Translations under genes and position numbers: made by a program
The notes under the pieces: model-generated
What the model was told of the DNA's origin: nothing
The model's database searches: none
Seen by the model: the letters and a program-made list of their open reading frames with translations, nothing else
Part shown: positions 1-64,000 of the stretch, in pieces
How the letters are laid out: every line of letters begins with the position of its first letter
Position numbering within the stretch: the stretch's first letter is position 1
From: an uncultured Eubacterium sp.
GTDB lineage: Bacteria > Bacillota > Clostridia > Peptostreptococcales > Anaerovoracaceae
NCBI GenBank assembly: GCA_902495595.1
Contig: CABUXV010000006.1
Coordinates: forward strand, 21,566-85,565
Direction: 5' to 3'
DNA: 64,000 bases

Positions 1-773
1 TTCCGCCATCATGTCCAGAGTTGAATCATCAATCTCCCATCCGTGAATGATGAAATCGGCACCTGCTTTTACAGAATTAGCAGCCGAACCGAAACAATGA
101 GCCCAAAGAGGAATATCTCTCATTTTACATTCATCAGCTACAGCCTGAATTTCTTCCATACAGTAGTGCTGTTCCATTCCTTTTTCCCATCGCCAGATTC
201 CGCCGCCTGTTGCCCATATTTTTATTGCATCGGGATTTTCTCTGATTCTGCGACGAACTGCTTTGCGAAGTTCCCACGGTCCGTCAACTTGTTCTGCCCA
301 CGGATGCGAGTCTTTATTTAACTCTATTGATACATTATGAGAATCTCCATGTCCTGCTGTAGAACAAAGTCCAAGACCTGTTGCAACAATCCTCGGCCCC
401 GTCATAATCCCTGCTTCAATCATATTTCTTATATGTATGCCAAATCTTGAAATTTCGCCTACTGTTGTAAGCCCTGCTTCAAGACATTCATGCGCCTGCT
501 GTACTGCAACTACCGCTTTCTGCAAATTGTTTTCCATTACCCAGTCTGTATCATTTTCCGTAAGATTTCCGGAAAAATGAAGATGTGCATCTATAATTCC
601 AGGCATTAGTGTTTTTCCTGTTATATCTATAATTTCAAATCCACTTGGAACTTCTTTTTTTATGCCTGCGTAAACAATCTTTCCATCTTCAACCAAAACC
701 AACGAATCTTCCACAGGACTTGAGCCTGTCCCATCAATCAATAATCCTCCTGTAAAAGCTGTCTTTTTCATAT
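1..773 (-). CDS. Amidohydrolase-family metal-dependent hydrolase. Only the N-terminal 257 aa lie in the window; the C-terminus is beyond the window start.
   Basis: Minus-strand translation from the ATG at 771-773 gives MKKTAFTGGLLIDGTGSS...LMPGIIDAHLHFSGNL. The GIIDxHxH motif after a beta-sandwich N-terminus is typical of the amidohydrolase superfamily. A Shine-Dalgarno GGAGG (reverse complement of 785-789) sits 11 nt upstream of the ATG. Confidence 0.6.
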
Positions 774-1359
774 TTTGCATACCTCCTATATATACGATTA
801 AACACCTTAATCTTATCAATAAATTATAACTTTATACTTTCTCAAATACGCTTAATATACTTACTTATATTGATTTCATCCGGTCTTCGTCACTGTGATA
901 AAATAAAATATCTATATAATTATTTTTGCCAGAGGATTCTATAGTTCTTTCCTTTCCAATAACGCCGCACATTCTGTATGGCTCGATTGGCCCTGATTGA
1001 TGTCAGTTATCGAGAACCTGCCCAAACTAATATGTAATGCAGCAAAATATCTCTGTTTGTTTACGGAAACATATCAACAAATTCTATAGCAAAAAAATAT
1101 CAATACATTACTCTATCCATAGCACAGTCTAAACCTCGCCTATTCACGAGAAAAGTTCAACTCTTTTTTTGTCTCTACTATTATAGTTATACCAACATAA
1201 AAGTCAACTTTTTCGAAGAACTGTTATCGCCTCCACCTTGCCCGTTCTTCATACAGAAAATAGGTCAACGGCTATTTTTAGCCCTAACTGATGGCACTGT
1301 TTCCATGCATTCGACCTTACATGCTGGAAAATTTAGCATTGAAAGCAAGAAACGGCCTG

Positions 1360-2493
1360 TTACTTCTTTGCATTCTCTTCCAGTTCCATCATATACTTAT
1401 CAAAGTCAGACATAAACAATCTGTCCTGAATAACACGGTATTTTTCAAATTCAGTTTCGGCTTTTGCCTTGGCAATCTCTGCTGTGATTTTGCCTGCATC
1501 CTGAAGCACTTCTCTGTCATCGGCCATCAAGAATAAATCCAGTCTCTTCACCCAGTCCTCCATTGTCATCGGAATATGACGTTCTGCACGATCCTCTGCT
1601 AAATCCAGATATGCTGAAACAATACGCTCTAATGAACGCATTTCCTGCTCACTCAGGTAATTTTTTGCAACACTTACATCACTTTTTACAATCTTTCCTC
1701 CCGGTGCTGCTGCCCATGTAGTAAGTCCCATATTCGGCTTATCTGCATCTGCACGCTCGTAAATCAACTCTGCTGAGGTATGTCCGTGAACTGCATAATG
1801 CAGCTTGTTTTGAACCTTTGCAAAGAACTTCTTTGTTGTTTTTGCTGTTCGGTCATAATCAAGAGCTGTAGCATAGATGTCTGTTATCTTCTGATAAAAT
1901 CTACGCTCAGAGAGACGAATCTCACGAATCTGCTCAAGCAAACGGTCAAAGTATTCTTTTGTAAGAACAGATCCACCATTTTTCAGACGTTCATCATCCA
2001 TGACCCAGCCTTTGATGGTGTAGTCCTTTACAATTCTGTTTGCCCACTTACGGAACTGTACAGCTCGCTCATTGTTTACTTTGAATCCAACAGCAATAAT
2101 CATTTGCAGATTATAATGCTTCGTATCACGAGTCACCTGACGCGAGCCTTCGTTTTGAACTATTCGGAAATTCCGAATAGTTGCAGTCTCTTCTAATTCA
2201 CTATCTGCATAAATTTTTTTAATATGTTCATTTATTGTTGGTAAACCAACGTCATATAATATGGCCATCATCTTCTGTGTCAGCCATATATTCTCATCCT
2301 CATAACGCATTTCAATGCTGTCCTGCTGTTCACCAACAGAGGCAACATAGGTTAAGTATTCCGCTGCGCTGGAACGGATGGTGATTTCATTCTTCTTTTT
2401 TGCCAACGCAAATACCTCCGATATTGATTTTATTTGTGTCAAAAGAGTTGACACTTTTCGATACATAATCACGAGTAAAAACTTAAATTTCAA
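1360..2493 (-). CDS. RhuM-family virulence/Fic-DOC-like protein. The probable true start is the TTG at 2404-2406, which follows a GGAGG.
   Basis: The 377-aa ORF contains ...MRYEDENIWLTQKMMAILYDV...NFRIVQNEGSRQVTRDTKHYNLQMIIAVGFKVNNERAVQFRKWANRIVKDYTIKGW, which matches the conserved core of the RhuM (COG3943) family. Confidence 0.7.
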   Translation of the reverse strand: MKFKFLLVIMYRKVSTLLTQIKSISEVFALAKKKNEITIRSSAAEYLTYVASVGEQQDSIEMRYEDENIWLTQKMMAILYDVGLPTINEHIKKIYADSELEETATIRNFRIVQNEGSRQVTRDTKHYNLQMIIAVGFKVNNERAVQFRKWANRIVKDYTIKGWVMDDERLKNGGSVLTKEYFDRLLEQIREIRLSERRFYQKITDIYATALDYDRTAKTTKKFFAKVQNKLHYAVHGHTSAELIYERADADKPNMGLTTWAAAPGGKIVKSDVSVAKNYLSEQEMRSLERIVSAYLDLAEDRAERHIPMTMEDWVKRLDLFLMADDREVLQDAGKITAEIAKAKAETEFEKYRVIQDRLFMSDFDKYMMELEENAKK

Positions 2494-4560
2494 GGCTATA
2501 GTTTCTTTATTTCATCTACAACATCGGAATAGTTTTATTCCAAGTGACTATTTTAATGCTGTTAAGTTCTTGATGAAGCGGATTTACCATTTTCGATATA
2601 TGTGTAAGCTACCATTTTCATTCTCCGTGAAATTGGAATTTACTTATTTCTTTTTATACTTCAGTTTAGCGTGTTAATATCTCAACTTCTTATTGTGTGA
2701 TAGCGAAAAAGATATCTCTTCTATTGTTGCTCTCGTAAATAAAAGCTTTCAAAGGTTTGCTGGTATAAATGGAGTGGTCACCATAAATTACAATGCAACC
2801 TCCGTAGTGCACATGCTTTTATAAAATTTCACCAGCAAGTACTGTATCAAGAATAAAAAACTGCTCTACAACTAACTTTTTGTCAACAACAATGTTCTTT
2901 ATTCTTACGCCACATTTTGCTGTCATCAGCATATCCAATGCATATTATACATCAATAATAACTTTCTCGTCACTATTAATAATGTCTCAAACCTTGCTAT
3001 TCTTCTCTTACTACCAATCTCTCATCAATACCTTATTTCACGTTTCAAACATAGCTAACCTATAACTTCTCGTTTTACATAGGTTAACTCAATATCATCC
3101 CCAATAGTCTCCATCATTTTTATGAAAGTGTTATTGACTACACCGCCCTGCTTTTTAATGATACGGGTCACATATAATTTGGTGGTCTGTATATCTTCCG
3201 CTGTCTATGCTTGAGTAGTGTCGTTCTCTATGCATTTTACTTTTACATCTAACTCAATATTATTTTTAACCACACCGTCCTACTTTTCACAACTTATTTC
3301 ATATTTCAGATAATTATTATACTAAAAAATCATCCGAACTACAATATGTCCGCAAAACTGTTATAAACTTTATGTGACAAAAAACACCCTGCATTTCTGC
3401 AAAATGCTAACTATAGGAGATATTCCTTTATCTTCTCACGTCCACACTTATACCGAATTTCAGCGTCTCTATAACCCTTTCATTGTAAGCCGTTATTTTC
3501 TCAACCAACCTGCGAATCAACCACTCATAATATTGGTGATGTCCTGCGTCTGCTCTGCAAAAGACTGTTGCGTTTCGCCGATTCATTGTTTTATGCTTCC
3601 TGTCCACTAGAGTATTCTGTCTCACTCCACGAAGCGGTAAATCTCATCAGTAATTCTGTCATAATTGTCCTTGGAGTTTGCTACCTTGAACAGTTCTTTT
3701 TGCAATTCTCCTAAACGACGGTCAATCTCACCAAGTGTAATGCCGTCTGTTCCGCTAATCATCGTCTCCACATTTGGAACAATACACGATGCTGAAAACT
3801 ACATATTTACCACTATAAACGCACTTTTTTCGTTCTTTTCTACTGTAAATATTGGCACACCATATCATCTCTTTCTGTCGATTTCAATAGCCTCTTTCAC
3901 AAGCACCATATCCACACCGATATCACGGTCATTAATTTCTTCGCTCACATAGTATTTGTCCCAAATCTTATCCGATACAGGAAAACGGGACAGCTTTGCC
4001 TTGATACCCATCTCCGTTTCCACGTCACGGAGGTTACACGCCTTAAACTGCTTCTATTTTTCCATATCATGCTCTGGCAGATTTCTTGTACGACCGCCGT
4101 TTACCTTGGTCGGCGCACAGGGAACGCAGAAGTATTTGATTAAGGCTTTACCCTCGGTCAGCTTCTGCTTTTCCAATCGCCGGATTTTAAAGCGATGAGA
4201 TAGTTTGCTCTCCAAGAGTTTCTCCATCTTTTGGAAACAGCTGATTTCATCATTTCTCATGGATACAAAGTCACCCATAAGCTGGTGGTTGACCTCGTAG
4301 AGAAAGTCGGCAAATGTCATGGCAGCGGACTTTCCGGCGTGCTCCAAGCTGAGTTCTTACTCGTTCACTAACAGCTTGAAACCAAGAAAAAAGCAGTAGC
4401 CAATCTGGTTTTCCCCAATCATCACAACCAACGTTTGTTGTGAATACCGCAGCCAGACTTAGCACACCAGTCAAAAAACGTTTCATAATCTTTTTCATAC
4501 AATCAATGCTCATTTCGTTTTGGTAAAAAAATAGATTTTCACTTCTGAACATCCAAGTGA
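2494..4560 (-). pseudogene. About 2 kb of degraded coding remnants with no intact ORF. I suspect mobile-element relics, possibly recombinase-like.
   Basis: Minus-strand reading gives protein-like runs broken by stops and frameshifts, for example ...KCGVRIKNIVVDKKLVVEQFFILDTVLAGEIL*KHVHYGGCIVIYGDHSIYTSKPL, ...ISCFQKMEKLLESKLSHRFKIRRLEKQKLTEGKALIKYFCVPCAPTKVNGGRTRNL and ...LGELQKELFKVANSKDNYDRITDEIYRFVE. The only ORF-track entries here are 61-97 aa fragments. Confidence 0.35.
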
Positions 4561-4565
4561 AAATG

Positions 4566-4574
4566 TGATATAAT
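4566..4574 (+). promoter_or_regulatory. Extended -10 promoter element (TGaTATAAT) for the membrane-protein gene.
   Basis: tgaTATAAT lies at 4566-4574, the AGGAGG ribosome-binding site at 4583-4588, and the ATG at 4596. Confidence 0.45.
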
Positions 4575-4595
4575 ATTATGCTAGGAGGAAAACTT

Positions 4596-5348
4596 ATGCT
4601 GGAAATTATTTCAATATGTTTAAATGTAATTACTATTGTTTTAACAATTTACGAATTATTCTGGAAAAAGTCTTCTAATAGTACAAAGCAATATATTCAG
4701 AATAATATAATTCAACAAATCAATCCTAAATACGATATAAAAGTATCATCTACTCCAATGTACAAATTAGATAATGTTGCAATAAAAAATGCACGTTGGA
4801 AATCTAAAAGAATAACTCAATTTGCCACAATTTTGATATATTTATCTACAGCAATTAATTTTGTGAACTATATACAAATAAATACCATTCATTCTGTTAC
4901 TGATTTTACTGCCATTTTTTATATCCCTATGCGGAACACAATGATACAGTTATCTATAATTTTGGTATTATTGTGTATTATTTTTATTGTACGTGGTTGG
5001 AATAAACAACAATCTATATTTTCTAACCTAATGAGTATGAAATATTTTACTTTTAAGATAGTAGTAGATACTTTTGCTATTGTTGGATTAGCACTGGTTG
5101 ATTATTCTCTTTTGGAAAAAATAAACACTAATATACAAAACTCACTTTATACAATTAATCTAATTGGTTGGTCTGCTTTGTTTGTGTTTCAGTTATTATG
5201 GATTCAGCATACAGTTTTAAAAATATATAAGCTTATTCCGTTGTCTAACACGTATGAAGAAAAGGAAAAACAACTATTTGCTTTTGTTCCTGTTTATATT
5301 ATTTCTATCTTACTTTTTGGATTGACCATCTATACAAAGTTTTTCTAA
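4596..5348 (+). CDS. Hypothetical multi-pass membrane protein, very AT-rich. The ORF track starts it at 4578; the ATG at 4596 has the better RBS.
   Basis: The 250-256 aa ORF has about 6 predicted hydrophobic helices (IISICLNVITIVLTIYELFW, ITQFATILIYLSTAINFV, LSIILVLLCIIFIV, FAIVGLALV, LIGWSALFVFQLLWI, VYIISILLFGLTIY). It has its own promoter and a strong downstream terminator. Its orientation is convergent with the defence cassette. Confidence 0.6.
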   Translation: MLEIISICLNVITIVLTIYELFWKKSSNSTKQYIQNNIIQQINPKYDIKVSSTPMYKLDNVAIKNARWKSKRITQFATILIYLSTAINFVNYIQINTIHSVTDFTAIFYIPMRNTMIQLSIILVLLCIIFIVRGWNKQQSIFSNLMSMKYFTFKIVVDTFAIVGLALVDYSLLEKINTNIQNSLYTINLIGWSALFVFQLLWIQHTVLKIYKLIPLSNTYEEKEKQLFAFVPVYIISILLFGLTIYTKFF

Positions 5349-5352
5349 AACA

Positions 5353-5422
5353 AATAGGGCGCTCATTTCTGAACGCCCTATTGTAAGAAAGGGATACTGT
5401 TGTAATCCAGTATCCTTCTTTG
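5353..5422. terminator. Two consecutive hairpins forming a bidirectional terminator between convergent genes.
   Basis: Hairpin 1 is AATAGGGCG-ctcatttctgaa-CGCCCTATT (5353-5382). Hairpin 2 is AAGAAAGGGATACTG-ttgtaatc-CAGTATCCTTCTT (5387-5422). Confidence 0.6.
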
Positions 5423-5428
5423 TAAATC

Positions 5429-5653
5429 TTATTCTATTGTATCCTCACGCTCTATATCGACTACCACAGAAACATTGATATAATCTTTTATGACTTTATT
5501 TCTGCATTTTTCACCGTCGCCAGTGAACGCCATATGCTTGGAAAAGTACCTAAAATTAAGAATTTCTACATAGTTTTTCTTTGTATCAACACTACCGTCT
5601 CCACGTGTGATAGTTAGGCTATTTTTCAGAATTAACCGCTGTCGTAAATTCAA
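5429..5653 (-). CDS. Small hypothetical ORF (74 aa, TTG start) downstream of the helicase gene. It may be a remnant.
   Basis: ORF track only; I recognised no motifs. Confidence 0.2.
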   Translation of the reverse strand: MNLRQRLILKNSLTITRGDGSVDTKKNYVEILNFRYFSKHMAFTGDGEKCRNKVIKDYINVSVVVDIEREDTIE

Positions 5654-5749
5654 CTGTTTTCTTCCACTTAGTCATGTTCCTTTTACAACCTATCTCTTTT
5701 TCGATTAGGCTATTTCTACTTTTATCCGAATCATATAACCTCTGCAAGA

Positions 5750-7996
5750 TTATATACATTGCTCTAAACGCTCGCTTTCATATGGTAATAAATGCTTTTT
5801 TATATAATCACGATTCTCTTTTATAAAATTAACAACTTCATCCTCTGATAGATTAGCAGAAATAACTCGTTCCAATCTTCGCACAGCATTACTCGGAATT
5901 CCGAATTCAACTAAGATAGACAAATTTTTACGTATAAAATCATTTTCTAACTGTTGCACAAAAAAACTATATGACCCTGGTTTAATATTCCTCTTTTCGC
6001 ATATCAAACGTTGTATACTATCTACGACTCTAAATGCTTTTGGCACAGTAAACTGAAACCAATGTCTGTAAATATGAAATGCGGTTTCTACTGCCTCATC
6101 GTAATATTTCGATTTTCTCTCATCTGTCAAAGTTTTCACTTTTGAAATTTTACCGTTATAAATATCATTAACAATATCAATAATATTCTTTTTCATCCTA
6201 TACATATTTAGATATCTCGCAAGCTGTTTTACAGAAAATATTCCGCGTTTATCATCAAAATCAAACAGATTATTCTCTGCTATTTGCAAAACATAATACA
6301 TTTGATCCCATGTAGGCAATTGGCTCCATCGAATGTTTTGTAATGCACCTTCTGTTTTGAAATCTTCAATTAATTTATTATAAATTCTGATTTGTCCATT
6401 TATAGAAACACCATTTTGTTTAATAATACTTAATAAATCTTCCGGAAGTGCATTAATCTGGTCATAGCGATTTTTCACTTGTGGCTTCACATCGCCTTTT
6501 TTTATATTAACAAGTATTTCGTTTGTTAATATTTCAGGATCCTGTTCATAAAATGGGATATCTATCACAATAGACTCCTGTGTTGGAATATGACAAAAAT
6601 TAAATATTCTGCCTACATAGTGCTCCATCATTCTACCAGAACGTCCTTTGATATTGCTATAATCAAAAAAGTCTATTTCGCAGCCTCCCTTTTTTTCATC
6701 AAATAAAATTACATTCTTAGCACTGGTATTTACCCCTTCAATTATTGTAGAAGTGCAAAAAATACAGTTTAACATTCCCTCATTAAAATATTTAATAATT
6801 GAGGCTCCTATATGTTTTTGAAGAGACCCGTCATGAATTGCTATACCATATTGCAATTCCTTAGCCAAACTCCATTCCGATGAAATATTTTTATTTATCC
6901 ATTCTACTAAAGGCAGTCGCTTGTCCTTTTCCTGCCCCTTTTTTTGCAAATACTCTAAATACGTTTTGGCCATACGTCTTGCACGTGCGGGAGTAGAACA
7001 GTAAATAAGCGTTTGCTCATTCCGCATTTCACTTAACAATTCACACAAAATTTCAATTTTTGCTTTATCAATCTGCTTATCACTTTTACTCCAATCAATC
7101 AAATAGCTTTTATCTATTACATCACAATCCACTAACGAAAAATCCGATTTATAAAATATCGCATTATATTTTTCTGCAAATCCTTCTGTTATTCCATCAA
7201 TATTGGGTCCCAAAAAATAAAATCTAGGATGGAATTTATTTACCACCTTTAAAAAAGCATTATTCAAAGTATCTGCGCGATCATCCTTTCTTCTAAGACT
7301 TAATTTATAAAATTCATCTATAATAAGAAAATCTATTGGGGGTAAGGGTTCATATTCCATTACTCTCTCTGCAGTTAATAAAAAAAGATTTCTTTTCTCT
7401 TCTGAATACGGTTGAGAAGTTCTCACAATAATTTTATATTCATCTGCATATTTCTTTAGTTTCAATCGTGTTTCATCTAATAAAGCTAATGTAGGCTGAA
7501 TAATAATTATATTTTTATATTTTTTTGAAGCTACAATTTCTTCTATAAGTAAACTTTTTCCAAAACTTGTTGGCGCACTAGCAATTATATTCTTTCCAGC
7601 CAAAAGATATTGGGATATTTTCTTTTGCTCCCTATGTAAATATGTATTCTCTAAATAATCTGAGCGGAAATAACTCATGCGCACATCATCTGCAAAAGAC
7701 ACCAATTTTAAATCAGAGCTATTTTTTTGAATATACGGATAAAATCCCAATGTTTCGATTAAGTCCGACCATATTTCATATGTGTTTTTATCTACTTTTT
7801 CCCAATTATTTAAAACATGTATTACTATTTTTCTCGCAGACAACTCTGCCTCTGCTGAATGCAGAGACAGTAATTGTGTACAATACGCGACAATTCTAAA
7901 ACTCTGATTTAAAAAGATACTATCTACGCTTTTAATTTCTGGTATAAAATCTGTTGTTTTATCCATCTTCCACCTCAAATATTCTGCATGTGCCAA
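5750..7996 (-). CDS. hamB: SF2 (DExH-like) helicase, which I take to be Hachiman HamB-like.
   Basis: 748 aa. Walker A / motif I is GKNIIASAPTSFGKS, motif II is FLIIDEFYK and motif VI is IKGRSGRMMEH. Its start overlaps the upstream nuclease-like gene by 22 nt, which indicates translational coupling. Confidence 0.6.
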   Translation of the reverse strand: MAHAEYLRWKMDKTTDFIPEIKSVDSIFLNQSFRIVAYCTQLLSLHSAEAELSARKIVIHVLNNWEKVDKNTYEIWSDLIETLGFYPYIQKNSSDLKLVSFADDVRMSYFRSDYLENTYLHREQKKISQYLLAGKNIIASAPTSFGKSLLIEEIVASKKYKNIIIIQPTLALLDETRLKLKKYADEYKIIVRTSQPYSEEKRNLFLLTAERVMEYEPLPPIDFLIIDEFYKLSLRRKDDRADTLNNAFLKVVNKFHPRFYFLGPNIDGITEGFAEKYNAIFYKSDFSLVDCDVIDKSYLIDWSKSDKQIDKAKIEILCELLSEMRNEQTLIYCSTPARARRMAKTYLEYLQKKGQEKDKRLPLVEWINKNISSEWSLAKELQYGIAIHDGSLQKHIGASIIKYFNEGMLNCIFCTSTIIEGVNTSAKNVILFDEKKGGCEIDFFDYSNIKGRSGRMMEHYVGRIFNFCHIPTQESIVIDIPFYEQDPEILTNEILVNIKKGDVKPQVKNRYDQINALPEDLLSIIKQNGVSINGQIRIYNKLIEDFKTEGALQNIRWSQLPTWDQMYYVLQIAENNLFDFDDKRGIFSVKQLARYLNMYRMKKNIIDIVNDIYNGKISKVKTLTDERKSKYYDEAVETAFHIYRHWFQFTVPKAFRVVDSIQRLICEKRNIKPGSYSFFVQQLENDFIRKNLSILVEFGIPSNAVRRLERVISANLSEDEVVNFIKENRDYIKKHLLPYESERLEQCI

Positions 7997-8913
7997 AGAC
8001 GTTTGTGCAAATTAATAACTAATTCATTTTTATCATTTAAAGGGAATAACATAAGAATGATATTAACCCTATCTTTTAATGGCATTTTATTCTGTTTATC
8101 AAAATACTCTTTTAGCTCTCTGATATTTAATTCATGGTAGGTTTCTGCACTAGGATCATTCATATCGGAAAACTTTTTATAAATATCATGTGTATAAGTA
8201 CAAAGCATTGGTATATTTATAATTCTTAGTTTATCGCCTAGCTTTGTACAGTTTGTTATCGTATCAATCCACTCCTGTCTGCCAGGTATTGAATTATTCT
8301 CAAGATTCTTTTTAATTATTACAAACTGATCGTTTAAATAATCTGTATTAATATGTTCATTCAAATCTTTTACTAATGCCTTTATTCCTTCCTTACTATC
8401 ATCGTAAAGTTTACTTTCCCCAAGCCATAAAATTTTTTCATTTGCAGAAATATGCACTGCATCAAACCCATGAGCAGGTACACTCGCACTATCTTTAAAA
8501 TAAACTTTAGAAATTAGTGGTATCGTATGCTTAAATTCTCTTAATATCAAATGCAATAGCAGTTCTCCAAATTCTCCTCTTTTTGCTGTACTAGATTTCT
8601 TTAATTCGTTATATGCATTATTATCTCCATCTACGCACCACTGTTTCACTAGTTGAAAATCTTTAATTTTATAAATACAATGGGCTGCTTCTCTCAATTT
8701 TTCGACAATATCGTTTTGAAGAATATTGGGATCTTCATACTGTGCAAAAACGTATTCCGGAATTGTATTGCAAATAGCTTTAGTGAAATCGTCCAAACGA
8801 TATTTCGGTTGCCCGCTATCATCAATATCCATATCAACCACAAAACTATTTAAATCTTCTTCATTAATCCTAAGTAATATTACATTGCTTTTATCAAAAA
8901 TTCTATTCCCCAT
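7975..8913 (-). CDS. hamA: DUF1837-like PD-(D/E)xK nuclease-fold protein, which I take to be Hachiman HamA-like.
   Basis: 312 aa. It contains RGEFGELLLHLILREF and a D...ExK motif (GFDAVHISANEKILWLGESKLYDD). It sits immediately upstream of the helicase and overlaps it, which is the HamA-HamB gene order. Confidence 0.55.
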   Translation of the reverse strand: MGNRIFDKSNVILLRINEEDLNSFVVDMDIDDSGQPKYRLDDFTKAICNTIPEYVFAQYEDPNILQNDIVEKLREAAHCIYKIKDFQLVKQWCVDGDNNAYNELKKSSTAKRGEFGELLLHLILREFKHTIPLISKVYFKDSASVPAHGFDAVHISANEKILWLGESKLYDDSKEGIKALVKDLNEHINTDYLNDQFVIIKKNLENNSIPGRQEWIDTITNCTKLGDKLRIINIPMLCTYTHDIYKKFSDMNDPSAETYHELNIRELKEYFDKQNKMPLKDRVNIILMLFPLNDKNELVINLHKRLWHMQNI

Positions 8914-9907
8914 TTAAATGCCTTTCTCACAAAACATAATCTTTATTTGTACATTGACTATCTTATTTTCTAAGAGTTTTTATCATTTTCTTGGAACTAT
9001 ATTTTTTGCTTTTTCTTTGGTTACCCTTTTCATTTCTTATCACATTACTTCTCCGCATTTTCTCAATTTGCACTGCTTCAAAAGTTTCCTTCGATATTAT
9101 CGCCGGATTGTTATCAGTTGCCAAATAATGTACTTCGTTTTTCCCCGTTTTCAATAGTCGAACATCCCCTGTATACTTCTCATTACTCAGCATGACATCT
9201 ATTGTTCTCTTACACCATTTCTCCTTCCCCGTAGGAGAAGGGATTTTCTGTTTCTCAAGTTCTTTGATAATCCCCAATACACTTTGTCCTCTCAAATACA
9301 AGTCAAATATGATTTTTACATTTTCCGCTGTTTCTTCATCAATGATTAACTTGCCATTTTCATCATGTTTATACCCATAACACTTTCTATCATATAATTT
9401 CGAAGTTCCTAAAGCAGCTCCCTGCTTAATGCCCCATTTTATATTTTCGCTACGAGACTCATTTTCTGCTTGTGCAAAAGACTCAATAATTGAAATCATT
9501 AGGTCACTGTCTGTCTTTGCTGTATCAAGTTCTTCCTGTTCAAATATTACACGAACACCGGCATTCTTTAATTTACTCAATGCTTCTATAGTTTCAACAG
9601 TATCTCTTCCAAAGCGGCTGATGCTTTTTGTAAAAATAATATCTAGTTTATGAGATGTACAATCATCCAACATACGGTTAAATTCCTTGCGTGAAGAACC
9701 TGTTTTACTGGTCGAGATATCCATATACACATCCGCAAGAAGCCATTGTGGTGTAACCGCCGTTATTTTTGTTAAATGTGATACTTGTGCAGCCAAACTT
9801 TATAACTGCTCCGAACTATTTGTACTGACACGACAATAGATTCCGATGCGCTTGTCCCGTTTCTGTGGTATGGGTGGTATGAAATAAACTTTTTTATAAC
9901 AGTCCAT
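8914..9907 (-). pseudogene. Large serine recombinase pseudogene, with an internal in-frame TAA at 9800-9802 and a truncated C-terminus.
   Basis: The ATG at 9905-9907 gives MDCYKKVYFIPPIPQKRDKRIGIYCRVSTNSSEQL*SLAAQVSHLTKITA...FGRDTVETIEALSKLKNAGVRVIFEQEELD.... This is the catalytic Ser motif (YCRVST) plus the recombinase domain. The frame runs through a second TAA at 8963 into the hamA start codon. The zinc-ribbon and coiled-coil C-terminus is missing. Confidence 0.7.
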
Positions 9908-10017
9908 ACCTCATCTCCTCTACAAATAGGTAATCTACTCTGACAGACTATCTACATAGGCTAATTAACATCCATGTTTATATTGTACATGATAACTAGC
10001 CATTTTACAATCATTCT

Positions 10018-10068
10018 ATCTACTCAACCTACCGCCCTATCAATCCTGTCTACTCAACCTACCGCCAA
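10018..10068. repeat. Tandem direct repeat TCTACTCAACCTACCGCC x2, separated by 13 bp. A third partial copy (TCTACTC) lies at 9934.
   Basis: There are exact 18-bp copies at 10019-10036 and 10051-10068, in the intergenic region between the recombinase relic and the rlmC-like gene. Confidence 0.6.
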
Positions 10069-10186
10069 TTTTCCCCTGGATATGTTTCCGCACAATAAAC
10101 AGGAATAAAAAATCCGGGAGCAAGAACCGTTGTCCAAGTAGTCCCAACTCCCGGAAATCCCTTGTTTCCTACACTATTTCAGTTCC

Positions 10187-11353
10187 TTATTTTTCAGTCC
10201 GTGACAACAACACGACGCACTCGACGTGCTTTGTCCCCGGAAAATTATCAAATGCCTTAACGGATTTCACTTCGTATCCGTAATACTGCATATAATAAAG
10301 ATTATCTGCAAGGCTCTTAGGATTGCACGATATATACACAATCTGTTTTACTCCGTATCCTATTATCTTATCGAGAGCGTTGACAGAAATACCTACTCTC
10401 GGAGGGTCCACCACTATTACCTCCGGTTTTTCGTCCTCGGGCAGTGCGTCTAAAACTTCAAAAACATCTCCCGCAATAAAACGGCAGTTATCAAGTCCGT
10501 TAAGCGCTGCATTTGATTTTGCCGCTTCAACCGCTTCTTCCACAAGCTCGATGCCTATAACTTCCCTCGCCTTTTGCGCCAGCACCTGGGTTATGGTTCC
10601 CGTGCCGCAGTACAGGTCAAATGCAACCTTGTTTTCAAAATCATCTATAAGCCCTATAGCATAAGAATAAAGTTTTTCTACGGCATCAACATTTGTCTGA
10701 AAGAATGAAAATGCGCTCACCTTGAATTTCAGCCCCATTATTTCTTCGTTGTAATAATCTCTTCCCCACAGGACCTTAAGCTCATCACAGTAAACAGCAT
10801 CGGCGAGTCTGTCGTTTACAGTTCTAAGCACACCCACAACTTTGTTTTCAAGGGGCAGAGATAGAATCATCTGCGAAAAACCATCTTCATCAAATCCGTC
10901 TTCGGAACTTGTAACCACGTTTACGAGAAGTTCGCCTGTTCTTACGCCTCTTCTTACTATCAAGTGTCTCATAAGACCCTTATGGGATTTTTTATGATAG
11001 TGGGAATAACCTCGTGACGAGGCAAATTCAAGAACGCCTCTCAGGATTTTATTAAAATCATCGTGAACAAGCTGGCATTAATCGACGGTTATTATGGACA
11101 TAAAATGTCTTTTCTTGTGCATGCCCAGAGTCATAGGTCCGTCTTTTTCCATATCGCCGAAAGTGTATTCCATCTTATTTCTGTAGCAGTATCTGTCTGG
11201 CGCCGGCTGTATATCAAAAAGCTCTCCGTATTTTATATCCTTTTTATCGAGAAGCCCCTTTACCTCGCCGTACTTATTTGAAAGCTGCTCTTCATAAGGC
11301 ACGCCTTGATATACACATCCGCCGCAGATTTTACTGTCTTTACATATCTCCAT
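10187..11353 (-). pseudogene. TrmA-family 23S rRNA (uracil-5)-methyltransferase (RlmC/RumB-like, no TRAM domain), interrupted by a single in-frame TAA at 11078-11080.
   Basis: The N-terminal ORF gives MEICKDSKICGGCVYQGVPYEEQLS... with an Fe-S Cys cluster. The same frame continues after the TAA as CQLVHDDFNKILRGVLEFASSRGYSHYHKKSHKGLMRHLIVRRG...DLYCGTGTITQVLA (SAM motif I) ...ISCNPKSLADNL. There is no frameshift. Confidence 0.6.
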
Positions 11354-11356
11354 ATT

Positions 11357-12993
<1,637 letters not shown>

Positions 12994-14043
12994 CTATTCA
13001 ATAAACATAGCATCGCCATAGCTGAAAAATCGATATTTTTTCTCTATGGCTTCCTGATATACCGAAAGTATTTTTTCTCTGTCATAAAGAGCGGAAATAA
13101 GCATGAGAAGCGTTGACTTGGGCAGATGAAAATTTGTTATCAGACTGTCCACAATCTTAAATTCATAACCCGGATATATAAAAATACCCGTATTTCCGTT
13201 TCCGCTATTTACCTGCATGCACCCCTTTTCCCGGTCAAAATACGCCGCGCTTTCCACGGTTCTCGTAGAAGTTGTGCCTACAGAAACAATTCTTCTGCCC
13301 TCCTGCTTTGCCTTATTTATAATGTGAGCGCTATCTTTGCTTACATGATATTCCTCAAAATGCATGGAATGCTCTTCTATATTATCGCATTTCACAGGAC
13401 GAAAAGTACCTATTCCCACGTGAAGCGTAACATAAGCCAGCTCCACGCCTTTATTCTTTGCCTTTTCCAAAATCTCATCTGTAAAATGAAGACCTGCCGT
13501 AGGCGCCGCCACGGACCCCTCTTTCTCACAGTAAACGGTCTGATATCTATTCTTATCATCCGCTTCACTGCTTCTTTCTATATAGGGAGGAAGAGGCATG
13601 CTGCCGATTTCCTCAAGACGTTCCATAAAAATCCCATCGTATGTAAATTCAACGATTCTCGTTCCGTCTTCACCATAGTCCATTATTTTAGCTTTTAAAA
13701 GAGGCTTTTCCGAGAAGACAACCCTATCTCCCGGCTTTAGTCTTTTCCCCGGCTTTACCATGGTTTCCCATGAGTCTCCCTCTATTCGCTTTATGAGCAA
13801 GAATTCAACTTTTGCCCCCGTATTTTCCTTTATACCATGAAGTCTTGCCGGCAAAACCTTTGAATTGTTAAGTACCAGGCAGTCTCCCTCCTTTAGATAA
13901 TCCAAGATATCATAAAAATGTCTGTGCTCCGTTTCACCGCTGTTTCGGTGAACGACCAAAAGCCTTGACTCATCCCGTTTCTCCGCCGGTTTTTGAGCAA
14001 TAAGCTCTTCCGGCAGATTATAATCAAAATCTTCTATTCTCAT
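12994..14043 (-). CDS. queA: S-adenosylmethionine:tRNA ribosyltransferase-isomerase.
   Basis: 349 aa, [31 protein letters not shown]... Confidence 0.95.
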
Positions 14044-15080
14044 CCTTGCTCCTCAATATCAATTTCCGTCTGACTGCCGTCTTCAAAATCAATGCCTAAA
14101 TGTCTGTATGCCTGTTCAGACACTACTCTGCCCTTCTGCGTTCTGTGAAGAAAACCCACCTGTATCAGATACGGCTCATAGACATCTTCTATTGTCACCC
14201 TTTCTTCGCCTATGGATGCAGCTATGGTATCTATGCCTACAGGGCCTCCCTTAAATCTTTCAATTATGGTTTTCAAAATTTCCCTGTCAAGACTCTCAAG
14301 TCCCATATCATCTACACCTAAAGCTTTCAGCGCTTCCTGCGTTATGTCTATATCAATGAAACCATTTCCTTTTACCTGTGAAAAATCCCTTACCCTCTTA
14401 AGCATCCTGTTTGCAACCCTTGGGGTTCCTCTGGACCTCTTTGCCATCTCTGTAAGTGAATTGTCATCGACTTTAACCCCCAGTATATCCGCAGACCTTG
14501 AAATTATCTTTTTAAGCTCCTCTGTAGTATACATTTCAAATTTACAGCTGACTCCAAATCTGTCCCTCAGCGGAGCCGAAAGGCTTCCTGCTCTCGTTGT
14601 AGCACCTATCAATGTGAATTTTGCAATATCAAGTCTTATGGACCGGGCAGACGGTCCCTTTCCAATTATTATATCAAGAGCAAAATCTTCCATAGCCGAA
14701 TACAGAACTTCTTCAACCGACCTGTTCAGTCTGTGTATCTCATCTATGAACAATACATCATTTTCGTTTAAATTAGTAAGTATTGCAGCCAAATCTCCCG
14801 CCCTTTCTATGGCAGGTCCCGATGTTATTCTTATATCTACTTCCATCTCATTGGCAATTATTCCGGCAAGTGTAGTCTTTCCAAGCCCGGGAGGACCATA
14901 AAACAAGACATGATCCAGAGGCTCATTTCTGAGTTTTGCCGCTTCTATAAAAATCTTTAAATTGTCCGAAGCTTTTTTCTGCCCTATGTAATCTTCGAGC
15001 TTCTGCGGTCTTAAGGTAAGTTCACTTCTTTCTTCTCCATGCCCCAGTTCCGCAGCCGTTATTCTTTCTTCATAATCCAT
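14040..15080 (-). CDS. ruvB: Holliday junction helicase RuvB.
   Basis: [14 protein letters not shown]...; an ATGA overlap with queA. Confidence 0.95.
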
Positions 15081-15128
15081 AAATCTATCCTTTTATCATC
15101 CGTGTGATTTTACAATGCGTCTAAACAA

Positions 15129-15728
15129 TTAAATCAGGTTCTTAAGCGCTGCCTTAATATAATCTTCTGCCGAAAGCTCCGTATCTTTTACATGAGCTAA
15201 AGCGCTTGCCGCCTCTCCTCTTGTATATCCCAAAGCTATGAGCGCTTCTATAGCTTCCGTTTTTCCATTTTGTGATGATACTCCCGGTGAAATCTCTCCC
15301 GCAAAATCATTTCCTGAGACTTCAGGAGCATTAAATTTGTCTTTGAGTTCAAGCACAATTCTCTCTGCAGTCTTCTTGCCTATACCATTTGCCTTTGTAA
15401 GCGCCTTCGAGTCTTCAAAGGCGATGGTTTCCTGAAGCTGTTCAAGCGTAAAAGCCGATAAAATCGAAAGACCTGCCTTTGCTCCGACTCCGTTTACGGT
15501 AATCAGTTTCTTAAAGGCATCAAGTTCACCTTTTCTTGAAAATCCATAGAGGCTCACATCATCATCTCTTACCATCATTGACGTGTATACTTTAACCTGC
15601 TCACCCTCGCTGCAAAGATAAGCGCCGGAATTTGCCGGAACAAATATTTCATATCCTATTCCGCCCACATCAACTATAATATATCCATTTCCTTTTTCAG
15701 AAAGAATACCCTTTACAAAACCTATCAT
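15129..15728 (-). CDS. ruvA: Holliday junction DNA helicase RuvA.
   Basis: 199 aa, MIGFVKGIL...[14 protein letters not shown]. Confidence 0.9.
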
Positions 15729-16228
15729 TTTATATTAAACTCCTTTAATCTTTTCTTCGTATCTGCCGAATGTCCGTGACATATGGCAGCAGCCAGCGCA
15801 TCAGCCGTATCGTCAGGTTTAGGTATTTGTCTTAAATTTAATATTGTCTTAACCATCATCTGTACCTGTTTTTTTTCAGCTCTTCCATACCCCACAAGCG
15901 CCTGTTTTATCTGCAAAGGCGTGTATTCTTCTATTTCAAGACCTCCTTTTACGCAGGCAAGTACAGCCACACCCCTGGCCTGTCCCACTAAAATAGCAGT
16001 TTTAGCATTCGTATTAAAAAATAATTCTTCTATGGACGCCACGTCAGGTCTATGTTCTTCAATTATCTCCCTTAGAGAGTCATAAAGATATTCCAGCCTT
16101 TCATTCATAGGCATTTTGGCGTCTGTAGTTACAGCGCCGTAATCGCACACTCTGAATTTATTTCCTGTTTTCTCCACTATACCGTAGCCTAATATGGCAT
16201 ATCCCGGGTCGATTCCTAGTATTTTCAT
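15725..16228 (-). CDS. ruvC: Crossover junction endodeoxyribonuclease RuvC.
   Basis: [18 protein letters not shown]... Confidence 0.9.
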
Positions 16229-16380
16229 TAGTCAATCTCTTTCTGTCATATACTTTTTGACTTAATCCATTTGAGATTAAGCATAACAATCCAATATAAG
16301 TATAGCATATATCACAGCCTTTCGTTAAACAAAAAAATCTTTTCTTTCATCTCAAATACTGTTAAAAATTTATATAAGAC

Positions 16381-16410
16381 TTGAGTATTTTTTTCATTTT
16401 ATGGTATAAT
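16381..16410 (+). promoter_or_regulatory. Candidate sigma-A promoter for argR: TTGAGT, 18 nt, then TATAAT.
   Basis: Hexamers at 16381-16386 and 16405-16410. Confidence 0.4.
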
Positions 16411-16452
16411 TATAAATATATTTATAAAAAAATATAACGTTACAAAAGCTTT

Positions 16453-16481
16453 TATATTGCAGCCCGGCTTGCTGCAATATA
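16453..16481 (+). promoter_or_regulatory. Perfect 11-bp inverted repeat TATATTGCAGC-ccggctt-GCTGCAATATA in the argR leader, directly abutting the RBS.
   Basis: Arms at 16453-16463 and 16471-16481; the GGAGG RBS is at 16489-16493. Confidence 0.45.
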
Positions 16482-16500
16482 TATTTGCGGAGGAATTAAT

Positions 16501-16953
16501 ATGCGGATTTCAAGACAAAATAAAATACTCGAACTCATTGAAACTTACGAGATTGAGACTCAGGATAAATTAGCATCAATGCTGCGTGATTTTGGATACG
16601 AAGTGACTCAGGCTACGATTTCCAGAGACATAAAAGAGCTGCAGCTCATCAAGACATTATCTTCTACAGGAAAGTATAAATATGCGGCGGCATCAAGCAG
16701 CGACGCCCCCATATCCGGAAGACTTTCAAATATCTACAGGGAAACGGTCAAGTCCACTTCATACTCGGGCAACATAGTGCTTCTCAAAACGCTTTCGGGA
16801 TGCGCCAGCGCAGCGGCGGAAGCGCTGGACTCTTTCGGTATTCCTCATATTATCGGTTCGGTTGCCGGTGATAATACCATCATGTTTGTTGTGGATGAAC
16901 CGGAGAACTCACCGGAAGTAGTTGCTTTTCTGAATAATATGTTAAAAAAATAA
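16501..16953 (+). CDS. argR: Arginine repressor.
   Basis: 150 aa, MRISRQNKILELIETYEIETQDKLASMLRDFGYEVTQATISRDIKEL. Confidence 0.9.
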   Translation: MRISRQNKILELIETYEIETQDKLASMLRDFGYEVTQATISRDIKELQLIKTLSSTGKYKYAAASSSDAPISGRLSNIYRETVKSTSYSGNIVLLKTLSGCASAAAEALDSFGIPHIIGSVAGDNTIMFVVDEPENSPEVVAFLNNMLKK

Positions 16954-16989
16954 AATACAGTAACAATCAGTTATCAGAGGTATCACATC

Positions 16990-18609
16990 ATGATAAGACA
17001 TATAAGCATAAGAAACTTTGCAACCATAGAAAACGCAGATATAGATTTTCACAATGGATTAAATATAATAACCGGCGAAACAGGCGCCGGAAAATCAGTT
17101 GCAGTAGAAGCAGTAAGCCTGGCTCTGGGAAGCCGGGCAGATACTGCTTTTATTCGGTTTGGAAAAGAAAAAGCCGTAATTCAGATGATAGCAGATCACA
17201 AAGGCTGCGAATACATAATAACAAGAGAAATATCATCTGCCGGAAAAAACATATGTAAAGTCAACGATGAAATCGTAACCCTCGCCCATCTCAGCACTCT
17301 CTGCAAGAAACTTGCTGACATTCACGGACAATATGACCATCAGTCTCTTCTCAATCCCGATTACCATATACATTTGGTCGACATGTACCGTAAAGATAAA
17401 ATCACTCCGGCAAAGGAACACGTAAATGAATTATATGAAAAATATTCAGAATCAAAATCAAAACTCAAAGCCCTTCTGACCCAAGCCGCACAAGATAAGA
17501 GAGCACAGGACTTTATGCAGTTTGAGTTTGACGAGCTTTCCGAAGCAAACATGAAAATAGGTGAAGATGATGAACTAGAAGAAAAAATTGCTCTTCTTCA
17601 AAACAGTGAAAAAATATATGAAAATTTAGCCGGCGCATACCAGGCAGCCTCTGAAGACGAATATTCCATACTTTCCGCAATAAGAAGAGTAACGGATATG
17701 GTTTCCGAAACTTCAGCCTATTCTCAGGAACTCGAAGAGCTTAGCCAGAGGTTAAACGAGCTTTATTACGAATTTGAAGATATATCCGCCTCTATAAGAG
17801 AAAGCCGTGACGACGCCGTATTTTCACCGGAAGAGCTCGATTATGCCATATCAAGAATAGAAACAATAAATAAATTAAAAAACAAACACGGAAAAACCAT
17901 AGAAGAACTGTTGGAATATCAAAAAGAACTTGATGAAAAACTTTCAAATATGGAAAATGCAGATTACCTCACTAAACAGCTCCAGCAGGAAATGTCATCA
18001 TATAAATCCCAGCTTGAAGAAGCATGCGGCAAACTTTCCCAAATAAGAAAAGAAGCTGCCTCTCAGCTTGAAAAAAGCATAACAGATGAACTCATGCAGC
18101 TTAATTTCAACGACGCTGAATTTTCAATAGAATTTAAAAGAAGCGAAACCTTTACTTCAAACGGATATGATACAGTTGAATTTATAATAAGCACTAATAA
18201 AGGAGAACCCCTGAAACCTCTTAGTAAAATTGCTTCCGGCGGTGAAATGTCCAGGATAATGCTCGCATTCAAAAAAATAATCGGAGACTATGATGAAATA
18301 CCTACTATGATATTTGATGAAATAGACAGCGGAATAAGCGGTATCACCGCCAGCATCGTAGGCAGCAAACTCAGAGAAATAGCAAAGACTCACCAGATAA
18401 TATGTATCACACACCTCCCTCAAATAGCTGCTTTTGGTACTCATAATTATAAAATACAAAAAGACTCCGACGAAGATATGACGTATACTACAATCATTCC
18501 TCTTAATACAGAAGAAAAAATCAAAGAAATTGCCAGACTTCTCGGAGGCACAAATATAACAGAAACAACCTTAAAATCAGCAGAAGAACTCATATCATCA
18601 TCTGTCTGA
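16990..18609 (+). CDS. recN: DNA repair protein RecN.
   Basis: 539 aa. N-terminal Walker A is GETGAGKS and the C-terminal signature is ...ASGGEMSRIMLAF...DEIDSGISG. Confidence 0.9.
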   Translation: MIRHISIRNFATIENADIDFHNGLNIITGETGAGKSVAVEAVSLALGSRADTAFIRFGKEKAVIQMIADHKGCEYIITREISSAGKNICKVNDEIVTLAHLSTLCKKLADIHGQYDHQSLLNPDYHIHLVDMYRKDKITPAKEHVNELYEKYSESKSKLKALLTQAAQDKRAQDFMQFEFDELSEANMKIGEDDELEEKIALLQNSEKIYENLAGAYQAASEDEYSILSAIRRVTDMVSETSAYSQELEELSQRLNELYYEFEDISASIRESRDDAVFSPEELDYAISRIETINKLKNKHGKTIEELLEYQKELDEKLSNMENADYLTKQLQQEMSSYKSQLEEACGKLSQIRKEAASQLEKSITDELMQLNFNDAEFSIEFKRSETFTSNGYDTVEFIISTNKGEPLKPLSKIASGGEMSRIMLAFKKIIGDYDEIPTMIFDEIDSGISGITASIVGSKLREIAKTHQIICITHLPQIAAFGTHNYKIQKDSDEDMTYTTIIPLNTEEKIKEIARLLGGTNITETTLKSAEELISSSV

Positions 18610-18882
18610 CCGAAGAAAGGATGATAAAATATCCAAATCTCCTATTTATAATATATATTTGGATAAAAACCTACGGATATTGCCTGCAAAAAAAACATCA
18701 ATAACCAATACATGTATATATAAGAAGATTATGGATAAAAATATGATGGCAATTTACATATATTGACATAAAAATAACCAAAACAACTTTTAACTCGAGA
18801 TTTTGGATAATCAGCACCGGCAGAACCCGGCTAAAGAGGTGTTTTTTATCCAAAACATATGAATATAAAGCGCTTTTGGATA

Positions 18883-18900
18883 AACCCAGTTTCCTGGGTT
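18883..18900 (-). terminator. Hairpin AACCCAG-tttc-CTGGGTT downstream of the minus-strand gene that ends at 18926.
   Basis: Perfect 7-bp stem; the trailing U-tract on the minus strand is weak. Confidence 0.35.
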
Positions 18901-18925
18901 AAAAATGAAAAATCATCCGCTATTA

Positions 18926-19924
18926 TCATCCTTTTACAGCTTTTATAATGTCTTCCACTGTCTTTTCTGCATGATGTTCATCAGATTTTACTCTGCAATC
19001 AGCATATTTCTCATACATAGGAACTCTTATATTGTAAAGGTCATCTATAGTTTGTCCTTTTTTCATCGCTACTCCTCTTGTGGTAATATTCCTTAAACGT
19101 TTTTTGATAGTTCTTAAGGAAACCTCTATATAAACAATCTTTCCGGATTTCTTTAAATGTTCCATGGCTTCAGGATAATAAACTGCGCTGCCTCCTGTGG
19201 CAATTACTGTATTTTTTACATCTATTTTTTTTAGAATATCTTCTTCTGTTTTTTTAAAAACATCAATTCCGTCTTGATTTATTATTTTCTGCAAACTTTT
19301 TCCGGCTTTTTGCTGTATCAACAAATCCGTATCTATAAAACTCATATTGAGACTTTTGGCAAGAATAACTCCCGTGACGCTTTTGCCGCAGGAAGGCATT
19401 CCGATAAGAACTATATTAGAATCAATCCCTGAATCTTCAATATCTTTTCCATTGATATCAATTTTTTCTTCTTCATCAATAAGTCTTTTAACTTCATCAA
19501 TCTGATTTTCAGAAAACACCTTAATACCCGCATTTTTTAAAAGCTCCGCGGAAAGACCTTCCCCGCTAATCAATTTTCCTGAGAACGTTCCATCATATAT
19601 TTTGCTGTTTCCGCAGGAGGGGCTTTTTTCTTTAAGTACAGCGCATAAAACCTTTCCTTCCTCAGCAAGCCGTACTGCTTCCTTTGCCCCTTTCAGATAT
19701 TCTGCCGTAACATCTCTTCCGTCTCTTGTTACTATTTTATCTCCCTTTCTCTGCGCATCCGTGCGAGGAACAGGAAGACCTCCGAACACTTCAGGACATA
19801 CAGGTATCAATCTTCCTTCTTTTTTCCATTTTAAAAACTCCGGATTTCGTTCTTCTTTTGATTTTCCATCATATCTTACAGGTTCTCCTCCGTAAAGGCA
19901 CTGACTTACAAGAATTTTTCTCAT
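18926..19924 (-). CDS. Fusion protein with an N-terminal DUF523 (TudS-like) domain and a C-terminal shikimate kinase-like P-loop kinase.
   Basis: N-terminus is MRKILVSQCLYGGEPVRYDG...IPVCPEVFGGLPVPR...KSPSCGN (a three-Cys 4Fe-4S pattern). C-terminus is NIVLIGMPSCGKSVTGVILAKSLNMSFIDTDLLIQQKAG (AroK-like). Confidence 0.7.
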   Translation of the reverse strand: MRKILVSQCLYGGEPVRYDGKSKEERNPEFLKWKKEGRLIPVCPEVFGGLPVPRTDAQRKGDKIVTRDGRDVTAEYLKGAKEAVRLAEEGKVLCAVLKEKSPSCGNSKIYDGTFSGKLISGEGLSAELLKNAGIKVFSENQIDEVKRLIDEEEKIDINGKDIEDSGIDSNIVLIGMPSCGKSVTGVILAKSLNMSFIDTDLLIQQKAGKSLQKIINQDGIDVFKKTEEDILKKIDVKNTVIATGGSAVYYPEAMEHLKKSGKIVYIEVSLRTIKKRLRNITTRGVAMKKGQTIDDLYNIRVPMYEKYADCRVKSDEHHAEKTVEDIIKAVKG

Positions 19925-19997
19925 TCATCTTTCTCCACATTTATTATAATGAAAAAAGAAGCAGCTTTCGAGCTGCTTCTGCAATTATCCAGGTAAA

Positions 19998-21974
19998 CTA
20001 TTCTTCAGCTGCATCCTCTGCTTCTTCAGTTTCTGCAGGTGCTGCGCTTTCTTCCTCAACAGGAGGTTCAACCGTCTCCCTTATGCTGAGACTAATTCTT
20101 TTGCGTTCCTTATCAATTTCAAGAATCTTCGCCGTTACTACCTGACCAATTTCAAGTTCTTCTCCGATGTTGCCAACCCTCTTATGCGCAACCTCTGAAA
20201 TATGTACAAGACCGTCAAGACCGGGCTCCAGCTCAACAAAAGCACCGTATTCTTTAATCTGAACAACTTTGCCTTCAATAACCTGTCCAATCTGATAATT
20301 ATCATCAATAACGCTCCATGGTTCAGGCTGATTCTGCTTCAATCCCAATGAAATCTTTCCTTTTTCAGCATTCATGGAAAGAACTTTTACATTGATTTTC
20401 TGACCAATCTCGAGAACTTCCTGAGGATGCTTTAATTTACCCCATGAAATTTCCGAAATATGGAGAAGACCGTCAATGCCTCCGATATCTACGAAAGCGC
20501 CGTAATCCGTAAATCTCATTACAGTACCTTCCACAACATCGTCTACATTTAAGTTTTCCCAAATTTCAGCTACCAGCTTATCCTTTTCCTCATTGAGGAA
20601 AAGTTTATGCGAGAATACCGCTCTGTTTCTTCTCTGGTCAACTCTGGAAACTCTTACTTCCATAGTCTGTCCAACAAATTCCTCTGCATTTTCGACATAA
20701 TGGTCCGAAAGCTGCGAAAGAGGAATAAAACCCGAAACTTCCTTATATTCAGCAATAACTCCACCATTTACCGGTCTAGTTACTTTAACTTCAAGAACTG
20801 TTTTATCTTCAAGCGCTTTAACTATTTCATCCCAGTTAGCGCTGATTTCTAACTTTTTCTTTGAAAGTAAAATTCCACCGTCTCCATCATCCGTTTTGAT
20901 AACTTTTGCCTGGATTTCATCGTCAACTTTGAAGGTATCCGCTAAAGTTTTACCGTCTTCCAGACTAACTTCTGAGATAGGCAGAATACCGTCTTTCTTG
21001 CATCCTAAATTTACAATAACTTCTTTGTCTGTAACCTGGTGCACTTTTCCTGTGACAATTTCGCCACCTCTTGGTAATCTTAAAGACTTTTCAATCTCGT
21101 CCATAAGATCGTTCATGTTTAATTCGTTGTTTTCAAGTGTTACTTCACTCATTCTGGCAATAACCTCCTTAATAGTGCATTCGGGAGTCGAGGCACCCGC
21201 TGCTATTCCTATTCTATTACATTTTTGAATTTCTTTCAACGGTAAATCATTAATATTTTCAACAAAATGGCTATTTAGGCAATTTTTTTTAGAAATTTCG
21301 TACAATTTCTTAGTATTGGAACTATGCCTGCCTCCGATTACTATCATCAAGTCCGATTTTTTTGCCAGTTCTTCACATGATTTTTGTCGCTTTGATGTCG
21401 CGCTGCATATTGTATTGCTTACGGAAAAACGCTTATTTTTTTCCCTGAATGCTTTTAAAACATCCTCAAGCATATCTTCTCTTATCGTGGTCTGGGTAAC
21501 GACAAAAAGATTGTCTTCTTCTACATCAAGAGCCTCATCGTAGGAACTTACTATTATCGCAGGTTTTCTGCACCACCCTGATATTCCCAGAACTTCCGGA
21601 TGGTCTTTATCCCCGACTATTACCACGTTATCGTCAGTATCATAAACGAGCTTATGTATCTTCGCCACAAACGGACAAGTAGCATCCACAAGCTCAATAT
21701 TTTTTTCCTCGGCTTCATCATAGAAATTTTTTCCCTCGCCGTGAGACCTGATTATAACCATGCTGCAGTCTTCGGAAGCTTCTATTTCATCAAGGGAATT
21801 TATCGCTTTAATCCCCTTTTTCTCAAGGTCTTTCGTAACTCTTTTATTATGTATAAGCGACCCCATTGAATAAATACTTTTTTTGCTGTTTTCCGCTGCG
21901 ACTTCCGCCTTTTCTATCGCCTGTTTTACGCCAAAGCAAAATCCTGCGTTCTCAGCTCTTTTTATTTCTTTCAT
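19998..21974 (-). CDS. ispH: Bifunctional IspH (HMBPP reductase) / ribosomal protein S1.
   Basis: N-terminal LytB/IspH domain (FCFGVKQAIEKAE...) followed by four S1 repeats. This fusion is known in Clostridia. Confidence 0.9.
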   Translation of the reverse strand: MKEIKRAENAGFCFGVKQAIEKAEVAAENSKKSIYSMGSLIHNKRVTKDLEKKGIKAINSLDEIEASEDCSMVIIRSHGEGKNFYDEAEEKNIELVDATCPFVAKIHKLVYDTDDNVVIVGDKDHPEVLGISGWCRKPAIIVSSYDEALDVEEDNLFVVTQTTIREDMLEDVLKAFREKNKRFSVSNTICSATSKRQKSCEELAKKSDLMIVIGGRHSSNTKKLYEISKKNCLNSHFVENINDLPLKEIQKCNRIGIAAGASTPECTIKEVIARMSEVTLENNELNMNDLMDEIEKSLRLPRGGEIVTGKVHQVTDKEVIVNLGCKKDGILPISEVSLEDGKTLADTFKVDDEIQAKVIKTDDGDGGILLSKKKLEISANWDEIVKALEDKTVLEVKVTRPVNGGVIAEYKEVSGFIPLSQLSDHYVENAEEFVGQTMEVRVSRVDQRRNRAVFSHKLFLNEEKDKLVAEIWENLNVDDVVEGTVMRFTDYGAFVDIGGIDGLLHISEISWGKLKHPQEVLEIGQKINVKVLSMNAEKGKISLGLKQNQPEPWSVIDDNYQIGQVIEGKVVQIKEYGAFVELEPGLDGLVHISEVAHKRVGNIGEELEIGQVVTAKILEIDKERKRISLSIRETVEPPVEEESAAPAETEEAEDAAEE

Positions 21975-23244
21975 CTATGCGCTCCAGTTCTTCCAAATAT
22001 TTTTTAAACGCCGCCTCGCTGCCGTTTTCCGTAGGTTCATAATACTTTACCCTTTCCCTATAAAGGTTATCGGGAAGATACTGCTGCGTAACATATCCTC
22101 CATATGAATGAGGGTACTTGTAGTCTATTCCCCTGCCAAGCTTTTCTGCCCCGCTGTAATGGGAATCCTTCAAATGATTCGGAACATCATCTATTTTCCT
22201 GCTTCTCAAATCCGATGATGCTTTTTCTATGGCCATTATAGATGAATTGGATTTAGGACAGGATGCAAGAAGTATAACTGCCTGAGCCAAGTTTATCCTG
22301 GCTTCCGGAAATCCTACCATCTGCGCCGCCTGTACACAGGAAGTCACTATCGAAACAGCGCTCGGATAAGCCATTCCTATATCCTCGCTTGCCATTACCA
22401 TAAGGCGTCTTCCTATCATTACTACATCCGCTCCGCCTTCTATGAGTCTTGCCAGATAATGTACAGCTGCGTGAGGATCGCTTCCTCTTATGGATTTCTG
22501 AAGCGCCGAAAGAAGATTGTATTTATCTTCTTCCCTGTCGTAAAAGACCGTCTGTCTCTGCATCGCTTCGCCTATTATTTTTTTATCTATTACGCTGTTT
22601 TCCGAAAGATTATCTACGATAAATCCCAGTGTATCAAGAGCAACTCTACAGTCTCCATTGCTCATTTGAGCCAGCATTATCAAAGCATCTTCTTCATATG
22701 CTATATTAAGACCTCCAAAGCCTTTTTCATCATCTTTCAAAGTTCTCTTCAATATGACAGCAAGCTCTTCAGCCGACAGCCTTTTAAACTCATATATATT
22801 TCTTACTCTGCTCAGCACCGCATTATTTACTGAAAAATAGGGATTCTCTGTCGTACTTCCTATAAACTTTATTATTCCCTCTTCTATAGCTTTCAAAAGG
22901 GTGTCCTGTTGAAATTTATTCCATCTGTGAACCTCATCCACATAAAGACATGTTGTTTCTTTCATCAAACCGTAAAACCGTACAGAGGCATTTTCTAAAA
23001 TTGTCTTCAGTTCCTTTGTTCCTGTTACCGACGCATTTATTTCCACAAAACTGCTGTCTATTTCACCTGCTATTATTCTGGCTAAAGTCGTTTTGCCCGT
23101 TCCCGAAGGACCGAAAAATATTGCAGAATCAAAAGTTTTGTTTTTTATTGAATTGTAAAACAACGAGCCCTCAAACATAAAATGTGTTTGTCCAACAAAT
23201 TCTTCAAGTTTTGCAGGTCTCATTTTAGTAGATAGCGGTATCAT
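21952..23244 (-). CDS. rarA: Replication-associated recombination protein A (AAA ATPase).
   Basis: MRPAKLEEFVGQTHFM...GPSGTGKTTLARIIA. Confidence 0.9.
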   Translation of the reverse strand: MIPLSTKMRPAKLEEFVGQTHFMFEGSLFYNSIKNKTFDSAIFFGPSGTGKTTLARIIAGEIDSSFVEINASVTGTKELKTILENASVRFYGLMKETTCLYVDEVHRWNKFQQDTLLKAIEEGIIKFIGSTTENPYFSVNNAVLSRVRNIYEFKRLSAEELAVILKRTLKDDEKGFGGLNIAYEEDALIMLAQMSNGDCRVALDTLGFIVDNLSENSVIDKKIIGEAMQRQTVFYDREEDKYNLLSALQKSIRGSDPHAAVHYLARLIEGGADVVMIGRRLMVMASEDIGMAYPSAVSIVTSCVQAAQMVGFPEARINLAQAVILLASCPKSNSSIMAIEKASSDLRSRKIDDVPNHLKDSHYSGAEKLGRGIDYKYPHSYGGYVTQQYLPDNLYRERVKYYEPTENGSEAAFKKYLEELERIDERNKKS

Positions 23245-23258
23245 CAGTATTATATCCT

Positions 23259-23765
23259 TTATTCATATATTTCCGTAACAAAAGCTTTGGTTCCCTCAGG
23301 CAGTTTATCAAGAGCTGACCTTGCTTCATCTTTCGTTTTATAAGTTTCACCTACAATTTTATACATACTGTTTTGCTCTTTCACCTGAAGACCTGTTATA
23401 TTCAAGGCTGACATGGCTTTTTCAGCGGCATCTTTACTGGAATAGCTTCCGAACTGCAAAGCATATCCTGTCAGCTTTCCGCTGCTTTCAACCTTTACAT
23501 CATCTTCAACAACCTTGCTCTCCTTGTCCTTAGATGAATCAGAAGAATCTTTTTTCGATTTTTCATCCTGCTTATCAGAAAGCTTTTCCGTTACCTGGGG
23601 AACGTAATTAACTACAGGCTCTACCACATATTTAGCCGTAGCGTATCCGCATCCTACGGAAAGGCACAAAATAATGATTACAGGCATATAATTAGGCTTC
23701 ACCCTTCTTCTGCCGTTTCCTCTTGCATTTCCTCTGAAATTTTTTGCGTATCTTTTGTTTCTCAT
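23259..23765 (-). CDS. SPOR domain-containing membrane protein.
   Basis: N-terminal transmembrane helix; C-terminal SPOR-like GYALQFGSYSSKDAAEKAMSALN... Confidence 0.65.
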   Translation of the reverse strand: MRNKRYAKNFRGNARGNGRRRVKPNYMPVIIILCLSVGCGYATAKYVVEPVVNYVPQVTEKLSDKQDEKSKKDSSDSSKDKESKVVEDDVKVESSGKLTGYALQFGSYSSKDAAEKAMSALNITGLQVKEQNSMYKIVGETYKTKDEARSALDKLPEGTKAFVTEIYE

Positions 23766-23890
23766 GAATATTCCTCTCCTTATAAAGTATCTATTAAATA
23801 CTATTAAAGAAGAGGTGTCTTTATTCCAATAAGCACAAATCCAAAAACTTTATTACAATATTTATATCCTACATCAAAGCACATTATTTT

Positions 23891-25372
23891 TCAATGTTCT
23901 ACATCGAAATCACAATCTTTAAGAGGAATTATTTTCGTCTTATGCTTTATTTTGTACCACAGATATATACCTATAAAAATCGGGATTGTTCCATAGCTTG
24001 TTATCACATCAAACCAGTTGAAATTCTCCGGCAAAAGAAAAGTATAATTTGCACCGAAAATTATTACAATACTCAAAATCGTGGCAACTATGGGACCAAA
24101 AGGGAAAAGTTTAGCTTTATAAGGCAAATCATTTAAATCTCTTCCCTGAATAACATACGCTTTTCGGAACCTGTAATGCGCAATAGCAATTCCGAGCCAT
24201 ATTATAAACGCTGTAATCGCAGATATATTATAAAGTGCAAAATATATTCTTCCCGTTCCCACTATTGATGACAAAAATACGCTTGAAGCTATAAGTGCAG
24301 TAACTATCACAGCATTGGTGGGAACACCCTTTTTATTAGTCTTTGCAAAAATCTTCGGAGCTTTGTTTTCTTTTGCCATCGAATATAACATTCTGCTTGA
24401 ACCGTAAAGGCTTGATGCTCCGCACGAAAGCACCGACGTCAGAATTATTGCATTCATTATTGAAGCGGCTCCTGCTATCCCTGCCCTTTCAAAAATCATA
24501 GTAAAAGGACTCATTGTAACATCATTATCATTTGAACCAAGAAGATTTGGATTAGTAAAAGGTATTAAAAATCCTATTACTATAATGGTACCTAAATAAA
24601 ATATCATTATCCTTGAAAATACATTTTTTACCGCTCTTGGCACTGTCTTTTTGGGGTCTTCTGCTTCCCCTGCAGCAAGAGCTACCATTTCAACTCCGGA
24701 AAAAGAAAATCCTGCTGATAAAAATGCTGCCAGCATCATTCCAAAACCACCGATAAAAGGAGCTTTGTTGCCGTTGCCATCCTCCAGTACCCAGTTGCTT
24801 ATTCCCGGAGACGTTCCGCCAAGAATACCTGCAATCATAAGAACACCGATAATAAGAAAAATTATTACAGTTACTACTTTTATGCCTGCAAACCAATATT
24901 CACTTTCTCCGAATATCTTAGCCGGAGCATAATTAAGAAGAAATAAAAATATAAGAAATCCGGCAGCCCATATTTCAACATTTGTGTCAGGCAGCCAATA
25001 TTGAATTATTATAGTAGCCGCCGATATCTCGACAGCCAGAGTTATTGCCCAGGAAAACCAGTAATTCCAGCCTACGGCAAATCCGAATGCCGGGTCTACA
25101 AATCTCGATGCAAATGTTTCAAAAGAACCTGCCACCGGAAGCAGCGTTGACATTTCTCCCAATGAAGCTATTATAAAATATACAAGTACTCCCATAACTA
25201 TAAATGCAGCAACCGCTCCTCCCGGACCTGCTGAACTGAACGTGCTCCCGCTTGTTAAGAACAAACCCGTTCCAATACTGGCACCTATTGCTATCATCGA
25301 CATATGTCTTGATTTAAGACTTCTGTGAAGTTTATCATTTTCAATTTTTTTAGATTTTTTATTACCCATAAA
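23891..25372 (-). CDS. Amino acid permease (APC/AAT family). The probable start is the ATG at 25370-25372.
   Basis: MGNKKSKK...SRHMSMIAIGASIGTGLF...; 12 transmembrane helices. AGGGG lies upstream of the internal ATG, so the 76-aa N-terminal extension in the ORF track is unlikely. Confidence 0.85.
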   Translation of the reverse strand, partial: FMGNKKSKKIENDKLHRSLKSRHMSMIAIGASIGTGLFLTSGSTFSSAGPGGAVAAFIVMGVLVYFIIASLGEMSTLLPVAGSFETFASRFVDPAFGFAVGWNYWFSWAITLAVEISAATIIIQYWLPDTNVEIWAAGFLIFLFLLNYAPAKIFGESEYWFAGIKVVTVIIFLIIGVLMIAGILGGTSPGISNWVLEDGNGNKAPFIGGFGMMLAAFLSAGFSFSGVEMVALAAGEAEDPKKTVPRAVKNVFSRIMIFYLGTIIVIGFLIPFTNPNLLGSNDNDVTMSPFTMIFERAGIAGAASIMNAIILTSVLSCGASSLYGSSRMLYSMAKENKAPKIFAKTNKKGVPTNAVIVTALIASSVFLSSIVGTGRIYFALYNISAITAFIIWLGIAIAHYRFRKAYVIQGRDLNDLPYKAKLFPFGPIVATILSIVIIFGANYTFLLPENFNWFDVITSYGTIPIFIGIYLWYKIKHKTKIIPLKDCDFDVEH

Positions 25373-25609
25373 ATGCCCCTTTACAATATATGTTTCAGAT
25401 ATATTATCCCCGCAGGAAATTTTTTTATTTGCATAACAAAAAATAAAAAAGTCGTGCAATTCGTAATCAAAAATCCTATTACACATACTCCTCCCATAAA
25501 AAATACCGATTTTTGAAATAATTTCTTTGATATTACGCCAGTCTATATCGGCATAAAAAAAAACCTGCTCCTTAATATAGAACAGGTCTTTGTTAATCAT
25601 AATTTTTTA

Positions 25610-25795
25610 TTATATAAATTCCAGATAAGTATTTATCAGCCGCTGCGCGTAGTCCATATATCCCATAGATGTGGTTAAATGAACAATACGCTCAAAATCC
25701 AATTTGGTCATTTTTTCCTTTCCGGTCAGTAAATCATAATCACGTTTTCCGCATATTAACAAAAAATCCTCTCTCTGTTTTTCTGCTTTTTGCAT
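25610..25795 (-). CDS. Small hypothetical protein (61 aa).
   Basis: ORF track only. Confidence 0.25.
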   Translation of the reverse strand: MQKAEKQREDFLLICGKRDYDLLTGKEKMTKLDFERIVHLTTSMGYMDYAQRLINTYLEFI

Positions 25796-25984
25796 AAATA
25801 CCCCTCCTGCAATTAACTGAAACTTTATATCAATAGAAAATACACCCGCTTAACTGTTTTCATTATAATTTTTTATTAAAAACCCACTTTAAATATACTG
25901 TGTATATGTTTCATTTATACAAGCCATTATATTACACTCTGTGAATGGTTACAATATAAAAAATATGAAATGAGGGGGTAAACC

Positions 25985-26347
25985 GTGGAAATAGATTATA
26001 AAGCAATCGGTCAACGTATAAAAATAGCAAGGATAAAAAAAGGAATAACACAGGAAAATGTTGCAGATATCATAGATATGACCCCTGCACACATAAGTAA
26101 TGTCGAAACCGGAAAAACTAAAGTAAGCCTTCCTGCATTAATCGAAATTGCAAATGCACTTTCAGTATCAGTTGATACTCTATTATGCGATAATGTGATC
26201 AACTCAAAAATTATATTTGATAAAGAAATAAAAGAAATATTCGAAGACTGCAACGAATATGAAACGAGACTGCTTGTTGACCTGTTAAAAGCTTCTAAAA
26301 CAGCAATACGTAAAGACGCAGAAAGAAAAAATCAATTTAAAAGATAA
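25985..26347 (+). CDS. XRE-family helix-turn-helix transcriptional regulator (GTG start).
   Basis: IGQRIKIARIKKGITQENVADIIDMTPAHISNVETGK. Confidence 0.8.
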   Translation: MEIDYKAIGQRIKIARIKKGITQENVADIIDMTPAHISNVETGKTKVSLPALIEIANALSVSVDTLLCDNVINSKIIFDKEIKEIFEDCNEYETRLLVDLLKASKTAIRKDAERKNQFKR

Positions 26348-26400
26348 AAAACCGCAAAGTAAAAATTACAGTCTCATGTAAAGTTTCTCTGCGGTTTTCT
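26346..26400. terminator. Hairpin followed by a T-run between convergent genes.
   Basis: ACCGCAAAG...CTCTGCGGT stem (8 of 9 bp) followed by TTTTCT. Confidence 0.4.
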
Positions 26401-26436
26401 TGATTTTTATTTATATACAAATTTCATCGCAATCAT

Positions 26437-28137
26437 TTATTTACTGAAATATTTCTCTATAAAGTAATCATAATCAACAGTTTCCTCACTACTAGGTCTG
26501 TCTTTTTTATATCCATATGCCATAATACATATCCCTGCGGCAATAAAACACAGTCCTGCCCATTTGAATATTACCAGTATTTGAGGAATGAATTCTCCCA
26601 TCATATCATAATCGGATGACGTCCATCCGCCATAATCTATTTCATACCATCTGAGCCAAAACTGACCTATAAAAGTTACGCTGCCTAATAGGAATATAAA
26701 TATGCCTATTCTGAATATATCTCCAAAAGCCAACTTAGTTGAAGTGTTTACCGGATATCTCCCAGGCTCATCAACACTCAGCCCTCCGTATTTCCTTTTA
26801 AAAACAATATATACCAGCGGTCCCGTGACTGTACCAATAAGACCTGTCATAAGATAATCCGTACCATTTACCAAAAGTGCAACTGCTGAAATCAAAATAG
26901 GACATGACGTAAAAAATATCAGACCTAATTTCCCTCCCGGCATAACATAAAGCCCTCTTTTTTTGCGTTCATCAACAGGTACTGTTTTTCTCAGCTTGAT
27001 AACTGCAATCGACAGTATTATATAAAGATCAAGTATAAAAACAACTTCAATACTTACGAGAGTAGTAAAGTCAGACTGAGATAAAAGCAATGTAACTATT
27101 GCCAAAGATATTATTCCCACATACGGAACTCCCCTTTTCCTGCTTATTCGTACCATAAATCTCGGACACAGATTATCATCTGCCAGCACAAAAAATCCCC
27201 TTGAGCCGGATGCCATATATGTATTAAATATAGCGCACTGAGATACAATTGCAACAAGTAAAAAAATATATCCCCATATATTACCTAAATTTTGAGTAAG
27301 AACAGTAGCATATCCTACTGTTTCGTTGCCAAATCCCCCATCTGTTGCCCAGTCCATCCAGCTTCCCGAAGGCAGAGTGGCAAGGCCTGCTATCGTAGGC
27401 AGTATATAAGTAAGCGCCACGATAGGCATGGCAATCATTAACCCCTTTGGTATCACCTGAGGATTTTTTACTTCACCCGCCATATTTGAAATACATTCAT
27501 ATCCGCAGTACATCCACACACATATACATATTCCGTTTCCTATGCTGTCCAAAAGATTATATCCTTCAGGCATCATCGGCTCAACAGGACTTGTATTCCA
27601 GTTCATAAATCCTACAATCGAAACCAGTGCAAAAGCCAATACTATGAGTACGGAAAGAACAGTGCTTACTTTCCCCACTTCTTTTATTCCAAATAAATTT
27701 ATAACAGTAAAAATTAAAACCATACCTATTCTGAGTACATGCAGCGATATCTCAGACATCGGTATCAGCTGACTTACATATCCGGTAACCAACGTAACAT
27801 AGACACCGTTTGTTATATAAGTCGATACAGTTCCCCACCATCCTGCCTGAAATCCCCAAAATTCTCCGAATGCTTCTTTCACCCATACATATACGCCACC
27901 TTCCGAAGGCATAAGAGAGCCGCATTCTGCCGTCAGATTGCTTATAGGGTATGCCCACACGACAGGAAATACCGTAAGCAATATCAATGTCATTCCCGGA
28001 CCGGATTCAGGAATCATCTCTTCTATTCCAAATGCTCCTGCGCCTACGAGACAATAGAGCATAAATACAATACCCGAAACTTTTATATCATGCTTTTTTA
28101 AACCAGCAACACCATGAACATGTGACTGTTGGCTCAT
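26437..28137 (-). CDS. APC-superfamily amino acid transporter with a C-terminal extension.
   Basis: 566 aa, multi-pass, with GxG and permease-like helices. Confidence 0.75.
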   Translation of the reverse strand: MSQQSHVHGVAGLKKHDIKVSGIVFMLYCLVGAGAFGIEEMIPESGPGMTLILLTVFPVVWAYPISNLTAECGSLMPSEGGVYVWVKEAFGEFWGFQAGWWGTVSTYITNGVYVTLVTGYVSQLIPMSEISLHVLRIGMVLIFTVINLFGIKEVGKVSTVLSVLIVLAFALVSIVGFMNWNTSPVEPMMPEGYNLLDSIGNGICICVWMYCGYECISNMAGEVKNPQVIPKGLMIAMPIVALTYILPTIAGLATLPSGSWMDWATDGGFGNETVGYATVLTQNLGNIWGYIFLLVAIVSQCAIFNTYMASGSRGFFVLADDNLCPRFMVRISRKRGVPYVGIISLAIVTLLLSQSDFTTLVSIEVVFILDLYIILSIAVIKLRKTVPVDERKKRGLYVMPGGKLGLIFFTSCPILISAVALLVNGTDYLMTGLIGTVTGPLVYIVFKRKYGGLSVDEPGRYPVNTSTKLAFGDIFRIGIFIFLLGSVTFIGQFWLRWYEIDYGGWTSSDYDMMGEFIPQILVIFKWAGLCFIAAGICIMAYGYKKDRPSSEETVDYDYFIEKYFSK

Positions 28138-28252
28138 TTCACGCTCCCTCCATTAATTCAAACAGTATATTTTTCGATACAACCATACAAATATATCATA
28201 ATTAGAGCTACTTTCATACTGTTTTTTTATGGAAAAATTTCGGTAAAATAAA

Positions 28253-28837
28253 TCAGTTTGAATTTTTGTTCATATATATTTGACGTTTGAAAATTCCTAT
28301 TTTATTAACCATATCCTTTATGTAATAATTATTGTAATATACATATTTTATCGCTCTGTCCAGATATTCCTCGTTTCCATCGCAAATATCCGTTTTAAGC
28401 TGATTTATAAATTTTACTATATTTTTTCTCAAGTTTACCTTTTCTCTTCTTTCCGGTACATATGTCACTTTTATTTCCCCGGTATCTTTATTGTAAAATA
28501 TCGTATTCGTATTTAATGTTATTTTCGCAGGAGTTATAAAATATTCCACTGATTTGCCCAGTATTATAAGAGTCTTTTCCAAAATATATAGGGCATCTTC
28601 TGTCCTCTCTATCCTATATCTGCTCAGGGGTGCAAATCCGCTGCAATCATAATATACAGTTTCTCCTTTTTCACTTCCCATAAATCCCATAGGCATAAAA
28701 AAACTGCACTGGCCTGACATAAGCATTATTTTTTCAAAATCCCTGACGCTGTTTTCATTCAGCTCAACTTTAAATTCCCTGTTATCCCACATATTAACTC
28801 TCCTTTCCCAAATCATATACCTCCGCATTTGCTGCAC
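28253..28837 (-). CDS. Hypothetical protein, the last gene of the Tad-like operon.
   Basis: 194 aa. GGAGG lies 5 nt upstream of the ATG at 28837. I recognised no motifs. Confidence 0.5.
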   Translation of the reverse strand: MQQMRRYMIWERRVNMWDNREFKVELNENSVRDFEKIMLMSGQCSFFMPMGFMGSEKGETVYYDCSGFAPLSRYRIERTEDALYILEKTLIILGKSVEYFITPAKITLNTNTIFYNKDTGEIKVTYVPERREKVNLRKNIVKFINQLKTDICDGNEEYLDRAIKYVYYNNYYIKDMVNKIGIFKRQIYMNKNSN

Positions 28838-29586
28838 GGAGTATAACCTCTTTTTTCAGCATCACTTTTATCTATAACTATAATATGTTTGTTTACGGAC
28901 CGGCATGTCCCTTTATGATAAGATGTTCCTTTATTTTCAAAGCAATACACTATGGAACCCAGTATAAGCTCTTTAGAATTACAGATACTGCAGGCGCTGT
29001 ATGATTTCTTGATTCTGCTGCTCAGAATCTTTTTTCCAGCAGCGGTCTTTACATATGTGCACATTTCTTTATGATACTTTTCCCCCATATTGGGAAATAC
29101 CCACACAGGATTCTTTTCTGTATTTTTTTCCAATGTATTGCTTCCCAGCGGATTATTCTTTCTTTTCTTTCCTACAAAATTCCTATATTTTATCTGAGAA
29201 TGAAATTCAAAATTCCGTTCAAATCCCAAGGGTAAATTCAGACTCATACCCGCCTCAAGCCTGTACGATGTAAGACTGTCATCAGTTAGATCCAAGTACA
29301 TATTTCTAAAATTTTTTGTATACACGTAATCCAGTTTTTCATTATCCGATGATATCCGTTCTTTTATTTTATTTTCAACACCTCTGTAAGATATTCCGTC
29401 ATAAGCTTTCAGAGAAGCTTTCGTACTCTCATCTATGGCTGCGTAAAAGCATCTCTCCCAGGTTCCTTCCACTTTAATAAAATATCCGAGAGAAAAAACT
29501 GTAAGTATAACTAAAGGCAAAAAAATCGCTGCCTCAAGTGTATAAAATCCTCTAGAATTTCTTTTCATATCCATACACCTTGCCAT
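28813..29586 (-). CDS. TadE-like pseudopilin with C-terminal tandem Cys-rich (HC...CxxC) repeats.
   Basis: N-terminus RGFYTLEAAIFLPLVILTVF is TadE-like. C-terminus has KYHKEMCTYV...YSACSICNS and SYHKGTCRSV...YTPCSKCGG. Confidence 0.5.
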   Translation of the reverse strand: MARCMDMKRNSRGFYTLEAAIFLPLVILTVFSLGYFIKVEGTWERCFYAAIDESTKASLKAYDGISYRGVENKIKERISSDNEKLDYVYTKNFRNMYLDLTDDSLTSYRLEAGMSLNLPLGFERNFEFHSQIKYRNFVGKKRKNNPLGSNTLEKNTEKNPVWVFPNMGEKYHKEMCTYVKTAAGKKILSSRIKKSYSACSICNSKELILGSIVYCFENKGTSYHKGTCRSVNKHIIVIDKSDAEKRGYTPCSKCGGI

Positions 29587-30775
29587 TTATTTCAGCTGAT
29601 ATATCAATGCCTGTACTGCATTCCTGAATCAAAAAATCTTTATTATAATTATTTCTGACATTTATCTGGATTAAATCCAATATACGAGCTACTTTAATGC
29701 CTTTATCCTGAAAAAATAAAAGTACTTGTAAATACTGACGGTAGTCATATCCTTTCTGTGCATCCGGAATTACCGTATTACCTTTTATTCCTTCAACAGC
29801 TCCTTCTAAATCTATTGCCCACGTAGATTTATCTTTTATTACGGGAACTTTATATCCCTCCCACAATAAATCCACATCGTTATCCGATTCAGCATATGCC
29901 CATGTACTTGCCAAAGCTGCCTGAGTAGCCGCAGCAGCCGGACCAGGCGTTAATATTTCCGCAGCTGTTATTACCGCATTGCGTTTATCAGAATCACCGT
30001 ATATATGTGCGAGATTCAAAGGAAAACGCATAGCTTTCAGTGCCATTTCCACTCTTTTTTCATTCTTTTTATCCGATAATTCTCCGCCTAATATATACTC
30101 AGCTTCATTCTTAAAAAAATGATTTTCGCATATAAGCTCATTCTTATTATTAAACATATTCAATACATAAAGATTTAACAAAAATCCCTCACTGCCCTCT
30201 TCAAAAGCCACATCTATATCCTTCGCTTTATCTGCAATTGATTCTGCCGAAGAAGTAAGGCTTGTCTTCGGAACAGCAGATGAGGGAAGCGATGCTATTG
30301 TCGGTCCATGTCTGAGGCTTTTTTCTTCCATGCTATTCATTTCAAATCCGCTTTTTTGAGATGATGACTTTAATATCTCCTGCATTTCAGCAAATTTTAT
30401 ATGCTCTAAAATCTGTTCTGCCGCCAAATCTGTATTAGATAATGAAAATCTTCCGCATGATACCTTGATGCTCTCTATATCCACATCTTCCATATTATCA
30501 ACCGAATAGGAAACATACGATTTTAATTTCCTGCTTAACTCTTTGTCAGTTCCCGTCAAAAGAAATAACCCATACTCTTTCTGTATGTAATAATCGAATT
30601 CGGAAAGCAGAGAATCTCCTGAAAAATTTAATATCCCATCCATTCTGCTCTTTACAGATTCTTCCCTTACAACATATATTAACGCTAAAACAATGGAAAC
30701 CAAAGCTGTCAAAATAACGGCAAGAAATACCGAACTGCTTCCTCTTTTATTATTCATCTGCTTCCCCCTTAACAA
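29552..30775 (-). CDS. TadG-like pilus assembly protein with an N-terminal transmembrane helix.
   Basis: MNNKRGSSSVFLAVILTALVSIVLALIYVV, in Tad operon context. Confidence 0.45.
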   Translation of the reverse strand: MLRGKQMNNKRGSSSVFLAVILTALVSIVLALIYVVREESVKSRMDGILNFSGDSLLSEFDYYIQKEYGLFLLTGTDKELSRKLKSYVSYSVDNMEDVDIESIKVSCGRFSLSNTDLAAEQILEHIKFAEMQEILKSSSQKSGFEMNSMEEKSLRHGPTIASLPSSAVPKTSLTSSAESIADKAKDIDVAFEEGSEGFLLNLYVLNMFNNKNELICENHFFKNEAEYILGGELSDKKNEKRVEMALKAMRFPLNLAHIYGDSDKRNAVITAAEILTPGPAAAATQAALASTWAYAESDNDVDLLWEGYKVPVIKDKSTWAIDLEGAVEGIKGNTVIPDAQKGYDYRQYLQVLLFFQDKGIKVARILDLIQINVRNNYNKDFLIQECSTGIDISAEINGKVYGYEKKF

Positions 30776-31139
30776 TATTGCAATATCTTACATACTGCGT
30801 TGCATCCACAAAACAGCATTTATCCTCAACTACAAATATACCCTTTTTATCAAGAAGTCCCTTGTTTTCCATGATAAGATATTTTTTTCCGTATATTTCA
30901 CCATAGCTTCCCTTTTTTTCTTTATATATTTCACCATCCCAATTTTGCTTATGCTGATAATAAGTTTTTTTAGTTATTTCGCCGGCTTCACTGCGGAGTT
31001 CAATATGCATACGGCTTCTATCAGTCATCTGACTGCAAAAAAACATTATTACGAGCACCGATGTTACAACCGCAAGTATTATAACCGGCAAAACAACAGA
31101 TGCCTCCATTATGTAGCTGCCCCTTTTGCTTATCTTCAT
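30750..31139 (-). CDS. TadE-like pseudopilin.
   Basis: KRGSYIMEASVVLPVIILAVVTSVLVIM. Confidence 0.6.
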   Translation of the reverse strand: MKISKRGSYIMEASVVLPVIILAVVTSVLVIMFFCSQMTDRSRMHIELRSEAGEITKKTYYQHKQNWDGEIYKEKKGSYGEIYGKKYLIMENKGLLDKKGIFVVEDKCCFVDATQYVRYCNIVKGEADE

Positions 31140-31144
31140 AACAG

Positions 31145-31321
31145 TTAATTAAACCCATTTAATCCTTCAAAAGTTTTATTTACAAAATCAGTGATTTCTG
31201 TTTTGAAAATAAGCCCCAATGCTACTGCAAGAGCAACTAAAATAGCGACCTGAACCAATTCCATCCCACGTTTATTGTTTATCCTTTTTCCATTTTTTAA
31301 ATTTCTGCTTTTTATATCCAT
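31145..31321 (-). CDS. flp: Flp-family type IVb pilin (58 aa). It is below the ORF-track length cutoff and so unlisted there.
   Basis: Manual translation gives MDIKSRNLKNGKRINNKRG/MELVQVAILVALAVALGLIFKTEITDFVNKTFEGLNGFN: a basic leader, a G/xE processing site, then a hydrophobic helix. Confidence 0.65.
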   Translation of the reverse strand: MDIKSRNLKNGKRINNKRGMELVQVAILVALAVALGLIFKTEITDFVNKTFEGLNGFN

Positions 31322-31346
31322 ATCCTTTATAATTATCCCTTTCTCA

Positions 31347-32420
31347 TCAAAGCTCCAGCAATGCAGGCATTATTGTAATAACTATCAGCACAATAAGAAA
31401 AATCATAAGAGGCAATGTAAGCTTTGTTTCTGCACTTTTTCCTCTTTCTTCACAATTTTTCTTTCTGCCCGTCCATAAAATTTCACTCTCATCCTGTAAT
31501 TTTTGAGTGAGTTCTACACCCTTGTGCACATTATCGTTTATAATATTTGAAATTCTCATAAGCTCCTTTATTCCGCTTGTTTTCGCAAATATCCTGAATT
31601 CTTTATACATAGATCCGTTTGTATTTATCACTGTCATATATATGTCCCTCATCTTGGTATAAAAAAAATCTTTTTCGCGAGTTTTAAACGACATACTTTC
31701 CTTAACAGATTTTTCAAAAGCGCTGTTCAGCACCATTCCCGCATTAAGCAAAAGTATCAGTCTGTTCACAAATTCCGGAAGCTGTCTTATTACTGATTCA
31801 TACTCCTCTTTTCTTTTTTTCTCTAAAGGCTTAAACCTGCTTTTATATACAAGTATTATTGAAAACAAAGTGAGTGAAATTATAAGTATCGTATTATTTG
31901 AATTTTCCTTTTCCCATGAAAGGGTTTCCCCTGATTCAAGCGATGCCGGAAGTTCAATACTCTTGCTTGCAGTATCTTCATTAAAATTATTTACTATACT
32001 TCTTATTTCCCTGTCAATTCTGTCTTCTTCCGTCATTTCAGGTTCGACTTCTTTATTTTCATTTGCTTTTTCAGAATCCTTTTCATATGGGTCAACATAA
32101 ATAGCTATTTTTTTCTCAAAAACTTTTTTCTCATCATGTATTTTTACCCTTAAATACCCATGTTCTCTATCACCGCCCTCTTCAGGTCTTTCCATATACA
32201 ACCTGTTTCCGGAATCTTTTAGGCTGATACCGTCTCCTCTGCCTGTTACAAATAAATCTGAAATTACAAGTATCATTCCTATCACAGATACAAATATTAT
32301 CTGCTTTTTAGATTTCTCTCTAAGTTCGTCCCTACTCATACAACCATGCCCCCGATATTTCATCAAATCTCTATTTCCGAGAACTTTTCCATTAAATAAA
32401 TTCCCCATATCATCAAACAT
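31347..32420 (-). CDS. tadC: TadC-like (GspF-family) pilus assembly membrane protein.
   Basis: 357 aa with GspF-domain topology; lies immediately after tadB. Confidence 0.65.
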   Translation of the reverse strand: MFDDMGNLFNGKVLGNRDLMKYRGHGCMSRDELREKSKKQIIFVSVIGMILVISDLFVTGRGDGISLKDSGNRLYMERPEEGGDREHGYLRVKIHDEKKVFEKKIAIYVDPYEKDSEKANENKEVEPEMTEEDRIDREIRSIVNNFNEDTASKSIELPASLESGETLSWEKENSNNTILIISLTLFSIILVYKSRFKPLEKKRKEEYESVIRQLPEFVNRLILLLNAGMVLNSAFEKSVKESMSFKTREKDFFYTKMRDIYMTVINTNGSMYKEFRIFAKTSGIKELMRISNIINDNVHKGVELTQKLQDESEILWTGRKKNCEERGKSAETKLTLPLMIFLIVLIVITIMPALLEL

Positions 32421-33109
32421 AAAGCTCCTGTCATAATTATCCTTCCCGCCGCGGTTTCATAAAGCGGAGAGATATAAGAATAAGAGAAAATATTCATCAT
32501 CAAAAGCATAATTACAGGCATCGCCGATATTATTCTTCCTTCAGTTTTTTTCTGGGATGTGATGACCTTTATCTCTCTGTCTATACTCATCTTGTCAGTT
32601 AGTATTTCTGTCGTATGCCTTATTATCTTTTCTAAATCCCCGCCCATATTCCTGCATGTTATATACACTTGTACGAAATTATCTATATCTTCACTTTTAC
32701 TTCTGAAAGCAAAATCTTTAAGCAGCAGTTTATCGCTTTCTTTATTTTCAACTATATTTATTTTCATATATCTCAGCTCCATCATTATAGGTTCCTCATC
32801 TCCGTACATGACAGAAAGATTTTCTTCTGCTTCAATTATTGCTTCTTCCATCTGTCTTCCGGCTGCTATGGACGCTGACAGTGAATATAACATATCTTTG
32901 AACTGTATATTAATTAAATTCATCCTTTTCACTGCTAAATACTTTTTCACATAAGGAATAAAAAAGCAAACCAATACCCCTGATATAATTGATAACCACA
33001 AACTATGGTAAAAAAGATAAACAACTGTAAATATACATATATATCCCACCGAATAGAAAAGTAATTTCTCTTTGCCGGACAAATCATAAACAGAATAATC
33101 CTTTATCAT
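32363..33109 (-). CDS. tadB: TadB-like (GspF-family) pilus assembly membrane protein.
   Basis: 248 aa. Overlaps the end of cpaF (ATGA). Confidence 0.65.
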   Translation of the reverse strand: MIKDYSVYDLSGKEKLLFYSVGYICIFTVVYLFYHSLWLSIISGVLVCFFIPYVKKYLAVKRMNLINIQFKDMLYSLSASIAAGRQMEEAIIEAEENLSVMYGDEEPIMMELRYMKINIVENKESDKLLLKDFAFRSKSEDIDNFVQVYITCRNMGGDLEKIIRHTTEILTDKMSIDREIKVITSQKKTEGRIISAMPVIMLLMMNIFSYSYISPLYETAAGRIIMTGALCLMIWGIYLMEKFSEIEI

Positions 33110-34422
33110 AATTCATACCCCGACATAAACAATTTCTCTTTATAAACCAAATCATTTCCTGTCTTTTTAAGACATCCCTCTGTACCTTCTTCATCAGCAT
33201 AGTATCTGAATAAGCTGTTTGTTCCGATATTATCACCTTCAGCCGTCTTTAATTCTGAAATTTCCATTACTTTCCGGCTGCCGTCTTTCAATCTGCTCAT
33301 ATGTATCATTATATCTATACCTTCGGTTATCTGGCCTCTTATTGATTCCACCGGAAAATCAGCAGCTTGCAGAAACATAGCTTCAAGCCTTTTAAGCATA
33401 CCTTTTATACTGTTGGCATGACCCGTGCTAAGACTCCCGCTGTGTCCTGTATTGAGAGCCTGTATCATATCCATCACCTCCTTTCCTCTTACTTCACCAA
33501 TTAAAATTCGATCAGGCCGCATTCGAAGACTTGCCTTTACAAGCTGTGACATATCAACTTCTCCTTTTCCCTGTACATTAGCATTCCTGCACTCCAGTCT
33601 TACAATATTTTCGATATGCTCAATCTGAAGTTCGGCTGAATCTTCAATAACAACAACCCTTTCACATGAAGGAACAAACTGACACAATACATTCAGCATA
33701 GTTGTTTTGCCTGAAGAAGTTCCTCCGCAGATAAAGCAGTTATATCCTGCTTTGACAAGAACATTCAGATATTCTGCAGCCTCCCTTGTTATAGTGGATT
33801 TTTCAATAAGATTTTCCATATTCATAACCTTTTCAGGAAACTTTCTTATAGTCAGAATCGGCCCGTTTAAAGCAATATTCTTATACACCGCATTTACTCT
33901 GGAACCGTCTGTCAGCCTTGCATCCACTATAGGATTCAGTTCGTTTATTTCCCTGTGTACTTTAGCTGCTATTCTTCTTATCAGTTCCTCCAGCTCTTCT
34001 GTAGAATCAAAGTGTACGGGCAGCCTTTTAAGCTTACCGTTTTTTTCGGCAAACACATCATCCTTTCCGTTTATCATAATTTCAGAAATACTCTTATCAT
34101 CCAAATATGGCTGCAATATATCCATTTCTTTTCTCAAGGAAAAGAAAAGTCTTTTTATCAGCATTTCATTTTGCCTGTAACTGCACCCATGAGATTTGGA
34201 AAGTCCAAAAACAAAATCTTCTATAATCTTTAAGGCCGTTTTATCATCTACGGTTTTATCGCTATCGGTAATCATCAGTCTTACAGAAGAAATATATTCC
34301 TTTATTTCCTCCGGCGTATACGGCGATTCTTCTTTTCTGCCAATTATATTATTCTTTTCCATTTTTACCATTTTTTTCCTTTCAACAACATAATACACCA
34401 AATGGAATAAATTTACAAGCAA
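33106..34422 (-). CDS. cpaF: CpaF/TadA secretion ATPase.
   Basis: Walker A is FICGGTSSGKTTMLN; His-box/Asp-box features of the VirB11/CpaF family. Confidence 0.9.
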   Translation of the reverse strand: MLVNLFHLVYYVVERKKMVKMEKNNIIGRKEESPYTPEEIKEYISSVRLMITDSDKTVDDKTALKIIEDFVFGLSKSHGCSYRQNEMLIKRLFFSLRKEMDILQPYLDDKSISEIMINGKDDVFAEKNGKLKRLPVHFDSTEELEELIRRIAAKVHREINELNPIVDARLTDGSRVNAVYKNIALNGPILTIRKFPEKVMNMENLIEKSTITREAAEYLNVLVKAGYNCFICGGTSSGKTTMLNVLCQFVPSCERVVVIEDSAELQIEHIENIVRLECRNANVQGKGEVDMSQLVKASLRMRPDRILIGEVRGKEVMDMIQALNTGHSGSLSTGHANSIKGMLKRLEAMFLQAADFPVESIRGQITEGIDIMIHMSRLKDGSRKVMEISELKTAEGDNIGTNSLFRYYADEEGTEGCLKKTGNDLVYKEKLFMSGYEL

Positions 34423-34446
34423 TTTTGTAAATTTTTTACAAAAAAA

Positions 34447-34471
34447 AGAAACCTGAATAATTCAGGCTTCT
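34447..34471 (-). terminator. Hairpin AGAAACCTGAA-taa-TTCAGGCTTCT with flanking A and T runs.
   Basis: Sits downstream of the M81 peptidase gene. Confidence 0.45.
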
Positions 34472-34494
34472 AAAAAAGTATTTTTTAAGCTATT

Positions 34495-36015
34495 CTATCT
34501 CCATATTTTTGATGCTTCCAAACGATAATTATCAGGTAAATCAAAGGGATAAAATCCTGACGGCAAGTTTTTCCATTTAAAATATTTGAGATTTGACGCA
34601 CCTGCTCCCGGTGTGTCCGCATAACAGAATTCCCCGGCAAATTCACTGTACGGAACTTTAAAAGATGCATTAGCCTTAACTACAATCAAATCATACAACT
34701 TAGGTTCAATGCCAAAATGCCTTAAAATCTGAGGGTCCCCTGATGCCGCCGGTTCTTCACAAACCATTATATCAATATTTCCAAATGAAATAACAGCCGA
34801 CATGCCTATATTGCACGGAAAGCCTTTTCCTGCCGGACCTTCCTGTACGAAAACCCCATCATGAAGAGAACGAACTCGACCTACCGCTTTTAACGGACCA
34901 GGCATTCCGGGAGTAAATTTAGCGCCTACGGAAAACTCCGCTGAATTTCCTACACCTACTTCATATGCTCTTTTAGCTGCCTGAGGATCTTTAACAAACA
35001 TACCGGCAGAAATTTTAGAACCCCTTTCAAGAAGTCTCATTGCAGGAAGCACGCTGTCACCCACAGCTCCTCCATTTGGAGAATCTGCCGGGTCAACCAA
35101 TATAATAGGTTTTCCCGTACCATTGTTCTCTGCGCGGTCGATAACTTCATCTACTGATAAAAGCTCCGGCCAGAAATCATTCCGGCTTTCATAGAGCCTT
35201 TTGGCCATTAAATCTGCACATCTTTTAGCTTTTTCCTCTTCCTCTGCTATAGCAATAATTGTCGAACCTATATTTTTCACATCCAGCCAAGGCTGCACCT
35301 GAAGAACTGTAAAATCAAGAAGTGTACCATCTTTAACCAATCTTTTTCCTTCGTCTATTATATCTTTAAAAATTCCTTCAAGAGATGTATATCCCGTAGG
35401 AGGCACCATCATCGGAATTGTCACCGCTGCCATAATCGTCGGAGTCCCCTGCAGCTTATTCATACAGAGTTCAGCCGCCCGATAACCTGTTTCATAAAAA
35501 TCCACGTGAGGATATGACTGATATCCGCAGATTATATCCGCAGATTTCAAAATCTTTTCTGTCACGTTTGCGTGCAGGTCGCAAGACACGGCAATCTGTT
35601 TATCTTCCCCGATTAAATTCCTTAAAAACTCAAGAAATACTCCGCAGGCATCCTCATGTTCTACAGTGCATGTCGCTCCATGCAGTGATACGCAGACAGC
35701 ATCAAAATCTCCCGCTGATTCAACATAATATTTCATTCTGTCGCAGAGAAGTTCAAAAACGCTGTCATCAACAATCCCTCCAGATGGTCCGTAAAGAGAA
35801 ATTGTTGGTATAACCATTCCTCCGCCTTGTTCCACCCCATCTATCATACCGTGAAATGCGCAGGGAATTTTCCTGCACAGATTATAAGCATCCTGTCCCT
35901 CTGCGTATCTCACAACTTCAAATCCCTCAACCGACATTATGACAGGATTAAAAGTATTCGTTTCTTCATGAAATTCACAAATCAGTACTTTTTTTTCAGT
36001 CTTTTCATCCATCAC
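34495..36015 (-). CDS. M81 family metallopeptidase (MlrC-like).
   Basis: 506 aa, MMDEKTEKKVLICEFHEETNTFNPV..., the N-terminal signature of the DUF1485/MlrC family. Confidence 0.65.
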   Translation of the reverse strand: MMDEKTEKKVLICEFHEETNTFNPVIMSVEGFEVVRYAEGQDAYNLCRKIPCAFHGMIDGVEQGGGMVIPTISLYGPSGGIVDDSVFELLCDRMKYYVESAGDFDAVCVSLHGATCTVEHEDACGVFLEFLRNLIGEDKQIAVSCDLHANVTEKILKSADIICGYQSYPHVDFYETGYRAAELCMNKLQGTPTIMAAVTIPMMVPPTGYTSLEGIFKDIIDEGKRLVKDGTLLDFTVLQVQPWLDVKNIGSTIIAIAEEEEKAKRCADLMAKRLYESRNDFWPELLSVDEVIDRAENNGTGKPIILVDPADSPNGGAVGDSVLPAMRLLERGSKISAGMFVKDPQAAKRAYEVGVGNSAEFSVGAKFTPGMPGPLKAVGRVRSLHDGVFVQEGPAGKGFPCNIGMSAVISFGNIDIMVCEEPAASGDPQILRHFGIEPKLYDLIVVKANASFKVPYSEFAGEFCYADTPGAGASNLKYFKWKNLPSGFYPFDLPDNYRLEASKIWR

Positions 36016-36090
36016 ACATCATTCCTTTCAGCATTGAACGTCAACCGCCCGCCGAACAAAAACAACAAGTCCGGCGAGCTGTTTCAATAA

Positions 36091-37584
36091 TCAATATTTG
36101 CCGTTCAGTTCATCGTATAACCCACTGAGTGCAGGATACAGCTTTGTATATACATTAAATAACTTTTCATATGTTTTGGCATATTCACTTCGCGGATTAA
36201 AAGTTTTGCTTATTTTCACCGCTTCATATACAGCATCATAATTCTCTATTTTTCCGAGCCCCACCATCGCGCAGTAATAAGCACCCATCGCGCCTGTATA
36301 GCGCGGACTCTCGGGTATCTCAATCTTAACCTGCAGTATATCTGCCATCATCTGCATCCAAACATCGCTTACAGCTCCGCCTCCTACTACCCTTACCGAA
36401 GATAGTTTCAAACCGTTCTTTTCTTCATAACGCTTCATATAATTTCTATGGGTATAGCATACGCTTTCCATTATAGCCCTAACCATGTGCCTTCTGTCAT
36501 GAGCCGATGTAATATTAAGAAACAATCCTTTCGCATTTTTAGCAAGAGGCGGCAATTCCCCCGTAAGCCAGTGAGTTGCAAGAAGTCCTTCACTTCCGGG
36601 TTCAATTTCCTCTACCTGCCTGTTTACAAAATCAAAAACGTCATCACCAAGCAGCTTCCTTTCGCCGTTATAAAATTGTTCAAGAGCCCAGTCAAAAGCC
36701 ATACATCCCGTCTGGAGCGAGAACATCGCACCTTCGTAATTCTTGTCAAAAGTAAACCACTGAGGAGAATAGTTTTCTATTCTTTCTCTTGCCATTTGAA
36801 CAAGCCATGAAGATGTTCCCATATAAATATGTACCATATTTTCACCGCAGCATCCTGTCCCCACAGTTATTGCCGGCAAATCTCCAAACCCGCCAAACAC
36901 AGAAATTCCAGGCAAAAGCCCGAGTTCTCCTGCTGAATTCTCATTAAGCTTACCCGCCTCAGAAGTTGCATCCTGAATTTCCGGAAATTTATCGATGTCT
37001 TCATCAAGACCTGAAGCTTTTAAAATTTTATCATAATATTCCTGCATGTCAGGATTATACGAATGAATAAAATCATCAGATGGCTCCGTCACAAATGCTC
37101 CCGTAGATTTCCACTTCAAATATGTGTTAAGCCCCATAATCCTGTTTGTTTTAGCCCAGATTTCCGGTTCATTTTCTTTAAGCCACATCAGTCTCGGCCA
37201 ATATTCCTGACCTGTTCCTACGAAAAAACCAGCTTCATTATTCAATCTCTCAGCTTGCTGTGCGGCTCTGGCATCCATCCATATTATGCTGTTATATAAT
37301 ATCTTGCCTTTATTATCCACAGGAATGATATTCTTCCAATGAGCTACAAATACGAGACCTATAACACTTTTAGGTTCTATTTCATTGTTTTTTACGACCT
37401 CTTTTGTAGTCAGGCAAATATTCTCCCATATCATATCCGGATTTAATTCAGCCCACCCCGGTTCTTTCTGAACTAAAGGATTACTTGCCCTTGAGTCTCC
37501 TATAACAGTTCCGTCCGTCCTTATCAATACAGTTTTTAATGCGGTGGTGCCGCAATCGTAAGCAATAATATATTCTTTTTTCAT
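36091..37584 (-). CDS. FGGY-family carbohydrate kinase. Start placed at the ATG at 37582-37584.
   Basis: MKKEYIIAYDCGTTALKTVLI...; AAGGTGAG RBS. The ORF-track extension to 37662 is unlikely. Confidence 0.85.
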   Translation of the reverse strand: MKKEYIIAYDCGTTALKTVLIRTDGTVIGDSRASNPLVQKEPGWAELNPDMIWENICLTTKEVVKNNEIEPKSVIGLVFVAHWKNIIPVDNKGKILYNSIIWMDARAAQQAERLNNEAGFFVGTGQEYWPRLMWLKENEPEIWAKTNRIMGLNTYLKWKSTGAFVTEPSDDFIHSYNPDMQEYYDKILKASGLDEDIDKFPEIQDATSEAGKLNENSAGELGLLPGISVFGGFGDLPAITVGTGCCGENMVHIYMGTSSWLVQMARERIENYSPQWFTFDKNYEGAMFSLQTGCMAFDWALEQFYNGERKLLGDDVFDFVNRQVEEIEPGSEGLLATHWLTGELPPLAKNAKGLFLNITSAHDRRHMVRAIMESVCYTHRNYMKRYEEKNGLKLSSVRVVGGGAVSDVWMQMMADILQVKIEIPESPRYTGAMGAYYCAMVGLGKIENYDAVYEAVKISKTFNPRSEYAKTYEKLFNVYTKLYPALSGLYDELNGKY

Positions 37585-37612
37585 AATACTCACCTTTTTC
37601 TTACGGAAACAT

Positions 37613-38824
37613 TTACGCTCTCTTATACTTTGACAAATACATATTGATGAACATCGCCACAAGACATGGAGCCGCTGTCACATACCAACCTATGGTCCAG
37701 CTCGTCTGCGCCGCCAGCCAAGGTACCAGGATAGGAGCAATTATTCCTCCGGCTCCCGCTACCAAAAGCACAAGACCTACTCCGGGACCTGAAGCCGCGC
37801 TTCCAAATAAGTCTGCCGGCAGCGACAGCCCCGGACCATTTGTTGCCGGTACGCCCCATCCTGCAATAAGCGATACAAGAAATGCCAAAAATATGTTTAC
37901 AGGTGCAAGATACGGCATAAGAATACATCCAACCAAGCCCACAAACAGCGCCGGCCAGATATTAGCCCATGTTCTTGCCTTTAACGCTCCGTACTTCGAT
38001 ACTCTTCTGTCCGATATCCATCCAACTAAAGGCGTTGATATTACAGCAATAAAGCCATTTAAAAATACAATTTTGGCAACATCGCCTGCGGAATAATCCA
38101 GCGTATATAAATATTCCGGCAAAAATGCATACATTCCTTAACAGTTAAAGAAACAGCAAAGAGTTGCAACACCTAAAAGCCACAAAGCAGGTTCCTTAAA
38201 CAGATTTTTATTATTATCTTCAGATATTTCCTTTTCTTTTTCCGCTTCTTCTTTAAGAGGCGGAGCAATCCTTACCATAACGTAGAATACTATAGCGCCT
38301 ATTACAGATACTGCCGTTATAATCCAGAAAGTATTTCTCCAGCCCATTACAGGAGTCAATACTCCTCCTATGTATCCTCCAAAGGCCGAACCAAGACCTA
38401 TTGCTCCAAGCAATATACCTAAAGCAAGACCACGTTCCTTTGTCGGAAACCATGAACTTACCACATGGCTCGTAAGCCCTACCATGCACCCGCATCCTTG
38501 AATAAATCTCAATGCAAGTATTATATAATAATTATTTACAACGGGAATCAAAACAGATGCAACAATGAATGCGATAATAACAACAGTAAATACTTTTCTC
38601 CAGCCAAACCTGCCTATCAGTTTGCCTTCAATAAATCCACCTATAACATATCCTGCTATAAGCATAGAAGCGCCCGCCTGAATAAGCGGTGTAGACAAAT
38701 CAAAGGTTTCTGCAAGTTCGTTAACCGCTACAGACCAAGATGTCAGCGACATATACACTATTGTAAGCATAAGCGTACATCCAATCAGAGCAGAATATTT
38801 ACCTTTTACAGAACTATTTTCCAT
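37613..38824 (-). pseudogene. MFS transporter interrupted by a single in-frame TAA (38138-38140) inside TM7.
   Basis: ...ALWLLGVATLCCFFNC*GMYAFLPEYLYTLDYS... The two ORFs (228 aa and 173 aa) are in the same frame and together form a 12-TM MFS protein. Confidence 0.6.
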
Positions 38825-38928
38825 ATCTTACCTCCTTGCTCTTTTGTGAAGTTTTCGTTTATTAAGCAGCTACTTTTATTGCAATTATATGGATTTTTGT
38901 GTATATTGTCAATCTTTTTATCACATAA

Positions 38929-38940
38929 TCGCAATTAATT
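38929..38940. promoter_or_regulatory. Perfect 12-bp palindrome GCAATTAATTGC in the divergent MFS/deoR promoter region. A TTGCAATTAT half-site lies about 45 bp upstream.
   Basis: Seen in sequence; I suggest it is a candidate DeoR operator. Confidence 0.35.
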
Positions 38941-39086
38941 GCAATATATTACATATTCCTTACCGTAGTTTTGATAAGATAAATAAGGATATTTCAAAAA
39001 TATGCTGTGTGTTTTTCACATTTTTATGATATTCTTGTATAAAAGCCTGATATGGCTCAAATTATCTTTAAAGGAGAGTAAAAACA

Positions 39087-39884
39087 ATGCTTGCAAAAGA
39101 ACGCCAAAATAGAATATTATCTATCATTCAGGCAAACAATTCGATTCGTATCTCCGATATAATCAAAGATTTTCGTGTATCTCACGAAACGGCAAGAAGA
39201 GATTTGGATACACTGCAGGACCAGAACCTGATAACACGTGTACACGGAGGAGCTGTTCTTTCCGAAAAAAACAGTTTATCCCAAATACCGGTAACTGAAA
39301 CTCACCCAACTTCCAGCATGGCAGAAAGGATTGCCATAGGAAAGTCTGCGGCATCGCTTATCAAAGAAGGTGAAACTGTATTTTTATCCGTGGGCCTTAC
39401 TGTTCAGCAAGTTGCAAAAGCACTCCGAAAACGAAAGAATATAACAGTTCTTACAAACTCGGTTCTTGTTTTAAACGAACTGCTCAATTCCGATGTACAG
39501 CTTTATATACTCGGGGGAGCTGTTAATAATTCCGAAAATAATATTGAAGGTTCTCTCGCGCTGCAAACACTGCTTAATTTCTATGTAGACATAGCTTTTA
39601 TCGGCGCAGGAGGAATTTCTCAAGACCTGGGTATCTCTGACTACAGCCTCGAAGTAGCAAAGCTCAATGAAAATATAATAAGACATTCAAAAAAATCTGT
39701 ACTGGTGGCTCATTCAAAAAAATTCGGAACTAATTGCTTAAGCATAACATGTCCTTTAAGCAGTATTGATACAATTATCACAGATACGAATTTACCCGTT
39801 CAGGATAAGAATTATTTAACTGAATGCGGTACAGAAGTCATCTTGGTAAACGGCAGGCAATCTGCGCCATCTATTTTAAAATAA
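39087..39884 (+). CDS. DeoR/GlpR-family transcriptional regulator.
   Basis: N-terminal HTH (ISDIIKDFRVSHETARRDLDTL) with a sugar-phosphate-binding C-terminal domain. Confidence 0.85.
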   Translation: MLAKERQNRILSIIQANNSIRISDIIKDFRVSHETARRDLDTLQDQNLITRVHGGAVLSEKNSLSQIPVTETHPTSSMAERIAIGKSAASLIKEGETVFLSVGLTVQQVAKALRKRKNITVLTNSVLVLNELLNSDVQLYILGGAVNNSENNIEGSLALQTLLNFYVDIAFIGAGGISQDLGISDYSLEVAKLNENIIRHSKKSVLVAHSKKFGTNCLSITCPLSSIDTIITDTNLPVQDKNYLTECGTEVILVNGRQSAPSILK

Positions 39885-39914
39885 AGAGAGAGAAACCAAT
39901 GGTTTCTCTCTCTT
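39884..39914. terminator. Perfect 13-14-bp hairpin AAGAGAGAGAAACC-aat-GGTTTCTCTCTCTT.
   Basis: Lies between the convergent deoR and MFS genes. Confidence 0.6.
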
Positions 39915-39980
39915 AAAATGTAATTTTCACAAATATAACACTGCATCCATGTTCTATTTAAAGTGTAAATTCCATTTATT

Positions 39981-41201
39981 TCATTTCTTACTATCAGCGC
40001 ATTTATTTAAAAAATACCAGACAATTCCTCCGCAAAAAGCCAGCACCATAATCATTACGAAAGTACTGCTGTAGCTGCCATTTGATTTTTCTATCAATAG
40101 ACTTGAAACCATTGGACCTATAACAGCTGCCGGAATCAATGAAAATGTTGCAAGGCTGAAATTGGCAGGAAAAAATTTTGAACCGAATTCACTGTGAACA
40201 AAAGCTGATGTTATCGCCGGAACACCGCCGTATCCAATGCCTGTCACAAATAATCCTATGAGAATCAGCCATACATGATTTGTAAAGTCACCTGATATCA
40301 GCAATGCTCCTGCTGTAAAAACAAACACTGTATCCAGTAAAAGGGTGATCTTTCTCCTGTATTTATCAAATGCTCCTCCCAAAATGACTCTTCCCGCACC
40401 ATTAAAGACTGAAACAAAAAGTCCAAATAAAGTAGGCGCACCGTAAACAAAGGCTATATTGGCAGCGCTGTTAATAACAAGCAGCCCTGCAGAATTCAAT
40501 AATACAGACCATAATATGAACAGCCAAAACCGTGAATCTCTCAGCATTTCACCGGTTTTCAAATTATTTCTGCCATCATATTCTCTATCGCTTTCTTGAA
40601 CAATTTCTTCCGATGCTTTCATAAAAAACGAACCGGCAACGAGTATAATAACCGCAGCCACAGATAGAATCCTGAATGCAGTGAACAAACCCACATTGTC
40701 TATAAGTATGCTGACCAGTCCTCCGAACAGTAATCCTCCAAACCCGAATCCCATCAAAAGAATCCCCGATGAAAACCCCGCTTTATCAGAAAACCAGCTG
40801 TTCACAGTGCTTATAACACAATTATAACCAAGACCCACTCCACTTCCGCACATTATGCCATAGAATATGTAAAGCAATATTAACGCGACGTCATTTTCAA
40901 ATTTTCCAATAGCCGAAACTCCCAAAAATCCTGAAAACAGAAAAGCCGCCGATATACACATGACAAATGCCGGTTTAATTTTTTTAATTATCTGCCCGCT
41001 CGCAAATCCTCCAAGGCAAAAAAATATCATTGAAATGGTAAATGTCATAGATAATTGTGAAACGCTCCACGTTGGAAATACTTCTGTAAATGGAGCTTTA
41101 AAAATCGACCATGCGTAAATAAGTCCCAGAAGCAAAAGAAGCACAGTACCTATTATTAAATATATCCATCTAGTAATATGTGTCTTGCCCATCATCTTCA
41201 T
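39981..41201 (-). CDS. MFS transporter (oxalate/formate antiporter-like family).
   Basis: 406 aa, 12 transmembrane helices. Confidence 0.8.
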   Translation of the reverse strand: MKMMGKTHITRWIYLIIGTVLLLLLGLIYAWSIFKAPFTEVFPTWSVSQLSMTFTISMIFFCLGGFASGQIIKKIKPAFVMCISAAFLFSGFLGVSAIGKFENDVALILLYIFYGIMCGSGVGLGYNCVISTVNSWFSDKAGFSSGILLMGFGFGGLLFGGLVSILIDNVGLFTAFRILSVAAVIILVAGSFFMKASEEIVQESDREYDGRNNLKTGEMLRDSRFWLFILWSVLLNSAGLLVINSAANIAFVYGAPTLFGLFVSVFNGAGRVILGGAFDKYRRKITLLLDTVFVFTAGALLISGDFTNHVWLILIGLFVTGIGYGGVPAITSAFVHSEFGSKFFPANFSLATFSLIPAAVIGPMVSSLLIEKSNGSYSSTFVMIMVLAFCGGIVWYFLNKCADSKK

Positions 41202-42267
41202 TCTCCAAAATTTTTGCTTTTTCCTGCCCCTTTAACACCCTAAGCACGCCTTCAGCCAATGACTGCATCTCGTTTTCACCTGCAATAATGGTTACAGGAG
41301 CAATGAATTCGATATATTTAATAATTTCATCTGTAAATCTACCCGAATGAGCTAAACCGCCTGTAAAAACAATATGGTCAACCTTGCCTTTTACTCCGGG
41401 CACTATTTTGGCAATATTCTTAGCAACTGCCAGCGCCATTGCTTCGTACACAAGTTTTACTTCGGAATTTCCCTTATCTATCATACTTTCGACTTCACGC
41501 ATATCTGCTGTATCAAAATATGATATCATTCCACCTCTGCGCTGCAGCTGCTTCATTAAATCTTTTTGTGTATAATCACCGCTAAATGCCATTTTAACTA
41601 TTGAATAAGTCGGTATCCCCCCTGCTCTTTCAGGAGAAAAGGGACCTTCTTCATCCATAATAATATCAACTATACGTCCTTTGCTGTGAAGATTAATCGT
41701 TATTCCTCCGCCAAGATGTGCTACAACTATATTTACATCATTATAATTTATCCTGTTTTCATAACATAACTTTAACGCAGCCGCCCTTGTATTCAAATTA
41801 TGACCTCTCGCAGGTCTCCTTACCCCTTTAATCCCGCTTATCTTATTAACCGGCAGCATTTCATCAACTGTCAACGCATCATAAATATACGCATTTATGC
41901 CAACCTCTTCAGCAAGAGCTAAAGCAATGCCCGCGCCTACATTTGCAGCATGTTCATCAATAGGTCTGTATTTCAGGCATTCTACCATATAATCTGTTAC
42001 TACATATGCTCCTGATTTTACAGATGGCATATTTCCTCCTCTTGAAGCTATCGCATTAAATGAATCAAGTTTGTCACCATGAGATGCAATCAGTTTTCTT
42101 ATCAGTTCCGTTCTCATTTCCAGCTGGTCATAAACCAAATCAAACTGTTTTAAATCTTCCGCAAGGTGATTTATACTTTCCATCCACTTTTGAGTATTTC
42201 CTTCATACACAGCCACTTTGGTAGATGTCGATCCTGGATTTATCACTAATATTTTTTCTCTAATCAT
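41170..42267 (-). CDS. buk: Butyrate kinase.
   Basis: MIREKILVINPGSTSTKVAVYEG...; acetate/butyrate kinase family. Confidence 0.9.
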   Translation of the reverse strand: MIREKILVINPGSTSTKVAVYEGNTQKWMESINHLAEDLKQFDLVYDQLEMRTELIRKLIASHGDKLDSFNAIASRGGNMPSVKSGAYVVTDYMVECLKYRPIDEHAANVGAGIALALAEEVGINAYIYDALTVDEMLPVNKISGIKGVRRPARGHNLNTRAAALKLCYENRINYNDVNIVVAHLGGGITINLHSKGRIVDIIMDEEGPFSPERAGGIPTYSIVKMAFSGDYTQKDLMKQLQRRGGMISYFDTADMREVESMIDKGNSEVKLVYEAMALAVAKNIAKIVPGVKGKVDHIVFTGGLAHSGRFTDEIIKYIEFIAPVTIIAGENEMQSLAEGVLRVLKGQEKAKILENEDDGQDTYY

Positions 42268-42268
42268 C

Positions 42269-43186
42269 TTATTGTTCCTTTCCACTTACAAGACATGCCA
42301 GCATTAAGGAATTGAATTTTTCCTCGTAGGACGACCCTCTTGAAGTTAATATTATAGGACATTCAGCCCCCAGTACGAGCCCTGCCATCTTCGCACCTGC
42401 CATTTCAACCAAACTTTTTCCAAGAATATTTCCGGCATGAATATTAGGTACTACAAGAATATCAGCCTCCCCTGCGCATAAGCTTTCATATTTTTTGGTT
42501 CGGGCTCTTTCTTTTACGAGCGCTAGGTCAAGTGAAATCGGACCTTCTATACAGCATCCGTCTATTTCACCTGATTGATTCATTTCTTTAAGAGCAGCTG
42601 CATCAGTTGTTTCAACCATTTTCTCATTAATCTTTTCCGTTGCCGCAAGAACACCCACCATTGGATTTTCATAACCTAAGCGATGCAGCATGTTAACGGC
42701 ATTCTCTATAATATACTTTTTCTGATTTAATGTAGGATAAGGAAGCATTCCTCCATCAGTGGTAACAAGCAGTTTATGATATGATGGAATCTGGTTCACT
42801 GCAACATGAGACATAACAGCACCTGTGTATAATCCCTTTTCTTTGTCTACTACAGCTTTAAGCAGCTGCGAAGTTTCAAGAGAACCTTTCATGAGAAAAT
42901 CAGCCTCATTGCTCTTTATAAATTTAACTCCAAGCTGAGCAGCTTCTTCTTTTCCTTTTACATCATAAATCTTTATATCCTGCGTGAATTCAGCTTCAAG
43001 TTTATTTATTCCCTTTTTAATTTCCCGTTCATCACCGATAAGCACAGGCTGTATGAGCCCTTTTTCATACACGTTTAAAACAGCATGCAGCGCATGTATA
43101 TCTTCTGCTCCCACAAGGGCTACTTTCTTTCTAACCCCCGTATTTTCTACAGATTTCAAAATATCATCAAAATTCGTATATAACAT
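42269..43186 (-). CDS. ptb: Phosphate butyryltransferase.
   Basis: 305 aa, phosphate acyltransferase family. Confidence 0.85.
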   Translation of the reverse strand: MLYTNFDDILKSVENTGVRKKVALVGAEDIHALHAVLNVYEKGLIQPVLIGDEREIKKGINKLEAEFTQDIKIYDVKGKEEAAQLGVKFIKSNEADFLMKGSLETSQLLKAVVDKEKGLYTGAVMSHVAVNQIPSYHKLLVTTDGGMLPYPTLNQKKYIIENAVNMLHRLGYENPMVGVLAATEKINEKMVETTDAAALKEMNQSGEIDGCCIEGPISLDLALVKERARTKKYESLCAGEADILVVPNIHAGNILGKSLVEMAGAKMAGLVLGAECPIILTSRGSSYEEKFNSLMLACLVSGKEQ

Positions 43187-43201
43187 TTCATATCTCCTTT
43201 T

Positions 43202-44578
43202 CTAGCTGCCCCATATTTGCTCAGATGTAGGAATTTCAGACTCATCTTTCATCCACCCAATTCTGGAAATATTGATTAAATGCTCGAAATTGAGATTTTC
43301 CGATATTGAATTATTTCCCCATGAACCGCATCCGAGAGTGCTCGTAGGTCTGAATCCATTGGCAAGAGCAGGGTTTGCCGCAAATATTCCAGGCTGATTC
43401 ACTATCATTCTGGATACAGGTAATTCTATACCGCAATATTCAGCTTTTTTTTCATCATCCGTATGAATGACAGCCGAATGACCTGCCCCCTGATACAGTA
43501 AATTATTCCTTGCCAAATCAACTGCTTCTTCAAAAGAATCATAGGTCATACAAATAGCTACAGGACACATCTTCTCTCCACACAATGGATCCTTGCTTCC
43601 TGAATTCTTTTTATCAATTTTCAAAACTGCGATAACAGCATCTTCCGGAATAGCAACATCTGCCATCCTGGCAATTTCCTGAATATTCTTTCCTACAACA
43701 TGAGGATTTATGTGTCCTCCATCAGGAAATATTATCTTTCTGAATTGGGACACCGTTTTTTCATCGTCTATATATACAGCCTTTTCCTCTCTCATTATCC
43801 TGCTCAGTTCTTCTTCCATCTCTTGCGGAATTATAAAAGATTGATTGCACGCACATATGAGACCATTATCATATTTTCTTCCTAAAACAGTCTGCGCTAT
43901 TGCTTTCCTGTAATCGCTGTATCCTCTGTCAAATATAGTCTGAACATTTCCCGGACCTACTCCGAAAGCAGGATGTCCACTGGAATATGCAGACTTAACC
44001 ATTCCCGCTCCGCCTGTTGCTATAGTTACATTTACACTGTTCATCAATTCCTGAGTAAGTTCTATAGACGGTTCTTCTATACACTGGATAAGATTTTTAG
44101 GAGCGCCTATCTGCTCTAACGCATCATTTAAAATTTCGCAGGTTCTCAAAGTGGATTCCTTAGCACGCGGATGAGGAGCTATTATCAGAACATTTCTGCC
44201 TTTTAACGCATACGCCGCATTGAAAATAACAGTTACATTCGGATTTGTTGTGGGCGCCACCGATGCCAGTATCCCTTTAGGATGAGCTACATACTTTAAT
44301 TTCTGTTCAGGGTCTTCTTTAATTATTCCCACTGATTTTTTCCCTTTCAAGTCATACCATATACCATCGGGGGAGCCTGTGTTTTTTTCTATTTTGGACT
44401 CTACATCTCCAAGACCTGTTTCTCTGACAGCAAGTTCGGCAAGTTCCTTTGCATGCATTTTAAATGCAAGACAAACAGCCTTTACACACTCATCAACCTG
44501 AGCCTGTGTATATGGTTTGAATTCATCGAGAGCAATGCTTGCTTTCTTTAACATTTCCTCTAATATCTTATTGGCCAT
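43202..44578 (-). CDS. CoA-acylating aldehyde dehydrogenase (EutE/PduP-like).
   Basis: 458 aa of the ALDH superfamily with a catalytic Cys region (ICACNQSFI). Confidence 0.8.
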   Translation of the reverse strand: MANKILEEMLKKASIALDEFKPYTQAQVDECVKAVCLAFKMHAKELAELAVRETGLGDVESKIEKNTGSPDGIWYDLKGKKSVGIIKEDPEQKLKYVAHPKGILASVAPTTNPNVTVIFNAAYALKGRNVLIIAPHPRAKESTLRTCEILNDALEQIGAPKNLIQCIEEPSIELTQELMNSVNVTIATGGAGMVKSAYSSGHPAFGVGPGNVQTIFDRGYSDYRKAIAQTVLGRKYDNGLICACNQSFIIPQEMEEELSRIMREEKAVYIDDEKTVSQFRKIIFPDGGHINPHVVGKNIQEIARMADVAIPEDAVIAVLKIDKKNSGSKDPLCGEKMCPVAICMTYDSFEEAVDLARNNLLYQGAGHSAVIHTDDEKKAEYCGIELPVSRMIVNQPGIFAANPALANGFRPTSTLGCGSWGNNSISENLNFEHLINISRIGWMKDESEIPTSEQIWGS

Positions 44579-44780
44579 TATTAATCCTCCTTTTTAAATT
44601 AACTGTTTATAAACGTTCTTTTCAGTTAAATGTTATCATTTTTAAATATATAAACTAATATACAAACAGCTCTAAATTTCAATAGTTCTTAGTACATTTT
44701 ACAAACCGGCAGAAGCTGTCTTTTCCATTTATACAATATTGTTAGTATATTTTGTTCAAATCATTCCGCAGCAACAAAAA

Positions 44781-44826
44781 AAGTGTGCAAGACGGAATCC
44801 AAAGATTCCTTTGCACACTTTTTTTA
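44781..44826 (-). terminator. Compound hairpin AGTGTGCAA-G-ACGGAATC-caaa-GATTCC-TTTGCACACT flanked by A7 and T7.
   Basis: Sits downstream of the PucR regulator gene. Confidence 0.6.
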
Positions 44827-46404
44827 TTACAGCCCTATGGACTTATCCGTATCATGTGTCGCACCTATTTTATCCATCAATTGAAATGCTAACATAAAAT
44901 GAAGTTTTACCTTTTCATCTTCAAAATCAAGTCCAACCATTTCACTGATTCTATCAATTCTATATAAAAAAGTACTCCTCTGTATATATAACGCTTTCAT
45001 TGCCTTTGCAGGTTTCAAGTCATTTTCAATATAAGCTCTTAATGTCTCAACATAGTTTGAATGTTTTTTCCTATCATGTTCGATAAGCTTATGCAGTTCA
45101 GGCGGAAACAGAACATCCGCCGGAAGTTTCTCAGTACAGCAGTCCAGCATATAATCCAAACAGAACTCTTCAAAACCATGTACTAATTTATCAGTATTTT
45201 TCTTGCTCCCATACTTCAGCGCAATGCTCGCCTGTCTGTAATACAGTGGAAATTTCTTAAAATCCCTGAAGATATGACTTATCCCTGCGTTTAACTCAAA
45301 CTCCTTTAAATCCTCCTTTATTTTTTCTAAAGATTTAGATTTATTGTCAATATGAACTATACCTATTATCACAGCCTCCGCTTCATATGGAAAAGTTATG
45401 CAGTCAAAAATTTTTTTCTCGATTATCTCGCAGATTCTTATCATTATATTCAGCAAAATATCAATTTCCTTTAATTGAAGAGTAAAACAAAAATAGCTGC
45501 CTTCGTTTCCTGTCCAGTTTCGCAGCTTTAGCTCTTTTTCCAGTTCATCATCAATGCTCTTTCCTTCAATCATATCAATCATTTTCTGTTCAAGAAAACG
45601 ATAACGTTTTCCCGGAATAAGATTTCTGCGAAATAACACTTTTTCAATCATCTTTCTGAGCACGCCTATAATTACATAGTCACTTTTTTTAAACGATCTT
45701 ATTCTTTCATCAACAAATATTCGTCCCCAAAACTGCTCTTTCAGCCACAAGTTATCATAAATATAGCTGACTTCACCTACATTTGTGTGGAAAGTAGGCT
45801 TTTTTGTTGTTAAAGTATCTTCAAAATACGGCGTACGTTTAATCGCTTTTATCCCCTCAAGCGATAATTTATCACTTCTTTCTTCTATACTATGAACACT
45901 ATTTCCTCCGGGAAGTCCGGGTATTTTTGAATATGCTATAAAATGGTAGTTTGTATCATGTAAATATATTGGATTTTCCAAAAGAGGAAATGTTAAATCA
46001 AGCAGCACCTGTACACCTTCTTCATTGGCAAGCGCCTCATACATATCCAAATGCCATTTATTGTACACCTTAAATATATCCTGAACACAATTTAATATTT
46101 CAAATACAGAATATTTCTCGTCTACCTCTATATAATCACACTCCGAATCCATATAACACTTCGGACACTCACCGACCATAATAAAAGAACAAAATCCTCT
46201 GTAAAATAATTTTTGAGGCAGCTCTTTTCCATATGCAATATAAATAATACCCGGCATAAAATCAATATCATCAGTGAAGACTTTAACTTGCTCTAAAGTC
46301 AATTCTTCATTTTTTATATCTTCTTTGATAATGGAAAAGTCTTCTCTTATCATATCTGCGATAAGGTTCATATTTAAATTCATAATTACACCCGTTCCTT
46401 TCAC
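44827..46404 (-). CDS. PucR/CdaR-family transcriptional regulator.
   Basis: C-terminal PucR-type HTH: ETLRAYIENDLKPAKAMKALYIQRSTFLYRIDRISEMVG. Confidence 0.8.
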   Translation of the reverse strand: MKGTGVIMNLNMNLIADMIREDFSIIKEDIKNEELTLEQVKVFTDDIDFMPGIIYIAYGKELPQKLFYRGFCSFIMVGECPKCYMDSECDYIEVDEKYSVFEILNCVQDIFKVYNKWHLDMYEALANEEGVQVLLDLTFPLLENPIYLHDTNYHFIAYSKIPGLPGGNSVHSIEERSDKLSLEGIKAIKRTPYFEDTLTTKKPTFHTNVGEVSYIYDNLWLKEQFWGRIFVDERIRSFKKSDYVIIGVLRKMIEKVLFRRNLIPGKRYRFLEQKMIDMIEGKSIDDELEKELKLRNWTGNEGSYFCFTLQLKEIDILLNIMIRICEIIEKKIFDCITFPYEAEAVIIGIVHIDNKSKSLEKIKEDLKEFELNAGISHIFRDFKKFPLYYRQASIALKYGSKKNTDKLVHGFEEFCLDYMLDCCTEKLPADVLFPPELHKLIEHDRKKHSNYVETLRAYIENDLKPAKAMKALYIQRSTFLYRIDRISEMVGLDFEDEKVKLHFMLAFQLMDKIGATHDTDKSIGL

Positions 46405-46576
46405 ATCTTATTAAGATATTAGATATTATTTATCGTCTTAAGCATCCTTATTATTTACTAATTTTAATATGAACCCTGATATATTACAAATAAATGTAAA
46501 ATATCAGGATTTACTAATTGTTCATAACCACAGAATTTTTTTATTTCGATTAATTAATATAATGTTTTTCTTTCAT

Positions 46577-47830
46577 TTATATGCTATTGTCCTTAGAAGT
46601 ATTTTTTACCCTTGTTTCCTTTAAAAATAAAGCTAAAACTGCCGCAGAAGCAAAAGCTATACCTGCAATAAGAATTACCGACGGGTACCCATTATTCCCT
46701 GCTATTATTCCCGCAGCAGCCGGCCATACAGACCCACCCAAAATTTCAGAAACGCCAACGATCAAACCGCTTGCCGTACCTAGCATATAATTCGGCAGAG
46801 ATTCCCCCGGAATAATCGTCTGAAAGAACAAGAAAGCCGCTCCCGGTATTCCCCCTGCAATAGCGTAACAGACAACTGCAGCCATCGATGAAGGTGCTCC
46901 GAACATAACAAAAGGCATAACTGCACAAATAACAAACCACATAATAACCGCAGGTTTACGTCCTATAAAATCGGAAACTTTCGGCACAATTATAGGGGAA
47001 AAGATTGCAAGAACTCCCATTGCACTGACAATTGTTCCTGCTGAATTGATATCTCTTCCTCCGACCGATGAGAAGAAAAGCGTAGCATAAAGCATCATCG
47101 TCCAATATCCGCACATACATAGAATACCCAAAATAAAACTCAATATGACATTGCGGTTCTTCATCAGCTTGCCAATTATTGCCCATATGGATTCCTTATC
47201 TTCTTTTTCGGATATATTTTGTGCATCCGAATCTTTGCGGATAATTTTAAGTAAAATAAGAAATACGATTATAGACGCTATTCCCGCTACCAAAAAACCC
47301 ATACGCCAGTTGCTGGTTGAAGCAATTCTCGTAACTGCCGTCGGACCTATACTAAGAGAAATAAAATTTGTACCGCTGGCTACAAGTCCTGTGTTTAAAG
47401 CAACTTTACCCGGTGATGATTCCTTAATAAGTATGGCAAAAATCAACGGCGCAATAGGTCCTTCAAAGAAACCTACTGCAGCTCTTGTAATCAGCAGCTG
47501 CCATACATCCTGCGTTACCGCACCTAAACATGCGAAAATACCTGCAAACAAACAAAGCAGGATAAGCCATTTTTTTCTTTTTCCCGTTGATTCCAAAATA
47601 GGTGTAACTACAATCGCCGACAAAGCATAACATCCTGTTGTGAACGTATTAATAAGACCGTACTGCGGATCTGTAATACCTAAATCCGCCATAACCATGG
47701 GAGCAAGAAACGACATGACCAGCCTATCTAAAAATATGAATCCCCAAGTAACAGCAAAGCCTAAAAGCAAAGTAATCTCATATCGGCTCCATCCAAATAT
47801 CTTCTTTTCGTTGTTCAAATTATTATTCAT
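46577..47830 (-). CDS. MFS transporter (paralog A).
   Basis: 417 aa, about 80% identical to 48850..50112. Confidence 0.8.
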   Translation of the reverse strand: MNNNLNNEKKIFGWSRYEITLLLGFAVTWGFIFLDRLVMSFLAPMVMADLGITDPQYGLINTFTTGCYALSAIVVTPILESTGKRKKWLILLCLFAGIFACLGAVTQDVWQLLITRAAVGFFEGPIAPLIFAILIKESSPGKVALNTGLVASGTNFISLSIGPTAVTRIASTSNWRMGFLVAGIASIIVFLILLKIIRKDSDAQNISEKEDKESIWAIIGKLMKNRNVILSFILGILCMCGYWTMMLYATLFFSSVGGRDINSAGTIVSAMGVLAIFSPIIVPKVSDFIGRKPAVIMWFVICAVMPFVMFGAPSSMAAVVCYAIAGGIPGAAFLFFQTIIPGESLPNYMLGTASGLIVGVSEILGGSVWPAAAGIIAGNNGYPSVILIAGIAFASAAVLALFLKETRVKNTSKDNSI

Positions 47831-47914
47831 AAATATGTCTCCTCCCGCAGAAGTATACTATAAACTTTTTAAATTACAGCCGCCGGATAAACCGGCGGCT
47901 GTAATAATACAACT

Positions 47915-48850
47915 CTAAAGATTCAACATTTTTGCCGCATTGCGATACAAAACTTTCTCCTGAAGTTCAGGGTCATGTTCAGTTGCCTGAAGTAAAGGTT
48001 CCAGCGTATAAACATAAGGACCAGAAGGAGCATCCGTCCCGTACATAACTTTATCTTCGCCAAACAAATCTATCATCTTTTCTATATCTTCACGTCCTCG
48101 CATAGAAGTTTCAACATAAACATTCTTCCATCCATGAGTTCTTACAGCATCACCCAGTTCTTCCATCTCGCCTCCGCTGAATCCTCCGCAATGAGCAGGA
48201 ATAAAAACATAGTCAGGATATTTGTCAATCAGTTCCAGATAATAATACAGTTCACCATATTCTTTGTTGGATTCGCCATAATAAGGAGAATCCATTTTAT
48301 AATAATCATTGGCTCCGCAATGCGATGTAATAGGCAGCCCCAAATCACCGAACAGCTCCATAGCCGCACGCAGACGTTCGTCCCTTGGGGAAACATTCTG
48401 TATTATCGGATGCAGTTTAAGTCCCTTAGCGCCTCTGACTATATCTTTTTTCAGTTTTTTAAGCATATCCTCTACAGAAAGATCAAAATCACAGCAGGTA
48501 AAGTTAAGAATACGAGGGTCAAGTTTTGATGCCGCAAGTCCTTCATCAAAAGTAGAACCAGGAAGAATAGGCAAATTTACAACATATGTAATTCCGCTGT
48601 AATCCATAGCGTCAAGCGTAGCCTGAAGACCTCCATGCTCCCAGTTGTGATATTGAGCAGCATCTATCAGCTGATTATGACGCTCAACGTCCGGAACAAC
48701 AAGCGGTGCATTATATCCATTTTCACCAAGTTCTTCAAATACATCAGGATATGGGCGATAATCATACTGATATGTTTTTTTAAATGTAACATTTAGATTT
48801 GCATGGTACAAATCCCCAAGATGCATATGCGTATCAATAATCCTTCTCAT
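47915..48850 (-). CDS. Amidohydrolase-2-family metal-dependent hydrolase/decarboxylase (paralog A).
   Basis: MRRIIDTHMHLGD..., an HxH metal motif. Confidence 0.7.
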   Translation of the reverse strand: MRRIIDTHMHLGDLYHANLNVTFKKTYQYDYRPYPDVFEELGENGYNAPLVVPDVERHNQLIDAAQYHNWEHGGLQATLDAMDYSGITYVVNLPILPGSTFDEGLAASKLDPRILNFTCCDFDLSVEDMLKKLKKDIVRGAKGLKLHPIIQNVSPRDERLRAAMELFGDLGLPITSHCGANDYYKMDSPYYGESNKEYGELYYYLELIDKYPDYVFIPAHCGGFSGGEMEELGDAVRTHGWKNVYVETSMRGREDIEKMIDLFGEDKVMYGTDAPSGPYVYTLEPLLQATEHDPELQEKVLYRNAAKMLNL

Positions 48851-50112
48851 TATTTTTCCTCCTTACTATTTTCCGTCAATTTATTTTTAACTCTTGTTTC
48901 TTTCAGGAATAAAGCCGTAATTGCCGCTGCGGCAAAAGCAATACCTGCTATAAAAATTACACTTGGATATCCATTACTGCCGGCTATAATTCCTGCTGCT
49001 GCCGGCCATGCAGCGCCTCCGATAATTTCGGAAACACCAACGATAAGACCGCTTGCCGTACCCACCATATAGTTTGGAAGAGATTCGCCCGGAATAATCG
49101 CCTGGAAAAACGGGAATATTGCTCCCGGAATCCCACCTATCAATGCGTAACATATAACCGCTGACATGGATGACGGTGCGCCGAACATTACAAAAGGCAT
49201 AACTGCACAAAGTGCAAACCACATAACGATAGCCGGTCTTCTGCCCATGAAATCCGAAACCTTAGGGACAAATATTGTCCAAAATATTGCTAAAATACCC
49301 ATTGCGCTGACAATCGTACCTGCAGATGTAATATCTCTTCCTCCCGCTGATGAGAAGAAAAGCGTAGCATAAAGCATCATGGTCCAATATCCGCACATGC
49401 ATAGAATACCTAAAATGAAACTAAGTATGACATTACGATTTTTCATTAATTTTCTGATTACAACCCATATAGACTCTTTCTTTTCGCCTTCAGCCATATC
49501 ATCAGAAACAGGTACCTCACGTAAAACTTTAACAAGAACGAGCGCCACAATAATAGATGCTATGCCGGCAACCAGAAAACTCATACGCCAGTTGCTCGCA
49601 ACAGCCACTCGCGTAAGTACCGCAGGTCCCATGGAGACTGCAATTACATTTACGCCGCTTGCAACAATACCGGGATTCAGGGCTACTTTATTAGGAGATG
49701 ATTCTTTTATAAGCATTGCGAACATCAGAGGAGCAATAGGTCCCTCGAAAAATCCTACAGCTGCTCTTGCTATAAGAAGCTGCCAAACAGCCTGTGTCGC
49801 AGCGCTCAGACAAGCAAAAATCCCTGTTCCCAAACAAAGCAAAATAAGCCATTTTTTACGCTTTCCCGTGGCTTCCAAAAAAGGAGTTACCACAATTGCC
49901 GCCAGAGCATAACAACCGGTTGAAAAAGTATTTATAAGGCCGTATTGCGGGTCTGTAATACCTAAATCTTCTATGACCATCGGAGCCAGAAACGACATAA
50001 CCAGTCTATCAAGAAATACAAAACCCCATATTAAAAACAGCCATATAAGAACAACAAACTCATATCGTCCCCATCCGAATATCCTTTTTTCATTTTTTAA
50101 ATTATCGTTCAT
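48850..50112 (-). CDS. MFS transporter (paralog B). Probable start MNDNLKNEKRIFGW.
   Basis: Near-identical to paralog A across all transmembrane segments. Confidence 0.8.
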   Translation of the reverse strand: MNDNLKNEKRIFGWGRYEFVVLIWLFLIWGFVFLDRLVMSFLAPMVIEDLGITDPQYGLINTFSTGCYALAAIVVTPFLEATGKRKKWLILLCLGTGIFACLSAATQAVWQLLIARAAVGFFEGPIAPLMFAMLIKESSPNKVALNPGIVASGVNVIAVSMGPAVLTRVAVASNWRMSFLVAGIASIIVALVLVKVLREVPVSDDMAEGEKKESIWVVIRKLMKNRNVILSFILGILCMCGYWTMMLYATLFFSSAGGRDITSAGTIVSAMGILAIFWTIFVPKVSDFMGRRPAIVMWFALCAVMPFVMFGAPSSMSAVICYALIGGIPGAIFPFFQAIIPGESLPNYMVGTASGLIVGVSEIIGGAAWPAAAGIIAGSNGYPSVIFIAGIAFAAAAITALFLKETRVKNKLTENSKEEK

Positions 50113-50217
50113 AAACACATACCTCCCCAATTAAACACTGATAAATTGCTTTCACCCATAACAAACGTGAATTCTATCAAGTACTTTATGAACTCTTTTA
50201 TAAACTATAATCGCAAT

Positions 50218-51156
50218 TTATTCGTATAAATGAGTCAAGGCCACCGCATTTTTAAACAAAACTTTTTCCAGGGATTCCTCATCTCCTTCAAAGGCCTTTT
50301 CACACTCTTCAAGTGCATATGATACATCGCAGAACGGAAAATCCGAACCGAACAAAATACGGTCGGCACCGAAACAATCAACTAATTTTTTAATTGTTTC
50401 CGCACTTTTATAACTAGTTGATATAAAAACATTTTCCCAGTTGTTTGATTTAGCGCAATCCATAAGACTATCCAGTTCTTTACCGGTGTTCATTGCCGAA
50501 TGAACCAGTACGAACTTACATTCAGGATATTTTGAAACGATATCTTCTATGAATGAAACCGACCCATATTCTCCGTATGTTTTCTGTATATGACCGCTGT
50601 CTTCACGGTAATAGCAATCGTTTTTGCCAAAGTGAAGTACTACCGGAAGTCCGGCTCTGTCGAACACTTCTATTGCTGCCCTGGATTTTGCGTTAGCGAA
50701 TCTGATGCCTTGCAGCTGCGGATGTATATACAAACCTTTAGCTCCACGTGCAATATCCGCTTCGAGCATATCACGGATTTCCCATGGGTCTATTCCATAA
50801 TCAATGCTCGTAAAAGGAATAATACGTGGTTCCAGCGTCGAAGCCGCCAGAGTTCCTTCAAAAGTGGTATTCGGATGATTATTTAAAGAAACGAAATATG
50901 TTATCCCGTTTCTGTCCATTTCCGAAGATGCACATTCAAGACTTCCTTTTTCCATTACACGATTGTGCATTGCATCTGCTAATTCATTTTTAGCCTCCGT
51001 ACTGCTGATATCCAAAGGACTTTGAAATTTCGATTCTGCAAATGCTAAAATAGGATTAGGATATGAATCCAGTTTTACCGGTTTTTTAAACACAATATTT
51101 TTGTTACTGTCAAAACAATCCCCCAGCTGCGTATGAAAATCAATAATTCTCTTCAT
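50218..51156 (-). CDS. Amidohydrolase-2-family protein (paralog B, divergent; the HxH motif reads HTQ).
   Basis: MKRIIDFHTQLGD... Confidence 0.7.
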   Translation of the reverse strand: MKRIIDFHTQLGDCFDSNKNIVFKKPVKLDSYPNPILAFAESKFQSPLDISSTEAKNELADAMHNRVMEKGSLECASSEMDRNGITYFVSLNNHPNTTFEGTLAASTLEPRIIPFTSIDYGIDPWEIRDMLEADIARGAKGLYIHPQLQGIRFANAKSRAAIEVFDRAGLPVVLHFGKNDCYYREDSGHIQKTYGEYGSVSFIEDIVSKYPECKFVLVHSAMNTGKELDSLMDCAKSNNWENVFISTSYKSAETIKKLVDCFGADRILFGSDFPFCDVSYALEECEKAFEGDEESLEKVLFKNAVALTHLYE

Positions 51157-51392
51157 TAGATTTTCTCCTTTCCATAAACATTGGAATAACGATGTATTAG
51201 TATTATTGCATATTGTTTTTCACCTTAACCAGAGTCCGATTGCTCTATTTTTATTATTAAAATAAACCATTTTTTATAAATTTAAAAATACTTTCAAACT
51301 CAGCATCTCATTGTATTTGTACAAAATGTACAATTTTTCAGATAATTTGAATATTTTTAAAATCACCTTATCCATAATCTATTCTTCCAACT

Positions 51393-51435
51393 AAAAAACC
51401 CTGTCTATGTAAATTGCATAAACAGGGTTTTATTA
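51393..51435. terminator. Hairpin AACCCTGT-17 nt-ACAGGGTT flanked by A and T runs.
   Basis: Sits downstream of the MerR gene. Confidence 0.5.
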
Positions 51436-51456
51436 TTTTTCTATTTATCTCTATTA

Positions 51457-52338
51457 TCAGCCCTTTTCGACTGGTATCAATATCTTTGTAACATGCTCTC
51501 CTTCTTTTTTTACATCTATAGGAGATACTATAAATTCCTCCGACACAGGACCGCTTACTTTATAATTGTTCTGATTTATCCACTGAAGCGCCTTAACATA
51601 CGTTTTTATTATATCACTGTAAGCTCCTACATGATATATTGTTGCCGCTTTAAATCCGCCAAAACTTCTCACCTTGCTTGAATCTGTTTCTTCAACTTGT
51701 ATTCCGAATTCTATATCACATGTTTTGGATAAAAACTGATCGAGCAGTTCGGTGTGATAAGTCACTATTATAGGGCCGCTTGCTCTAAGTCCATTCTTAA
51801 TTACTTCATCGTTTATTCCAACCCATCTTTCAAGGGATACTTCTTCATTGTGATAAGCTTTCATCATCTTCCTCGAATAATATATGTTTATTCTGGGAAC
51901 CTGCTCTATATTTATCTCGTTAAAAGCCTTACCTGACGTTATACTATTTTCACTGTAAAGTTCCAAAATATCGCTTCCTGTTTTAAGACGTCTTAGCATA
52001 ACCTCGCCCTCGCTGCATGATCTTTCAAGCTCTGCTATCTCTTTCCTTATACAGCTCAATCTCTCTTCAACGCTTTTTCTCATAACATCCAAATCGTTTT
52101 CTTCTACAATGCTCTTTATATCTTTAAGCCCTATTCCAAGACATCTAAGCTTACGTATAATTATAATATTAAGCATCTGGTCCTTACTGTAATATCTGTA
52201 TTTACTTCCTTCTTTTCTTATTTCCGGAACCACTAAACCTATCTCATCATAATAACGCAATGTCCTTATAGATATATTGCATGTAGATGCCACTTCACCT
52301 ATTGAATAGTAGTCTTTTCGATTCATCTGCCCCTCCAA
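51457..52338 (-). CDS. MerR-family regulator with a GyrI-like effector-binding domain.
   Basis: N-terminus YSIGEVASTCNISIRTLRYYDEIGLV. Confidence 0.85.
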   Translation of the reverse strand: MEGQMNRKDYYSIGEVASTCNISIRTLRYYDEIGLVVPEIRKEGSKYRYYSKDQMLNIIIIRKLRCLGIGLKDIKSIVEENDLDVMRKSVEERLSCIRKEIAELERSCSEGEVMLRRLKTGSDILELYSENSITSGKAFNEINIEQVPRINIYYSRKMMKAYHNEEVSLERWVGINDEVIKNGLRASGPIIVTYHTELLDQFLSKTCDIEFGIQVEETDSSKVRSFGGFKAATIYHVGAYSDIIKTYVKALQWINQNNYKVSGPVSEEFIVSPIDVKKEGEHVTKILIPVEKG

Positions 52339-52532
52339 ACGCTATTACGCCATGATAACAATGTTATTATAACACCTTTGTAATTTATTTAAAAGATTAT
52401 AATTAATTTAATAACAAAGTCGGCCATAAACATCCTGCTTCAAATCAACTTATATTTCCTGACAAAAAAACAGGAACTCATAAAAGAGTTCCTGCTGATT
52501 TATATGGTTTTATCCATGTGCCCTTTATATGC

Positions 52533-53387
52533 CTATTTGTAAGTTTCGAATACAAATTGAACAACTGTGCAAAGAGGAGGTTCAGGAAGTACATCGATGG
52601 AGCTTGGGAATTCAGGATTCTCAGGCAAATCAATGTATTTATAGTTTCTGACTTCTACAACAATCTTATCTCCGATAACCTTGTTGATTCGCGCATGATA
52701 TTCCAGATAATCACCTGCAAAGCAAGGTTCATATAATCTTACTTTTTCAACTTTTGTAATACGGCCTGTATTTCCGAATTCTCTTGCCATAAGTCTCTTG
52801 GCAGTGTCTTCCATGAGAGTAATATTTCTGGCTCCGTTTACAACTCCGCCAAGATAAAATACATCTCTGTCTGACATTCTGTATCTGAAAGTAATATCTT
52901 CAGGATGATCCTTATCAAATCCAACTTCAGGGAAATCTTCATTGTCAGCCCAAGGTTCTGCTACAGTTCCGTCAGGCTGTTCACCTCTCTGAAGATGTTT
53001 TTTAACAACAAGTCTTACATTGCCTGAAGTACATAAAACCGGTTCATCAAACCATACCATCTCTCCAGTCAAGCAATCTTCCTTCGCTTTTCCTGCTCTG
53101 TACGCAGGAGTAGCAAGCTTGAACACTTCAATGTGGCAGTCTCTGGATGTATTGCCTACTTTAGTAAGGGTAGCTTTGTATTCCATCATATCCCCTACAT
53201 ATACATCTTCATAAACTTCTACACCTGTATATCCTAAGCAAAGAGATTCGTCTCCGTCTACCAGAATCATTTCTTCTGTTTCAACGTCACCGATAAAATC
53301 AAACTGTCTTCCAACAGGTACGATGCCGTCAGGGCTGTTTGCATCTGCTGTTGTCATGTTATAACTTAAATAAGATACTTTTCTCAT
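52533..53387 (-). CDS. Double hotdog-fold (MaoC-like dehydratase/thioesterase-like) protein.
   Basis: Two hotdog-like halves (VGDMMEYKATLTKV...HIEVF and FAGDYLEYHARINKV...VVEVR). Confidence 0.5.
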   Translation of the reverse strand: MRKVSYLSYNMTTADANSPDGIVPVGRQFDFIGDVETEEMILVDGDESLCLGYTGVEVYEDVYVGDMMEYKATLTKVGNTSRDCHIEVFKLATPAYRAGKAKEDCLTGEMVWFDEPVLCTSGNVRLVVKKHLQRGEQPDGTVAEPWADNEDFPEVGFDKDHPEDITFRYRMSDRDVFYLGGVVNGARNITLMEDTAKRLMAREFGNTGRITKVEKVRLYEPCFAGDYLEYHARINKVIGDKIVVEVRNYKYIDLPENPEFPSSIDVLPEPPLCTVVQFVFETYK

Positions 53388-53429
53388 TACTAGGTTCCTC
53401 CTTCTTTTTATTGTATATACAATACTTTA

Positions 53430-54617
53430 TTATAATACACCTTCATCAATGAGAGCCTGCTCTTCTTCTTCAGACAAACCAAAGATTTCGCGGTTATGCT
53501 GTCCGAGCAAAGGAGGAGCTGATTCTACACCTCCCGGTGTTTCAGAAAGTTTAACTACACAACCCTGGAAATACATGTCTCCAACTGTAGGGTGTTCACA
53601 ATGTACCATCATATCTCTTGCCTGAATATGAGGATGTTCGATTGCTTCCTTAATATCAAGAACAGGACCGCAAGGAATACCTGCTTCATCCATGATTTCT
53701 TCAATCTCTTTCTTGGTATAATCTGCACACCATTCTCTTATTAAAAGCTGCAGTTCAGGTATGTAGTTCTGACATCTAAGGTCATTGCTTTCGTATCTTT
53801 CGTCTTCTAAAAGTTCAGGATGTCCTATAGTGTTTGCAAACTTAGCAAATAATCTGTCATTGCCAACTCCAAGCGCTACGAAACCATCCTTACACCTGTA
53901 TACATCAAATGGAGCAATAGATGGGTCTACGTTTCCGTTTCTCTGCGAAATAACTCCGTCCATAGTATAATTAACAATAGCGTTCTCAAGTAAGCTGAAT
54001 ATAACGTCAAACATAGCTACGTCAATATGCTGACCTTCTCCGGTTCTTTCTCTGTGATAAAGAGCCATACCGATGCCTACCATAAGGTAAATTCCGGCTA
54101 CGTGGTCTGCTACCGATGGACCTACCTTTACAGGGTCTGTTACTTTAAATCCTGTTAAGTTAATCATTCCGCCCATAGCCTGAGCTACGATATCATAACA
54201 AGGTCTGTGAGTAATTGGACCGTACTGACCAAATCCGGAACCTGATGCGTATATGATGTTCGGATTAATCTTCTTAATTGTGTCATAATCAATTTTCAGC
54301 TTTTTAGTAACTCCGCCTCTGTAATTTTCAACCAAAACGTCCGCATCTTTTACCAATTCGTAAAACATTTCCAGACCTTTTTCCGATTTCAAATTCAAAG
54401 TAGCGCCTTTTTTGTTACGATTTACAAAGCCGTAAAATCCACTTTCGCCGCTTTTTTCGTCAATAGGTCCCCAATGACGTGACTGTTCTCCGCCTACCGG
54501 CTCAATTTTAATTACATCTGCGCCGTAATCAGCTAAAAACATCGTACAAAACGGTCCGTTTAAAGCGGATGTAAGGTCAATTACTTTTAAACCTTCAAAA
54601 ACTTTTCCCATGTTCAA
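53430..54617 (-). CDS. Family III CoA-transferase (CaiB/BaiF/FldA-like).
   Basis: MNMGKVFEGLKVIDLTSALNGPFCTMFLADYGADVIKIE. Confidence 0.85.
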   Translation of the reverse strand: MNMGKVFEGLKVIDLTSALNGPFCTMFLADYGADVIKIEPVGGEQSRHWGPIDEKSGESGFYGFVNRNKKGATLNLKSEKGLEMFYELVKDADVLVENYRGGVTKKLKIDYDTIKKINPNIIYASGSGFGQYGPITHRPCYDIVAQAMGGMINLTGFKVTDPVKVGPSVADHVAGIYLMVGIGMALYHRERTGEGQHIDVAMFDVIFSLLENAIVNYTMDGVISQRNGNVDPSIAPFDVYRCKDGFVALGVGNDRLFAKFANTIGHPELLEDERYESNDLRCQNYIPELQLLIREWCADYTKKEIEEIMDEAGIPCGPVLDIKEAIEHPHIQARDMMVHCEHPTVGDMYFQGCVVKLSETPGGVESAPPLLGQHNREIFGLSEEEEQALIDEGVL

Positions 54618-54764
54618 ATTCCTCCATTGCTTTCCATGTTAAATTTTTAACTTATTCTCCGTTTACTATATTATATACAGTAAACGGAGAGTCAATCGAA
54701 TCTTGTGCTGTCATCACATTGTTTTCACATAAACCGGTCAAAACAATTACGTTACGTTACTGTT

Positions 54765-55871
54765 TTACTTAGATTCTCTTGCAGCAGTGATTGCTTCGAT
54801 CATGAGAGGAACTACCTTAAACAGGTCGCCTGTTATACCGTAATCAGCAATTTCAAATATAGGCGCCGTCTCATCTTTGTTTACTGCAATAATTAATTCG
54901 GAATCCTGCATTCCCGCTTTGTGCTGAATTGCTCCAGAAATACCAAGCGCAACGTACACTTTAGGATGTACAGTCTTTCCAGTCTGACCAACCTGATGGT
55001 CTGCCGAAAGCCATCCTGAATCTATGGTTACCCTGGAGCCGCCTACTACGCCGCCTCCAAATGCATCAGCAAGCTGTCCCGCAAGCTCGATACCTTTCTT
55101 AATATCCTTACCGATACCACGGCCTACAGATACGATAATATCTGCTCCGATAAGGTCAACTATCTGTTTAGCCTCTTTTACTACATCCAGAACCTGAGTC
55201 TTTATATCGTCTTTAGTTAATGATACAGGATAGTTTTCAACTACGCATGCATCTGCCTTTTCCTGCGAAAAAGGAGCTTTTTTCATAACGCCCGGACGAA
55301 CCGTGGACATACATGGACGGAATCTCGGGCAGATGATGGTTGCCATCAAATGTCCTCCGAATGCAGGTCTTGTCATCTTCAGGTTAACGTCTTCCATATC
55401 AAACTTAGTGTTTGATAAATCGAGAGTCGATGAAGTTTCCAGGAAGTTTACGTAATTGTTCATGTCTATATCCAGATGTGTACAGTCTGCTGTAAGACCT
55501 GTGTTAAGTCTTGCCGCACATCTAGGGCCGAGGTCACGACCGATATTGGACGCACCTAGTAAAATTACTTCCGGTTTTAAATCCATAGCTACATCGCATA
55601 TTACTTTCGTATAAGCATCTGTAGTGTATACTTCAAGCTCAGGGCTGTCGCATACTATTACTTTATCGGCACCGTATCCGCCTATTTCCTTAGCCAGACC
55701 TTCTACATTATGTCCGAGAAGGATTCCAACAAGGTTTGAACCTCTTTCGTCCGCCAGCTTTCTGCCTTCTGAAATCAGTTCAAAATCTGTGTTCATCAAT
55801 ACGCCGTTTCTCTGTTCGCAAAATACCCAAATATCTTTAAAAGCGTTTATATCTGCACTATTGAAAGCCAT
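54765..55871 (-). CDS. etfA: Electron transfer flavoprotein alpha subunit.
   Basis: 368 aa; FAD-binding C-terminal domain. Confidence 0.85.
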   Translation of the reverse strand: MAFNSADINAFKDIWVFCEQRNGVLMNTDFELISEGRKLADERGSNLVGILLGHNVEGLAKEIGGYGADKVIVCDSPELEVYTTDAYTKVICDVAMDLKPEVILLGASNIGRDLGPRCAARLNTGLTADCTHLDIDMNNYVNFLETSSTLDLSNTKFDMEDVNLKMTRPAFGGHLMATIICPRFRPCMSTVRPGVMKKAPFSQEKADACVVENYPVSLTKDDIKTQVLDVVKEAKQIVDLIGADIIVSVGRGIGKDIKKGIELAGQLADAFGGGVVGGSRVTIDSGWLSADHQVGQTGKTVHPKVYVALGISGAIQHKAGMQDSELIIAVNKDETAPIFEIADYGITGDLFKVVPLMIEAITAARESK

Positions 55872-55886
55872 TGTTCTCTCCTTTCC

Positions 55887-56690
55887 CTAAATAACATGTT
55901 TTTCTAATAAAATATCTGCAAGTGTTTCAGCTGTCTTCTTGTCAGCTCCTTCAAGCATAACGCCAACGCCCTTGAGCGGAGGAGTAAATGACTTGAAGAT
56001 ATTTGTAGGAGAGCCTTTAAGACCAATCTTATCAAGCTCGATAAGCGGTTCATCCTTAAGCGCTTCAAAATCAAGAACGAGGAAAGGCTTTTCATAACAG
56101 TGGTTGATACCGTTAAGAGTCATGTATCTAGCCTTGCTGTCCTGGTCACTGATACAAGTAATTAAGCATGGAGTCTGAACCTTTATCTTCATATATCCAT
56201 CTTCAAGCATACGTTTTACAGTAACATCATTTCCTTCTTTTTCTATCTCAGCAGCATATGAAATCTGAGGCAGTCCAAGCTTTTCCGCAATCTGCGGACC
56301 TACCTGAGCAGTATCTCCGTCTATAGCCTGTCTTCCGCAGAATATCATGTCTTCATCGCTGAGACCGATGTTGTTGATAGCTGCCGATATTATCTGTGAT
56401 GTAGCGAATGTATCAGATCCGCCGAACTCTCTTGCTGAAATAAGCACTGCATCATCAGCGCCCATAGCCAGAAGTTCTCTGAGCATTCCTTCAGCAGGAG
56501 GAGGACCCATAGTTACCGCTGTCACCTGACATCCTGTAGCATCTTTTAATACAAGTGCCTGTTCCATAGCGATTAAATCATCGGGATTGATGATAGTCTG
56601 CATTGACGCACGGTTTAATGTTCCATCCGGATTTACTGCAACTACGCCGGAAGTATCCGGAACCTGTTTTACACAAACGAAAATTCTCAT
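55887..56690 (-). CDS. etfB: Electron transfer flavoprotein beta subunit.
   Basis: MRIFVCVKQVPDTSGVVAVNPDGTL. Confidence 0.85.
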   Translation of the reverse strand: MRIFVCVKQVPDTSGVVAVNPDGTLNRASMQTIINPDDLIAMEQALVLKDATGCQVTAVTMGPPPAEGMLRELLAMGADDAVLISAREFGGSDTFATSQIISAAINNIGLSDEDMIFCGRQAIDGDTAQVGPQIAEKLGLPQISYAAEIEKEGNDVTVKRMLEDGYMKIKVQTPCLITCISDQDSKARYMTLNGINHCYEKPFLVLDFEALKDEPLIELDKIGLKGSPTNIFKSFTPPLKGVGVMLEGADKKTAETLADILLEKHVI

Positions 56691-56706
56691 TCGAATACAC
56701 TCCTTC

Positions 56707-57861
56707 CTACTTATTCATTACCGCTCTGGCAATAACGACTTTATGGATTTCCGAAGTACCTTCGTAAATCTCTGTAAGCTTAGCATCTCTGTACATACGC
56801 TCTAAAGGATAGTCCTTCATGTAACCGTATCCACCGTGAATCTGAAGAGCTAAGTTTGTTACAAAACGAGCGTTTTCAGCTGCGTTTAACTTGCACATTG
56901 CTGCTTCCTTAGTGAAAGGCTTTTTAGCATCAGCAAGATATGATGCTGTATAAACCAAAGCTTTTGCTGCTTCTGTCTTCGTAGCCATTTCAGCAATATA
57001 CCACTGTATTCCCTGAAGTGCTGCTATTGGTTTTCCAAACTGCACACGTTCATGCATGTATTTAACAGAAAGGTCTATAGCCTCGTCCGCAACACCCATT
57101 GCCTGTGCGCCTACGCCGATTCTTGCAGCATCAAGAGCCTGCATGGCAATTTTGAATCCTTTGTTTTTCTTACCAAGCATGTTGGCAGCAGGCACTCTGC
57201 AGTCTTCAAATACAAGCTCTGCGGTTTCCGAACCTGCCAGTCCCATCTTATCCTCGATTTTACCATATGTAAATCCTGGCATTCCCTTTTCCACGATAAA
57301 CGCCGACATACCTCTTGTTCCAAGCTTAGGGTCTGTCATTGCAAATATAACCAGTACCCCTGCTCTTGCGCCTCCCGTGATAAAGCACTTTGTACCGTTT
57401 AATATATATTCATCTGTTTTTTCATCGTACACTGCTACAGTCTTAACACCTGCCGCATCAGACCCTGCATTAGGTTCTGTCAGCGCGAAAGCACCTAATT
57501 CTCCGCCTTTTGTAAGTCTTGGCAGATACTTCTCTTTCTGCTCCGCAGTACCGAAATCAAGTATTGTGTGTGGTGCAATAAGATGAATAGAAAGTGTTGC
57601 AGCTGAAGACATGCATTTTTTTGCAAACTCGGATACTGCAATAACCTTTTCAAGCATACCGCCGCCTGAACCGCCATACTGTTCAGGAACTCCGATTCCT
57701 GCAAAGCCTACTTCTGCCATTTTAGCAAAATTTTCTGCCGGAAATCTGTGTTCAGCATCAATTTCTGCTGCTATCGGTTCCAGCTCTTCTTCCGCAAATT
57801 GTGCAGCCAGCTTTTTTAACATTTCCTGTTCTTTAGTTAACGAAAAGTCCATATTTTTCAT
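56707..57861 (-). CDS. Acyl-CoA dehydrogenase (butyryl-CoA dehydrogenase-like).
   Basis: 384 aa, ...FALTEPNAGSDAAG... Confidence 0.9.
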   Translation of the reverse strand: MKNMDFSLTKEQEMLKKLAAQFAEEELEPIAAEIDAEHRFPAENFAKMAEVGFAGIGVPEQYGGSGGGMLEKVIAVSEFAKKCMSSAATLSIHLIAPHTILDFGTAEQKEKYLPRLTKGGELGAFALTEPNAGSDAAGVKTVAVYDEKTDEYILNGTKCFITGGARAGVLVIFAMTDPKLGTRGMSAFIVEKGMPGFTYGKIEDKMGLAGSETAELVFEDCRVPAANMLGKKNKGFKIAMQALDAARIGVGAQAMGVADEAIDLSVKYMHERVQFGKPIAALQGIQWYIAEMATKTEAAKALVYTASYLADAKKPFTKEAAMCKLNAAENARFVTNLALQIHGGYGYMKDYPLERMYRDAKLTEIYEGTSEIHKVVIARAVMNK

Positions 57862-57975
57862 CCTTTCTTAAAATATTGTACGAAAAAGCAATTTTCATTA
57901 TCTTATTTATAATTGATATAGCAACTGTAAAGTCAAGTAATAATATATTTTTTATTGTTACAAATTTCACATTCA

Positions 57976-58010
57976 TAAAAAAAACACTCACTTAAGGTGA
58001 GTGTTTTTGT
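57976..58010. terminator. Hairpin ACACTCAC-cttaag-GTGAGTGT flanked by A8 and T5.
   Basis: Sits downstream of the CDF gene. Confidence 0.6.
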
Positions 58011-58025
58011 ATGGAAATGTATATA

Positions 58026-58919
58026 TTATTCTATCTCAGGGATTATTTCAAGATACACATTATCATATGATTTGGATAACTCTTCAATTATTTCATCATG
58101 CGCATACTTTAAATTGCTTATACTGACCAGATCCCCTTCTGGAGTTATGTATACCTCTATCCAGATTTTTCTTCCGGTTTTAATGATATCTAAAAATTCT
58201 ATATCATATTTATACTTTTTTAATGCTTCATATGCCTTTTGCCTTATATTATCAACAATCTCCTTTTTGGGAGCAAACAGTATCAGATTTTTAATGCTTT
58301 CCGCAAACATAACTATCGGCTCTCTTATTAAAGTGACAGCCATTATTAAGGCAATAAGAGGGTCTAAATAAGGCGAAATCCATCCAAATGAAGTTCCCTG
58401 CAGTATTATTTGAATAATAAAGGCTATTCCAACGCCAAATGTGCTTAATGAATCTATTCTCCACATACACAAATCAGCTTTTGTCGTAGGCGAAGAAAGC
58501 TTTTTATTCATATGCCGAAGTATAAAATACATCACGAGCCCTAAAACCGCCATTGATATTTCAAAGGTTGCAACAGCCCCGGCGTTGATATTATGCCCCC
58601 CTGACATAATCAGTCTTATATTATCTATAACAAGTTTAACCGTAATTGCTATTAAAGCTCCGTATTTTACTATTAAAAACAATGATTCAACCTGAGAAAA
58701 TCCATAGGGTCTTTTTTCTGTAACAGGCTGATACAGAAGCGGTACAAGCATCATAAAAGGTCCGAGCATAATAATATCTGCAATATCGAACAGACAATCC
58801 ATTATAACTGCCTGCGAACGGCTTACAAAAGCCATTATTATTTCTGCTATCAGAAGCAGCAGCGAACCTGTAAAAGATACTTTTAAGATAAGTTTCTCCA
58901 TCCGCAAATCTTCATCCAC
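58026..58919 (-). CDS. Cation diffusion facilitator family transporter.
   Basis: 297 aa: six transmembrane helices plus a C-terminal cytoplasmic domain. Confidence 0.85.
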   Translation of the reverse strand: MDEDLRMEKLILKVSFTGSLLLLIAEIIMAFVSRSQAVIMDCLFDIADIIMLGPFMMLVPLLYQPVTEKRPYGFSQVESLFLIVKYGALIAITVKLVIDNIRLIMSGGHNINAGAVATFEISMAVLGLVMYFILRHMNKKLSSPTTKADLCMWRIDSLSTFGVGIAFIIQIILQGTSFGWISPYLDPLIALIMAVTLIREPIVMFAESIKNLILFAPKKEIVDNIRQKAYEALKKYKYDIEFLDIIKTGRKIWIEVYITPEGDLVSISNLKYAHDEIIEELSKSYDNVYLEIIPEIE

Positions 58920-59008
58920 AATTTCACATCCTTCCTTTGCATATAATTATACACCTGCTTATCTGTACTATGTTGCGGGATTTAACGGACAAATATGACC
59001 TAAATGCA

Positions 59009-59038
59009 TAAAAAGCAGCATATAAAATGCTGCTTTTT
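59009..59038. terminator. Hairpin AAGCAGCAT-ataaa-ATGCTGCTT followed by a T-run.
   Basis: Sits downstream of the HD hydrolase gene. Confidence 0.6.
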
Positions 59039-59041
59039 AGA

Positions 59042-59695
59042 TTATTTCTCATCTAAATCAAAATCTATTCTGCCTTTGTTTACATTTGGTTTAATAAAAT
59101 TTTCATATGAGTACTGCCAAAGTTTTTCCGAACCCAAAGGAGTGTTTTTATTTCTGTTTAAAATCTGTGATAGTTTCACACCTCTTTCTTCCCAGCTCTT
59201 TCCTTCAGTCATATTATTCAGCATTACCGGCTGAAAATTATCCAAAGCTCTGGCGAATCTTGCCTCTGCGCTGGTACCTGCCTCAAATTCTTTCCAAAGA
59301 TTAAGAAATTTTAAAGCCTGCTTCTCTGGAAGAATATTAAAAATCCGGTCCGCAGCTTTTCCCTCCCGATTCTGCTGAGATTCCTTTCCCTGCTCATCAT
59401 ATGCATATGTGTCCCCTGCATCTATTTCCACTATGTCATGAATCAAAATCATAGATATTACTTTAAGCAAATCTATTTTATCATTGGAATACTCTTCCAG
59501 CACCATTGCCATAACAGCCATATGCCACGCGTGTTCCGCATCGTTTTCCTTTGTTATTCCATCAGAAATATATGTCTGTCTTTTAACAAACTTTTCTTTA
59601 TCTATTTCTTTGCAGAAATCCATTTGTCTTTCAAAGTCACTTTTATTCAAAATTCCCTCCTGCTTATTAAGCGGATACAGGTTTAAAAGATTCAA
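59042..59695 (-). CDS. HD-domain phosphohydrolase (YfbR-like).
   Basis: HD motif at AWHMAVMAMVL...IHDIVEIDAGD. Confidence 0.7.
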   Translation of the reverse strand: MNLLNLYPLNKQEGILNKSDFERQMDFCKEIDKEKFVKRQTYISDGITKENDAEHAWHMAVMAMVLEEYSNDKIDLLKVISMILIHDIVEIDAGDTYAYDEQGKESQQNREGKAADRIFNILPEKQALKFLNLWKEFEAGTSAEARFARALDNFQPVMLNNMTEGKSWEERGVKLSQILNRNKNTPLGSEKLWQYSYENFIKPNVNKGRIDFDLDEK

Positions 59696-60656
59696 AAGCC
59701 AGTTTAATTTCCGTATATTCTCCGATTTTCGAATCTACGCTTATATCTATTTTAAGATGACCGCACAGTTCCTTTACAATATAAAGCCCCATTCCCGTAC
59801 CGTTTCCTGATAAGTTGCCGTTTGTACCTGTAAATCCCCGGTCGAATACCCGGTTTATTTCATAAGAATGAATTCCTATGCCATTATCACGTACAATTAT
59901 AACACCTCTTTCAGAATCAGCTTTAAGCTCTACATGACATTTTAAGCAATACTTGCTGCAGTTTACAAGAATCTGTTTAAAAATAAAAATCAGGGATTTT
60001 TCGTCCGTATAAACCTTGAAATCTCCCGAGATATCAACACTAATACCTGCACTTATAAGAAGCTCCATCTGGCTTTTTACAGCTATGTTCATTGCGTTTG
60101 AAACTTTTATTTCCTTTATTTGAATATCATTTTCAATAGTGCGCATACGACCATAATATAAAATACTTTCGGTCAGATTATCAGCCCGCTTCAGTTCCTT
60201 TTTCAGTTTTATAATATCAGCCTTATTATCCAATATAAGGAAGCACGCCGTAAGAGGTGTTTTTATTTCATGCACCCAACTTTCCAGATAATCCTGATAC
60301 TCTTCCTTTTCTCTGACTGCATTTTCCACTTCGTTTATAGCTGAACGGGAAACGGTCTTCATTATTTCATAATATCTTTTTTCTGCCGGATTTAACGGCA
60401 TGGGCAAAATTTCACCTGCCAAATATTTATCCCCAACCTCGTCAAGAATTCTTTCCAGTTTTTCGAGCCTGCGGTTTTCAAAGATAAAACTGCAAACTAT
60501 CCATCCCAATATTAGGAATGAGATAAATGTAAAACTCAAAAATATTATCCCTTTATCAGCCTCCGCTGCAGCCATTGAGACTACCAGTACAACCGTTCCT
60601 ATCCCCAGAAAACATAAAGTTACACCCTTTGACAATATATAATCTTTTATGTTCAT
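59667..60656 (-). CDS. Intramembrane-sensing histidine kinase (BceS-like).
   Basis: Two N-terminal transmembrane helices; H-box and HATPase motifs. Confidence 0.8.
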   Translation of the reverse strand: MNIKDYILSKGVTLCFLGIGTVVLVVSMAAAEADKGIIFLSFTFISFLILGWIVCSFIFENRRLEKLERILDEVGDKYLAGEILPMPLNPAEKRYYEIMKTVSRSAINEVENAVREKEEYQDYLESWVHEIKTPLTACFLILDNKADIIKLKKELKRADNLTESILYYGRMRTIENDIQIKEIKVSNAMNIAVKSQMELLISAGISVDISGDFKVYTDEKSLIFIFKQILVNCSKYCLKCHVELKADSERGVIIVRDNGIGIHSYEINRVFDRGFTGTNGNLSGNGTGMGLYIVKELCGHLKIDISVDSKIGEYTEIKLAFESFKPVSA

Positions 60657-61264
60657 AGTCTGTACCCCGTACCCCTAACCGTACGTATATATCCTTTAGC
60701 TCCCAGCTTTTTTAACTTTTCCCTCAAACGGCTTATATTTACATATAGAGTGTTTTCATCAATATAGAGGCTGTCATTCCACAGTTCTTCTATTATTTCT
60801 TCTTTGCGGCAAAGGTCGTGTTTCATAAGACATGCAAGTATCCTCGTCTCATTTTTTGTAAGTTCTGTACTTTTATCTTCAAATGAAACCGTCATGTCCG
60901 AAAGATTTAAGCTTAATTCTCTGCACGTCAGAAAAGATTTGTCACTTCGTTTCAGAAATCTCGCAATCCTAGCCAATAATACAGATGAATTGTAAGGCTT
61001 TCTTATATAATCATCTGCCCCTACTCCAAATGCCAATATCTCATCTTCTGCTTTATCTCTGGCGGTTAAAAATATAACCGGTATATCCGACTGCTGTCTT
61101 AGCTTTATGCATATTTCATAACCATTTTCCTGCGGCAGGTTTATATCAAGCAAAGCTAAATCACACGGAGGTTCACAGACAACCATATATCCATTAGTCC
61201 TCAGAAGAACGGTCAGCTCTTTTTTTATACTCTCATCATCCTCTACAAGCAATATACGCTCCAC
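60653..61264 (-). CDS. OmpR-family response regulator (BceR-like).
   Basis: MERILLVEDDESIKKEL...; winged-helix C-terminus. Confidence 0.85.
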   Translation of the reverse strand: MERILLVEDDESIKKELTVLLRTNGYMVVCEPPCDLALLDINLPQENGYEICIKLRQQSDIPVIFLTARDKAEDEILAFGVGADDYIRKPYNSSVLLARIARFLKRSDKSFLTCRELSLNLSDMTVSFEDKSTELTKNETRILACLMKHDLCRKEEIIEELWNDSLYIDENTLYVNISRLREKLKKLGAKGYIRTVRGTGYRL

Positions 61265-61361
61265 TTTAATACCTCGCTTATCTGATATATTTATTTTAAG
61301 TTTAATTCAGTATGTTAATTATGTCAAATGGGATAAACAGACGCTGCTTATATACATTACT

Positions 61362-63347
61362 TCAAGTTTTTTGTCTTGAAATCACATTTCTTTTTGCTAC
61401 AAGGTATGTTGCCATAAAGTACAATGTATAAATTATAACGGCAGCAATAGTTATTATAAATGAAATCATATATATCTTAGTATATTCTTTATCTATGCCG
61501 GCCATCTGCATTATCTCTGCACATAGATACGATACCGGAAAACTCATAATAACCGGAAGTGCAAAAGGCAGAAAGAAAAAGCTGAATATCTGCCTGAATA
61601 AACTTCTGCACTGCTGCTTTTCACCTGCTCCAAGCTGAAACAGTATACTGTATCTCCTTTTATCTTCATTTATTCCCGAAAGGGTTTTAAGAGCTATTAC
61701 CGCCATTGCCATAAGTATAAATACTACTGCAATATACAGGGCTCCCGTTACAAATACAGCAGAGAAGTTATTTCTGTCAATTCGCTCATATTCTTTTATA
61801 TCATATTGGCTGTTCAAATAATTGTATGAAACTCCTCCGCTTTCTTCCCTGATTTCATAAGATAATTCACCATGCATAGATACGGCATCATATCTCTCAT
61901 TTTTAAGTGTATAGCTTATACAGTTTCCTTCAATATCCAGTCCTTTTACTGCTTCATCCGGAACCACAGCGGTAAAATAATCCATGAATACTTTTGCATT
62001 TTCTATCATTCCCTTATATTTATACAATTTACCTCCAAGAGAAAGCTCTGCATGAGAGAAATCATTACTTTCAACTTGCGCACCCGTTCCTGGCACAATC
62101 ATAAACTCACCATTTAATTCAATAGGCCTATTTCCAAGCGCTGTCCATAATCTGTTGAAATCACTTTCGGAAATAACAGTGTCATTCAATCCTCCATATC
62201 CTTGACCCGACCATTTTGTGAACCCATGCAAATAATTATTTCCCGTATCATAAATAACATAAGGAATTTTTTTCTCTATATCATTGTATTTTTCTATTAT
62301 TCTCTCTCCCTCTTCAACACTTATAGGGCTTATACCGTCTCCCGTCCGAATACTGTCTTTCATCAAGGTTATATCAAAAGGATAATTTTTTTCTATACTT
62401 AGTTCATCACTTATCTTTTGACAAAAGGCAACATTCGCGCCTATAATAGCGAATGCTATAAGAAAAGATATTATTCCTGCTATTACAGCGTTTGAGTTTA
62501 GCTTTCCCGAAAGCTGTCTCAATGTAAATGTATTTGTACCTTTACTGCAAAATCGTTTATTTTTCAGCATTATATTAACAATACTCTTGGATGCAGCTAT
62601 ATGAAATACTATAAGAGACAACGAAAAAACAACTATGCTCACAATCATCATGTTCCCTGAGCTCATACCTTTGATAAGAGATTTTGCATCTGAATTAAAC
62701 ATAACCAATGATACAGCCATCGCTGCCAAAGAACATAAGGAAAAAGTCATCCAAAGTGCAGGATATCTAACGCTCCTTTTTACATGCCTGTCCCCGTAAA
62801 TCAAATCATATATTTTTACATTCTTCAGATAAAATGCTGATGTCAGCGATGACAATACAAAAACACCCAATACTAAAATTATCGTAAGAATCAGACCTTT
62901 AACAGAGTAATCGGCCATTGTTATATCTATTTCCATAAGTTTTGTAATAAAAGCCATCATCGCCTGATAGATAAACAACCCTGCACCTATCCCGGCAGCC
63001 AAAGCTGTAATACACATGAACATGGTCTCTGCAATAAAAACAGAAAGTATGTTCTTCCTTGTCATTCCTAAAGTAAGATATGTTCCAAATTCTTTTTTTC
63101 TCAGTTTAAGCATAAACGATGTTGCATATCCCAGAACAAAGGCAACTATCAAAGATACGAACACCGTAATTATTATAAGCCCGGATGCAAGGTTTTCCAT
63201 AGTCTCCGCTTTTTCAATCATTTGCCTGCTGAAAATAACATTGTTTACAGAAAATATTAAAGACACTGTCATAGCCACTGTTATAAAGTAAATAAGATAA
63301 TTTCCCATCTGCCTTTTTACATTTCTTAAAGCGATTTTAAAGAACAT
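61362..63347 (-). CDS. FtsX-family ABC transporter permease (BceB-like). Probable start MFFKIALRNVKRQ.
   Basis: About 660 aa, 10 transmembrane helices, with a large extracellular loop. Confidence 0.8.
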   Translation of the reverse strand: MFFKIALRNVKRQMGNYLIYFITVAMTVSLIFSVNNVIFSRQMIEKAETMENLASGLIIITVFVSLIVAFVLGYATSFMLKLRKKEFGTYLTLGMTRKNILSVFIAETMFMCITALAAGIGAGLFIYQAMMAFITKLMEIDITMADYSVKGLILTIILVLGVFVLSSLTSAFYLKNVKIYDLIYGDRHVKRSVRYPALWMTFSLCSLAAMAVSLVMFNSDAKSLIKGMSSGNMMIVSIVVFSLSLIVFHIAASKSIVNIMLKNKRFCSKGTNTFTLRQLSGKLNSNAVIAGIISFLIAFAIIGANVAFCQKISDELSIEKNYPFDITLMKDSIRTGDGISPISVEEGERIIEKYNDIEKKIPYVIYDTGNNYLHGFTKWSGQGYGGLNDTVISESDFNRLWTALGNRPIELNGEFMIVPGTGAQVESNDFSHAELSLGGKLYKYKGMIENAKVFMDYFTAVVPDEAVKGLDIEGNCISYTLKNERYDAVSMHGELSYEIREESGGVSYNYLNSQYDIKEYERIDRNNFSAVFVTGALYIAVVFILMAMAVIALKTLSGINEDKRRYSILFQLGAGEKQQCRSLFRQIFSFFFLPFALPVIMSFPVSYLCAEIMQMAGIDKEYTKIYMISFIITIAAVIIYTLYFMATYLVAKRNVISRQKT

Positions 63348-64000
63348 CAATATCACCTCCAAGGCTTGCCGTAACAGAAAGTATTTCCCTGTACATAGTC
63401 TGCCTGTCCCTGTCTCCTTTAAATATTTCGCTCCATATTCTGCCATCCTTTAAAAACAATATCCTATCCGCATAAGAACCTATGTCAGCATCATGTGTAA
63501 CCATTAGTATCGTCGTCTTTAATGTCTTATTAAGCATCTGAAAAACTTTCATAAGATTCTTTGAATTTTTAGAGTCCAGCGCCCCTGTAGGTTCATCTGC
63601 CAATACAATAGCCGGATTTGTTATTACAGCTCGTGCGCATGCAGCCCTCTGTCTCTGCCCTCCCGAAAGTTCATAGGGAAATTTTTTAAGCTGTTCATTC
63701 AATCCAAGCATTCCTGAAATATTGTCAACCATCTTATTTGATTTCGCAAAAGATATTTTCTTAAGATTGAGAGGCAAAGCAATATTCTCTTCCACAGTCA
63801 GCGTATCCAATAGATTATAATCTTGAAAAATAAATCCCAGTTTATCCCTTCTGAAATCAGACAAAAACTTTTCTTTCATATCCGCGATATTCCGGTTTTC
63901 CAGAATTATTTTACCTCCGCTGACCCTGTCTATGGTTGAGATAACATTCAGCAAAGTACTCTTGCCTGACCCGGATGCTCCCATAATCGCTGTAAATTCT
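63337..64000 (-). CDS. ABC transporter ATP-binding protein (BceA-like). Its N-terminus lies beyond the window end.
   Basis: Walker A IMGASGSGKST at the window edge; LSGGQRQRAACARA signature. Confidence 0.85.
   Translation of the reverse strand, partial: EFTAIMGASGSGKSTLLNVISTIDRVSGGKIILENRNIADMKEKFLSDFRRDKLGFIFQDYNLLDTLTVEENIALPLNLKKISFAKSNKMVDNISGMLGLNEQLKKFPYELSGGQRQRAACARAVITNPAIVLADEPTGALDSKNSKNLMKVFQMLNKTLKTTILMVTHDADIGSYADRILFLKDGRIWSEIFKGDRDRQTMYREILSVTASLGGDIDVL

What the first reader, a model, noticed from the sequence alone, without database searches (positions are those of the whole stretch)
5750..8913. Two-gene Hachiman-like defence cassette: DUF1837-like nuclease plus SF2 helicase
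Two coupled minus-strand genes sit inside an accessory island: a 312-aa protein with a PD-(D/E)xK-type D...ESK motif and a 748-aa helicase (motifs I, II and VI present). Generic annotation would call them a hypothetical protein and a DEAD/DEAH helicase. The nuclease-then-helicase order and the sizes match Hachiman (HamA/HamB). The helicase has DEFY where DExH would be expected, and it is somewhat shorter than typical HamB, so it may be a divergent subtype.
Basis: partly seen in the sequence, partly recalled or inferred. Interest (0 to 1): 0.7.

Follow-up and report, generated by a model that had tools for sequence, protein, structure and literature searches.

The report
Ordinary two-gene Hachiman phage-defence cassette

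Summary
Both ORFs exist as described. The 312-aa protein (7975..8913, minus strand) matches Pfam HamA/DUF1837 over the full profile (161 bits, cutoff 25) and a PADLOC HamA1 model end to end (411 bits). The helicase matches a PADLOC HamB1 model end to end (779 bits). Its real start is most likely the ATG at 7966 (738 aa), not the TTG at 7996 (748 aa). The genes lie 8 nt apart, and no HamC is present, so this is Hachiman type I.

DEFY in motif II is invariant in 19 homologues and is also present in E. coli AbpB, an experimentally validated HamB of 729 aa. A 312-aa + ~735-aa pair is common in gut Clostridia and also occurs in Bacillus cereus.

The accessory-island claim is confirmed. Strains of the same species have an empty site, which places the island at 981..10226. 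It is inserted in the 3' end of an rRNA/tRNA uracil-methyltransferase gene and carries a dead serine-recombinase gene.

One modest nuance: the helicase is AbpB-like, while HamA is a stand-alone DUF1837 with an intact active site. In passing, most related contigs of this species carry a frameshifted hamB.

Verdict: a new member of a known kind, low interest.

The parts
7975..8913 (-). hamA: 312-aa stand-alone DUF1837 PD-(D/E)xK nuclease. Putative active site E114/E117, D151, E166, K168.
   Evidence: Pfam PF08878 161 bits, full profile. PADLOC HamA1 PDLC00150 411 bits, 2-310/310. Motif residues invariant in 19 homologues. AlphaFold2 model pLDDT 76, pTM 0.80. The only significant Foldseek PDB hits are the three solved HamA chains 8zue_A, 8vxy_A and 8vx9_A.
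5750..7966 (-). hamB: 738-aa Ski2/Hel308-like SF2 helicase of the AbpB-like branch. The mechanical ORF extends to the TTG at 7996, giving 748 aa.
   Evidence: PADLOC HamB1 PDLC00180 779 bits, 16-705/709. Best PDB sequence hit is 8zue_B AbpB, E 1e-71, over 51-731. Motifs I, II (DEFY) and VI invariant. AlphaFold2 pLDDT 81. Foldseek top hit 8zue_B, E 9.5e-27, TM 0.69/0.78.
7964..7985 (-). hamA-hamB junction: hamA stop TGA (7977..7975), Shine-Dalgarno-like GAGGTGGA overlapping it, and the hamB ATG at 7966. This layout suggests translational coupling.
   Evidence: Sequence read directly. The same 8-nt spacing is seen in homologous loci L001, L096 and L099.
981..10226 (.). A 9.25-kb accessory island carrying the cassette, inserted in the 3' end of a uracil-5-methyltransferase (rlmD/trmA-type) gene. 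The junctions share the dinucleotide CA, and the island supplies a replacement for the last 13 codons.
   Evidence: Empty-site contigs L089, L093 and L094 align at 99.4% to window 22476..10227 and then directly to 980..1. Junction sequences and the two alternative C-termini are shown.
9014..9865 (-). N-terminal part (about aa 16-320) of a large serine recombinase pseudogene. The YCRVST catalytic motif is followed by an in-frame stop.
   Evidence: Pfam Resolvase + Recombinase. tblastn with intact 521/522-aa recombinases of L087. Frame translation shows the stop.
3437..3774 (-). C-terminal remnant (about aa 404-520) of the same type of serine recombinase, 5.2 kb from the N-terminal part. The low-GC hamAB block lies between the two parts.
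   Evidence: tblastn of the L087 522-aa recombinase; GC profile.
1360..2406 (-). RhuM-family gene at the far end of the island. It matches a PADLOC phage-defence candidate family and is not part of Hachiman.
   Evidence: Pfam PF13310 382 bits; PADLOC PDC-S05 517 bits.
4578..5348 (+). 256-aa multi-pass membrane protein convergent with hamB, family unknown. It is not conserved alongside hamAB in other species.
   Evidence: No hit in Pfam, PADLOC, PHROGs or NCBIfam. Homology with L096 ends at 5743.
5353..5382 (-). Terminator-like GC-rich hairpin between the convergent hamB and membrane-protein genes.
   Evidence: Consensus scan only: 13-bp stem with 6 GC pairs.

Best explanation
This is a type I Hachiman anti-phage system. 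The following mechanism is inferred from characterised homologues, not shown here.

HamA, a stand-alone DUF1837 PD-(D/E)xK nuclease, and HamB, a Ski2/Hel308-like SF2 DNA helicase, are co-translated and form a heterodimer. HamB's N-terminal helical domain holds HamA inactive while the complex surveys intact DNA. When infection produces aberrant or damaged DNA, HamB's ATPase/helicase activity licenses HamA. HamA then degrades DNA indiscriminately, so the infected cell dies before releasing phage (abortive infection).

Within the family, the helicase belongs to the compact AbpB-like branch: about 735 aa, DEFY motif II, and an all-helical C-terminus with no OB barrel. HamA keeps its own catalytic D...ExK and has no extra effector domain.

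The cassette is cargo of a decayed element that integrated by a serine recombinase. It lies in a known type of hotspot, the 3' end of a uracil-methyltransferase gene, in an uncultured gut Anaerovoracaceae bacterium close to Lentihominibacter. It was probably acquired horizontally from Lachnospiraceae-type Clostridia.
For: **Shown here**
- Profile matches: full-length, very high-scoring hits to HamA/DUF1837 and to HamA1/HamB1.
- Catalytic residues: nuclease and helicase residues are all present and invariant in homologues.
- Structure: the predicted HamA fold matches only the solved HamA chains. The predicted HamB fold matches AbpB best (TM 0.69/0.78), then Pol-theta/Hel308/Ski2 helicases.
- Operon layout: an 8-nt gap with an RBS over the hamA stop.
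- Type I rather than II: no DUF3223/HamC in the neighbouring ORFs.
- Conserved unit: the 312 + 738 aa pair with the same spacing recurs in other species in different surroundings. It sits next to a type I R-M system (L096), next to serine recombinases and a caspase-like peptidase in Blautia (L099), and next to Gabija on a B. cereus plasmid.
- Accessory status: the same species has an empty site, the island has low GC, and about 60 related species lack hamAB at this locus.

**From the literature (mechanism)**
- HamAB heterodimer, mutations of the HamA D-ExK motif and of HamB ATPase residues abolish defence, activation by DNA damage, degradation of all cellular DNA: PMC12278908.
- AbpAB structure 8ZUE, dsDNA-stimulated ATPase, and a DUF1837-only HamA as the active nuclease in type I-A systems: PMC11914072.
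Against: - No experiment exists on this locus or on any member closer than E. coli AbpB (Foldseek reports 23% identity to HamB). Complex formation, nuclease activity and phage protection are all inferred.
- The window's HamA has no detectable sequence match to any solved HamA by phmmer or by a narrow profile. Only the Pfam/PADLOC profiles and the fold search link them.
- Seven of ten same-species contigs carry a disrupted hamB. The system may therefore be dispensable or costly in this host, and activity of the intact window allele is not guaranteed.
- The trigger (3' ssDNA ends versus dsDNA) differs between the two characterised systems and cannot be assigned here.
Confidence: 0.93

Rival explanations
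1. The cassette is a decaying, non-functional remnant. The genes are Hachiman by descent, but in this host they are being lost and give no defence.
For: Same-species contigs carry hamB frameshifts: A7 to A6 at 6497-6503 in six contigs, and an 8-bp deletion at 7519-7526 in one. The surrounding element is clearly decayed, with a recombinase pseudogene split into two parts and a gene-poor stretch at 2500-4550.
Against: In the window, and in L001 and L008, both ORFs are full length with every catalytic residue intact. The RBS and gene spacing are preserved.
Confidence: 0.12
2. The pair is a housekeeping or DNA-repair helicase-nuclease operon of the host, for example a Hel308-like repair helicase with a partner nuclease.
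For: HamB resembles the Hel308/Pol-theta/Ski2 repair helicases in sequence and fold. The neighbouring genes include ruvCAB, a UDG-family gene (Pfam PF03167), queA and tgt.
Against: NCBIfam Hel308 equivalogs score 32-47 bits against cutoffs of about 900-1200. The pair is absent from same-species empty-site strains and from about 60 related species that keep the flanking genes. It lies in a low-GC island bounded by integration junctions. The HamA1/HamB1 defence profiles fit end to end.
Confidence: 0.02
3. It belongs to a different Hachiman class: type II (with HamC), an effector-fused subtype (I-B/C/D), or a Hachiman-trypsin-MBL module.
For: PADLOC HamA2/HamB2 models also score well, at 161 and 644 bits. 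The helicase is closest to AbpB, whose partner AbpA has a Cap4 nuclease fusion.
Against: The top-scoring models are type I. No DUF3223, peptidase or MBL gene lies next to the pair. HamA is 312 aa, with DUF1837 covering residues 41-292 and no second domain. The DUF1837 active site is intact, unlike in subtypes I-B, I-C and I-D.
Confidence: 0.03

Closest known systems
E. coli K-12 AbpAB (YfjL/YfjK), called Hachiman 'type I-B'; cryo-EM structure 8ZUE
   Same: HamB is the closest solved relative: E 1e-71 over residues 51-731, Foldseek TM 0.69/0.78. It has a similar length (729 vs 738 aa), the same IDEFYKL motif II and the same GKS motif I position (K128 vs K137). The C-terminus is all-helical with no OB barrel (PMC11914072). 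The gene order is also hamA then hamB, tightly coupled.
   Different: AbpA is 531-538 aa, with an N-terminal Cap4-type nuclease and a catalytically dead DUF1837 (PMC11914072). Here HamA is 312 aa, DUF1837 only, and D151/E166/K168 are conserved. The nuclease here should therefore be DUF1837 itself.
E. coli ECOR31 / DEC14B HamAB, called Hachiman 'type I-A'; structures 8VX9, 8VXA, 8VXY
   Same: HamA is a stand-alone DUF1837 nuclease with a D-ExK active site (E138/K140 in ECOR31, E150/K152 in DEC14B, E166/K168 here). It is a two-gene system. The predicted HamA fold matches 8vxy_A and 8vx9_A.
   Different: ECOR31 HamB has DEGH in motif II, with its catalytic D at position 431, so its N-terminal region is much longer. 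It also has WH* and OB-like domains. It does not appear among the PDB sequence hits or the top 50 fold hits for this HamB.
Bacillus cereus plasmid pRML05 DUF1837 + DEAD/DEAH helicase pair, next to Gabija GajA
   Same: Same architecture and sizes (312 aa + 731 aa), 43% and 48% identity, and LDEFYKL motif II. It sits in a defence-gene neighbourhood.
   Different: It lies in a different phylum-level host lineage and on a megaplasmid rather than a chromosomal island. I could not establish whether the experimentally tested B. cereus B4087 system belongs to this same branch.
Hel308 / Pol-theta helicase domain / Ski2 family SF2 helicases
   Same: RecA1-RecA2 core and overall helicase fold.
   Different: They lack the N-terminal helical HamA-binding region and have no DUF1837 partner. 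NCBIfam Hel308 equivalog scores fall far below their cutoffs.

Membership tests
Hachiman (type I, PADLOC/DefenseFinder sense) | HamA protein containing the DUF1837/HamA domain | tested here: met
   Pfam PF08878 161 bits (cutoff 25), profile 1-230/230. PADLOC HamA1 411 bits, end to end. Foldseek hits only the solved HamA chains.
Hachiman (type I, PADLOC/DefenseFinder sense) | HamB, a Ski2-like SF2 helicase matching HamB profiles with intact ATPase motifs | tested here: met
   PADLOC HamB1 779 bits, 16-705/709. Motifs I, II and VI invariant. Best PDB relative is AbpB.
Hachiman (type I, PADLOC/DefenseFinder sense) | hamA and hamB adjacent, co-oriented, forming one operon | tested here: met
   8-nt gap, with the RBS overlapping the hamA stop. 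The same spacing is seen in unrelated genomes.
Hachiman (type I, PADLOC/DefenseFinder sense) | No HamC (DUF3223), which separates type I from type II (PMC8565338) | tested here: met
   No DUF3223 hit in any ORF flanking the pair. Neighbouring genes differ between species.
Hachiman (type I, PADLOC/DefenseFinder sense) | HamA-HamB heterodimer formed through HamB's N-terminal helical domain | not testable with these tools
   The AlphaFold2 model shows a helical bundle at residues 4-122, ahead of RecA1, and the alignment to AbpB starts at residue 51. No complex prediction or binding assay was possible.
Hachiman (type I, PADLOC/DefenseFinder sense) | Confers phage resistance (abortive infection, DNA degradation) | not testable with these tools
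   Needs cloning and phage challenge.
Hachiman subtype I-A (PMC11914072: HamA is DUF1837 only, with an active site) | Single-domain HamA with a conserved (D/E)xK motif | tested here: met
   312 aa with only the HamA domain. D151, E166 and K168 invariant in 19 homologues.
Hachiman subtype I-A as exemplified by ECOR31 | HamB with WH* and a C-terminal OB-like barrel, and DEGH motif II | tested here: not met
   Motif II is DEFY. The model is all-helical after about residue 456. ECOR31 HamB is absent from the sequence hits and from the top fold hits.
Hachiman subtype I-B (AbpAB) | HamA with an N-terminal Cap4-type nuclease and a catalytically inactive DUF1837 | tested here: not met
   There is no extra domain, and the DUF1837 active-site residues are present.

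The most novel reading that the evidence does not exclude
This compact branch may be a mechanistically uncharacterised Hachiman configuration: an AbpB-like helicase without an OB domain, paired with a stand-alone, catalytically intact DUF1837. The sensing mode of the 'type I-B' helicase (dsDNA-stimulated) would then be coupled directly to the DUF1837 nuclease. In this gut species, hamB may also be switched off recurrently at an A7 tract, as a crude on/off control of a costly self-destructive system.
Probability: 0.12. Interest if true: 0.4.

Novelty: new member of a known kind. Interest (0 to 1): 0.15.

Why it matters
This adds one more Hachiman locus, in an uncultured gut Anaerovoracaceae bacterium, to a family already found in more than 5% of prokaryotic genomes. 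It does not change how the system is understood.

Two things have modest value:
- It is a clean natural example of a defence cassette riding in a serine-recombinase integration hotspot. The same species provides empty, prophage-occupied and Hachiman-occupied versions of the site.
- Population data show frequent hamB inactivation, which fits the reported autoimmunity cost of Hachiman.

Tried and rejected
- **HamA against PDB sequences.** phmmer and a 19-sequence profile found nothing, even at E 10. The link to solved HamA structures had to come from the fold search.
- **Phage genome search.** A distant blastn with the cassette found no match, so there is no evidence that a known phage carries it.
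- **Plasmid search.** It gave only partial (22%) hits at 71.5% identity on B. cereus group megaplasmids. These were useful only for showing the same architecture there.
- **Promoter scan.** It was no better than shuffled sequence (28 sites against 24.9 expected), so no promoter is assigned.
- **A third conserved gene.** The small ORFs 5619..5759 and 5429..5653 and the 256-aa membrane protein have no family hits. Nucleotide homology to other loci stops at the hamB stop codon. I therefore rejected them as parts of the system.
- **NCBIfam.** It has no model that names HamA.
- **Species identification.** The nearest genome representatives are only 85% identical in the methyltransferase (Lentihominibacter faecis and an uncultured Clostridia MAG). 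The species is not pinned down beyond Anaerovoracaceae, near Lentihominibacter.
- **B. cereus B4087.** I could not determine whether the founding B. cereus B4087 Hachiman belongs to this compact branch.
Full report
**1. Observation**

The two minus-strand ORFs exist as reported: 7975..8913 (312 aa, ATG) and 5750..7996 (748 aa from a TTG). The TTG is only the mechanically longest start. An ATG at 7966 is preceded by GAGGTGGA, which overlaps the hamA TGA stop. Gene callers on identical metagenome contigs use this start and give a 738-aa product. The genes are therefore separated by 8 nt and are probably translationally coupled. GC is 0.27-0.32 over 4500-9000, against about 0.41 in the flanks.

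**2. Identity of the proteins**

*HamA.*
- The 312-aa protein hits Pfam HamA/DUF1837 (PF08878) at 161 bits (cutoff 25), covering profile positions 1-230 of 230.
- It hits PADLOC HamA1 model PDLC00150 at 411 bits over 2-310/310.
- In an alignment with 18 homologues of 60-85% identity, E114, E117, D151, E166, S167 and K168 are invariant. This corresponds to the D-ExK active site whose mutation abolishes defence in ECOR31 (E138/K140) and DEC14B (E150/K152) (PMC12278908 and PMC11914072).
- Sequence searches against PDB chains found nothing.
- An AlphaFold2 model (pLDDT 76, pTM 0.80) retrieved the three solved HamA chains as its only meaningful hits: 8zue_A, 8vxy_A and 8vx9_A, each with probability 1.00 and TM 0.45-0.59.

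*HamB.*
- The helicase hits PADLOC HamB1 PDLC00180 at 779 bits over 16-705/709.
- Its best PDB relative is 8zue_B, E. coli K-12 AbpB (E 1e-71, residues 51-731).
- In 19 homologues, motif I (A131-PTSFGKS138), motif II (D217-E-F-Y220) and motif VI (G441-RSGR445) are invariant.
- The AlphaFold2 model (pLDDT 81) matches AbpB best (E 9.5e-27, TM 0.69/0.78). Pol-theta, Hel308 and Ski2 helicases follow.

**3. The 'divergent' features are normal for this branch**

AbpB, a validated Hachiman helicase of 729 aa, also reads IDEFYKL at motif II. ECOR31 HamB reads DEGH. PADLOC (2023) already holds full-length models of about 310 and 709-721 positions that fit these two proteins end to end.

Thousands of related proteins exist (993 HamA and 4831 HamB hits). 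Many are 312 + ~731-738 aa pairs in gut Clostridia such as Blautia, Roseburia, Anaerostipes, Acetatifactor and Hespellia. A 312 + 731 aa pair (43% and 48% identity) sits beside Gabija gajA on a B. cereus plasmid.

No DUF3223/HamC gene is present. By the definition of Payne et al. (PMC8565338) the system is therefore type I.

**4. A modest nuance**

In the HamA-based scheme of PMC11914072 this is type I-A, because HamA is DUF1837 only and has an active site. The helicase, however, is of the AbpB kind, which that paper describes for type I-B. It lacks the WH*/OB domains and is stimulated by dsDNA rather than by 3' ssDNA.

The model here is all-helical after about residue 456, with no barrel. ECOR31 HamB appears neither in the PDB sequence hits nor in the top 50 fold hits. 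No member of this exact configuration was found to be biochemically characterised. Whether the B. cereus B4087 system belongs to this branch could not be determined.

**5. Genomic context**

*Host.* The host is an uncultured gut member of the Anaerovoracaceae. The nearest genome representatives, at 85% identity in the methyltransferase, are Lentihominibacter faecis and an uncultured Clostridia MAG.

*Relatives.* About 60 related species keep tgt and the methyltransferase gene, but none has hamAB downstream.

*Empty site and island limits.* Contigs of the same species, with an identical Tgt protein and 99.4% DNA identity, show an empty site in L089, L093 and L094. There the methyltransferase gene is followed directly by the amidohydrolase, Macro and MatE genes. 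This places the island at window 981..10226 (9.25 kb).

*Junctions.* The junctions share the dinucleotide CA. The island replaces the last 13 codons of the methyltransferase gene with a similar sequence of its own. Both features are typical of site-specific integration by a large serine recombinase; that statement rests on general knowledge of such elements.

*Hotspot.* In other strains the same site holds a prophage with two intact 521/522-aa serine recombinases (L087, L091) or another small insert (L088).

*The island's recombinase is dead.* Its YCRVST motif is followed by an in-frame stop. Residues ~16-320 lie at 9865..9014, and residues ~404-520 lie at 3774..3437. The low-GC hamAB block sits between the two parts.

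*Shared block.* A 4.15-kb block (9892..5743) comprising the recombinase remnant, hamA and hamB is 84% identical to a MAG locus, L096, where a type I R-M system follows. In Blautia (L099) only hamAB is shared, at 78%. That locus has serine recombinases upstream and a caspase-like peptidase downstream. The two-gene pair is thus the conserved unit, and it travels as cargo.

**6. Mechanism (inferred)**

By homology, HamA and HamB form a heterodimer in which HamB restrains the HamA nuclease. Aberrant DNA generated during infection triggers HamB's ATPase/helicase activity. HamA then degrades cellular and phage DNA, aborting the infection (PMC12278908, PMC11914072).

Shown here are the domain content, the intact catalytic residues, the operon structure and the accessory status. 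Inferred are complex formation, the nature of the trigger, nuclease activity and protection.

**7. Rival explanations**

- A housekeeping repair operon is excluded by the empty sites and by absence from relatives.
- Another Hachiman class is excluded by the domain tests.
- A non-functional remnant cannot be excluded for the species as a whole. Seven of ten same-species contigs carry a disrupted hamB: A7 to A6 at 6497-6503 in six contigs, and an 8-bp deletion at 7519-7526 in one. The window allele, however, is intact.

**8. Verdict**

This is a new member of a well-known defence system and is of low interest.

Noticed in passing
window 6497-6503 and 7519-7526 (hamB); loci L002, L003, L004, L005, L006, L007, L092: In contigs of the same species that encode an identical HamA, hamB is often broken. 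A single-A deletion in an A7 tract splits it into 492 + 246 aa in six contigs, and an 8-bp deletion splits it in a seventh. Only the window, L001 and L008 are intact. This could reflect the fitness cost of Hachiman, a crude on/off switch, or one inherited loss-of-function allele. Some of the samples may come from the same cohort.
   Followed up: partly
window 10187..11353 (-), nonsense change at 11080: The uracil-5-methyltransferase (rlmD/trmA-type) gene next to the island is split into 91 + 261 aa by a point nonsense change (T here, G in L089). It is an intact 388-aa gene in most same-species contigs. Its last 13 codons are also supplied by the island.
   Followed up: partly
window 9014..9865 (-) and 3437..3774 (-): A large serine recombinase pseudogene lies in two pieces 5.2 kb apart, with an in-frame stop just after the catalytic YCRVST motif. 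The low-GC hamAB block lies between the pieces, and residues ~321-403 (the zinc-ribbon region) are missing.
   Followed up: yes
window 980/981 and 10226/10227; loci L087, L088, L089, L091, L093, L094: The 3' end of the methyltransferase gene is an integration hotspot within this species. Different strains show an empty site, a prophage with two intact 521/522-aa serine recombinases, a different 1.9-kb insert, or the Hachiman island.
   Followed up: yes
window 1360..2406 (-): A RhuM-family gene at the far end of the island matches the PADLOC phage-defence candidate family PDC-S05 at 517 bits. It may be a second defence-associated gene on the same island.
   Followed up: no
window 4578..5348 (+): A 256-aa, very AT-rich multi-pass membrane protein lies convergent with hamB and has no hit in Pfam, PADLOC, PHROGs or NCBIfam. 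It is present in all same-species island copies but not next to hamAB in other species.
   Followed up: partly
window 2500..4550: A gene-poor stretch of the island holds only short overlapping ORFs on both strands. GC rises to 0.43 around 3500-4500. It is probably degraded remains of the original integrative element.
   Followed up: no
locus L099 (Blautia) 8316-9797; locus L096 8326-14217: Close homologues of this hamAB pair are followed by a caspase-like Peptidase_C14 gene in Blautia and by a complete type I R-M system in a MAG. Both show the cassette sitting in varied defence-island neighbourhoods.
   Followed up: no
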